Source: Macrostomum lignano | Lineage: Eukaryota | Assembly: GCA_002269645.1 (NCBI GenBank) | Contig: NIVC01003490.1 | Location: 1-64,000 of the forward strand | Direction: 5' to 3' | Length of the DNA: 64,000 nt | Shown here: piece after piece, positions 1 through 64,000 of the stretch | Layout: every line of letters begins with the position of its first letter | Position numbering within the stretch: position 1 is the stretch's first letter | Notes under the pieces: model-generated | The model's input: only the letters and a program-made list of their open reading frames with translations | What the model was told of the DNA's origin: nothing | Databases searched by the model: none | Made by a program: the position numbers and the translations under genes

Positions 1-2115
1 CAGGCAACCCGCTGGCCCTGCGCCGGCCATCTGCGACAAGGCGAGAAGAAAACAGTGCGGTGAGCGACGGCTTCTGCTCTTGCATTCTTAATAGAGAAAC
101 GTACTACTATGAGTACTGTATTCTACAAGCTATCTTTGGTATTCAATGCTAATTGAACAATCCCCAATCTATGATGCAGGCAAGCCGTGCCCCAACGCCA
201 AATGCGATGGCACCCTGGTCCTGCAGGCCTGCCGGGGCCACTCCGGCTACCGGTCACGCATTTCTGGCGCACCTGAACGGCTGCGTCTATTTTCAAGCCA
301 AGGGGGCGCACGACCACCCGGGCCGGATCTGAAGCCGTCCGAAGATTTCCAAAAACAATCGAAAGGCGACTAAAAGGCCGGCGGCCGCTGCTTTAGCGGT
401 GAGTTCTTGAGTTATTTTTTTAAACCCCCCTCTACTCATGTATGCCCGCCACTTCATCCGCTCCTTCACCGCCCCTTCATCCGCCCTTCATACGCATTTC
501 ATCCACCTCTTCATCCGCCCTTTCATCTACCCACTATCTGCCCCTTCATCCGCCCCTTCATCCGCCCCTTCATCCGCCCCTTCACCCGCCCTTTCATCCA
601 CCTCATCACCCGCCCTTTCATCCACCTCATCATCTGTCCCTTCATCCGCCCTTCATACGCATTTCATCCACCTCTTCATCCGCCCTTTCATCTATCCACT
701 ATCTGCCCCTTCATCCGCCCCTTCATTCGCCCCTTCATTCCGCCCCTTCACCCGCCCTTTCATCCACGTCATCATCCGCCCTTTCATCCACCTCATCATC
801 TGTCCCTTCATCCGCCCTTCATACGCATTTCATCCACCTCTTCATCCGCCCTTTCATCTACCCACTATCTGCCCCTTCATCCGCCCCTTCATTCGCCCTT
901 CATCCGCCCCTTCACCCGCCCTTTCATCCACGTCATCATCCGCCCTTTCATCCACCTCATCATCTGTCCCCTTCATCCGCCCTTTCATCCGCCTCATCAT
1001 ATGTCCCTTCATCCGCCTTTTCATTCTGTCCCTTCATCCGCCCTTTCATCCACCTCATCATCCGCCCTTCATCCGCCCTTTCATCCACCTCATCATCCGC
1101 CCTTCATCCGCCCTTTCATCCGCCCCCATCATCGCCCCTTCTCCCGCCCCTTCATCCGCGTATACTTAACGCAAAACAACCCGCCTATAAAATTGTCACT
1201 CCCTCCAATCCAAATATTCCAGCGCCGGCCAGCAGCGACGGTCCTTGACTGCACCGACCAGGTCGACGGTCCGCTGCCTCCGGCCAAGGCGCTCCGCCTG
1301 CAGGCATTCGTGGGGCCCAACTCGGACATGATGCCGCCCCCCTGCTGCTCGCCCTTCTCCTGCGCCTACCAGCCGCCGCACTCAGCCGTCGCCGCTGCCG
1401 CTGCCGCGGCCGCCTACAATCAGCAGCAGGAGCAGCAGACTCAGCACCAGCTGCATCATCAGCAGTGCCAGCTGCCCCAGCATCCGAATTTTTACAGCCC
1501 CGAATCGGCGCCTCATCGCGTACCTGCCCAATACTACAGCGACCTGCAGCAGCAGTCGGCGGCGGCGGCCTACCAACACCAGCATCATCAGCATCATCAC
1601 CAGCAGCTGCATCATCCTGCAGCCGCTCACCACGCCGCCTACCAGCCTCTTCAGACAGTCCGCCGGCCACCCCGCCGCCAGCCGTCCACGGCGGTTTCTC
1701 CCGGCACGCCTCGGACGCCATCAAGAGCAGCCCGGACTCGCCGCTGTGCAGCCCCGCTGGCATGCCGTTCGAGTCTGCAGCTCAGCAGGAGTCGTTCTTC
1801 CCGTTCTGGAGCCCGACGCATCAGATGTTCAGCCAGCAGCAGCAGCCGCACCAGCAGCTCCACCACCAGAGCCAGCATCAGCTACATCATCATCATCAGC
1901 AGCAGCAGCAGTACCAGCATCACTATGAGCAGCAGCAGCAGCAGTGCTCTCAGTCACCCTCTATGACAGCAGCGGCAGCGGCAGCGGCAGCGGCGGCCTG
2001 GGCGAACAGTTGCCAGCCAGTTGCCAGCCAGTATTTCCAGCAGCAGCTGCATGACTACGGCAATCCGGCCACCTACCCGCCGCAGGCGCCGCCAGCAGTT
2101 CTTGGCCAGTCTTGA
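1..2115 (+). CDS. gcm: GCM (glial cells missing) transcription factor, paralog A; 5'-truncated by the window; multiple 1-bp deletions (assembly error or young pseudogene)
   Basis: Exons <1-59 (GT at 60), 180-398 (AG 178-179, GT 399) and 1223-2115 (AG 1221-1222, stop TGA). After restoring single bases the sequence reads [19 protein letters not shown]|[48 protein letters not shown], the GCM DNA-binding domain. The last exon is Q/H/P/A-rich. Exon lengths fit phase only if 5 bases (exon 180-398) and 1 base (last exon) are added. Confidence 0.85.
440..1158. repeat. 12-bp-based tandem array (CTTCATCCGCCC) in GCM-A intron
   Basis: Visible periodicity with a ~165-bp higher-order block; source of ORFs 407/438/442. 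Confidence 0.9.
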
Positions 2116-2804
2116 ACAAAATTGATTGATTTTGTTAATATCTCGAAGATCCAACATGGGATCAAGCAAAATCGGCTGTGATTCTTATTATTTCTATTGT
2201 ACAGTTTTAATGCGATCTGCTTTGGCTAAAACTTCGAGTGTAAATACTATGTTGCGTGATGCGCAGTTTACATAATATCGCATTACATTTTATTTGCTGT
2301 ACATAAAATTGAGAACTGTCTCTATCGCGCCGCTAACTATAACAGCTATATTATACTTTAAATGCAACGCTCTGCTCTGTGTCTCAATTCTAATAACTTC
2401 TAATCATCTGCAACAATCTGTCAATCAATCTTTAACTCAAACCAATCAGAATATTCTTGCACTCGTCAACTATCTTGTAAATAATTGTTTATCTTTTTCA
2501 ACTTATTGGCAAGCTGTAGTGCATGTCTCGCAATGCCGTCATTTTGCTTTCATTAGCTGCCGCCCTCTTAACTATACATGTAGTTACTAATTCCTTCGTA
2601 ATTATTATACAAAAGTACATTAGCTATTTTTAAGAGTTCGATATTTTCTTTTCGAAGCGAGCCGCATGCGATGTGCAAATTAAAAAAACGAAGTGTTTTA
2701 ATTGGTTTTGTCTTTTTAATGACGTCATTTGGTCAATGGAAAAGCTTTCGGATTGATAAAATATGATAAGGTATTAGAGTGAATGAGAGATAGTGTTATG
2801 ATAT

Positions 2805-3035
2805 TGAGTGACATTTGAGATCTGGGAGTGACATTGAAAATCGGAGAGTGACATTTGAGATCTGGGAGTGACATTTGAGATCTGGGAGTGACATTTGAGA
2901 TCTGGGAGTGACATTTGAGATCTGGGAGTGAAATTGGAAATCGGGGAGTGACATAGGAGATCCTGGAGTGACATTGGAAATCGGAGAGTGATATTTGAGA
3001 GCTGAGAGTGACATTTAAAAGCCGGGAGTGACAAG
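2805..3035. repeat. 20-bp tandem array (GAGATCTGGGAGTGACATTT)
   Basis: About 11 copies. Confidence 0.9.
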
Positions 3036-3861
3036 ATTTGTGAAACTTAGTGAAACTTAGTGAAACTGCTCATTATCGTTCATTTATGCTAGCCCTGAGT
3101 TGCATATTAATTCTATAAATATGCTACACTCGTACACTGATGTCTATCAAGATTAAAACTGCAAGATCATGTATTTATTATTAATGATGATCATATTATA
3201 TATAAAATGCCCATATTTACATTTACTGAAGGTCAGTTGCGTTGTGTCCACTATAGTTATAACTCTCACGCACTGTCATCTATGAACAAGATCGATTCTA
3301 TATAATAATAACATGTCAGACGTTCATAAGGCAGATATCAATAGTAATTAAATACTTATATCACCTGCATTCGAACTAGCACTGGAGGTTGCGTCATCCC
3401 AGCGCATCCGAGGCCGCGGCTTTGGGGCAATAACTTGTAGGGGGTTGTTGCATCACTGTGAGCATATAGAAGCATACTTTTATGAGCAGAATTTAGAAAT
3501 ATCGACTGAGGCCATAGACTATGAAAGAGAAAAGGTCTAAGAACAATTTCTAGAGTCACCACTCCCACAACTGCAGGCTGCAAGCAATTAGTCATGTTAT
3601 TATTCAGACAGACATGTTGCAAACTTATTTCTGCCATATTTCAGAAACTCATAAATATCGAAGACTTGTATTGTGGCAAATGACTCTTCTTTCCTTTTTG
3701 ACAAGCGAAGAACAACAAACAGCATTTTTCTATAGTTAGTTTACAAGGAAAATATTTTCTTTAGAGAAACCATGCTTATGAAATGAATGTCGTCAACATA
3801 GACCCTATTCATTCATTTGTGTTGTCTTCCGTGTTGTAGGTTACCGAAACATGTTTCAAGT

Positions 3862-4222
3862 TGGGGATTTCAAAATGGGATTTTAGAATCGGATTTCGAG
3901 TTGGAGATGTCAGAATGGGATTTCAGAATGGGATTTCAGAATGGGATTTCAGAATGGGATTTCAGAATGGGATTTCAGTATGGGATTTCAGAATGGGATT
4001 TCAGAATCGGATTTCAGAATGGGATTTCAGTATGGGATTTCAGAATAGGATTTCAAAATGGGATTTCAGAATGGGATTTCAAAATGGGATTTCAGAATGG
4101 GATTTAAGTATGGGATTTCAAAATGGGATTTCAGAATGTGATTTAAGTATAGGATTTCAGAATGGGATTTCAGAGTGGGATTTCAGAATGGGATTTCAGT
4201 ATGGGATTTCAAAATGGGATTA
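3862..4222. repeat. 13-bp tandem array (ATGGGATTTCAGA)
   Basis: About 27 copies. Confidence 0.9.
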
Positions 4223-4994
4223 TGAGTTAGGGATTCCAGTTGAAGTAGACCCTACAAAGACGGCAAGACCCAGCATAGAATATTCATCAGTATTCGAATG
4301 TTAAGCGACAATTCTGATAAATAATTAGCATTTTTTCGAAACAGAACCACACTATGCAGACAGAGACAAAGAGAGGGACAAAGGACCTGAATAAAGAACA
4401 GGTCACCTGCAGAAATATTTGCTATAGCCTATACAGCCCAGCTATCCGTGTTTCGAGAAGGCAGACTTTAATAAGCATCTCTACAATGGGGATGAAACTT
4501 CATCTAAAAGCATTATACAGCCCGTTCCCGCATCCACCAGCATGCTGGTGCTCAGGGTTTGGGGTGAGTCCGCAGACAGCCCGCAGGACTTCACCGAATC
4601 TGCCCACCCCCCCCCGTTTCCTGACCCAGACTCCAACATCCCATTCTCTCATTCTCATTTGTAAGCAGGTCTACCGAAAAAACTGCTAAGATCTTCTTTT
4701 CTCTACAGAAGGGGGGGGGGCTCAGATCTAGATATCTGGAGAAAGGAACCCCCACTCCTACACTACCGAGTGCATGTGACGTACATGCGCAGATATTGTA
4801 GCGGGTAGAAATTTGGTTGCGTTCAAAAATTGTTTGAAATGTAAAATTATAGTATAATTATTTTGTCGGCCAAGTTTACCTAGTGCTCTCTGTTAAAGAT
4901 TAACGTCTTTAAAAGCAGGTTTATCAACGATATTGCACCACAGACAGGTTTGCCTAAGCTGTACTTTGAGAGTGCGGGACGGGGGTGCGGGGGC

Positions 4995-5209
4995 GGGGGG
5001 TTTCACAAACTCGAAATTTCACAAGATCGAAATTTCACAAGGTCGAAATTTCACAACATTGAAAACTTTAGCAAGGGACTTCATAAGGTCGAAACTTCAC
5101 AACGTAGAAAACGTAGAACCTTGTGAAATTTCGACCTTGTGAAGTTTCGACCCTGTGAAATAATTTACTTTTCGACGTTGTGAAATTTCGACCTTGTGAA
5201 AGCACCCCC
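4995..5209. mobile_element. Foldback/MITE-like palindromic element
   Basis: About 5 forward GGTCGAAATTTCACAA-type units then about 5 inverted TTGTGAAATTTCGACC units; ends GGGGGGTTTCACAA and TTGTGAAAGCACCCCC. Confidence 0.5.
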
Positions 5210-5937
5210 AGGGGCGGAGCCGGGTCCCCAACCACTACCATAGACTATTTGTTGTTTTCTAAGAGTGTCTAAATAAAGTACAGTATTTATTTTTATGGCA
5301 GTCAATCGGGTCTTTGGCCATAGGCAGTTCAATTCAGATTCAATCCATGGTTTAATTTTGCATAATCTGCTTCTAGCTCGTAGTTCATCTAATTCACACA
5401 AGACCAAAATGATAAAAACTTTTTTTTTGATTGAGAAATCGCCTCCGTAAGTCCTGTGGGCGCCCTCATATTTTCTGCAGATGAAGGCTTCAAAATCCTG
5501 TTTTGCAACCGCAGTCACTCCTATGCACCCCAATATCGGTTTGGGGCTTAGAGAACGGGACCGTGGCTTGGAGAATGACAAAGGAAAAATATATTCTTCA
5601 TGCGGGACTAGAGAAAAAACCGAAAGAAACTCTAATTTTGCTTGGAATCTGTTTAGAATCTGAAAAATTCTTATCCAAAACTTCAGCTTCTTCGAGGCCA
5701 GGATGAGGGAGGGAGAGAGCCAGAGAGGAGACTCAAAAGCTTGTTGCTAGGAGCCCTTGGCGCGCTTCCTTAAATTATCCCGCATATAAAGACACGAGTG
5801 TTGCTGTGAATCTTAAGAAATCTGTCTGTCTTTTAGCCGCAACAAAGGCAGGAGTGGGCAGCAGTGAATGTCCAGGCCAACCTTCTGTGGCGATCTTTAG
5901 GTAAAGAATTTAGAATTTGCTAAAACTGGACTAAGAG

Positions 5938-7042
5938 GGTGCCATGTACAATAGAGTGAGTGCCATGTAGAATGAGTGCCATGTAGAATGAGTGCCATGT
6001 AGAATGAGTGCCATGTAGAATGAGTGCCATGTAGAATGAGTGCCATGTAGAATGAGTGCCATGTAGAATGAGTGCCATGTAGAATGAGTGCCATGTAGAA
6101 TGAGTGCCATGTAGAATGAGTGCCATGTAGAATGAGTGCCATGTAGAATGAGTGCCATGTAGAATGAGTTTCATGTAGAATGAGTGCCATGAGTTCCATA
6201 TAGAATGAATGCCATGTAGAATGAGTGCCATGTAGAACGAGTGCCATGTAGAATGAGCGCCATGTAGAATGAGTGCCATGTAGAATGAGTGCCATGTAGA
6301 ATGAGTGCCATGTAGAATGAGTGCCATGTAGAATGAGTGCCATGTAGAATGAGTGCCATGTAGAATGAGTGCCATGTAGAATGAGTGCCATGTAGAATGA
6401 GTTTCATGTAGAATGAGTGCCATGAGTTCCATATAGAATGAATGCCATGTAGAATGAGTGCCATGTAGAACGAGTGCCATGTAGAATGAGCGCCATGTAG
6501 AATGAGTGCCATGTAGAATGAGTGCCATGTAGAATGAGTGCCATGTAGAATGAGTGCCATGTAGAATGAGCGCCATGTAGAATGAGTGCCATGTAGAATG
6601 AGTGCCATGTAGAATGAGTTTCATGTAGAATGAGTGCCATGAGTTCCATATAGAATGAATGCCATGTAGAATGAGTGCCATGTAGAACGAGTGCCATGTA
6701 GAATGAGCGCCATGTAGAATGAATGCCATGTAGAATGAGTGCCATGTAGAATGAGTGCCATGTAGAATGAGCGCCATGTAGAATGAGCGCCATGTAGAAT
6801 GAATGCCATGTAGAATGAGTGCCATGTAGAATGAGCGCCATGTAGAATGAGCGCCATGTAGAATGAGTGCCATGTAGAATGAGTGCCATGTAGAATGAGC
6901 GCCATGTAGAATGAGCGCCATGTAGAATGAGTGCCATGTAGAATGAGTGCCATGTAGAATGAGCGCCATGTAGAATGAGTGCCATGTAGAATGAGTGCCA
7001 TGTAGAATGAGCGCCATGTAGAATGAGTGCCATGTGGAATGA
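5938..7042. repeat. 16-bp tandem array (TGCCATGTAGAATGAG)
   Basis: About 68 copies; a variant block recurs at about 6170, 6400 and 6620. Confidence 0.95.
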
Positions 7043-7900
7043 GCGCTGCTTAAAATGGAACAGGGCATGGATAATAAAACTGGAATTAATGTCCTTTTTA
7101 GCTGTCCAAGTCCCAAAGGAATGAACACTAATCCTATTTTAATCACATGTTCCTCTGTTTCTGCAGTTCAGCAAAATCAACAACTGCAGGGTGAATGAGC
7201 TATAGCGTTTGATTTATTTCATCTTTTGCAGCAGAATGACAACAATGAAGACAATAAATTTGCTCGAGATCGCTAAAAAGTGATAATTCAACACGGGGGT
7301 TGGATGGGGGTTGGCGGCAAAAGCAGACTTGCGGGCAGCTTGTTGCAGTAAGGCTGAAAACAGATGGATTATCATCGGGAACAGAATCCTCAAGCCCTCA
7401 TTTATCCCGCACGATTCTGCCGGCACAATGATTCCATTGTTTTCATTTCGACCATATATAAATTGAAAGATGAAGTAAGAGGAGCCTCCAAGCCTTCGTG
7501 AGCAGTAAAACCCACTACCCATATTCAGAGGAATCCCTTGCAGATCACAACTGTTTGACTGTTGATCCTCAGTGGATTTCAGAACTCCCCACCTCTCTTT
7601 CGCTTCACCGACCGAAATTTTTTCTTCTCTCTCTCTCTCCAGCCTTGCCCCTCTGTATTGCAGTCTACGCACACACCGAAAATAATTTTATAAACTGTTG
7701 TTTAGTTGATGTTGCATTGTCACATTGTCTGTTCTGCCACATTCATTTAGTCGTGTCTTGGTTGTTTTCTTAAGTTCTAAGAAACAGCTATAGCTATTAA
7801 CTGGTCTGGGAGTGAATTCTTGCTGACAGCAACAAAAACAGCGTCAGAAGAAGTAGTTTGTAGTGTACAAAGACAATTTTACAGACTTCGGGGTGATCCC

Positions 7901-8378
7901 AACACTGCGCGCTTATAGCACTGGGCGCTTATATAGCACTGCGCGCTTATATAACACTGCGCGCCTATAACACTGCGCGCTCATATAACACTGCGCGCCT
8001 ATAACACTGCGCGCTTATATAACACTGCGCGCTTATATAGCACTGCGCGCTTATATAACACTGCGCGCTTATATAACACTGCGCGCCTATAACACTGCGC
8101 GCCTATAACACTGCGCGCTAATATAACACTGCGCGCTTATATAGCACTGCGCGCTTGTATAACTCTACGCGCCTATAACACTAGGCGCTTATAACACTGT
8201 GCGCTCATATAACACTGCGCGCTTATATAACACTGCGCGCTTATATAGCACTGCGCGCTAATATAACACTGCGCGCTTATATAACACTGCGCGCTTATAT
8301 AACACTGCGCGCTTATATAACACTGCGCGCTTATATAGCACTGCGCGCTTATATAACACTGCGCGCTTATATAACACT
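7901..8378. repeat. 18-20-bp tandem array (TATATAACACTGCGCGCT)
   Basis: About 24 copies. Confidence 0.9.
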
Positions 8379-9185
8379 AGGCTCTTCTGCTGCGTACCCT
8401 CTCCCATATGAGCAGGCACAACCGATGGATTGGGTCAGCGAACAAAAAATTTGCTGGAAGCCGCCGCTCTGATGGCAATCTGATGGGAATGTCAGACGGG
8501 AAGGCCGACGGTCCGCCACGCGACATATTCCGATATCCCATCGCATTGCGCAATGGCGAAGGCCAGAGTTCTGATTTCGAACTGGAGTGAATGCAGCCTG
8601 AGGCGCTGACTTCTCAGCTCAACTGTCTTTCTCTTGTTCTCAAAACACGAAACAATATTTCTATGTAGGAGAAAGCTGACCCCCCAGCAGTTGTCCCAAA
8701 TTTCTCCCAGCTCTGCAGGTGTCTCCTTTGCATGCGCGAGTCATCTGATTAACATGGCCGGACTTCCTGATTGATGAGGCGCACGAGTGAGGCTGGGTGG
8801 AGGATGGAGGCGGGGAATATCAAAGCATTTTCCAAAGTGGCCCATTGTAATTGCGCCACTGACGTCAGTTCGAACTCGAAGAACTCCCGAGCTTCTCAGC
8901 TTACATACACCTTACTGAATACTGTTGGATTCCATATTGTCTGACAAATTAACTACATCAATCGAACCCAACCAACGTGTATTGAGAAATTGTGCAACAA
9001 GAGAGAACTACTGCTCAATGTTGTGCAAGGCCATGGTTAGTTATCTACATGTCAGGCAGTCTGACAGCGGCGTCCAGACTCTGAGATTCTGATCTACTAG
9101 TAAAAGCAAGCATCTATTCTACGTAGAAATATGCTAGGAAGTTTGACGCTCCTTTCATTTTCATTTTATAGCTGGGCCAGCCGCC

Positions 9186-10103
9186 AGATACTATAAATAG
9201 GGCGCACTAGTAGCGACCCTAGTAGCGACCCCAGACACTATAAATAGGGCGCACTAGTAGCGACCCTAGACACTATAAATAGGGCGCACTAGTAGCGACC
9301 CTAGTAGCGACCCCAGACACTATAAATAGGGCGCACTAGTAGCGACCCTAGACACTATAAATAGGGCGCACTAGTTAGCGACCCCAGACACTATAAATAG
9401 GGCGCACTAGTTAGCGACCCTAGACACTATAAATAGGGCGCACTAGTAGCGACCCTAGTAGCGACCCCAGACACTATAAATAGGGCGCACTAGTAGCGAC
9501 CCTAGACACTATAAATAGGGCGCACTAGTTAGCGACCCTAGACACTATAAATAGGGCGCACTAGTTAGCGGTCCTAGACACTATAAAAAGGGCGCACTAG
9601 TAGCTGTCCTAGACACTATAAATAGGGCGCACTAGTAGCGACCCTAGACACTATAAATAGGGCGCACTAGTTAGCGACCCTAGACACTATAAATAGGGCG
9701 CACTGGTAGCGACCCCAGACACTATAAATAGGGCGCACTAGTTAGCGACCCTAGACACTATAAATAGGGCGCACTGGTAGCGACCCCAGATACTATAAAT
9801 AGGGCGCACTAGTAGCGGTCCTAGACACTATAAATAGGGCGCACTAGTAGCGACCCCAGACACTATAAATAGGGCGCACTAGTAGCGGTCCTAGACACTA
9901 CAAATAGAGCGCCCTAGTAGCGGTCCTAGACACTACAAATAGAGCGCACTAGTAGCGGTCCTAGACACTATAAATAGGGCGCACTAGTAGCGACCCCAGA
10001 CACTATAAATAGGGCGCGCTAGTAGCGTTCCTAGACACTAATTAGAGCGCACTAGTAGCGGTCCTATTCCTAGACACTACAAATAAAGCGCACTAGTAGC
10101 GGC
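9186..10103. repeat. 35-36-bp tandem array (CTAGACACTATAAATAGGGCGCACTAGTAGCGACC)
   Basis: About 25 copies. Confidence 0.9.
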
Positions 10104-10529
10104 GCCAGGTACACTCAGTGAATTCTGTCGCAAAAATAAATATGGTCATACAATCACCTTCTGATAACGCACACAATAGTCTTCATTAAAAGTCAGATCC
10201 CCGCTCCCCAGTCCAGTTTCTAGGGTGCGTAAACAAAGTACAAAAAGCATCTTCAAGAATGTCGGGCCAAAGTCGAAGTTGGAGACACGAATTGTTGCAG
10301 AGTTCGGGGCAAGGAATCCCATGATTTATGGCAGTGCCAATCCGAGTACAGGAAATCAGAGCAATTGCTTTCTGTCGGCTTCAATTTCGGCAGTATTTGG
10401 CAATTTTACTGCACCGAGGCGTGACTTTCTTGAATGCCTGCTCCCCAATTTGCTAGTGCGGGGATGCGTGTGCCTTGGCATTTTTAATATCCCATCTCTG
10501 ACTCCATCTCTGTGTCTCAGATTCTGAAA

Positions 10530-12058
10530 TTTCACATCTCTGACTCTCACATCTCTGACTCTCACATCTCTGAACTTTCACATCTCTGACTCTCTCACAT
10601 CTCTGACTCTCACATCTCTCACTCTCACATCTCTGACTCTCACATCTCTGACTCTAACATCTCTGACTCTAACATCTCTGACTCTCACATCTCTGACTCT
10701 CACATCTCTGACTCTCACATCTCTGACTCTCACATCTCTGACTCTCACATCTCTGACTCTCACATCTCTGACTCTCACATCTCTGACTCTCACATCTCTG
10801 ACTCTCACATCTCTGACTCTCACATCTCTCACTCTCACATCTCTGACTCTAACATCTCTGACTCTCACATCTCTCACTCTCACATCTCTCACTCTAACAT
10901 CTCTCACTCTCACATCTCTCACTCTCACATCTCTCACTCTCACATCTCTGACTCTCACATCTCTCACTCTAACATCTCTCACTCTCACATCTCTGACTCT
11001 CACATCTCTGACTCTCACATCTCTGACTCTCACATCTCTCACTCTAACATCTCTCACTCTCACATATCTGACTCTCACATCTCTGACTCTAACATCTCTG
11101 ACTCTAACATCTCTGACTCTCACATCTCTGACTCTAACATCTCTGACTCTCACATCTCTCACTCTCACATCTCTCACTCTAACATCTCTGACTCTCACAT
11201 CTCTCACTCTCACATCTCTGACTCTCTCACATCTCTCACTCTCACATCTCTCACTCTAACATCTCTCACTCTCACATCTCTGACTCTCACATCTCTCACT
11301 CTCACATCTCTGACTCTCACATCTCTGACTCTAACATCTCTGACTCTAACATCTCTGACTCTCACATCTCTGACTCTCACATCTCTGACTCTCACATCTC
11401 TGACTCTCACATCTCTGACTCTCACATCTCTGACTCTCACATCTCTGACTCTCACATCTTTGACTCTCACATCTCTGACTCTCACATCTCTGACTCTCAC
11501 ATCTCTCACTCTCACATCTCTGACTCTCACATCTCTGACTCTCACATCTCTGACTCTCACATCTCTCACTCTCACATCTCTGACTCTCACATCTCTGACT
11601 CTCACATCTCTCACTCTCACATCTCTGACTCGAACATCTCTGACTCTAACATCTCTGACTCTCACATCTCTCACTCTAACATCTCTCACTCTCACATCTC
11701 TGACTCTCACATCTCTCACTCTCACATATCTGACTCTCACATCTCTGACTCTCACATCTCTGACTCTCACATCTCTGACTCTCACATCTCTGACTCTCAC
11801 ATCTCTGACTCTCACATCTCTGACTCTCACATCTCTGACTCTCACATCTCTCACTCTCACATCTCTGACTCTCACATCTCCCACTCTCACATCTCTCACT
11901 CTCACATCTCTGACTCTAACATCTCTGACTCTCACATCTCTGACTCTCTCACATCTCTGAACTTCACATCTCTGACTCTCACATCTCTGACTCTCTCACA
12001 TCTCTGAACTTCACATCTCTGACTCTCTCACATCTCTGAACTTCACATCTCTGACTCT
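10530..12058. repeat. 15-bp tandem array (ACTCTCACATCTCTG)
   Basis: About 100 copies; source of the VRDVR and LTLTS pseudo-ORFs. Confidence 0.95.
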
Positions 12059-13515
12059 TACCCTCTGACTAACATTGTGCTTATTTTCCTTCAAACTTCA
12101 ATAAAACTTCAGTCAGTTGTGAAAGATTTATTCAACTTTATTAAAATGAGACCAAGATTGTAGAAATCGGTTTATCTGTTCCGAAATTATTGATAATTCT
12201 GTGCAGATAGTAGGGTGTCTGGTGCTGGTACACCCAGGACCAATCTCGTATTTGGGGGAATGTCACCATCCATGTCTCCAGAGTTCCTATTTTTAAGAAT
12301 CATGTGGGCTTGGTCTTTTAAATCCAAATATTTTAAGTTGATAAAGTTTTATAACAGCTAGAATGAATTGAAGGGATAAACGTTTCTAGTCCAGATGATT
12401 TAGATGTTGTCCATGTGCCAGCCGATCCCTAAAGCGTCTAATTTTCAAGTTTAATCAGTCGAGAAGCTTGTGATAGCTAATGCAATTGTTATTTTTTTAG
12501 TGTACGACTCTTGACTCGGCTCTTCTACCCTCTCATTATGCTGTTGAAGAGTGGAAAAAGAGGAACCTGCTTTTAAGAGGCAGGGTAACGTGTCAGGCGG
12601 ACATTGTGGTGTGTGTGTGCAGATGGAGAAGTCAGCCTCCTCTAAGTCTCAACCATGCGGTAATGCGCAGTGTAAAGTTGCCTCATCAGCGGACAAAAGC
12701 TTGGGCGCACGTGCTGGCGCCCCCCCATCCATATTTTGCTGCATAATTAATGCAGATAAAATAATTAGTGCCTGTATGAGTGTGTTAGGAGACCTGGCTG
12801 TGCAATGCAATGTGAGCCATGCCATATTAGTCAAACTACGAGTATTTGGCCAACAGCTCCAGTACCGATCAACAGATGAGGATTTTTGTCATCCAAAAAG
12901 CAGAATCTGCCAGCGGCGAAGTCTGAACAACAACGACAAAAGTTTCTATTTGTTGGCGCAAAGCATATCATTATATTGCAACAGTATTGGCACGCGGCTA
13001 ACACATAAGTATGCAGGAACTTTATAGAGCGGCGAAGAAACTCACGAAAACTTCTGAACTGATGTGTGCTAAAATTTACCCAATAACAGAAGGTATATTC
13101 AATCACTTTGAGTTCAACAGGTCCCAAAACAATGCGTTTTCTGAGAATTTTTTGACGCTTTGAACAGTCACGGAATGGAACCAACGAGAGTCAGGTGGCG
13201 CGAGAGTCAATTACACGTAGGTAAGGCTTGTGTGGTGCTGATTAGAACGCCTGTCGACTTGATTTGCAGATATTGTCAAAAGTTATATATAAAACTACAA
13301 AGTTTATCAAAAAATGGTATGGTCACTGAGTTCGCTTCATGCGCCTGCGACTCTCCGTCCCGGATCGGGCTCTGAGAATATTGTTAGTCAGACAAGAGTA
13401 GGGGTTGGCCATCCTTTATTGGTAGCCCAGCTGTTGATTACTTCTCGAGGCAATCCATCATTTCGATGTGTGTTTCCGTATGAAAGGCAAGGTGAAAAAT
13501 TAACTGTCTCAGAGA

Positions 13516-16500
13516 TCATCCCATGAACAGCGGTCGTGTCGGCGAAGTCCGGCCATAGAGGTGGTGGGCGGCCGGGCCGTGGCCATCGGCTTCCGCGTCG
13601 GCAATGAGGGGCAGCAAGACGCTCGCACTGCTGATGCCGGGTGCGGCACTGCCTCCGGGATTTGCTTGGAACAGACCGTCTTGATAGTACTGCTGCTGCT
13701 GCTGCTGCTGCTGATGTTGTTGATGAAGCTGCGGACGCTGGATTGGGATCGGCTCCTCATCCTCTAGCTGAAACTGCTGCCTAGTCAGGTGCGGCCTGAG
13801 CTCCGCCAGCAACGCCGACTCTCCGTCCGAGTTATAAGTCGTTCCGCTGCCGCCGCCGTTGGACTGCCAGAAGGCGAAGAACGGATCGGCGAAGTCTGTC
13901 ACCGGATCAACGATCGGTGGCGACTCAGAAAGTGGCAACTGCTGCTGCTGCTGCTGGTGCTGCTGGTGCTGACGATGCAACAGCATCTGGTGGTACTGCT
14001 GGTGCTGCTGGTGCTGCTGGTGTTGCTGGTGCTGCTGGTGTTGCCCAGTCACTGCAGATGGCAGAGCGATTCTCTCGCCAATTTGCATTGGAGCTGGCAG
14101 CCGCTGTTGCTGCTGTTGCTGCTGATAATGATGATGAATCTCGTGCTGCTGATGCTGCAGCTGCTGATGGAGCTGGTGCTGCTCCAACTGCTCACGATGC
14201 TCAGCTGGCGCTGAAGCATAGAATCCAACCGATGCTCCCAAGCCCGGATACGGAAGCATTCCGATGTACTGCTGCTGCTGCTGCTGCTGCCGTGAGGTGC
14301 TGCCTCGGGTCCTCCGACGAAAGCCGCCGCCGCAACTACCGCGGCCGCCGCCGAAGCCACCGCCCCAGTTGAATCCGGCCGGTGAAGCAGCTGCTGCTGT
14401 AGGTGGCTCGCCTGACGCTGAGCCGTTGGTGCTGGGCGGCAGCGGCACTGGTCGATGTCGACGCGATGATATGGGCAAATTAGTGACTGATAATATTGAT
14501 GATGCTGATGCTGCTGATAATGGGCCTGCTGGTGGTTGATGGTTGATGGGGCTGTAGGCCTGCGCTTGATTTTCGCCTTCGGCTGTCGCTGTTTCTGTGG
14601 CTTCACGGCGTTCTTGACAATCAGCTGCTGCTGTCTCTGTACCTGTTGATGCTGCGGCTGCTGTTGCTGTCTCTGTGGCTTCTTGGCCTTCTTAACAATC
14701 GGTTGTTGTTGTTGCGCAAATTGATGCTGCACCTGCTCCCGCCGCTGAACCTAGAATAGGTTGCGAGTTCGATTCCTATCTCAAGGTAGGTAGAATCTCA
14801 TGCGATCCTTTTCTCCCTGTCTCTTCCTGTCTCTCTTCCCGCCTTTCCCTCTCCCTCCCTCAATGTCCCTGTCTCCCTCTTGCACTGTCAAAGTCTCCCA
14901 CTCTCCCCTCACCACTGCGGGTACGCCGCTCTTCTTCAACAGTCTCATCCGCCTTCGAATGTCTTCAGCCGGCTTCAGATCCGGCGCCGGGTGGTCGTGC
15001 GCCCCCTTGGCTTGAAAATAGACGCAGCCGTTCAGGTGGCGCCAGAAATGCGTGACCGGGTAGCCGGAGTGGCCACGACAGGCCTGAAGGACCAGGGTGC
15101 CGTCGCATTTGGCGTTGGGGCACGGCTTGCCTGGAATGAAAGCAAAATCAGCGCGTCGGAAACGGGCTTTTGTGTCACAGCTGCCAGCTTTCAGCAGCTC
15201 ATGATTGTCAATGTGTCCGGTTTGTGAAGTGTCCGGTTTGTGAAGTGTCCGGTTTGTGAAGTGTCCGGTTTGTGAAGTGTCCGGTTTGTGAAGTGTCCGG
15301 TTTGTGAAGTGTCCGGTTTGCGAAGTGTCCGGTTTGTGAAGTGTCCGGTTTGTGAAGTGTCCAGTTTGCGAAGTGTCCGATTTGTGAAGTGTCCGGTTTG
15401 TGAAGTGTCCGGTTTATGAAGTGTCCGGTTTGCGAAGTGACCAGTTTGCGAAGTGTCCGGTTTGTGAAGTGTCCGGTTTGTGAAGTGTCCAGTTTGTGAA
15501 GTGTCCGGTTTGTGAAGTGTCCGGTTTGTGAAGTGACCAGTTTGTGAAGTGACCAGTTTGTGAAGTGTCCGGTTTATGAAGAGTTCGGTTTGTGAAGTTT
15601 GTGACCAGTTTGTGAATTGTCCAGTTTTTGAAGTGTCCGGTTTGTGAAGTGTCCGGTTTGTGAAGTGACCAGTTTGTGAAGTGTCCGGTTTGTGAAGTGT
15701 CCATTTTGTGAAGTGACCAGTTTGTGAAGTGTCCGGTTTGTGAAGTGTCCGGTTTGTGAAGCGTCCAATTAGTGAACCCATTCAACATTGCTGATAGACG
15801 GAAGCGTGAACTGACATCCAGAAACATTTTTCATCATCGGTGAAGCAGCAATGCTCTCACGACTGGAGCATTTCCCAGATCGGGGCCGGAAATGATTTTG
15901 TTAGCTCAAATTTCAACAAAATTCCAGCCGGCTACCGGGCGGGGCCCCGGTGACTATCTGCTCACTGTAGAGGAGAAATGAGTGAGGAAAACTAAGAAGA
16001 AAATTGCCCCCAGCCGAGAAGATGGTGGGCGGGGCACCAGCGTTGCTGCTGAAGCGCAGTGCCATCCCGTTAGGCCAGGTAACCGGTAATTACCCTGCGT
16101 GATTCCCAAGCCCTTGCAGGCTCATGGGGGGAGGCGATAGATGGGGTGTCGAATCTCTCGCTGAAATGGGAACCAGCTAATTGGGGTCGCGCTGAAAGCT
16201 GAGGGGGGAGAGCAGATATTGCAGCCATTCCTTCAGAGATAAACACTATCTATTGACTATTTTTTGGGGGTTGCTAAGCTGTTGCCAGCTTGCGCGAACT
16301 CTATGAGTCCGTGAATTGGTTCATAGGCGGTTTGCTTGCGGCTACAGTTTCACGATTTGATGGAGCTGATAGCTTATGAAATTGGTGCTTAAGAAATGCT
16401 AGGTCTAGTCTATAGACTGGCTTCAAGATCTACTAGGTCTAGTCTATAGACTGGCTTTAAAATCGACTAGATCTAGTCTATAGACTGGCTTTAAGATCTA

Positions 16501-19146
16501 CCAGATCTAGTCTAAAGACTGGCTTCAAGATCTACTAGGTCTAGTCTATAGACTGGCTTCAAGATCTACTAGATCTAGTCTATAGACTGGCTTCAAGATC
16601 TACTAGATCTAGTCTAAAGACTGGCTTCAAGATCTACTAGGTCTAGTCTATAGACTGGCTTCAAGATCTACTAGGTCTAGTCTATAGACTGGCTTTAAAA
16701 TCTACTAGATCTAGTCTATAGACTGGCTTTAAGATCTACTAGATCTAGTCTAAAGACTGGCTTCAAGATCTACTAGGTCTAGTCTATAGACTGGCTTCAA
16801 GATCTACTATAGGTCTAGTCTATAGACTGGCTTCAAGATCTACTAGATCTAGTCTATAGACTGGCTTCAAGATCTACTAGATCTATTCTAAAGACTGGCT
16901 TCAAGATCTACTAGGTCTAGTCTATAGACTGGCTTCAAGATCTACTAGGTCTAGTCTATAGACTGGCTTCAAGATCTACTAGGTCTAGTCTATAGACTGG
17001 CTTCAAGATCTACTAGGTCTAGTCTATAGACTGGCTTCAAGATCTACTAGGTCTAGTCTATAGACTGGCTTCAAGATCTACTAGGTCTAGTCTATAGACT
17101 GGCTTCAAGATCTACTAGGTCTAGTCTATAGACTGGCTTTAAGATCTACTAGATCTAGTCTAAAGACTGGCTTCAAGATCTACTAGATCTATTCTAAAGA
17201 CTGGCTTCAAGATCTACTAGGTCTAGTCTATAGACTGGCTTCAAGATCTACTAGGTCTAGTCTATAGACTGGCTTCAAGATCTAGTAGATCTATTCTATA
17301 GACTGGCTTCAAGATCTACTAGATCTAGTCCATAGTCTGGCCTCAAGATCTACGATTCTACTAGATCTAGTCTATACATAAAAGTCAATCAATTGAGATC
17401 TTTTTGTGTTGCCTAATATGAATATAAATATTTTTTTATATTTTAAACATTCTACTCATCATAAACTAGCAAAATTTGTCATTTTTATCTAAATCGTTGT
17501 ATTATCGAATCGGAACAACCGCAGATAGTCGAGACAGTGGGCCTATAAAACTTTCATTTTTATTAATAATCCTTGTAATTTTTGAATCGCTCTTTACTTG
17601 ACCAGATTCGATCAGTGTTGTGCGCTCTCCTGTACATCCAGCTGGTAGATGTGGTGCGCGCCATTTCAGATACAAATGAGTTGAAAATATTGTTAATCTT
17701 GTATTATTTTTTGAGAAAAGTGGTGGAAAATAGATTAGATCTAAAATGAATCAGATTTGGAACAGGAAACGAGAGAGCAGGGGAAGGGAGCGAAGACAGA
17801 CGGGAAGGGAGCACAATGGAGTGGGAAGGGAGCGGAGACAGACGGGAAGGGGTGGAATGGAGCGGGAAGGGAGCGGAGACAGACGGGAAGGGGCGGAATG
17901 GAGCGGGAAGGGAGCGGAATGGAGCGGGAAGGGGCGGAATGGAGCGGGAAGGGCTGAAGTGGAGTGGGAAGGGAGCGGAATGGAGCGGGAAGGGGCGGAA
18001 TGGAGCGAGAAGGGAGGGGAATGGAGCGGGGAGGGGCGGAATGGAGCGGGGAGGGAGCGGAAGGGAGCGGGAAGGGGCGGAATGGAGCGGGGAGGGAGCG
18101 GAAGAGAGCGGAAAGGGAGCGGAAGGGAGCGAGAAGGGAGCGAGAAGGGAGTGGAATGGAGCGAGAAGAGGCGGAATGGAGCGGGAAAGGGCGGAATGGA
18201 GCGGGAAGGGAGCGGAATTGAGCGGGAAGGGGAGGAATGGAGCGGGAAGGGAGCGGAATTGAGCGGGAAGGGAGCGGAATTGAGCGGGAAGGGGCGGAAT
18301 TGAGCGGGAAGGGAGCGGAATTGAGCGGGAAGGGAGGAATGGAGCGGAAAGGGAGCGGAATTGAGCGGGAAGGGAGCGGAATTGAGCGGGAAGGGGCGGA
18401 ATTGAGCGGGAAGGGGCGGAATGGAGCGGGAAGGGCGGAATGGAGCGGGAAGGGGCGGAATTGAGCGGGAAGGGAGGCGGAAAGACAGAAGCCGTCGCTT
18501 ACCGCACTGTTTTCTTCTCGCCTTGTCGCAGATGGCCGGCCGCAGGGCCAGCGGGTTGCCGCTGGGGGCCAGGCAGCCGCGGCTGCAGACCAGCACGCCG
18601 AGGCAGGACTTCTTCAAGATGCTCACATTGTGATTGTTGGTGTTCCGCATCGCCCAGCCGCTGGTGTGCCGTTTGGCCTCGTCCTGCCTGCCTCCATAGG
18701 CGTAGCGGCAGGCTCCGTCTGGCCACAGCTGGAAGCTGTCGGGCACTTGCGGCTGGAGATTGCGCGGCAGTTAGGGAGGAGACGACATGCAGTGTTTTTC
18801 AGCTTTGGTGCTTAATGCATGCGCTCTCTATTATTATCTACTCGTATATATACACGCACAGGCAGATGTCTACAGAGGGAAGCAGACGCACATGTGGGTA
18901 TCTATCAATATATACCAACTACACTCAGACCGCAGCAGGCAAATACTTTCTCAGGGTCATACGGGCAGGCACAAGTGGAAGGGTCAGGCGGCGCGCTCTC
19001 ACTGTTGGAAGCTGCGGGTCGTTGACGTCCCAGCGTCGGTCAGGGTCCAGCAGAGTCTGCAGTTTCTGCTTCTGCTTCAGTTGCTGTTGCTGCTCCTGCT
19101 CCTCCTGCTGCTCCAAAAGCAGCTGCTGCTTGCTGCTTGCAGGCAT
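13516..19146 (-). CDS. gcm: GCM transcription factor, paralog B (~615 aa, 4 coding exons, one apparent 1-bp deletion near 14290)
   Basis: Exons 19146-19003, 18752-18503, 15130-14913 and 14750-13516, all GT-AG with compatible phases. Contains WDVND...WPDG...[29 protein letters not shown]...[13 protein letters not shown]...C...[14 protein letters not shown]...[10 protein letters not shown], the canonical GCM domain. The last exon is 1235 nt (one short of a multiple of 3) and switches frame at a CAG run. Confidence 0.92.
15211..15775. repeat. 16-bp tandem array (GAAGTGTCCGGTTTGT), GCM-B intron 2
   Basis: About 35 copies. Confidence 0.9.
16398..17378. repeat. 34-bp tandem array with internal palindromes (CTAGTCTATAGACTGGCTTCAAGATCTACTAGGT), GCM-B intron 2
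   Basis: About 28 copies. Confidence 0.95.
17765..18478. repeat. ~20-bp purine-rich array (GGAATGGAGCGGGAAGGGGC), GCM-B intron 2
   Basis: About 35 degenerate copies, starting ~25 nt after the donor. Confidence 0.9.
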
Positions 19147-20779
19147 TTCTCTTGAGCCTTTGAGTCCTCGAGAGCGAGAGACGCAGAGACTCGAGCCCAG
19201 AGCGCTTGAAATAAGCCAATTTTAAAAGCAACGCTTGCTATAGCTTAATCCTGCACCCGCAACCCCTTTTTACACTCTGCTCAGCTATAGGCAGGGGATA
19301 TGGGAGGCAATGGGATATGAGTCTAAAATATGCGCGTTATTCCTGGTGCTGAGACCAGACAATGGGGGTTTCTGTAGGGCTCAATAACCCAGCCTTCCCC
19401 CCTGTTGCAGCGGCGGTGGCAGCGGCAACATACGCTCGTATTAAAAAATATTCTGCCAGCCAAAACGAAGTAGCAGCAGCGCAACCCCTCCCCTCTAGCC
19501 GGGTGGATCAGACAGCCAGCAGGTGGATTGGAGTGGAGGGGGGACAGGACTATCCTCCTGACATTTCCAAAGTCCTATCCAAAAAAGAAACAAATTTAAA
19601 TGGTTTTGCATGAGCATTGCAATGCCGTGTCTTGCGAAAGCAAAGCTATCTATGATTGTTTCATGATAAAAAAACCAGACTATGAATAAAAAGAGATGAT
19701 GGTTCGATGGGTTGTAAGTGTTCACTATTTTTTTTCGCGGCACCTTCACGTTGCGGCCGGCTGTAAAAGACTCTCGCTGTCTCTCGCTGCTCTTGCAAGG
19801 TCGTGTGCCATGCGCATATTTTGTCAGTTTATGTAAAAAATTTCATCCTTCCTGTTTACCTCAGCCTTAGCAACTGCAGCAATAAACTGCCTGCTCGGGC
19901 TGGTGGCTTGAGTTGTAAAATTTCCTGTGGGATTTATTGCTCGCGCATCTCTGGGGAAAATTTGCTTTCAGACTCATCCTAGAAGTTTTCTATTTTTCTC
20001 ATTTCTGTCTTATTTTTCTTTTGAAGGTGTGTGGGTGTTATGCCTAGCATTCACGCAACAAGCAAATGGGTTTTTTTACTCGTGTAAAATTGAAATTCTC
20101 CTTGCACCTGGCAACATAGGGGCTATAGAAGGATTTTTTCCTCACCAAGCCGAGACAAATTTCTTCAATATTTTCTTTTAATTGCAATCGGCAACCGCAA
20201 GTCTTTGTGCTGTGCTTCTATAATCTTTGTTTCACACCTGCCAAGGCGCTGGCGTCACCAGAGGCGACAGAGCTTGGCTGGGCAGTGGGCAGTTGCCGCA
20301 TGTCTCCGCATGGCTACTGGGCCCGCTCAGGCCCTCTGGGGCAGAAGCGACCGTTTCTACCTGTTGGCGAGTCCGTGAGGCCCGTGCGCCTCACCCCCGC
20401 CAACCAGCCCTCCGTTCCCTGAGGGGCGTCAAAAATTATTTTCGAGTCAAAGACGTCAAGTGACACCTGGCGACGGAACTTCGATTCCACTAAATATTCG
20501 AGTCAGTTTTGATTTTCTGTATTGTTCCCCGGCTTGGCACAGACGGTTGAGCTCTTCAAAATCCTAGCTTCAAGTCCCACTCGGACTGTTCAATTTGGCG
20601 GCATTCAAGCTGACTCACCTGTGAGTACTCGATGATGTTGTCGGATTGAAAACATTGCGTGAGTTGGACATTGGCATCGTGTGGCACGTTGCGCATTAAA
20701 ATTATAATGGCTAATTTTAGCATTGAACCGCTTCTGCTCAAACCAATAAATCTTAATTTTATGAGTGTGTCAGCTCGGG

Positions 20780-21740
20780 TCCAGGAATTGTCTGAGGAGT
20801 TTGTTAGTTCAGGTCTGAGGGCGTGTGTCAGGTCGGGTCCTAGATTGTGTCAGGTCGGGTCCGAGAGTGTGTCAGATCGGGTCCTAGATTGTGTCAGGTC
20901 GGGTCCTAGATTGTGTCAGATCGGGTCCGAGAGTGTGTCAGGTCAGATCCTAGATTGTGTCAGGTCGGGTCCTAGATTGTGTCAGATCGGGTCCGAGAGT
21001 GTGTCAGGTCAGATCCTAGATTGTGTCAGGTCGGGTCCTAGATTGTGTCAGATCGGGTCCGAGAGTGTGTCAGGTCAGATCCTAGATTGTGTCAGGTCGG
21101 GTCCGAAAGTGTGTCAGGTCGGGTCCTAGATTGTGTCAGTTCAGGTCTGAGGGCGTGTGTCAGGTCGGGTCCTAGATTGTGTCAGGTCGGGTCCTAGATT
21201 GTGTCAGATCGGGTCCGAGAGTGTGTCAGGTCAGATCCTAGATTGTGTCAGGTCGGGTCCTAGATTGTGTCAGATCGGGTCCGAGAGTGTGTCAGGTCAG
21301 ATCCTAGATTGTGTCAGGTCGGGTCCTAGATTGTGTCAGATCGGGTCCGAGAGTGTGTCAGGTCAGATCCTAGATTGTGTCAGGTCGGGTCCGAAAGTGT
21401 GTCAGGTCGGGTCCTAGATTGTGTCAGGTCAGGTCCTAGATTGTGTCAGGTCGGGTCCTAGATTGTGTCAGGTCGGGTCCGAAAGCATGTCAGTTTGGGT
21501 TCTAGATTGTGTCAGGTCGGGTCCGAAAGCGTGTCAGTTTGGGTCCTAGAGTGTGTCAGGTCGGGTACTAGATTGTGTCAGATCGGGTCCGAGAGTGTGT
21601 CAGGTCAGGTACTAGAGTGTGTCAGTTTAGGTCCTAGAGTGTGTCAGGTCGGGTACTAGATTGTGTCAGGTCGGGTCCGAGAGCGTGTCAGGTCAGGTAC
21701 TAGATTGTGTCAGGTCGGGACGTAGAGTGTGTCAGATTAG
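20780..21740. repeat. 22-bp tandem array (GTGTCAGGTCGGGTCCTAGATT) with 66-bp trimers
   Basis: About 43 copies. Confidence 0.9.
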
Positions 21741-23054
21741 ATCTAGGGAGTGTCAGGTGCAGTCGCGTCTCACACCTGCAGACTTACATCTAAGATAGTC
21801 CGATTTAATAAAAGAACGCAGGTTGTCATATCTCAGTCTGACGTCATAGTTAATAATGTAATTAGAATAAAATATTGTTGCCCATGGCATTATTATCTAT
21901 TGTTCCGTAAGCCGCACAAGATTACACAAGTCGGACAATGACGAAATCCTCTAAGGCTGTTAACAATTCCCAAATGTAGAATAGGGCCAAAAAGTGAGGA
22001 AATGGTACGTCATAACCAGCTTGCGCGAACAAAGATTTAAAGAAAACACAGAGCCGCCAAACTACTAGCGATAAGCAATCTTGCTGTCGCCAGAGCAACT
22101 GAAAAGAAACAATAATTCGGGATTATAATCGCTATAAAAATGTCACACAGGACAGGACTATTAAAACCCTAAAGGTATTTATTTATTATTTTATTGCTAA
22201 CTATTTTTAGTCTCACAGAGATTTCACGCACCGGAAAAATTTATGTAATTTAAAAAAAAATTGCGAAATTTTAGCAAAAAATAGCAACCATCGAGGGACT
22301 GGGTGAGACCGGGGGCAAGATGAGGGGTGGAGATGGAGCTGCGAGGCTTAGCCGCCTCATTAAATAAATTGTTCGCCCGAGCGAGAAAGCTAGCTTAGCT
22401 ACTCAACAGCCTCATCAACCTCACCCCCACCCGAAAGTGACAACCTTTTCTTTGCTTCACCGGCCGCAGAATTCAGACAGAGTGCAGATTGCAGTCATAA
22501 ATCTGCATTCTATAGCTACAGTATAATGCTATAAATTTGTGGTTTCGCTAACCCCCCCCCGTGCAAGGAGTGGCGCTTAAATTGCCCAGTGACGTCACTT
22601 TGATCGCGGATATCGGGGGGAGAGGTGCTCAAAACTGGGAGGCTGACAAAGACTCGGGAACAAGGGAGATTGAGAGAGAGAGGATATGACTACAAGGGAA
22701 GGAGTAACTTCTACAAGGATACAATCACGCGAAGCCACACTTTTCCGCTTTGCTCAATCACCTAAGCTAGCATCAGACACAGCATGGGAGCAGATAGTAC
22801 CCCTCAGTCAGTGTGAGCTGTCAATAATTCTTCAATGAAGATTATTTGCCTCACTCAGAGTTTTAAATTGTTTTTTTTTGCCATAGCTAATCAATTATTG
22901 ATAGGTCCATTCGCCTCGTCCTAATAGTGACCTAATTCTTTCTAGTTCTTGCCTTTCTAGACAGTAACAAAGGGAAGAGGTCATCGGGTTCTTAGTTTGT
23001 ATCTGGGGTATAAAAAGTCACTACAAGTGAGAACATGATCAGCTATCAGTTTAA

Positions 23055-23980
23055 ATCTAACCTGAATCTAACCTGAAACTAACCTGAATCTAACCTGAAT
23101 CTAACCTGAATCTAACCTGAATCTAACCTGAATCTAACCTGAATCTAACCTGAATCTAACCTGAATCTAACCTGAATCTAACCTGAATCTAACCTGAATC
23201 TAACCTGAATCTAACCTGAATCTAACCTGAATCTAACCTGAATCTAACCTGAATCTAACCTGAATCTAACCTGAATCTAACCTGAATCTAACCTGAATCT
23301 AACCTGAATCTAACCTGAATCCAATCTGAACCTAACCTGAACCTAACCTGAATCCAACCTGAATCTAACCTGAATCTAACCTGAATCTAACCTGAATCTA
23401 ACCTGAATCTAACCTGAATCTAACCTGAATCTAACCTGAATCTAACCTGAATCTAACCTGAATCTAACCTGAATCTAACCTGAATCTAACCTGAATCTAA
23501 CCTGAATCTAACCTGAATCTAACCTGAATCTAACCTGAATCTAACCTGAATCTAACCTGAATCTAACCTGAATCCAATCTGAACCTAACCTGAACCTAAC
23601 CTGAATCTAACCTGAATCTAACCTGAATCCAACCTGAATCTAACCTGAATCCAACCTGAATCTAACCTGAATCTTACCTGAATCTAACCTGAATCTAACC
23701 TGAATCTAACCTGAATCTAACCTGAATCTAACCTGAATCTAACCTGAATCTAACCTGAATCTAACCTGAATCCAATCTGAACCTAACCTGAACCTAACCT
23801 GAATCCAACCTGAATCTAACCTGAATCCAACCTGAATCTAACCTGAATCCAACCTGAATCTAACCTGAATCTTACCTGAATCTAACCTGAACCTAACCTG
23901 AATCTAACCTGAATCTAACCTGAATCCAACCTGAATCTAACCTAAATCTAACCTGAATCCAACCTGAATCTAACGTGAAT
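23055..23980. repeat. 11-bp tandem array (AATCTAACCTG)
   Basis: About 84 copies. Confidence 0.95.
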
Positions 23981-24644
23981 CTTCCGATTCCCAGAAATAA
24001 TGGATCGCAGCGAAGCAGCCCCCTAATTACGAAGTGTAACACTTTTCTGCAGGCAGAATCGAAGCCTGACCGGAATCTGGGTCTCGTCATCAACATGGGG
24101 GCCCACGCTGTGAGGTCACGTCACCACTTCTAATAATAGTTTAGCGATGAAAGAATCCCAACTTTTTTTATCCTCAAGCTTCTCAGCTCCTTTGTTTTCT
24201 TGCCTCTAACCAGGCGCACAGAATAGAACTTTAATCCCAGTGCTTTATATGCCGATGCTTCTGATAGCTGCCGGCTAATATTATGACAACATGCGCTTTA
24301 TAGGGCAGCGAGTAAATTGATGGTCTCCGCGACCCAGCAACTCCAGCTCCATTGACTGAAAAAGTGAAAATATATTCTATTTTCAATTACACGGCTTCTG
24401 CTTCTAGGGGCAGGCTGAAGAAAAAAGCGAAATAATAGCCTTGGGCTCATTACAAATTCTGCGCGGGCGTGTCTGCAGACAGTGAAGGCAGTTGTCTGCG
24501 GCTGGGACGCCGGCGGGGCGGCAGGCAGCGCGTGTCTGAGGAGCCTTCGAATCTGAACAATTCAATGCCGACTAGCGGGCGTGACCTTGGCGCTTGGGAA
24601 CAAGACGGTTGAGTGATTTACTGATAGCTAGACAGACAGACAGA

Positions 24645-25578
<934 letters not shown>

Positions 25579-26724
25579 GATCTACCTGAGCTACTGGGTG
25601 GGCAAGACTCATCACCTAGATCAAGATCGTTGAGTAGCTAGCAGAAGACTCAACAGGATAATCAATTATTCCTATTTTTAGCTCGAACAGAACAGCTGCA
25701 ATGTTGAGGCCGGACTCGCGGAACGGGGAGCAGAGGCGCCACAGGTTTCTGTTGCTCTGGGTTGGGGATTTATAGTGGGATCATAAATTTATGTCTTATC
25801 TCTGTAAACTGCTTACTTACCTATTCAGCAAGATTGCGATCATCGTCAGCCCGTCCCATCTCAAACCCCAACTCTGTCGCGTGTTGTTGCCAAGGTGGCA
25901 GTCGAGCTCAAGAAAAGCCCAGAGTCAAGAGCAGACTTTTTTCTCTTCCTCTGTCCGCCATTCTTCATATTTTTTGAGATTCCAAGTGCGGGTGGGCTGG
26001 ATTGCGACAAATAGCTTTTTTATGATTCTAACAAAAAACCTCAACTGTCTTAGAACAGGAATAACCTCACTGGATCTGCATCTTCTCCCTCAGCCATCTT
26101 CATTGTGTCTTGGTTGCCGACCGGGTCCGCCATTTTTGCCGCAAAATTTGAGATGCGAATCTGCTGCTAGCGTGTGCAACTCGAATACACAGTTTAAATA
26201 GGAAGTGCGGATTACCGGCAGATCTACGAGCGAGATTAACTTTGGTTGCCAAGGATAATGAGAGAGCATTCTTGGTGCCTAAGCCGGATTCTCTGACGAC
26301 AATTCCATGACTTCATTAGCAACCAGTTCAGGATCCGTGCGTGTCATCCCCCGGTCCTAACCTCAAACAAAGCAAAGGGCTTCTGAGTAGAATTTTCCAC
26401 TAATACCATTTGTATGGAAGAAAATTTGTCACGCGTTCCAACCGCACTACTTGTTTAGTAGAGGGCTTAGAGTTTATTGCCTTTATTGCAATCTTATAAA
26501 AAAAACAAATCAAACACATTTTCATTGTTCAGTTGTTTTGCGTGTTGGGATTTGCTATATTTTGAGTTGCTAACTCACAACTTCATCTTCTTAATAGCAG
26601 GAAAGTTTTCAAAGATCAAATAAAATACACTGTCAACTCTGCTCAAACCGTTCAATCGGTAAACGCGACAGTTTTTATGTTTGCAGGGTAAATTAAAACT
26701 CAGGGATCAGAAAAAGGATCAAAG

Positions 26725-27100
26725 ATTTGGGATCCGGAAATTGGGATCCCGAAATCGGGATCCAGAAATCGGGATCCAGAAATCGGAATCCAGAAATCGG
26801 GATCCAGAAATCGGGATCCGGAAATCGGGATCCAGAAATCGGGATCCAGAAATCGGGATCCAGAAATCGGGATCCAGAAATCGGGATTCGGAAATCGGGA
26901 TCCAGAAATCGGGATCCAGAAATCGGGATCCAGCAATCGGGATCCAGCAATCGGGATCCAGAAATCGGGATCCAGAAATCAAGATCCAGAAATCGGGATC
27001 CAGAAATCGGGATCCAGAAATCGGGGTCTTGAAATCGGGATCCAGCAATCGGGATCCAGAAATCGGGATCTAGAAATCGGGATTCAGAAATCGGGATCCA
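26725..27100. repeat. 14-bp tandem array (GGGATCCAGAAATC)
   Basis: About 27 copies, 3' of the lectin gene. Confidence 0.9.
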
Positions 27101-27174
27101 TAGAGAGAGCGGGACCAAGTTAAAAGTTTGTATTGACGCTCAGTTCTTTCAGCCCCCAAGTGCAGCAGCCATTC

Positions 27175-29936
27175 TCAGACGAGCTCGCAGATGACGGCCT
27201 CCACAGGGGTGGCGCAGTCCACAGATCGCATGCTGTACGGCGGGGTCCTGTCCACCGTGACGCAGTGCACGCTGGTGTTGGCGGCCGAGGCCCAGACGTA
27301 CTGGCTGGGGGTCAGGCTGCCCTCGCCGCTGACCCACTGGTACTTGGAGTCGCTGGTGTTGTAGCGAGCACCGATTAGGTAGACGGAGAAGTCTGAAAGT
27401 TCGAGTATTTGGATCGGGATCAGGATCGGGATCAGGATCGGGATCAGGATCGGGATCAGGATCGGGATCAGGATCGGGATCAGGATCGGGATCAGGATCG
27501 GGATCAGGATCGGGATCAGGATCGGGATCAGGATCGGGATCAGGATCGGGATCAGGATCGGGATCAGGATCGGGATCAGGATCGGGATCAGGATCGGGAT
27601 CAGGATCGGGATCAGGATCGGGATCAGGATCGGGATCAGGATCGGGATCAGGATCGGGATCAGGATCGGGATCAGGATCGGGATCAGGATCGGGATCAGG
27701 ATCGGGATCAGGATCGGGATCAGGATCGGGATCAGGATCGGGATCAGGATCGGGATCAGGATCGGGATCAGGATCGGGATCAGGATCGGGATCAGGATCG
27801 GGATCAGGATCGGGATCAGGATCGGGATCAGGATCGGGATCAGGATCGGGATCAGGATCGGGATCAGGATCGGGATCAGGATCGGGATCAGGATCGGGAT
27901 CAGGATCGGGATCAGGATCGGGATCAGGATCGGGATCAGGATCGGGATCAGGATCGGGATCAGGATCGGGATCAGGATCGGGATCAGGATCGGGATCAGG
28001 ATCGGGATCAGGATCGGGATCAGGATCGGGATCAGGATCGGGATCAGGATCGGGATCAGGATCGGGATCAGGATCGGGATCAGGATCGGGATCAGGATCG
28101 GGATCAGGATCGGGATCAGGATCGGGATCAGGATCGGGATCAGGATCGGGATCAGGATCGGGATCAGGATCGGGATCAGGATCGGGATCAGGATCGGGAT
28201 CAGGATCGGGATCAGGATCGGGATCAGGATCGGGATCAGGATCGGGATCAGGATCGGGATCAGGATCGGGATCAGGATCGGGATCAGGATCGGGATCAGG
28301 ATCGGGATCAGGATCGGGATCAGGATCGGGATCAGGATCGGGATCAGGATGCACCCACCAGTATAAGACTTGAACAGGTCCGCAGTGATGTTGAACTCGT
28401 TAGGCATGGAGGAGCCGCCCATGCGGTTATCGTAGGACACCAGATCCGCGTAGCCCATCGACTGGCACTGCGTGCGGCCGCTGTCGAAAGTCCGCCCGCC
28501 GCCGCCCCAGAAAGCCAAATAGGGTGCCTTTGGAGCCGTTGTTGGTGCTGGCGTTGCGGCGCCGGTTGTAGCGCCGACAGTTGTGGCGCCGACGGTTGTG
28601 GCGCCAGCGCCAGCTACGGTTGTTGTTGATGCGGCGGAATCTGCAGTCTGCCTTACGAACAGCGTCTGCAGTGATGCGGGCGGCGGATAAATAATTTGAG
28701 AGCGCACCTTTTTTCTTCTTTAATTGACTATTAGGTCTTGAAAATTTAAAGTGCTTAGAGATAAACTATTTGATTATATCATCCCTTCTATAGATTAGAT
28801 TATCCCCGATAGTTTTGAAGTATTCTCCTAATTTAAAGTATATTTTGGGATCATTTAACTATACGAGATTTGATAGTCCCTCCAGCTCACCTGTCCCTCC
28901 AGCTCACCCGTCCCTCCAGCTCACCTGTCCCTCCAGCTCACCTGTCCCTCCAGCTCACCTGTCCCTCCAGCTCACCTGTCCCTCCAGCTCACCTGTCCCT
29001 CCAGCTCACCTGTCCCTCCAGCTCACCTGTCCCTCCAGCTCACCTGTCCCTCCAGCTCACCTGTCCCTCCAGCTCACCTGTCCCTCCAGCTCACCTGTCC
29101 CTCCAGCTCACCTGTCCCTCCAGCTCACCTGTCCCTCCAGCTCACCTGTCCCTCCAGCTCACCTGTCCCTCCAGCTCACCTGTCCCTCCAGCTCACCTGT
29201 CCCTCCAGCTCACCTGTCCCTCCAGCTCACCTGTCCCTCCAGCTCACCTGTCCCTCCAGCTCACCTGTCCCTCCAGCTCACCTGTCCCTCCAGCTCACCT
29301 GTCCCTCCAGCTCACCTGTCCCTCCAGCTCACCTGTCCCTCCAGCTCACCTGTCCCTCCAGCTCACCTGTCCCTCCAGCTCACCTGTCCCTCCAGCTCAC
29401 CTGTCCCTCCAGCTCACCTGTCCCTCCAGCTCACCTGTCCCTCCAGCTCACCTGTCCCTCCAGCTCACCTGTCCCTCCAGCTCACCTGTCCCTCCAGCTC
29501 ACCTGTCCCTCCAGCTCACCTGTCCCTCCAGCTCACCTGTCCCTCCAGCTCACCTGTCCCTCCAGCTCACCTGTCCCTCCAGCTCACCTGTCCCTCCAGC
29601 TCATTTGTCCCTCCAGCTCACCTGTCCAAGCCATCCGCCGCTCCCGGCAGTCCAATTCAGCCGATAGCCGATGCCGCAGGCTCCATCAGCTGCGGAGAAG
29701 GCGAAGGCGGCGCAGTCGCTGGCATCGGCAGCAGAGGAGGCGGTCAGGCAGCGGGCTCCGCACTCCAGGCGGGTGGCAGCCGGAGTTCGAGTCGGCGGAT
29801 CGGCAAAGACGGCCAGTTCGTCGGCGTGGTAGACAAAACTGCCGCTTGGCACAGCGGCATCGGCAGCGGGGAACAAGAAAAAGCAGACTGAGCAGCCGCT
29901 CAGAAGCAGAAGAGAGAGTCTAACAGGGTGAAACAT
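27175..29936 (-). CDS. Secreted PAN/Apple-like + Thr/Ala-rich linker + C-type lectin-like protein (~279 aa)
   Basis: Exons 29936-29622, 28665-28359 and 27392-27175 (sum 840 nt, phases 0 and 1). Signal-like N-terminus MFHPVRLSLLLLSGCSVCFFLFPAADA; LECGARC...CAAFAFS...C (PAN-like); TTVGATT linker; C-terminal ...QCQSMG..LVS...YLIG...YQWVSG...W...HCV...DC...VICE (CTLD pattern). An alternative exon-2 acceptor at 28708 is purine-rich and less likely. Confidence 0.78.
27411..28350. repeat. Perfect 12-bp array (GGATCGGGATCA) filling lectin intron 2
   Basis: About 78 copies, no variants seen. Confidence 0.97.
28875..29627. repeat. 17-bp array (sense CAGGTGAGCTGGAGGGA) in lectin intron 1, containing the splice donor
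   Basis: About 44 copies. Confidence 0.97.
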
Positions 29937-30404
29937 GCTTTGCTTGGTTGTGCTGCTTCTTCTAATCTAGAAGAAAAACACACGAGCTGGCTTACAGAGA
30001 AGCTAGGAAGGCCTCAGTTTTATACAGCTAGTGAGGAGAGACGGGAGCGTGCCATTGAATGATAATCCGTTGCCATGGAGACCGACTCCGTCCCACCGCC
30101 CTGGATCCCATTGATCAGCGAATGCAAAGCGTGCGACTCGCTGCCACCTGCGCTTGACTGGCAAATATTTTCCACTTCGGTGAAACTCTTCCATGCCTTG
30201 AAGACGGCGACGGGCTGACATCCAATTATTATTCCTGTGCAGGCTCCCGTGTTTGTTGTCGACTTGTGGAGCGAGCAAACAGTGAAGAGAGAGAGAGAGA
30301 TAATGAAAAGTCAACCCAATTAACTGGGTATTTCAGCGCGAGTTCTGCATTCTCAGAACTTTCTAATGATCATGAGCTTGGCTGCTTGGTGGCGAGGTTG
30401 TGGC

Positions 30405-30570
30405 CATTACTGAGCAGTTGATCAACGGTAAAAGCGTCTGACTCTCGCGCCGCGACCCCTGGTTCGATTCCGTGAGCGGTCCCGCATTCATTTGGGGCTT
30501 TTGTGCACGAAAATTGGCTTAGGGGGTTGTCGTGTGTTTCACGCCCATGAGGATCAAAACCCAAAACACC
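30405..30570 (+). mobile_element. tRNA(Glu-like)-derived SINE, degenerate
   Basis: CTCTCGCGCCGCGACCCCTGGTTCGATTCC resembles the tRNA-Glu anticodon-to-T-arm region. The body CATTCATTTGGGGCT...GGCTTAG is shared with the 43976 element. No intact cloverleaf. Confidence 0.5.
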
Positions 30571-30577
30571 CAAAACG

Positions 30578-31050
30578 TTCTCTCCTCTCCTCTCCTCTCC
30601 TCTCCTCTCCTCTCTCCTCTCTCTTCTCTCCTGTTCTTTCCTGTCTCTTCTCTTTTCTCTCCTCTCCTCTCCTCTCCTCTCTCTTCTCTCTTCTCTCCTG
30701 TTCTTTCCTGTCTCTTCTCTTTTCTCTCCTCTCCTCTCCTCTCTCCTGTTCTCTCCTCCCTCTTCTCTTCTCTTTTCTCTCCTCTCCTCTCCTCTCCTCT
30801 CTCTTCTCTCCTGTTCTTTCCTGTCTCTTCTCTTTTCTCTCCTCTCCTCTCCTCTCCTCTCTCCTCTCTCTTCTCTCCTGTTCTTTCCTGTCTCTTCTCT
30901 TTTCTCTCCTCTCCTCTCCTCTCCTCTCTCCTCTCTCTTCTCTCCTGTTCTTTCCTGTCTCTTCTCTTTTCTCTCCTCTCCTGCTCCTCTTTCCTCTCTC
31001 CTCTCTCTTCTCTCCTGTTCTTTCCTGTCTCTTCTCTTTTCTCTCCTCTC
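30578..31050. repeat. CT-rich low-complexity array
   Basis: (CTCCT)n interleaved with GTTCTTTCCTGTCTCTTC blocks. Confidence 0.85.
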
Positions 31051-31372
31051 ATCTTCTCTCGGTTTCCTTTCCTATATTATCTCTCCTCTATTCTCATTTA
31101 TTCCATTACCTCTCTTTTCTCTTTTCCCTCCCTTGGCCTGCAGTCATACACTTGGTTGTCTATCTGGCCCTTAAGGTAAAAAAGGTTGCCGATACCTGAT
31201 ATATACGCTCGTACAAAGTATTTTTAAAGCAATATTTAGGAACAAATCAAACGCAAAGATCCATAGATTACATTGAATAAAATAAGCAAAATGTACTTTA
31301 TTAATCAAAGTGATTTTTTTATCTGTAGCAATTAGCGAGTGTCGCAGAAAAGTTTCCAAAATTTTCCACTTT

Positions 31373-41440
<10,068 letters not shown>

Positions 41441-43629
41441 CTTCTTTTTATGGTCGGCATGAATTTTGTTTGATTTTTAGGTATTTACCACTTGCTACTC
41501 CAAAAAATTATTAAGTAGTAACGTGGGTATCGATGCAATAAGAGAAGTTCATAGTTTTTGGGCCAACCAAGACTTAATATTAGCCCTACCCCTGACTACT
41601 CTGGAAAAGTCCTTAACGGAGTGATATTATCAAGCAGTCCTTTAAAATACGGTTGAAAGCCATGGAATGATCAAGTTATTAAGTAAGTTTAGCTCGAAGA
41701 GGGCTTTCAGTTGCATGGATAATCCAGCCTGACTGATATAAAACAAATTCTTTCTACTCTCGCTCATGGCTTCCTATCTAAAATATGAATGAAGAATGTG
41801 ATAAGAATTTAGTTACAGGCTTCAAACGCATTATTTTAAGTGCAATCTAGCTAGCCCAACTGCATCTGCATACAGAAAAGAAAAGTTGGACAAGATTTAG
41901 CTTGTTGAGACAAATGAACATTTTGTTCCTTTGGTGTCAAAAATATTTTAAATACACACATACATATGCTGTTCATTAAAAACTAAGCTACAATAGAAAG
42001 TATACGTAGAAGGATTTAAAAATCATCAGGCAGTAAATCTGTATATGGGTGGGACTTGGGTAAAGAGTTCGAAGCTACAACTTTCATGAAAATATAACAT
42101 CCTGACATTCCTCAACTGAGAAGTGAGAGTCTACAATATGCTGAAACTTAAACCCGTAATGGACCCAATTTGAAATGAAATGCTTCCTTTTTAAAATATA
42201 TATAATTAATAAATTCTTCAATAAGGCAATAAAGCAAGACATAAAATGGATAATTCTTCTTAAGTAGAGTTGAGAATTAAAATTTTATAAATAAGCGAGT
42301 TAAATTATCGCAATAATTCTTTCATAGAGACCACTTTTTTAGATTTTTGAAGACTTAAACTTGTAGTTACAGTTAAAATAGTGTATTTTTTACTTTTTTA
42401 TATAAAACAAACCAAATAAAGCATAAAGCAGAAAAAAATTGTTTAACATTTATGTTTAAAAAATGAAACTATAGAGTGTGTGGAACCTGTCGTATTTATT
42501 ATTTTTATTTTGTAATGGAATGCATTATTGTGCTTGCAGTTACCTCATTATTAGCGCAATGAGATACGATCAAAAAATGTGAGGTAAATTATTATGACAA
42601 GAGAGTATGCCAAATACCAATTTTAACAGAAAGAGAAGGTCCTTACTTCAGGTCTAGGAATCAAAATCCAAATTTTCACAAAAGTAAGACCTGACCTCGT
42701 GACCTGACGTTAGATGTTAGCCAGTAAAGCGGGGGATTCAGGCCCTTGACTTAATATAAAATTTAAATTAAATTTTATTTTAGGTACAAACATGTTTTTC
42801 AAAAAGTAGAACTTTAAGTTTAACCTTTATTGATACTTCTAGTTCTAGGGTCTAGACCTAATAATATGCTTCTTGCCTTCTTATTGCTCAATTTTTATTG
42901 TTTCTAAACTTTTTTTGATTCCTAAAATTAAAAAGATTCAATTTACAACCGACTTTATTTCTTAAAATTGTTATTAGCTTCTTTCTGTCTTTTTTATCCT
43001 TTCAAATTATTTCTAGGCCTATTCTAGCTAGCTAGCCTAGCTTAACACAAGGTGCCCGCACCCTCATTTATCTCCTTTATCTCCTTTATTCTCCTTTATT
43101 TGGCAAACCCCTCTTTTATCTCTTTTATAGGCCCCCTATCTTTTATTTGGAAGATTTTTTGGACTTTCTCCTTTATTTAGCCACTTTAGCTCTTAGGATT
43201 TTTAGCACACAATACATAATATTAATATATTATTAGTTTAGGGTCCTTTTAAATTCATTTAAAAAATTCCATTCTATTGATTTGTATTATTTTCCTAGAC
43301 AAAGTTATATATAAGAATAATTTGTAAGTTTCAACAAAATTGTTTGTATATATGATTAGGCTTAGGCCTAGTTACTAATTGAACAAACTTTAAAGTATCA
43401 ACCATAGGTTAGCCACAATATCAAATATGTGGAACTGTGAAATTGAAGATATATAAGTTCTTCTCAGGGCTACAAATTGACTAGAAGAATGATGTGATCA
43501 AAGCAATTAGCAAATGGGCCACAAAATGAAACAATCATAAGAATACTATTTCTTACAAACTGGCTTTCAAAGCAAGGATAGGCAGACTTAGATAAATAAT
43601 CTAGCTAATGGTTGCAGGGATAGATAAGT

Positions 43630-44600
43630 GAAAAAAAGAATGAATAGACAATAAGAAAAAAGGAGAGGTAAGAGAAAGAAGAGAAAAGATAAATGGAGAT
43701 AGGAGGATAAAAAGAAAGAGGGTAGAGAAGAGGGGAATGAGAAGAGAAAGAGAAGTAAGAGGACTATAAAGGGGAAAAAGGAGATAAAAGAGACAAGAAG
43801 AGAGAGGAAAGAGAGGAGAGAGATAAGATAAGAGAAAGAGAAAAGATAAGAAAAAAGAGAGTAAAGAGGAGAAAGAAAAGATTAAAGAAAAAAATAGATC
43901 AAAGAGGAGATATTAAAAAAAGAGATAATAAGGAAAAGAGTTCAGAGAAGAAAGAGGAAGAAAAGAGAAGAAAAGGGCCATAGCCCAGTGGTAGTGTAGC
44001 TGCTCTGGTATGCCAGTGACCCAGGCTCGATTCCAAGTGCAGTCACATTAATTTGGGGCTGAATTAGAATCTCGGCTTAGCTCTGCTCGTGCAATTAATG
44101 GCCTTGAGAGCCAACCCCCCCCCCTACCCCAAGGTGCAATGAAGTGTATATGCCTAACAATAATATAAAGTTATTAGTTATAAAGTCCTATGTGAGTGTG
44201 TGCCTGCATATATATCCGCATGCTTGTATGCCTGCTCAGGGGAGTCAGCAGAATGGGTAGTAATGCCTCTTGCCAGTTGTGTGCCTATGTTGCTTAAATT
44301 GTGCCAGGGTGCATATAACCTTCCTGCCTCTAATAAAAAAAGAACAGAGGGGATAGCAAAGGAAAGAAAAGAGAAAAAGGGAGAGATAAGAGGAAAGATG
44401 AGAGCTAAGAGGAGAGAAAAAAGATAAGAGAGCAAAGAGTAAAGATGAGATAGCAGAGGGGGGAGAGAGAAAAGAGTAGAGAAAAAAAGTGGAGATGAGC
44501 AAGATAAGAGAAAAGAGAGTAAAGAGTATAGGAAAAAGGGAAGAAAAGAGAAGAGATGAAAGGAGAGAAAGAGAAGAGAAGAGATAGAAGATGAGATAGA
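43630..44600. repeat. Two GA-rich low-complexity tracts flanking a SINE
   Basis: 43630-43975 and 44340-44600 are almost purely A/G. Confidence 0.75.
43976..44130 (+). mobile_element. tRNA-derived SINE related to the 30405 copy
   Basis: A-box TAGCCCAGTGG, B-box-like GGCTCGATTCC, body CATTAATTTGGGGCT...GGCTTAG. Confidence 0.5.
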
Positions 44601-45643
44601 AGTTTTAAAGGACCCAAGGGACATAGAGAAATGTAGAGGCAAGAGGCCAAAGTTTGCCTATGTATAGGCCTTAGACAGATATTGCTTGTCATTCCATGGC
44701 AACATCAACCAAGATGATCAATACACCTCAAATCTTAATTTACCACAAATTTACTCCAATTTTTATTTACCTCTATTCTAACTATTAACAGGATTTTGTT
44801 GGAGTATGACTTCAGATTTAAAATTATTTTTCCAGGGATTGGAACTCAGTAGGTTCAAAATCTGTAGGTTAGAGTAGTTTAAAGTTTAGATGTAACAAAT
44901 GAGTGATGTATGTTTAGGTCCATGTTGTTACCTGCAGATTTACCAAATTACCAAATTAAATCTCCTTTATTTTGGCATTAGTCAAATAGTCTCCTTTATT
45001 TTACTTTTTCAAAATGTGCAAGCACCCTGTAATAATAACATATTATCTTTAAATAAAAATCTTGATTGGCTAAATTCCAACTACAATTATATTATCTTCT
45101 GTTGAATTTCTTATTAAATTAATCAGTAGCTAGGCATAGTTAAAGAGAGTTGGTCATTATGAAGTAAATTATATACTATAATATATAATTATTCTTTTGG
45201 ATTTAAGAATGAAGCCTTTTTAATTGGTTTATATATTTTGAAATTTTCATAGGCTATGCATATACTGCTAGCTGACTAGGCTAGGCCTATAAAATTAAAG
45301 TTATGTTTTTTGTCTTGAATAAAATAGTCCTAACTATATTGTAAGAAACAAAGAATATTCTAGGCCTTATAATATTATATTAATATAGCCTATAAGCTAT
45401 TATAGAAAATTCTTATTAAATAATTGATTCAAGCCTATTTTTAACCAAGAGTTATTATTGAAGATAAACAAGGAAAAAATGAAGAGAAAAATAATTCAAA
45501 GAAACAAACATGAAATGGACAAACCAAAACATGGCACAAATGCATAAAAAATTGAGTATATAGTTATACAATTAAGTCACTTTTGAAGTATTTGGGTTTT
45601 GGTGGTTTCTAGTTTGTCTCGGGTGGCCTAGCCGTAGGTCTTG

Positions 45644-45663
45644 GAATCCCACCGCTGCCACCA
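45644..45663 (-). other. Primer-binding site complementary to the 3' end of tRNA-Leu
   Basis: Minus-strand TGGTGGCAGCGGTGGGATTC is the reverse complement of GAATCCCACCGCTGCCA-CCA, the 3' end of metazoan tRNA-Leu(AAG/TAG) as recalled. It includes CCA and lies 1 nt after the LTR-terminal CA. Confidence 0.8.
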
Positions 45664-45664
45664 A

Positions 45665-46689
45665 TGAAGTATTTGTCTATTTCGCTTCCCACTCAGGCAC
45701 TAGAGCTGCCAACCTTGGGCTCTTGGTAGACTCTCCCAGGAAGCCTCCTAGCAGTTCTTAGTAGCGTTGGTAGTGCTGCCACCAGCTCGCTCGGATCTTG
45801 TCCTTCGGTGAGGGAGACTCCAGGCCAAGCAAAATAAACAAGACACGAGAACTCAGCATGCCGTGCAGATTTGACAGTTCGTACCAGTGCACACCTCGTC
45901 AGCGATCCTGCCGGGCTCAAGTGCGGGGACAAGAAGCTGCGCTAGTTTTTGTTAGTTCTGTCGGGAGTTTCGCACTCATTCACAGGCACACAGTCGAAGA
46001 TAGATCAGAAGTCAAGTAAGTTGGCGGAGGCCTAGCGCAAGCTGCGCTGGACTTTCAAGAGAGCAGTTATCAGAGCGCTAGCAGAGAGAAGGATTAACAG
46101 TAGGGTTGACAGAAAGGTTGCCAAACAGAGGCACAAGAGGCCCATACTTATAGGATAGCAGGTCGATTTCACCATACAGTGAAAGCCTCCCCATTGCGCC
46201 AGAGTACGCAAGGCTGCTCTCACTGCCCCCCAATCTGGTGTGATTCAGTTCTATTTTTAGAAACAGGCGCGGAACCCTCAATTTGAGAGGCAAGGACGCC
46301 ATTCCTAATTTAGAGCCTGACACCCAAGATTGCACAAGGGAGCGCAAAAGGACAGCACCTGAGGCATGTGATCCACTTCTGTATGGCCAGACAGAGAGAG
46401 TACAGCCAGAACTGGCTGGACTCGAGCCAAGAGAACGCAGCCACACAAAAAGGGGGGATGGAGACAGACAAAGAATGAAACAAGGACAGGCTGAGCGGAG
46501 AAGCTCAGACACAGGGAATGCAAATGAACCGGAAAAGGGGGGAACAAGGGGGAATGCAGGCAGACAAAAGGACAATAGGGAAGAAGAGGGAAAGAGAGAG
46601 AGGGAGAGGGAGAGAGGGAGAGCTGAGGCCAGCGGCAGCCAGCAGCTCAGAAGGGCGCAGGGCACAGCTGACAAAGGGGGCACCTAACA
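45665..46689 (-). mobile_element. LTR (~1025 bp, TG...CA) of an LTR retrotransposon, followed by a PBS; internal region absent or truncated
   Basis: On the minus strand the segment ends ...TACTTCA, then 1 nt, then the PBS. The 5' boundary TGTTAGG at 46689 is inferred from the TG start and the change in composition. No second LTR or gag/pol ORF was seen. Confidence 0.65.
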
Positions 46690-47226
46690 CTAAACTAGTG
46701 CTCACTTCACTTTGGTCAAAACCAAGTCATATGGCTAGTGGAATTTCTAACATTGTATCTATATACTTAAAATAGAATTCAAAGTCTAGCATTCTCTATT
46801 TTAAATTATGCTTGATTAGCAACTAGTCTTAAACCACCAAGGTCCAAAGTCACTGCAATTTAATAGCTTTTTTCATTTAAATTTAAAATTTACTTCGACT
46901 TTTAATTTCAAATAGAAAAATATATATTTAAAACCAAAATATATTATATAGATAGAACCAAAAGTTTAAAGTTCTGTTTGTGGCATAGTGGGATTCAATT
47001 TTGAACTATTATATAAAGAAATCAAAATAATTCAATAAATGCTGCATGATCCAAGTCTATAAAACAGAAACTTTAGTCAAAATCTTCTACTATTATGTAT
47101 CATTTCCTATATTTAAGACAAAAATATATTTGACTTCTGAATTTGCCTAGGTTTTGATGCTTATAAAAATTTTGTTTTTGCACCTTTAGCTTGTAAAATG
47201 GTACTCAACTATTAATTTAAAAAACC

Positions 47227-50200
47227 ATGATTTCATGGCTAGTCAAACAGCTTTGCATGGAGAATGAAGCAACGGCAGCAACTGTGCCAGTACAGTCTGC
47301 TCTGACCAGTGACTGCTCTAGAGACAAAAGCAGCAGCAGTAGCAGTACCAGCAGCATCATCAACAGTGGCATTACCATGCCATTGGTACATGCATTGGCT
47401 GACAAGCAATCAGATGTCGACCTGCTAGGCAAGGAGGAGCGCTGTATGCAGTGGTCCTATGCTGAACGATTACGCTGGATGTGGTGCCTGTTCGCTGGCC
47501 AGGCTGCTCTTTTTATCGCCCGCACTGTGACTCCTGTGTGCGCCGTGTCCATCAGCATGGAGCTGTCCTGGAATAAGAAGGAGACCGGGGCCGCTCTTGG
47601 CGTCTTCTTCTGGGGCTACATGGCCACGCAGTTTCTTGGCGGCTATCTGGCTGATACTAAGGTGAAATTTGAAAATTATGTATTTTTTAAGATAGGTAAA
47701 CGGCCCGAGTAGCTATGACTATTTAGATGCCAAAGTGCCTCGTCATCTAAACTGCTACTATAACTAGACAAATTAGGTAAACGGCTCGAGTACCTATGAC
47801 TCTATTGTATTTCGATGCTAAAGTGCCTCGTCATCTAAACTGCTACTATAATTAGACAAATTGGGTAAACGGTCCGAGTAACTATGACCCCGTTTCGATG
47901 CTAAAGTGCCTCGTCATCTAAACTGCTACTATAATTAGACAAATTAGGTAAACGGCTCGAGTACCTATGACTCTATTTCGATCCTAAAGTGCCTCGTCAT
48001 CTAAACTGCTACTATAATTAGACAAATTGGGTAAACGGTCCGAGTAACTATGACCCCGTTTCGATGCTAAAGTGCCTCGTCATCTAAACTGCTACTATAA
48101 TTAGACAAATTAGGTAAACGGCTCGAGTACCTATGACTCTATTTCGATCCTAAAGTGCCTCGTCATCTAAACTGCTACTATAATTAGACAAATTGGGTAA
48201 ACGGTCCGAGTAACTATGACCCCGTTTCGATGCTAAAGTGCCTCGTCATCTAAACTGCTACTATAATTAGACAAATTAGGTAAACGGCTCGAGTACCTAT
48301 GACTCTATTTCGATCCTAAAGTGCCTCGTCATCTAAACTGCTACTATAATTAGACAAATTGGGTAAACGGTCCGAGTAACTATGACCCCGTTTCGATGCT
48401 AAAGTGCCTCGTCATCTAAACTGCTACTATAATTAGACAAATTAGGTAAACGGCTCGAGTACCTATGACTCTATTTCGATCCTAAAGTGCCTCGTCATCT
48501 AAACTGCTACTATAATTAGACAAATTGGGTAAACGGTCCGAGTAACTATGACCCCGTTTCGATGCTAAAGTGCCTCGTCATCTAAACTGCTACTATAATT
48601 AGACAAATTAGGTAAACGGCTCGAGTACCTATGACTCTATTTCGATCCTAAAGTGCCTCGTCATCTAAACTGCTACTATAATTAGACAAATTGGGTAAAC
48701 GGTCCGAGTAACTATGACCCCGTTTCGATGCTAAAGTGCCTCGTCATCTAAACTGCTACTATAATTAGACAAATTAGGTAAACGGCTCGAGTACCTATGA
48801 CTCTATTTCGATCCTAAAGTGCCTCGTCATCTAAACTGCTACTATAATTAGACAAATTGGGTAAACGGTCCGAGTAACTATGACCCCGTTTCGATGCTAA
48901 AGTGCCTCGTCATCTAAACTGCTACTATAATTAGACAAATTAGGTAAACGGCTCGAGTACCTATGACTCTATTTCGATCCTAAAGTGCCTCGTCATCTAA
49001 ACTGCTACTATAATTAGACAAATTGGGTAAACGGTCCGAGTAACTATGACCCCGTTTCGATGCTAAAGTGCCTCGTCATCTAAACTGCTACTATAATTAG
49101 ACAAATTAGGTAAACGGCTCGAGTACCTATGACTCTATTTCGATCCTAAAGTGCCTCGTCATCTAAACTGCTACTATAATTAGACAAATTGGGTAAACGG
49201 TCCGAGTAACTATGACCCCGTTTCGATGCTAAAGTGCCTCGTCACCTTAAAAGTTACGAGTAAAAATTTTGCTACAGGATTTTGAATAAAGAAAATTTTG
49301 CTTACTCACCGACAGGGTGGCGAGCGTGTCGTGGTGGCGGCCGCCTACGGCTGGGCCGGCGTCACCCTGTTTATCCCGTTCCTGCCGGCCCTGACTGAGA
49401 ATCATCGCACCCTGCTGACAGCCATCTTGGCTGCCCGAGTTGTCCAAGGCGCTTGCCAGGGCTTTCACAATCCGGCCGTTGGCAGTCTGATGTCGCACCG
49501 GGTCGGCTTAAAGGATCGCGGCACTACGTTTGCATTTCAAGCGGCCGGAGCCCACGTTGGGTGAGTGATTGATCTTGGCCAAGAGCCAAGTAAACCCAAG
49601 TATTTTAAGTATATAGTTCTGTACGCTACGAGCTTTCAAATTCATTAATCTTAACTAGATATTGTATTTATGGCAGTTCTATCTAGACTAACTAAACCGG
49701 TATTAGGCTGGGTGATAATTATTATCTATAATTGATTACCACACTACATATCGGGACTGAACCTATAGATACGTTTGTTTAATTAAACTCAATTTAAATT
49801 TGCGCCAATATAGAGCTAAAATTGCTAAGCAGCCTTTAAACACTGTAAAAGTACCTTTGCGCTTCCTAAACTACATTGTTCAGCTTGGAAATGTATCTCC
49901 TATGATTTAAATTGTTGTTTAAACAGTGGGTAATCCCCCATTTTGGCGCGAATTTAAATTGAATTTAAGAAAAATTGATAGAGCATTTAATTGATGGGCA
50001 CTGAGAATGCACATGTCTGACACAAGGACCACTGTAGTATAACAGGACAGGACGTAAAGCTCAAAGGTCGTGTGATTTTTGGACGCCAATTTCCTGGAAA
50101 AAGACACAGCGGAGATCGAAAAAAATCTTTTTTTCATCCCAAAATCAATGACTGCATTTGACCTGGGGCAGTGAAGATTACCGTTCTATTAATTTATCCT

Positions 50201-53200
50201 GCGCAGCATGTTACTATGCTATATTTTATATTTTTATATTGGGGATATAGCCTAGTGGTCAGAGCGTCGGACTCACGACTTGAAGGTCGGGGGTTCGATT
50301 TCCAAAACCACTGAAACAGTTGTGTCCTTAAGCAAGACACTTAGCTCTGCATTGCTGCAGTTCACCCAGCTGTAAAATGGGTGCCAGCATTAGCTGGGGT
50401 AATTGAGGGTGTGTGGCGACCCCCCAGTCCTTGGACTGAACAGACGTACGCAGCCTTCAGATGCGCCGCGCAATAGCTGCGGCTGAGCTGTCGGTTGCAC
50501 AATGCCATTGGTGAGTATTTATAACTTTGGGCTTATGATTTATACAGAAAATAATATGAAAATGAAACCTTGCCTACACAGCTGTATAAAATACGATAAA
50601 GTAACGTGCTGTGCATGCTAAATTAAAGGAATGGTAATCTTTGCTGTTTATTTACGATTTCGTATGATCAAAATGCAATAATTGATTGTGATGAAAAAAA
50701 TGATTTTTTCCTATCTACGTAGTGTATTTTTTCAGGAAATTGGCCCAAAAAAATTGCACAATTAACTAACACATTGTCAATAAAATACAAAATCGAATTC
50801 ACCGGATTCAACAAATATCTTAATTTGGCTTTTCTGATTTAATGTAAACACGATATATTTTAGTTTATAATTATTAGTACACGCTAATGTCCCATTAGTT
50901 TTATAGAACTGTTAGATCGTAGATTAGTACAATAACAAAACATAGTTACAGTTATGTATTTTATCGCACCGAATTTCAGCTGAGTTTAACAGACACACTT
51001 TATTTACGTAAGGAAGATTAGCGTATTGTTTAATCTCTTTGGTTACGGTGAAATTTCGTTATTAATTAACTTGTCTTGCTACCTGGTTGCGGCTGCGTTT
51101 GCTTGAAAAGTAAATTTTATTGCCTGACTTTAATGTGCTTTTCTTTAAGGTTAGGTCACAGAATACTAGAATATACTAGCAATCAGCGCCCCCCGTTGAG
51201 GACCCAACAAAGAATGAAATACAAATTTTTGAATAAGCTACTTTTAGTTTCTCCTTGCAGTAACCTCAGCCATTCTCCTTGTAAGCCTTTACATCTAAGC
51301 AATTCCCCCATAAGCCTTGCCATCTAAGAAATTCCTCTCTCCTTACTGCTCTCTCATTGGCTGAACTAGATTGAGCCTGCCCCCTAAGCTGAGTTTCGTC
51401 CGTCTGACTTTAAACTCTCCCCTTACTGCTCTCTCATTGGCTGAGCTAGATTGAGCCTGCCCCCTAAGCTGAGTTTTGTCCGTCTGACTTTAAACTCTCC
51501 CCTTACTGCTCTCTCATTGGCTGAGCTAGGTCCAGATTGGACCTGTCCCATTTTCGCCCTTACAAAGAGAGTAGGCACTACGTGTTTAACAACTATAATT
51601 TCCAGTGAATATCTAGTTATTCTAGTATCTGTGGTTTAGATCTTGAATTCTGAACTCCTAAAGTGGCATGATTTTCATCCAGGTTAAAAATTTGACATCG
51701 ATTGCACACGATACTTGCAAGTGATTCATTGTCTTTTTTATCCAAATGTGTTTAGCATTGAGTCATGATAGCTACCATAATTTAGGGGGAGTGTTTTTAC
51801 TGCTTTTGGAAATATTTTATTTGCAATTTTCCCGCTGATATGTGTTCAACTAGGCTATTACGATCTTAATCATATTTCATATTACAGACAGTAATAGATA
51901 AAGTGTATTATTAAGGTCAAGGCATGATTTATTCTCTAATACTTTAAATGGACTGCGGCTTTGCATCCCCCACAAGATAAGCATGTTGTGCTCATTTCAT
52001 AATCTATGCATACTACTATTAGTATTACACTACTTCCACCTTTAATAAACTTTCCGCAGCACTTTACTGTGCGGAAGTCTTGGCAGCATAATTCTGGATT
52101 TGTACGGCTGGCGAATCCCGTTTATCTTGAGTGGTAAGAGATTTTTTATTTGAATTTGTTAGAGCTGCATTCCTGTAACTGAAATTTACTAATGGGAACA
52201 GGAGTAACCGACTAGTGGGTGTGAGGATCAGCACTGTTAAGATGGGGATCAGCACTGTTGGGATGGGGATCAGCACTGTTAGGATGGGGATCAGCACTGT
52301 TAAGATGGGGATCAGCACTGTTAGGATGGGGATCAGCACTGTTGGGATGGGGATCAGCACTGTTAGGATGGGGATCAGCACTGTTGGGATGGGGATCAGC
52401 ACTGTTGGGATGGGGATCAGCACTGTTAGGATGGGGATCAGCACTGTTAGGATGGGGATCAGCACTGTTAAGATGGGGATCAGCACTGTTAGGATGGGGA
52501 TCAGCACTGTTAGGATGGGGATCAGCACTGTTAAGATGGGGATCAGCACTGTTAGGATGGGGATCAGCACTGTTGGGATGGGGATCAGCACTGTTAGGAT
52601 GGGGATCAGCACTGTTAGGATGGGGATCAGCACTGTTAGGATGGGGATCAGCACTGTTGGGATGGGGATCAGCACTGTTAGGATGGGGATCAGCACTGAT
52701 GGGATGGGGATCAGCACTGTTGGGATGGGGATCAGCACTGATGGGATGGGGATCAGCACTGTTGGGATGGGGATCAGCACTGTTAGGATGGGGATCAGCA
52801 CTGTTAGGATGGGGATCAGCACTGATGGGATGGGAATCAGCACTGTTGAGTTGACAAAGCTAACGCACGCACTACTCTGTCTTGTCCGCAGGCTGCTTGA
52901 CCCTCGTGTGGGCCCTGGCCACGCGCCAGCTCATGCTGATCGATTTGCCCAGTTCCGAGAAGCAGAAGTCGCCCCAGAAGCTGCACCACCACCACCTCCA
53001 TCATCCGCCATCGTCACCCAGCTCGTCAGCAAAAGCGCCAGCGGCAGCCATCGCCGCAATGCGCGACGTGCCCTGGTCCCGGCTGTTCCGCGCACCGCCA
53101 TTCTGGGCAATGCTAGTTGGCCACTACGCTCACGGGCACGCCTATTACATCCTGTTGTCCTGGTTGCCAACTTATTTTCACGACACATTCCCCACGGCCA

Positions 53201-53667
53201 GGTCGTGGGTGTTCAACCTGGTGCCCTGGCTGGTCACCGTGCCCTCCGCCCTGATGTCGGGCCTGACAGCCGATGCGTTGATTCGCCGCGGGATCAGCGT
53301 GACCGCTACTCGCAAAATTATCGTTAGCGTCACCCTGCTTGGCTGCGCCTTCTTCCTGCTGCTCATGCCCTACTGCAGCGGCTATGTGGCCTCCCTATCC
53401 TGCATGGCTGCCGCTGTCGCTTTCTCCGGCTTTCACAATAGCGGCGTCCAATTAAATCCGACAGATCTGGCGCCAGACTGCGGCGGCGCCGTGTTTGGCA
53501 TTATGAATATGGCCGGCGCTCTGCCTGGCTTTCTTGGCGTCTACCTGGTTGGCTTCTTGCTGGAGTGGACCAAATCCTGGTCGGCTGTGTTCCAGCAGAC
53601 CGCTGTGGTGTGCATTGTTGGCTGGCTGGTGTACCTGCTGTTCGGTTCGGGCAGGAGAATCATCTGA
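47227..53667 (+). CDS. SLC17A9: SLC17A9-like vesicular nucleotide transporter (MFS, 509 aa, 4 exons)
   Basis: Exons 47227-47661, 49316-49560, 52060-52133 and 52892-53667 (sum 1530 nt, phases 0/2/1). Motifs WNKKETG..LG.FFWGY..TQFLGG..ADTKGGERV, VPWSRLFRAPPFWA, ILLSWLPTYF..TFP.ARSW.FNLVPWL, NPTDLAPDCGG.VFGIMN.AGAL follow SLC17A9. The 74-nt exon 3 (GTLLCGSLGSIILDLYGWRIPFILSG) is absent from the ORF track. Confidence 0.9.
47695..49245. repeat. 83-bp satellite arranged as 166-bp A/B dimers, SLC17A9 intron 1
   Basis: GTAAACGGCTCGAGTACC... alternates with GTAAACGGTCCGAGTAAC...; period 166 (47948 to 48114). Confidence 0.95.
50241..50470 (+). mobile_element. tRNA-derived CORE-type SINE in SLC17A9 intron 2
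   Basis: A-box TAGCCTAGTGG, B-box GGTTCGATTTCC, then GTGTCCTTAAGCAAGACACTT...CAGCTGTAAAATGGG, resembling the MIR/CORE segment GTGACCTTGGGCAAGTCACTT...CTGTAAAATGGG. Confidence 0.7.
51341..51530. repeat. 80-bp tandem duplication (~2.4 copies)
   Basis: CCTTACTGCTCTCTCATTGGCTGA at 51341, 51421 and 51501. Confidence 0.85.
52222..52846. repeat. 21-bp array (GGGATCAGCACTGTTAGGATG), SLC17A9 intron 3
   Basis: About 30 copies. Confidence 0.95.
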
Positions 53668-53774
53668 TTTGCGATTCGTATCTTACTGGCTTTTACACAC
53701 TGATTTCTAGTTTACAGCTGCGGTGCATGCTTGAATTGGCCAAGCAAATATCTGCCGCCCGCCTTAGTCTCCGC

Positions 53775-54102
53775 CCATCTAAACAGCAGCCCGCCAGAAT
53801 CTCCCCCCCATCTAAACAGCAGCCCGTCATAATCTCCCCCCATCTAAACAGCAGCCCGTCATAATCTCCCCCCCCCCCATCTAAACAGCAGCCCGCCAGA
53901 ATCTCCCCCCCCCATCTAAACAGCAGCCCGCCAGAATCTCCCCCCATCTAAACAGCAGCCCGCCAGAATCTCCCCCCATCTAAACAGCAGCCCGTCATAA
54001 TCTCCCCCCCATCTAAACAGCAGCCCGCCATAATCTCCCCCCCATCTAAACAGCAGCCCGCCATAATATCCCCCCATCTAAACAGCAGCCCGCCAGAATC
54101 TC
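53775..54102. repeat. ~32-bp array with variable C-run (CATCTAAACAGCAGCCCGCCAGAATCTCCCCC), 3' of SLC17A9
   Basis: About 10 copies. Confidence 0.9.
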
Positions 54103-54747
54103 CGTATTTCCTAGAACCGATTCTCCCAACAATTCAAGCCCAGCCGGCAATATTGATATTATGCCTATCTTATGCTTACTCTGCCTTTTTGTCTGCCCTC
54201 CGCTGCATTCCTACCGCGCTCTCCTTGAACTGTGCAAACGTACATCCCTGCCGTAAAGTTTCATTTTTTAGTTCATCTTTTTAAATCAGTTCTTGTGTAC
54301 TGTTCAATATTTGTTGTTTTATTTATTCATTGTTACTCCCGATCAGCTCAGTAGGTTTTATTGTATTTAGTCATTTTTTGTTTCTTGAAAAAACTATTGT
54401 CAGTTTTTTAAAGCCAGTCTCTGTTTTGTGAAAATCGTCTGTGTTTCTAATATTTATAACTTTGTACCTTGTGGCGCAGATTGAGAGATGAGCCAAGGTT
54501 TTGCTATGTTTTTTAAGTAAGACTAAGCTTAATTCCACAGGCTGCTGGTCAATGTACTTCTGTGATACGCCACATTCTAAATTGTCTCTATGATTTCTAG
54601 ATTTTCTACAGATAAAGATGCTGCAATGTTTGCACGCTTGTCTGAGCGGAGCATCTTCACTTTGTGTCATGCCAGCCATAATTATTCCTTCGGCATTGAG
54701 ATCAGTTCAACATCACATTAACATAAGCTCAACAATGCACCGAACTT

Positions 54748-55245
54748 CACCCAACCCACTGCACCCACCCCAATTGACCCAACCCACTGCACCCACCCCA
54801 ATTAACCCTACCCACTGCACCCACCCCAACTCAGCCAACCCACTGCACCCACCCCAATTGACCCAACCCACTGCACCCACCCCAACTCAGCCAACCCACT
54901 GCACCCACCCCAATTGACCCAACCCACTGCACCCACCCCAACTCAGCCAACCCACTGCACCCACCCCAATTGACCCAACCCACTGCACCCACCCCAACTC
55001 AGCCAACCCACTGCACCCACCCCAATTGACCCAACCCACTGCACCCACCCCAATTGACCCAGCCCACTGCACCCACCCCAATTGACCCAACCCACTGCAC
55101 CCACCCCAATTGACCCAACCCACTGCACCCACCCCAATTGACCCAACCCACTCACCCACCCCAATTGACCCAACCCACTGCATCCACCCCAATTCACTCA
55201 ATCCACTACACCCACCCTAATTGACCCCACCCACTGCACCCATCC
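54748..55245. repeat. 28-bp array (CCAACCCACTGCACCCACCCCAATTGAC)
   Basis: About 17 copies. Confidence 0.9.
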
Positions 55246-57089
55246 TAATTCTTTAATAGCCATTCTTCCAGCAGCGTACCGCTCTGGCGGATTTCCTTTC
55301 AACTTGAAGGCCCTTTCTTGCTGGTGCATTCTGTTCGGTTGTATCCCATGTCTATGCTATAAATCAAAGCAAACAATAAACAGAAGTTCACCATAGACAA
55401 AAGGTATTCAAGCTATCGTGTTCGATGTACTCTTTATCTGTATTTTTTGCTGTCGCTGTTGCCGCACTGCAGCTTTCCCTGTGCCTATTTGTTTGTTTAT
55501 TTGTTTTTCCTATCGAACTTCATTTCAGGATTTAAAAACAGATAAATATATATTATTGAGTCTGTGAAAATGACGCGAACACGCGTCGCTTTTTTCTATA
55601 ATTTCTCGATTTGAACAATATTAAAAAGTTTCGAATATGCTTCCGTTCCATTGTTAATTACAAATGAATAAAATTATACCAACAGGCAATAAATAATAAA
55701 TAAGTAGTTCGAAAGAGTAAATAAAGACGGATTACCCGTGTATTTTTTGCAAAATTTTAATTAATAATTGACACGTGCGCAATTAAAATTGTGAGAAAAA
55801 CTTCGATCGCTACTTACTAGAAAGCGTCGATCAACAGTAGTATGTTCATTATATAGCACCAGATATTGCGTGAGTGAAGAAAATAAACAGTATTTTCTTA
55901 TGTATATATAAAAAAGCTTGAGGTGAGCACTGTGCATCCGTGGACAGGCGTTCAGACAGCCTATCTAAGCAAATTAGCTCAACTAAAAAAGGCTGTTTTG
56001 TTCCCGTCAGGTTGGCCGAAATTTCTCTTCTTTTAAAACGCAAAACAAAAGCGATCGCGGTAAAGGCGGCGACAGCAGCAGCAGGCAAAGCGAACAACAG
56101 CTCAGCAGTGACGCATCATGTCATTAGACACAATATATCAAATAGAAAAAACTGCTTTGAGATTATATTGATTGGTTTTAAATTAATTAGCTGCATATAA
56201 ACTGGAAAACTTTAAATTTATTTCCAATATATTACTAGTAGCATAGTTGGAATATTAACTTTAAAAAGCATTTGCTAGGTGCCCTTCAAGCGCTTGATCT
56301 GATTCAAAGCTTAAAAATTCAGCCAAAATTATAGCATTTTAACAAACCCAGATGTAACTTAACAATCTACAAGACACATTAACTGCAATTTCTATTCCTA
56401 TAGTAGTACAGACAGAAGATTCGCCCGAAATTTCTAGCAGTCCCAGCAGTGCAGCCAGATTGTTTCTACAAAAAAGCCAATTACGAGTATTATTAAAAGC
56501 ATCGTTGCGAGGACGAACTGATATGCTGTTTATTTTGTGCCATAAAATTCAAACCGTACTCAACCATAGATTTGGACAAAAGCGGAAAAACCGCGGAATT
56601 CCCTCGGAAAACGCATGCAATTTCTAGCCGAAGAATAAATGAAACAATAAAAGACAAGCGAAAGAAACAGCAGACCAGTCAGGAGAGAGCATGTAAACAA
56701 ATAAAATTGTTTTATCACATAAAATCGAATAGTTGCGTGCAATAATTGAGATTTACAAATAAATAGGGGATTTAATAATAGTGAGTACAGATAAATATTG
56801 TAAGAATGACAACCAATATCTTAATAATACACTGGGTACATCTCAACCACTTCTAACCGCAGAAATACTTAAAGCAGCCATGGTACACTTTAACTAATAA
56901 TGAATCAATGACACCTCCTTTTACACATTGAACAGCTTGTGCGATTATTTTCTAAAGCACAGGTTTCCAGTCAAGGTTGTGTAAACAAAGCCAATCATTA
57001 AAAGCTTGCAACCAATGCATCAAATCCTACGAGTATGAGCTTCTTCAAAATCTTCAAATGGCTGGTTTTTGGAGATTGGTTTGTCTACC

Positions 57090-57470
<381 letters not shown>

Positions 57471-57537
57471 TCTGCAGTCCCAAGCAACCCCCCAGAGCAC
57501 ACGCGGACACTACTAGGAGACAGCAGCAATCGGGCAG

Positions 57538-58172
57538 TCAGGGCGGAGGCGGGGCCGGCTTGTTGCCGTACCGCAGCCGCTCGAATCCGGCGGGCAGGTC
57601 GGGCAGCCGGGCTCCGCCACCTCCGTGCCCGCCGAAGCCTCCGCCGTTGCCGTCCAATTCGGCATCGTCGGGCATGCGAGCTGGCGGCTTCTCCTCCGGC
57701 AGCACCAACGGCCCGCCGCCGCCGTCACCGTCAGCCGACACTCTGGAGGAGCCCGACGTCATCGCCGCCGTCCCTGACGCCGGTGGCCAGAGTCGGTTGT
57801 CGTCCAGCTCTTCAGCAAATATCACCGGCACGTGTTTCTTCGTCACAAGGGTGTCGTGCAAATAGGGATCGTAATCCTCGTCGCCGGCCTCTCGACGCCT
57901 CTGGCGCCTGCTGCTGGAGCGCCTGTACAGACAGCAGACAATGACCAGGGCGGCGAATAGAAACAGCACGATAGCCAGCAGGGACAGCACCAGGGCCAGG
58001 AAGAAGTCCGCATTATCGGCTGCGGCCACGACGGCGGTCCCGGGTGCTGCGGACGAGCCGAGCGGGGTGGCGCCGCCACGGGCGATGGCCTCCTCGCTGG
58101 CCTCGGCAGGCATTGGGCAGCGCTGGACCGAGTTAATTGCGGGCGGAGCGGAGCTGTAGCAGAGACCGGCCA
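57538..58172 (-). CDS. DAG1: Beta-dystroglycan-like terminal exon (TM helix + cytoplasmic tail); no upstream exons found
   Basis: TM segment [27 protein letters not shown], basic stop-transfer [11 protein letters not shown], then [18 protein letters not shown] and [10 protein letters not shown], matching dystroglycan ATFIKKGVPIIFADELDD and PLILQEEKAP. Likely acceptor at 58173-58174 (an in-frame TAA lies just upstream); in-frame ATG at 58113; stop TGA 57540-57538. Confidence 0.72.
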
Positions 58173-58454
58173 CTGGGCAGCGGGTGAATTATTGGGAGAC
58201 AGGCTGTGAGAACCTGCAGCATCATCACTATGAAAGTCCGGATCCCCGATTCTTAATCTAAATCCTACATCCCAATCCTAGAACCGAAATCTTGAAAATA
58301 TCCCAAAGTAGAGAGTCCCGATTCCATGGTTTTAGTTTCTCACTCCCATAGTCTGGATTAATTACCTTGATCTTTAATCCCACAACCTACATAGATTCTC
58401 AAACCATAGTCAAGAGCCTCAGTCCTACTAAGCAGATCCCCAGCCCGACAACCC

Positions 58455-58800
58455 AACCTAGATTCCTAATCCCACAGCCTAGATCCCTAATCCCACAACC
58501 TAGATTCCTAATCCCACAACCTAGATTCCTAATCCCACAACCTAGATTCCTAGTTTCACAGCCTAGATTCCTAATCTTACAACCTAGATTCCTAGTTTCA
58601 CAGCCTAGATCCCTAATCCCACAACCTAGATTCCTAATCCCACAACCTAGATTCCTAGTTTCACAGCCTAGATTCCTAATCTTACAACCTAGATTCCTAA
58701 TCCCATAATCTAGATTCCTAATCCCACAGCCTAGATTCCTAATCCCACAACCTAGATTCCTAATCCCACAGCCCAGATTCCTAAACCCACAACCTAGATC
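58455..58800. repeat. 21-bp array (CCTAGATTCCTAATCCCACAA)
   Basis: About 16 copies between RAD54 and the dystroglycan-like exon. Confidence 0.9.
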
Positions 58801-59421
58801 CTTACCAAAAATCCAATTACTACTCTAAAGGTAAAAATACTCACATTACACTACTCTGTGAAAAGACAAGAGCAACATAGCAAATTAATTGGGCATAATG
58901 CTGTCAGATTATACTGCTAATACCAGGTGTTATTTTCCAATAAAAATCGCAGTACACCATAATAAACGGTGAGAGTAGTAGATAACCATAACTACAATAA
59001 ATGATATTTCTGAATTGGCTGGAAACGGTTTTGTTAGGAAACAAAGTACGGAAAAAATGATTAAAACTAAACAAAAATGCTTGCAGAAGGACTGAAAATT
59101 GAATATTCCAATGGTTTATGCAAAAGTATGATTTGGCAATGCTGTATTATCAATGATATGATAAATGCTGACAATTTTTTGTAGAAACTGAGACCCATGG
59201 ACTTTAAATCTTATAAGAAGCACCGCAGGTGTGACTTAATCTTGTGAATTAGAATTTATTCTTAAACAAGCTAGAAACCGCAATACCTGTACCTAATGAA
59301 TATTAAGTATTGACTATGAAAATCAGGGTCAATGACAACACAACTGCAACTGGTACACGTTTAGGCTGGCAAACAGGTCTGGAATTCGTTAAGTAAACGT
59401 ACAGTTTTAATCCAAAAATTT

Positions 59422-63551
<4,130 letters not shown>

Positions 63552-64000
63552 CTGTGGGAAGAATAGCGGCAGATTAATGCTGTAGCACAGGATGTGGGCC
63601 GCCGGCCCGGCACTTTAGGCCCGATGAAAACGGCACCAAGGCCAAGAAGAGTCAGTTGCGTCGTTACAGGTAAAAAAGGAAATAAGTGACTCTTAAACGA
63701 CTCTGGGGCGGTAGACTCCTATCTGAGGCGTGCCAGAGTCGCTGTACAATCCACGAGTTGCGTCTAAAGCGCATCTGCGTCAATTTATGAATTAGAATCG
63801 CATTTCGCATTTTTAACAACTCTATTTAGTCTACTTGAGTTAGTAGAAAGTCAAGCGCTAACACAGCGACTCTTGGACGAATTTTTCCGAGACTCTTGCT
63901 ACAATTCTACAACTCGCGTGATGCGCTCGTGACTCAACAGTCACCTATCCGTCGGATTACAGTCGCTTGAGTCGTTAAAAAGTCACAAGAGTCGCCTCAG

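Follow-up and report, generated by a model that had tools for sequence, protein, structure and literature searches.

How can two neighbouring genes share part of one protein domain almost to the letter, synonymous sites included, while their introns and the remainder of their coding sequences can no longer be aligned? This question is raised by a 64-kb stretch of DNA (hereafter the window) from Macrostomum lignano, where a preliminary description had noticed a pair of GCM genes and proposed that the exons for their DNA-binding domain (DBD) are kept alike by gene conversion. Macrostomum lignano is a neopolyploid flatworm, whose genome is present mostly in three paralogous copies that are 1.1% apart in coding sequence, and whose published PacBio assemblies are fragmented (PMC10733133). 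Our literature search found no paper joining Macrostomum lignano with glial cells missing. Here, we describe the anatomy of the locus, delimit the near-identical tract, and weigh the explanations for its origin.

Two convergent GCM genes

GCM-A (+) and GCM-B (-) are arranged tail-to-tail, with 11,400 nt separating their stop codons (Table 1), which reproduces the spacing of ~11.4 kb reported in the preliminary description. GCM-B is complete in the window, and GCM-A is truncated by the window start. A prokaryote-style reading of the region as open reading frames was dropped, as the genes are spliced eukaryotic ones, and their exon phases are the same when a few bases missing from GCM-A are added back. 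The spacer between the stop codons holds nothing recognisable as a gene, a tRNA or an Rfam RNA, and tRNA and Rfam scans across the whole window returned no match.

Table 1 Features of the two GCM genes and the spacer between them, ordered by position in the window
Feature	Position	Strand	Remarks
GCM-A DBD exon 2, 3' end	1..59	+	5' part of the gene outside the window
GCM-A intron 2 (GT..AG)	60..179	+	119 nt; start resembles GCM-B intron 2
GCM-A exon 3	180..398	+	near-identical tract at 180-337
GCM-A intron 3	399..1222	+	mostly CCGCCCCTTCAT minisatellite, 446-1159
GCM-A last exon	1223..2115	+	Q/H/A-rich; stop codon 2113-2115
Inter-stop spacer	2116..13515	.	11,400 nt; six minisatellite blocks (TRF)
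GCM-B last exon	13516..14750	-	basic K/R-rich stretch, then Q/H-rich region; stop codon 13518-13516
GCM-B exon 3	14913..15130	-	near-identical tract at 15130-14970; Pfam GCM match stops at ~14955
GCM-B intron 2	15131..18502	-	3,372 nt; minisatellites 15213-15766, 16399-17353, 17781-18484
GCM-B exon 2	18503..18752	-	GCM domain begins here; 18560-18503 corresponds to GCM-A within the window
GCM-B exon 1	19003..19146	-	ATG at 19146; Q/E-rich N-terminus, WDVND domain start

Both genes have counterparts among the M. lignano protein models in UniProt. The GCM-A tail and the start of its exon 4 match A0A1I8FHY8 (P0121), and over a span of 123 aa, exon 4 of GCM-B shows 100% identity with A0A1I8F775 (P0001). 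Protein searches revealed no other Macrostomum GCM, and P0121 used as a query returned no further M. lignano A-type protein. One UniProt model joins a lectin gene to GCM-B. The tail of GCM-A exon 3 encodes ..NNRKATKRPAAAALA, and the last exon of this gene contains one frame change, near position 1650. The last exon of GCM-B likewise holds one, somewhere in ~14290-14400; a small intron was considered at this place, and the change was taken as an indel because the sole GT..AG candidate (~51 nt) leaves the frame unchanged.

The encoded proteins carry GCM domains. GCM-B matches Pfam PF03615 with 216.6 bits (cut-off 25; E 1.5e-64) over residues 53-190, corresponding to profile positions 2-139 of 140. 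Of the GCM-A domain, the window contains the final 73 codons; with the missing bases taken into account, these match GCM-B. The A-type model P0121 also carries PF03615. GCM-B aligns with mouse GCMa/Gcm1 (PDB 1ODH) over 157 residues (E 1.7e-56), and the likeness comprises the Cys/His columns of the two-zinc domain, all but one of which are kept: every mouse Cys column is retained, the conserved stretches include HDH, and the single non-conserved column, a His, falls in the N-terminal part. Outside the GCM domain, nothing related to the mouse protein is seen. Given this alignment, with all but one of the Cys/His columns of the zinc-containing domain kept, GCM-B would be expected to bind the GCM octamer. 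GCM proteins in general bind 5'-ATGCGGGT-3' or variations thereof, and knowledge of the family suggests that the present pair may also bind ATGCGGGT sequence-specifically and transactivate (PMC2172107). Given such general recognition across the family, we do not retain the earlier suggestion that a shared DNA specificity is the outcome of conversion.

Near-identity is confined to a bounded tract

The tract that the two genes share within the window comprises 219 coding nucleotides (58 nt in exon 2 and 161 nt in exon 3), which differ by four substitutions, none of them non-synonymous (dS 0.086), leaving 45 of 49 synonymous sites identical. The preliminary description had noted synonymous-only substitutions in the shared exon, identity running ~17 nt into the intron, a sudden stop of identity downstream, and last exons that align in short motifs only, and our alignments recover all four observations. 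The substitutions lie in exon 3 at GCM-A positions 208, 223, 232 and 235 (GAT/GAC, CTG/CTT, TGC/TGT and CGG/CGT, respectively). From position 3, exon 2 of GCM-A equals GCM-B 18560-18503, save one base absent after position 21. BLASTN pairs GCM-A 177-345 with GCM-B 15133-14962 (E 1.7e-73), and GCM-A 3-81 with GCM-B 18560-18482 (E 6e-33). The latter match extends into intron 2, in which 16 of the first 17 bases agree as quoted previously, with a loose match up to ~21 nt (GCM-B 18502-18482). The tract breaks off abruptly behind GATCTGAAGCCG: GCM-A 338 is the first position to mismatch, and within a few bases downstream of this 3' edge identity falls to about half.

Beyond these edges, the resemblance is largely lost. 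Past its first 17-21 nt, intron 2 of GCM-A aligns locally with that of GCM-B no better than shuffled sequences do, and the two introns differ in length (119 nt and 3,372 nt). The best BLASTP match between the last exons is a five-residue motif, FFPFW/FFAFW (E 1.6), and their matches at the nucleotide level are CAG-repeat low complexity only. A motif of the FFPFW/FFAFW type was sought in 121 other GCM proteins and found in none of them. Identity, synonymous sites included, is far higher inside the tract than in the introns and last exons.

Near-identity also stops short of the whole domain. In its N-terminal part, 12 of 24 residues differ between GCM-B and P0121, suggesting that homogenisation reaches no further than about the C-terminal two-thirds of this domain; the earlier account of homogenised DBDs holds for this portion and fails for the first third. 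While the 3' boundary is seen in the window itself, the 5' edge would lie near GCM-B 18683 (codon D72) according to P0121, a protein model riddled with frameshifts and possibly derived from another copy. The four substitutions are clustered within 28 nt (p ~0.005), which suggests a mosaic tract.

Could such a profile arise with no exchange between the genes at all, through nucleotide-level selection (on codon usage, splicing enhancers or RNA structure) holding the synonymous sites of old paralogs alike? The tract does coincide with the portion of the domain that is conserved best, but selection of this kind is hard to reconcile with identity at 45 of 49 synonymous sites and 16 of 17 intron bases, or with an adjoining part of the same domain that has diverged even in protein, and we consider it scarcely credible.

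A product of assembly or polishing, in which the DBD exons of one paralog were built or corrected from reads of its partner, or in which an inverted chimeric read gave rise to the copy at a contig end, deserves attention in this genome. Polyploid assemblies can hold collapsed or mosaic sequences, 93% of the read pairs in Mlig_3_7 have more than one mapping location (PMC10733133), and the copy concerned sits at the window start with an unusual error density. However, the intron, the exon 3 tail and the last exon are particular to GCM-A, as are four synonymous differences; a fold-back would have carried the introns along too; and independent UniProt models from other M. lignano sequences give an identical exon 3 peptide in A-type (P0121) and B-type (P0002) contexts. 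An artefact of this sort therefore appears very improbable.

Frame breaks in GCM-A resemble sequencing errors

The preliminary description had set aside the 1-bp gaps between the genes as ignorable, a treatment that we could not follow, as the reading frame of GCM-A is destroyed at five sites in its first 360 nt. Six bases are missing in total, and all breaks are deletions: single bases are absent after positions 21 (exon 2), 249, 269 and 321 (exon 3), and a further two bases are lacking in an A-run near 352-356. The gap after position 21, which is the fourth 1-bp gap and lies in the tail of exon 2, and the deficit at 352-356 are additions to the earlier account, as are the frame changes in the two last exons. 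Short homopolymer runs hold three of the four 1-bp deletions of the tract, together with the 2-base deficit.

Frameshifts are not common to different sequences of these genes. In P0121, which comes from another M. lignano sequence, exon 3 of the A-type gene is intact and its protein is identical to that of GCM-B; conversely, the B-type models P0001 and P0002 are frameshifted where GCM-B in the window is intact. Based on these comparisons, the 1-bp gaps of GCM-A are most likely consensus or assembly errors rather than signs of decay. A RAD54-like gene of the window, whose three long exons have no frame break, was counted in favour of this reading as well. Five such sites in 360 nt are far above the rate elsewhere in the window, and, as a guess, their concentration at the window start may reflect a low-coverage contig end.

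The density of breaks might alternatively mean that the GCM-A copy seen here is a true pseudogene, one of about three copies left after genome duplication and decaying during rediploidisation, with genuine deletions. The six missing bases and the additional frame change in exon 4 would fit such decay, as would the clean state of other genes of the window; redundancy is available, most of the genome being in about three copies, and the intact P0121 could stem from a different copy. The pattern of change within GCM-A suggests constraint instead. Natural decay normally yields more substitutions than indels, yet the same 219 nt contain five indel sites and no non-synonymous substitution against four synonymous ones; at unconstrained sites, four substitutions would all be synonymous with a chance of 0.003. 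Moreover, the introns are retained, long open frames flank every break, the true frame is free of stop codons, and exon phases become exactly those of GCM-B once the missing bases are restored. The breaks are all deletions, mostly in short homopolymer runs, they are absent from P0121, and similar frame noise occurs at other places in the B-type and A-type models of another assembly. A decaying GCM-A is, on balance, unlikely.

A proposed model of interlocus gene conversion

Taken together, the locus is probably best explained by interlocus gene conversion acting on a pair of older paralogs, with the gaps of GCM-A as errors. The genes appear to be older paralogs because they have the same exon phases, yet unrelated N-termini, introns and C-terminal regions; conversion is suggested because a sharply bounded tract with near-unsaturated synonymous sites lies amid unrelated introns and unalignable N- and C-termini. 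The earlier proposal of gene conversion of the DBD exons is thus supported for the bounded tract of low dS between diverged flanks, and does not extend to the first third of the domain or to the dismissal of the gaps.

In our model, interlocus (ectopic) conversion would have overwritten the coding sequence for all but about the first third of the GCM DNA-binding domain. Exchange would have been limited to the only stretches still alike enough to pair: most of exon 3, and the 3' portion of exon 2 along with 17-21 nt of the intron that follows. Since the differences are clustered, more than one event, or patchy repair of heteroduplex, is probable. Purifying selection would then have acted on both copies, and the single-base deletions of GCM-A would be long-read consensus errors concentrated at the window start. 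Tract edges near exon edges brought cDNA-mediated conversion to mind; it was rejected for exon 2, where the adjoining 17-21 nt of intron are alike too.

Homogenisation need not be ongoing, and a single recent conversion or partial duplication could have pasted B-type (or A-type) DBD exons into the other gene at about the date of the whole-genome duplication. The divergence of the tract (1.8%, or 4/219) is comparable in magnitude to the 1.1% coding divergence of duplicated copies, and the data represent one time point only. One continuous tract is nevertheless excluded by the unrelated intron 2 between the identical exon segments, which calls for at least two tracts, and the clustered substitutions fit patchy or repeated exchange better. 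We regard one recent event as improbable, although four substitutions do not firmly separate a single recent conversion from repeated conversion.

At the other extreme, repeated exon-confined conversion might actively maintain the DNA-contacting core, with an occasional crossover between the inverted exons flipping the ~15-kb interval and swapping the C-terminal effector regions. Such an extension of interlocus conversion is decidedly speculative, and we give it little credence. If true, a ~15-kb inversion would exchange unrelated C-terminal regions between two promoters and N-termini, so that modules of transcription factors would be reshuffled by a structural polymorphism.

Implications

The GCM pair is most likely a tidy but ordinary case of a known phenomenon: a small, clean example of partial concerted evolution within a developmental transcription-factor domain that leaves knowledge of GCM function and of gene conversion unchanged. 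Its consequences are practical. Gene trees of the GCM domain in M. lignano will misdate the duplication; any probe or RNAi trigger designed on the domain will target the two genes alike, and paralog-specific reagents must therefore use the N- or C-terminal regions; and automated gene models at the locus are frameshifted or chimeric.

Comparison with known systems

Drosophila gcm/glide and gcm2/glide2 are likewise two GCM-domain genes derived from a local duplication, and are reportedly chromosomal neighbours. Their domains are clearly diverged, whereas the M. lignano genes, which arose by an independent duplication in a flatworm, have a domain core that is near identical at synonymous sites; we know of no conversion described for the fly pair. 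The parallel drawn in the preliminary description stands as an analogy only, M. lignano being a neopolyploid flatworm.

Further counterparts are the textbook cases of interlocus conversion, such as Drosophila Hsp70Aa/Ab, the Drosophila Amy duplicates, the human gamma-globin genes and Y-chromosome palindromes. In contrast to these, the evidence at the GCM locus comes from one draft sequence, the tract is part of one domain split over two exons with an unrelated intron between them, and the two genes are otherwise unalignable. The GCM pair shares with them a sharply bounded, near-identical tract with low synonymous divergence inside and diverged flanks, and, as in interlocus conversion between inverted duplicates, its inverted orientation permits exchange without deletion of the spacer.

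Results

Over its first 19.1 kb, the window consists of eukaryotic DNA carrying spliced genes, with minisatellites taking a share of about 40%. GCM-A and GCM-B converge, their stop codons separated by a spacer of 11,400 nt in which scanning revealed neither recognisable genes nor tRNAs nor any RNA of an Rfam family. The GCM-B product matches the Pfam GCM domain (PF03615) over residues 53-190 (E 1.5e-64) and aligns with the mouse GCMa DNA-binding domain 1ODH over 157 residues (E 1.7e-56), with all except one of the Cys/His columns of this zinc-containing domain conserved. For both genes, the predicted product is a DNA-binding transcription factor of the GCM type. In GCM-B, the domain is followed by a stretch rich in lysine and arginine, and both products have a Q/H-rich tail; these parts look like localisation and activation regions.

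Genes, exons and tandem repeats located in the window
Feature	Position	Strand	Remark
GCM-A exon 2, last 59 nt	window start	plus	rest of gene 5' of window
GCM-A intron 2	60-179	plus	
GCM-A exon 3	180-398	plus	
GCM-A intron 3	399-1222	plus	
GCM-A last exon	1223-2115	plus	
GCM-B exons	19146-19003, 18752-18503, 15130-14913, 14750-13516	minus	gene complete; every intron GT..AG
C-type-lectin-like gene	27149-28707	minus	upstream of GCM-B
MORN-repeat-like gene	37761-41440	minus	suggested by ORF translation, by eye only
SLC17-like transporter gene	47227-53667	plus	suggested by ORF translation, by eye only
RAD54-like DNA repair helicase gene	59422-63512	minus	long intact exons; introns full of (AGAC/TGTC)n and 22-mer minisatellites
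(GATA)240	24623-25581		minisatellite
Perfect 12-mer x78	27411-28350		minisatellite
16-mer x178	32951-35806		minisatellite

The minisatellite load of positions 1-64000 is extreme, with ~35 distinct arrays (TRF rows, score >=200), many of which translate as long spurious ORFs.

Three UniProt entries from Macrostomum lignano, each named "GCM domain-containing protein", gave the best protein matches; behind them come GCM proteins of ticks, molluscs, annelids and insects, with a domain identity of only ~57-66%. P0001 (A0A1I8F775, B-type) is 100% identical to GCM-B over 123 residues of exon 4, and P0121 (A0A1I8FHY8, A-type) carries the tail of exon 3 and the beginning of exon 4 that are specific to A. 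P0002 (A0A1I8GP91, B-type) joins the lectin-like gene (27.1-28.7 kb) to GCM-B exon 2 via a 41-residue exon (20360-20238, minus strand), a fusion that is probably a gene-prediction chimera.

The preliminary description had proposed gene conversion of the DNA-binding exons, and the observations it quoted are all present in the sequence, as seen by BLASTN, codon comparison, and intron and exon alignments. Two inverted BLASTN matches link the genes, A 177-345 with B 15133-14962 (E 1.7e-73) and A 3-81 with B 18560-18482 (E 6e-33). Over 219 nt (73 codons, GNPLALRP...), the copies differ by four synonymous substitutions (A 208, 223, 232 and 235) and no non-synonymous one, giving a dS of 0.086; the overall tract difference is 1.8%. 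At the start of intron 2, 16 of 17 bases are alike, and the tract ends abruptly after GATCTGAAGCCG, with the first mismatch at A 338 and only a faint (S/A)ED resemblance beyond. Intron 3 and the remainder of intron 2 (whose length is 119 nt in A and 3,372 nt in B) were no closer than shuffled sequence; in the last exons, the two genes have in common nothing but CAG repeats of low complexity and a motif of five residues (FFPFW/FFAFW, E 1.6).

For GCM-A upstream of the window, the protein was taken from P0121. At the domain start (MAELQQQVSASKRSWDINDSKLAIADRHDSFQLWPND... in A), 12 of 24 residues are identical to B, and the next five codons (YGGRQ in B) differ strongly when the shifted frames of P0121 are compared with B DNA. 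Starting at around codon D72 of B (near 18683), P0121 matches alternative frames of B even where it is itself out of frame, which requires nucleotide identity. The homogenised part would thus span approximately residues D72-P192, about two-thirds of the GCM domain on its C-terminal side, stopping two codons short of the Pfam match end; we infer its 5' edge from P0121, which is noisy and could be a model of a different locus copy.

The 1-bp gaps noticed previously are present, but ignoring them is not tenable, as the frame of A changes five times in the first 360 nt. Single bases are absent relative to B after A 21, 249, 269 and 321, and two relative to P0121 in a run of A near 352-356; a further change lies near 1650, and GCM-B has one in its last exon (~14290-14400). 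Without exception, these breaks are deletions. We read them as consensus errors, not decay, since they are private to each sequence: P0121, another M. lignano sequence, has A exon 3 intact, with a protein identical to B, and P0001 and P0002 are frameshifted exactly at sites intact in window B. This reading is also favoured because putting the missing bases back in A yields exon phases identical to B, because long open frames flank each break on either side, and because short homopolymer runs are the site of three of the four single-base tract deletions and of the two-base deficit. The break density at the start of GCM-A remains odd beside the RAD54-like gene of the same window, which has three long exons and no breaks, and it leaves a small probability that GCM-A is a genuinely decaying redundant copy. 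Against such decay speak the privacy of the breaks and the intact exon 3 of P0121; moreover, substitutions should outnumber indels in a decaying gene, and four out of four being synonymous has a probability of ~0.003 without constraint. Under consensus error, the break density might stem from low coverage if the window start is a contig end.

Discussion

GCM-A and GCM-B have like exon phases but share neither N-termini, introns nor C-terminal regions, implying a duplication that is old relative to the tract. Within such a pair, a tract with the observed dS and sharp edges bears the hallmark of interlocus gene conversion. The unrelated intron between the identical exon segments rules out a single continuous tract, so conversion would have involved at least two tracts, each limited to the sole sequences still similar enough for pairing. 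All four substitutions lie inside a 28-nt portion of exon 3 (window 208-235 versus 15102-15075; p ~0.005 on synonymous sites), surrounded by perfectly identical sequence, 58 nt in exon 2 and 102 nt in exon 3; this clustering suggests that repair was patchy or that exchange happened more than once, producing a mosaic conversion tract. A cDNA template for the exon 2 tract is argued against by its continuation into the intron.

Of the 10-mer CCGCCCCTTC, the window has 17 copies versus 0.09 expected by chance, always within two minisatellites (446-1159, plus; 17781-18484, minus) and on the sense strand of each GCM gene. These arrays begin 21-47 nt past a converted exon, in intron 3 of A and intron 2 of B, and may be related or may mark recombination-prone sequence adjoining the tracts.

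M. lignano is a neopolyploid, with 69.6% of the Mlig_3_7 assembly length in three paralogous copies and a coding difference of 1.1% (PMC10733133). The 1.8% tract difference is comparable in magnitude to the divergence of such duplicated subgenome copies, pointing to a recent last exchange. Our findings on the pair are based on one draft sequence and three noisy protein models; published PacBio assemblies of this species are fragmented, and collapsed or mosaic sequences are possible in polyploid assemblies (PMC10733133).

The domain is the sole conserved region of the GCM family, whose target is 5'-ATGCGGGT-3' or variations thereof (PMC2172107). A DNA specificity common to GCM-A and GCM-B is to be expected for any pair of GCM proteins, so conversion is unnecessary to explain it.

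Our literature search found no paper connecting M. lignano with gcm. The tract is real and neatly bounded, if unsurprising for a specialist, and can serve annotation and the design of reagents for this model flatworm. Its closest mechanistic parallels are well-known duplicates homogenised by conversion. The closest biological parallel to GCM-A and GCM-B is provided by gcm and gcm2 of the fly, which are described as having arisen by a recent duplication (PMC2172107).

What the first reader, a model, noticed from the sequence alone, without database searches (positions are those of the whole stretch)
57538..59421. Orphan beta-dystroglycan exon directly downstream of RAD54
Seen: the TM and cytoplasmic tail of a dystroglycan lie 1.25 kb after the RAD54 stop on the same strand. 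The gap holds only a 21-bp array and AT-rich DNA, with no room for the several-hundred-residue ectodomain. Acceptors at 58174 and ~58214 and an ATG at 58113 are available. Three hypotheses: (a) an SL-trans-spliced operon partner encoding a 191-aa ectodomain-less mini-dystroglycan; (b) RAD54 nested in the same orientation inside a large dystroglycan intron whose other exons lie beyond 64000; (c) a truncated duplicate or RAD54 read-through chimera. (a) or (b) would be unusual.
Basis: partly seen in the sequence, partly recalled or inferred. Interest (0 to 1): 0.7.

Follow-up and report, generated by a model that had tools for sequence, protein, structure and literature searches.

The report
Ectodomain-less dystroglycan-like gene behind RAD54
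The "orphan exon" is most likely a complete single-exon gene of the flatworm Macrostomum lignano, lying behind RAD54 in an ordinary flatworm operon, and it encodes only the membrane anchor and inner tail of dystroglycan without the outer laminin-binding part.

Summary
The RAD54L stop is at 59422-59424. A 1.25-kb AT-rich gap with a 21-bp array follows, then an AG acceptor (58174-58173) and an open frame to 57538. That frame encodes a TM helix and a beta-dystroglycan-like tail (Pfam DAG1 29 bits; HHalign 95% against the human tail).

The window is Macrostomum lignano contig NIVC01003490.1. The same RAD54L, DG-like, MFS order occurs on two further contigs. A second family, 41% identical and also about 200 aa, sits behind a different gene (FARS2-like).

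Every annotated transcript starts at the acceptor. No ectodomain-like coding sequence was found in the gaps, in the RAD54 introns or in the 10 kb upstream. The tail is under purifying selection.

Such operons are routine in this species.

The start codon is probably the AUG at the 3' end of the SL. The neighbouring RAD54L, listed as trans-spliced, has no genomic ATG and would read MRRSLAPS that way.

The window's copy has a 1-nt deletion that breaks this frame, leaving the ATG at 58113. No SL reads could be checked here. The operon is ordinary; the tail-only dystroglycan relative is moderately novel.

The parts
59422..59682 (-). Last coding exon of RAD54L (aa 691-776) with the TAG stop at 59424-59422. 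Earlier exons lie at 61319-60513, 62233-61955 and 63554-62793. The first two exons are beyond the window, at record positions of about 72.8 kb and 66 kb.
   Evidence: tblastn of P0241 (PAA51179.1) on the window; Pfam; gene table
59431..59436 (-). AATAAA overlapping the last RAD54 codons (ATG AAT AAA ATG TTA TAG). A second AATAAA lies at 59260-59255. These are candidate poly(A) signals of the upstream cistron.
   Evidence: sequence read directly; function inferred
58454..58799 (.). 21-bp tandem array with 16.5 copies here and 30.5 and 41.5 in the sister loci. It inflates the intercistronic spacer.
   Evidence: TRF
58173..58174 (-). AG of the proposed (trans-)splice acceptor CCCAG|TGG; the exon begins at 58172. 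The 5'-partial CDS annotated in GenBank starts at 58176. An alternative AG lies at 58215-58214 (CTGCAG|, which fits the published [T/C]TNCAG motif), and a further one, CTACAG|, ends at about 58155.
   Evidence: motif from PMC8629364
57538..58172 (-). Single coding exon of the DG-like gene (P0001, 212 aa as annotated), with the TGA stop at 57540-57538
58128..58129 (-). Site of a 1-nt deletion relative to both sister copies (AACTCG-GTCC against AACTCGAGTCC). It puts the acceptor and the SL-AUG out of frame with the DG-like ORF in this copy only.
   Evidence: three-locus alignment
58111..58113 (-). In-frame genomic ATG (MPAEASEE...), which gives a 191-aa product. It is present in all three family-A copies and absent from family B.
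57928..58005 (-). Transmembrane helix [26 protein letters not shown], followed by the basic cluster [13 protein letters not shown] (57927-57889)
   Evidence: positive-inside topology is inferred
57799..57840 (-). [14 protein letters not shown], the core beta-dystroglycan juxtamembrane motif (human KKGVPIIFADELDD). It is identical in 12 of 12 residues between families A and B despite synonymous changes.
57682..57711 (-). [10 protein letters not shown], aligned in the same order with human PLILQEEKAP
   Evidence: HHalign
57541..57585 (-). C-terminus [15 protein letters not shown]. It resembles the dystroglycan dystrophin-binding site (YRSPPPYVPP) but lacks the final Tyr of PPx[11 protein letters not shown] is invariant between families, with 7 of 10 codons changed synonymously.
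   Evidence: human peptide checked against PDB 6jjy_U
57093..57468 (.). (TCTG)n microsatellite directly 3' of the stop, presumably inside the 3' UTR. The next AATAAA or ATTAAA on the minus strand is at 56776 and 56534.
   Evidence: UTR extent not verified

Best explanation
The feature is a complete single-exon gene of Macrostomum lignano. It is not a stranded exon of a larger dystroglycan gene.

Transcription (inferred): it is transcribed with the upstream genes as the last member of a same-strand cluster, SF3B6-like, then RAD54L, then the DG-like gene. Its mRNA is released by polyadenylation of RAD54L and by trans-splicing of the 35-nt spliced leader (SL) onto the acceptor at 58174-58173.

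Translation (inferred): the M. lignano SL ends in AUG. That AUG is the likely start codon in the two sister copies (M-WPVSA...) and in the paralog family (M-AQY...). In the window's copy a 1-nt deletion breaks that frame. This copy therefore either uses the genomic ATG at 58113 (191 aa), or is a defective allele, or carries an assembly indel.

Product (shown from sequence): about 190-212 aa with no signal peptide. It has a poorly conserved Ser/Thr/Ala/Pro-rich N-terminal stub of 50-55 aa, one TM helix, a basic juxtamembrane cluster, and a conserved tail homologous to the beta-dystroglycan cytoplasmic domain. The PPxY tyrosine is missing.

Function (inferred): a membrane protein with its N-terminus outside and C-terminus inside, inserted without a cleavable signal peptide. 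It would present a dystroglycan-type cytoplasmic docking tail without any link to laminin. That makes it a genetically encoded counterpart of the TM-plus-tail beta-dystroglycan fragment that vertebrates produce by proteolysis.
For: - Organism and copies: the protein is PAA-annotated in M. lignano GCA_002269645.1. Three copies on three contigs share the order RAD54L, DG-like, MFS on the opposite strand.
- Second family: P0110, P0115 and P0116 are 41% identical, 200-204 aa, and have the same layout. They lie behind a FARS2-like gene and before a JmjC gene.
- Transcript starts: all six annotated CDSs are 5'-partial and begin within a few nt of an AG acceptor. P0116 begins exactly after TTCCAG|, which fits the published SL-acceptor motif [T/C]TNCAG (PMC8629364).
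- Need for an external start: family B has no Met before its TM helix or conserved motif, so an external AUG is required.
- SL sequence: the SL ends in ...TTGCATG (PMC8629364). Use of the SL AUG as initiator is documented in flatworms (Cheng et al. 2006, cited in PMC9851317).
- In-locus control: RAD54L is listed as TRANSSPLICED (PMC5816591 supplement). Its first exon starts after TTTTGCAG| with CGG CGA AGT CTC GCG CCC and has no genomic ATG. SL-AUG gives MRRSLAPS, which matches the human RAD54L N-terminus as I recall it. It too is annotated 5'-partial.
- Shared transcription unit: RAD54L and the DG-like gene of one sister locus share a transcriptional-unit prefix, Mlig008284g2 and g3 (naming rule in PMC5730564).
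- Spacer: 903-917 nt after removing the array, below the 1-kb operon criterion.
- No ectodomain: no DG-type domain in the gaps, in ORFs of 55 aa or more in the RAD54 introns and the 10 kb upstream, or among called genes upstream. The A and B gaps share no conserved exon.
- Selection: tail dN is 0.43 while dS is above 2. Motifs have zero non-synonymous change while synonymous sites are saturated.
- Dystroglycan homology: Pfam DAG1 above its cut-off, BLASTP E=2e-7, HHalign 95%.
Against: - No RNA reads were available, so neither SL addition at 58172 nor co-transcription with RAD54L was seen directly.
- The acceptor CCCAG lacks the T-rich part of the published motif. The annotated CDS starts of two family-A copies include the CAG, 3-4 nt upstream of the junction, which a clean trans-splice site would not give.
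- An alternative acceptor, CTACAG| about 18 nt downstream, would turn the SL-AUG into a 7-codon upstream ORF. The genomic ATG would then be the start, and the 1-nt indel would be harmless.
- In the window's own copy the SL-AUG is out of frame.
- Family B alone scores only 13.4 bits against Pfam DAG1.
- Family B's spacer is 3.7 kb, or 2.7 kb without tandem repeats, so it is above the operon threshold.
- I could not establish whether M. lignano also has a canonical full-length dystroglycan.
- The word-indexed protein search appears to list only hits up to about 1.75 times the query length. therefore does not exclude longer proteins. The exhaustive phmmer search found none.
Confidence: 0.65

Rival explanations
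1. Nested-gene model, the reader's (b). The exon is the last exon of a large canonical dystroglycan gene whose ectodomain exons lie more than 23 kb upstream, with SF3B6-like and RAD54L nested in its last intron.
For: The ORF is open up to the acceptor and is annotated 5'-partial. The contig continues 12 kb beyond what I could read (record 82838-95103). An uncharacterised 833-aa gene lies at the far end of L007, but on the opposite strand.
Against: Deep RNA-seq-based annotation gives a single-exon transcript in all six loci. No DG-type domain appears in the RAD54 introns, in the 10 kb upstream, or among called genes in three loci. The paralog family has the same truncated layout behind an unrelated gene, so two independent nestings would be needed. 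The exhaustive phmmer search found no longer protein carrying this tail.
Confidence: 0.07
2. Dead fragment or chimera, the reader's (c). The exon is a truncated duplicate of a dystroglycan gene, or a RAD54 read-through product, with no function of its own.
For: The window's copy has a 1-nt deletion that puts the acceptor out of frame with the ORF. There is no genomic start codon upstream of the TM in family B. The three family-A copies are over 99% identical, so they say nothing about constraint.
Against: Families A and B diverged to saturation at synonymous sites, yet they keep the [15 protein letters not shown](L/M)VLP and [10 protein letters not shown] intact. Tail dN/dS is below 0.2. Transcripts are annotated for all copies. 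RAD54L ends with its own stop and AATAAA. No M. lignano protein with a closely related tail and an ectodomain exists in the collection.
Confidence: 0.08
3. Missing 5' exon. The gene is a small type I membrane protein whose short first exon (Met plus signal peptide) lies in the spacer and was missed by the annotation. The acceptor would then be an ordinary cis-splice site in phase 0.
For: Dystroglycan is a type I protein with a signal peptide. The acceptor is in phase 0 at a similar distance from the TM (50-55 codons) in both families, as expected for an inherited intron position. The annotated 5' ends scatter by a few nt.
Against: No similarity exists between the A and B spacers that could be a shared exon. 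The spacers are AT-rich repeats, at 38-43% GC against 68% in the family-A exon. The neighbouring RAD54L shows the same 5'-partial-at-acceptor signature and is documented as trans-spliced.
Confidence: 0.1
4. Not dystroglycan-derived. This would be a flatworm-specific small membrane adaptor that shares only short linear motifs and a TM with beta-dystroglycan by convergence.
For: Similarity is confined to about 70-90 residues, part of which is a hydrophobic TM. Family B is below the Pfam threshold (13.4 bits). There was no PDB sequence hit. The defining IG2_MAT_NU module and PPxY are absent.
Against: Two motifs align in the same order at 55% identity over 40 columns outside the TM, with HHalign probability 95% and E=2.7e-8. 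Family A passes the curated Pfam DAG1 threshold. The C-terminus, Y-x-x-K-P-P-P-P at the very end, resembles the dystrophin-binding site in both position and composition.
Confidence: 0.15

Closest known systems
Dystroglycan (DAG1), beta subunit: TM plus cytoplasmic domain (Pfam PF05454)
   Same: It has a single TM, a basic juxtamembrane cluster, the KKxVPxIFAxELDD and PLxLxEEKxP motifs in the same order, and a proline-rich extreme C-terminus preceded by Tyr.
   Different: It has no signal peptide, no alpha subunit, and no IG2_MAT_NU module or Gly-Ser maturation site. Adams & Brancaccio 2015 (PMC4582122) found that module in the dystroglycans of every phylum. The C-terminus is ...[10 protein letters not shown], so it lacks the PPxY tyrosine needed for the dystrophin WW domain. 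Total length is about 200 aa instead of about 900.
The TM-plus-tail beta-dystroglycan fragment of about 30 kDa made by metalloprotease cleavage in vertebrates (from my own knowledge)
   Same: It is an ectodomain-less, membrane-anchored beta-DG tail.
   Different: Here the truncated form is encoded as such by a separate gene, rather than produced by proteolysis of a full-length receptor. A functional equivalence is untested.
SL trans-spliced operons of Macrostomum lignano (Wudarski 2017, PMC5730564; Ustyantsev & Berezikov 2021, PMC8629364)
   Same: Same-strand neighbours; a spacer under 1 kb after subtracting repeats; an AG acceptor at the 5' end of the downstream gene; an upstream gene that is itself trans-spliced; and a shared transcriptional-unit name for RAD54L and the DG-like gene.
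   Different: The raw spacer (1.25-1.8 kb) is far from the 100-nt mode. SL reads at this gene were not seen here.
Flatworm mRNAs that take their initiator Met from the 3'-terminal AUG of the spliced leader (Cheng et al. 2006 J Biol Chem 281:733, cited in PMC9851317)
   Same: The SL ends in AUG. The ORF is open and in phase from the acceptor with no genomic start, in family B and in RAD54L. It is in phase in two of the three family-A copies.
   Different: This was documented experimentally in Schistosoma, not in Macrostomum. The window's own copy is out of phase.

Membership tests
Dystroglycan (DAG1) | Beta-DG transmembrane helix plus conserved cytoplasmic core (KKxVPxIFAxELDD ... PLxLxEEK) | tested here: met
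   Pfam PF05454 scores 29.2-29.3 bits against a cut-off of 23.3 for family A. BLASTP against the human tail gives E=2e-7. HHalign gives 95.2%, E=2.7e-8. Family B alone is below threshold at 13.4 bits.
Dystroglycan (DAG1) | IG2_MAT_NU ectodomain module with the alpha/beta maturation site, reported in the DGs of all phyla (PMC4582122) | tested here: not met
   Only 50-55 poorly conserved residues precede the TM. No Pfam DG, Ig or cadherin-like domain appears in the 1.25-kb and 3.7-kb spacers, or in ORFs of 55 aa or more in the RAD54 introns and the 10 kb upstream. No such gene is called upstream in three loci.
Dystroglycan (DAG1) | C-terminal dystrophin-binding site with PPxY (YRxPPPY) | tested here: not met
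   The C-terminus is [10 protein letters not shown](A/P)PPPP-stop in all six copies, with no Tyr after the prolines. The human peptide was verified against PDB 6jjy_U.
Dystroglycan (DAG1) | N-terminal signal peptide, type I topology, alpha-DG IG1/S6 and mucin region | tested here: not met
   There is no hydrophobic N-terminal segment in the ORF read from the acceptor. No alpha-DG-like sequence was found in the loci. Actual membrane topology cannot be tested here.
M. lignano SL trans-spliced operon gene | Same-strand upstream gene with a repeat-adjusted intergenic distance below 1 kb (criterion of PMC8629364) | tested here: met
   The distances are 1249, 1561 and 1788 nt, and 903, 915 and 917 nt after removing the 21-bp array. 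Only tandem repeats were subtracted, not transposable elements.
M. lignano SL trans-spliced operon gene | SL-containing reads mapping to the acceptor at the 5' end of the downstream gene | not testable with these tools
   No RNA-seq data were accessible. The indirect signs are that annotated 5'-partial CDSs start at the acceptor in six loci, and that the same signature occurs in RAD54L, which is listed as TRANSSPLICED.
M. lignano SL trans-spliced operon gene | Both genes belong to one assembled transcriptional unit | tested here: inconclusive
   The GenBank locus tags Mlig008284g2 (RAD54L) and Mlig008284g3 (DG-like) sit on the same contig. The prefix marks a cluster of similar transcriptional units (PMC5730564), so sharing one unit is likely but not proven.
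SL-AUG-initiated ORF (flatworm) | SL ends in AUG; the acceptor is in phase with the ORF; no in-frame stop and no usable genomic AUG upstream of the conserved region | tested here: inconclusive
   This is met for family B in 3 of 3 copies and for RAD54L in 3 of 3. Two of the three family-A copies are in phase, but they also carry a genomic ATG. The window's copy is out of phase. Translation was not tested.

The most novel reading that the evidence does not exclude
Macrostomum carries an old, selectively maintained family with two diverged paralogs. Its members are tail-only dystroglycan relatives: small membrane proteins without a signal peptide, translated from a start codon donated by the spliced leader. 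They keep the beta-dystroglycan cytoplasmic docking motifs but have lost every extracellular matrix-binding part and the PPxY dystrophin site. If no canonical dystroglycan exists in this flatworm, these would be all that remains of the receptor. That would mean the intracellular scaffold role of dystroglycan can persist on its own, uncoupled from laminin and dystrophin.
Probability: 0.3. Interest if true: 0.65.

Novelty: new variant of a known kind. Interest (0 to 1): 0.42.

Why it matters
Comparative work on dystroglycan concluded that the IG2_MAT_NU ectodomain module, the TM and the tail with its dystrophin-binding site travel together in all phyla (PMC4582122). A conserved gene family that keeps only the TM and tail would be a natural separation-of-function variant. 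It could show what the cytoplasmic domain does without matrix binding.

The locus is also a clear example of how SL-donated start codons lead to genes being deposited as "partial hypothetical proteins". RAD54L next door shows the same artefact.

The gene arrangement itself, a downstream operon gene behind RAD54, is routine for this species and needs no special explanation.

Tried and rejected
- The word-indexed homolog search with the exon peptide returned only the window's own cluster. A RAD54 search showed that this tool lists only hits up to about 1.75 times the query length, and it also missed the 41%-identical paralog. Its negative result therefore carries little weight.
- PDB sequence searches with the peptide and with the six-sequence profile gave no dystroglycan hit. 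Solved beta-DG chains mostly stop at the start of the conserved KKGVPIIFADELDD motif, or earlier, or are short C-terminal peptides.
- Exhaustive phmmer against 1.84 billion representatives found only the two M. lignano families. The other four hits are TM or low-complexity noise. Canonical dystroglycans score too low (about 35 bits) to surface at that database size, so the search says nothing about whether M. lignano has one.
- Literature and supplement searches for the gene identifiers, or for dystroglycan in Macrostomum or planarians, found nothing specific. The one supplement hit concerned RAD54L.
- An 11-nt match to the SL (ATTTATTGCAT) lies 17 nt upstream of the family-B acceptor. I considered it as a trace of retroposed SL-mRNA and set it aside, because 9-11-nt matches to the AT-rich SL half occur elsewhere in these loci.
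- I did not run a structure prediction. The product is one TM helix plus low-complexity tails, so a model would not discriminate between the hypotheses.
Its first 59 and last 21 residues were confirmed against PDB chains; the middle part was not.
Full report
**What is there**

Both genes read on the minus strand of the window.

- RAD54L exons lie at 63554-62793, 62233-61955, 61319-60513 and 59682-59425. The TAG stop is at 59424-59422.
- After a 1249-nt spacer with 38% GC comes an AG at 58174-58173. The spacer contains a 21-bp array at 58454-58799.
- From the AG, a frame stays open to the TGA at 57540-57538.
- The frame encodes a TM helix (58005-57928), a basic cluster, [24 protein letters not shown] and a C-terminal [15 protein letters not shown].
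- Pfam DAG1 matches the TM and juxtamembrane part at 29.2 bits, above the curated cut-off of 23.3.
- BLASTP against the human beta-dystroglycan tail gives E=2e-7.
- A profile comparison gives 95% probability and aligns the two tail motifs in the same order at 55% identity.

**Where it comes from**

An exact-sequence look-up places the window at positions 1-64000 of contig NIVC01003490.1 of GCA_002269645.1. Cluster members name the organism as Macrostomum lignano.

The protein has two near-identical siblings, PAA82862.1 and PAA65104.1, on two other contigs. All three loci show the same order: RAD54L (775-776 aa), the DG-like gene (208-212 aa), and an MFS transporter on the opposite strand.

The three loci are over 99% identical, even in non-coding DNA, but they differ in the copy number of the 21-bp array: 16.5, 30.5 and 41.5. 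That rules out a local misjoin. It also means the three copies cannot inform on selective constraint.

**A second family**

An exhaustive phmmer search of 1.84 billion representatives found only one further significant relative, at E=3.8e-12 and 41% identity. It is again from M. lignano, again in three copies (PAA67431.1, PAA54198.1, PAA79140.1), again 200-204 aa, and again annotated as partial.

This family B lies behind a FARS2-like gene and before a JmjC gene, all on one strand.

Families A and B are saturated at synonymous sites. Even so, they keep [12 protein letters not shown] (12 of 12 residues), [10 protein letters not shown] (10 of 10, with 7 codons changed synonymously) and P(L/M)VLP.

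- Tail dN is 0.43 while dS is above 2.
- The 50-residue N-terminal stub is almost unconstrained.

The tail is therefore a translated, selected sequence, and the family is old. It is not a recent broken duplicate.

**Is there an ectodomain anywhere?**

I found none. The evidence is as follows.

- Three-frame Pfam scans of the family-A spacer and the 3.7-kb family-B spacer found no dystroglycan, Ig or cadherin-like domain.
- After retrieving RAD54L itself, I read 10 kb upstream of it in all three loci.
- The RAD54L gene spans 11-13 kb. The next gene upstream is a same-strand 123-138-aa RRM protein resembling SF3B6/p14, which ends 1.3 kb before the first RAD54L exon. Beyond it lies an opposite-strand gene.
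- A Pfam scan of all non-repetitive ORFs of 55 aa or more from that 10 kb and from the RAD54L introns returned only the RRM domain.
- The A and B spacers share no sequence that could be a common upstream exon.

For the nested-gene model to hold, two diverged paralogs would each need an unrelated gene nested in the last intron. In addition, deep RNA-seq-based annotation would have had to miss the junctions in six loci.

**How the mRNA is probably made**

*Published background.* In M. lignano about 30% of genes receive a 35-nt spliced leader, CGGTCTCTTACTGCGAAGACTCAATTTATTGCATG. About 15% of genes lie in operons whose spacers are often inflated by repeats. The published operon criterion is a repeat-adjusted distance below 1 kb to an SL-spliced downstream gene, and the acceptor motif is [T/C]TNCAG (PMC8629364). 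The genome annotation cuts assembled transcriptional units at SL and poly(A) signals, and names genes by the unit's cluster prefix (PMC5730564).

*What this locus shows.*

- The spacer is 903-917 nt after removing the array.
- RAD54L is listed as TRANSSPLICED (PMC5816591 supplement).
- In one sister locus RAD54L and the DG-like gene carry the tags Mlig008284g2 and Mlig008284g3.
- All six DG-like CDSs are 5'-partial and start within a few nucleotides of an AG.
- In family B one CDS starts exactly after TTCCAG|.

These are the expected marks of an SL-spliced downstream gene. No SL read was seen here, so trans-splicing remains an inference.

**The start codon**

The SL ends in AUG. Flatworm SL AUGs are known to serve as initiators (Cheng et al. 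2006, via PMC9851317).

The neighbouring RAD54L is a useful in-locus control. Its first exon begins after TTTTGCAG| with CGG CGA AGT CTC GCG CCC and has no genomic ATG. With the SL it reads MRRSLAPS, which is the human RAD54L N-terminus as I recall it. GenBank lists it as partial for the same reason.

Family B has no Met before its TM helix or conserved motif. Its exon is in phase with the SL AUG in all three copies.

In family A, the acceptor CCCAG|TGG is in phase in the two sister copies. The window's copy lacks one A between 58129 and 58128. There, the SL AUG would open a frame of about 110 codons that is not DG-like, and the ATG at 58113 would be the only route to the DG-like product (191 aa).

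I cannot tell which of three readings of the deletion is right:

- a PacBio assembly indel;
- a defective allele;
- harmless, which it would be if splicing used the CTACAG| site 18 nt downstream. In that case the SL AUG opens only a 7-codon upstream ORF, and all copies start at the genomic ATG.

**What the protein is and is not**

*What it keeps.* It has the beta-dystroglycan TM, the basic juxtamembrane cluster and two tail motifs. Its C-terminus resembles the dystrophin-binding site in position and composition.

*What it lacks.* It has no signal peptide, no alpha subunit and no mucin region. [quoted passage not shown] I therefore do not file it as a dystroglycan. It is a dystroglycan-tail-like paralog family.

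*Inferred topology.* With strongly positive residues after the TM and an uncharged stub before it, the likely orientation is N-terminus out and C-terminus in. The stub carries an N-x-S sequon in family B.

*Proposed function.* I propose a membrane-anchored docking tail that works independently of laminin. This is inference only.

**Verdict**

The DG-like gene is already deposited, though only as a partial hypothetical protein. The new point is the recognition of a conserved, tail-only dystroglycan relative that probably starts at an SL-donated AUG. This is moderately interesting. It rests on sequence inference and awaits RNA-level confirmation.

Noticed in passing
L007 9960-10040 (record NIVC01003490.1 about 72840, outside the window); same in L008 and L009: RAD54L has no genomic start codon. 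Its first exon begins directly after TTTTGCAG| with RRSLAPS, so the AUG at the end of the spliced leader would give MRRSLAPS, the same N-terminus as human RAD54L. GenBank lists the protein as partial.
   Followed up: partly
L007 8306-8698 (record 74532-74140), L008 8621-8992, L009 8228-8644: A small RRM protein resembling SF3B6/p14 lies on the same strand, 1.3 kb upstream of RAD54L, across another tandem repeat. This makes a three-gene same-strand cluster, SF3B6-like, RAD54L and DG-like, closed by a convergent MFS transporter gene (its end is at window 53667).
   Followed up: partly
L007 14405-15454 (record 68433-67384) and L009 13351-14400; absent from L008: A 350-codon open Tc1/mariner-type transposase frame sits in a RAD54L intron in two of the three sister loci. 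It is an insertion polymorphism between the copies.
   Followed up: partly
window 59431-59436 (-): An AATAAA overlaps the last codons of RAD54L (ATG AAT AAA ATG TTA TAG). If used, it would give an extremely short 3' UTR. A second AATAAA lies at 59260-59255.
   Followed up: no
window 57093-57468, 59711-60509, 62308-62759, 55003-55250: Long microsatellite and minisatellite arrays flank and interrupt the genes: (TCTG)n right after the DG-like stop, about 200 copies of (AGAC) and a 22-bp array in RAD54L introns, and a 28-bp array downstream. The whole window is unusually rich in such arrays.
   Followed up: no
L004 9970-9980, L005 9973-9983, L006 9961-9971: An 11-nt exact match to the 3' part of the spliced leader (ATTTATTGCAT) lies 17 nt upstream of the family-B acceptor in all three copies. 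Similar 9-11-nt matches occur elsewhere in AT-rich DNA, so it is probably chance.
   Followed up: partly
tool behaviour: The word-indexed protein search listed no hit longer than about 1.75 times the query (467 aa for a 267-aa query). It also missed a 41%-identical paralog that phmmer found at E=4e-12. Negative results from it should be read with care.
   Followed up: partly
UniRef entries P0120 and P0243 against GenBank P0241: Older M. lignano RAD54L models differ from the GenBank ones. They read through the acceptor upstream (VQAFRISPACLVLKPDRFALLQ-RRSLAPS), skip 19 residues after RRPL, and one ends in ...EEKNACPDDE instead of ...[11 protein letters not shown]. This suggests allelic or assembly differences at the 3' end.
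   Followed up: no
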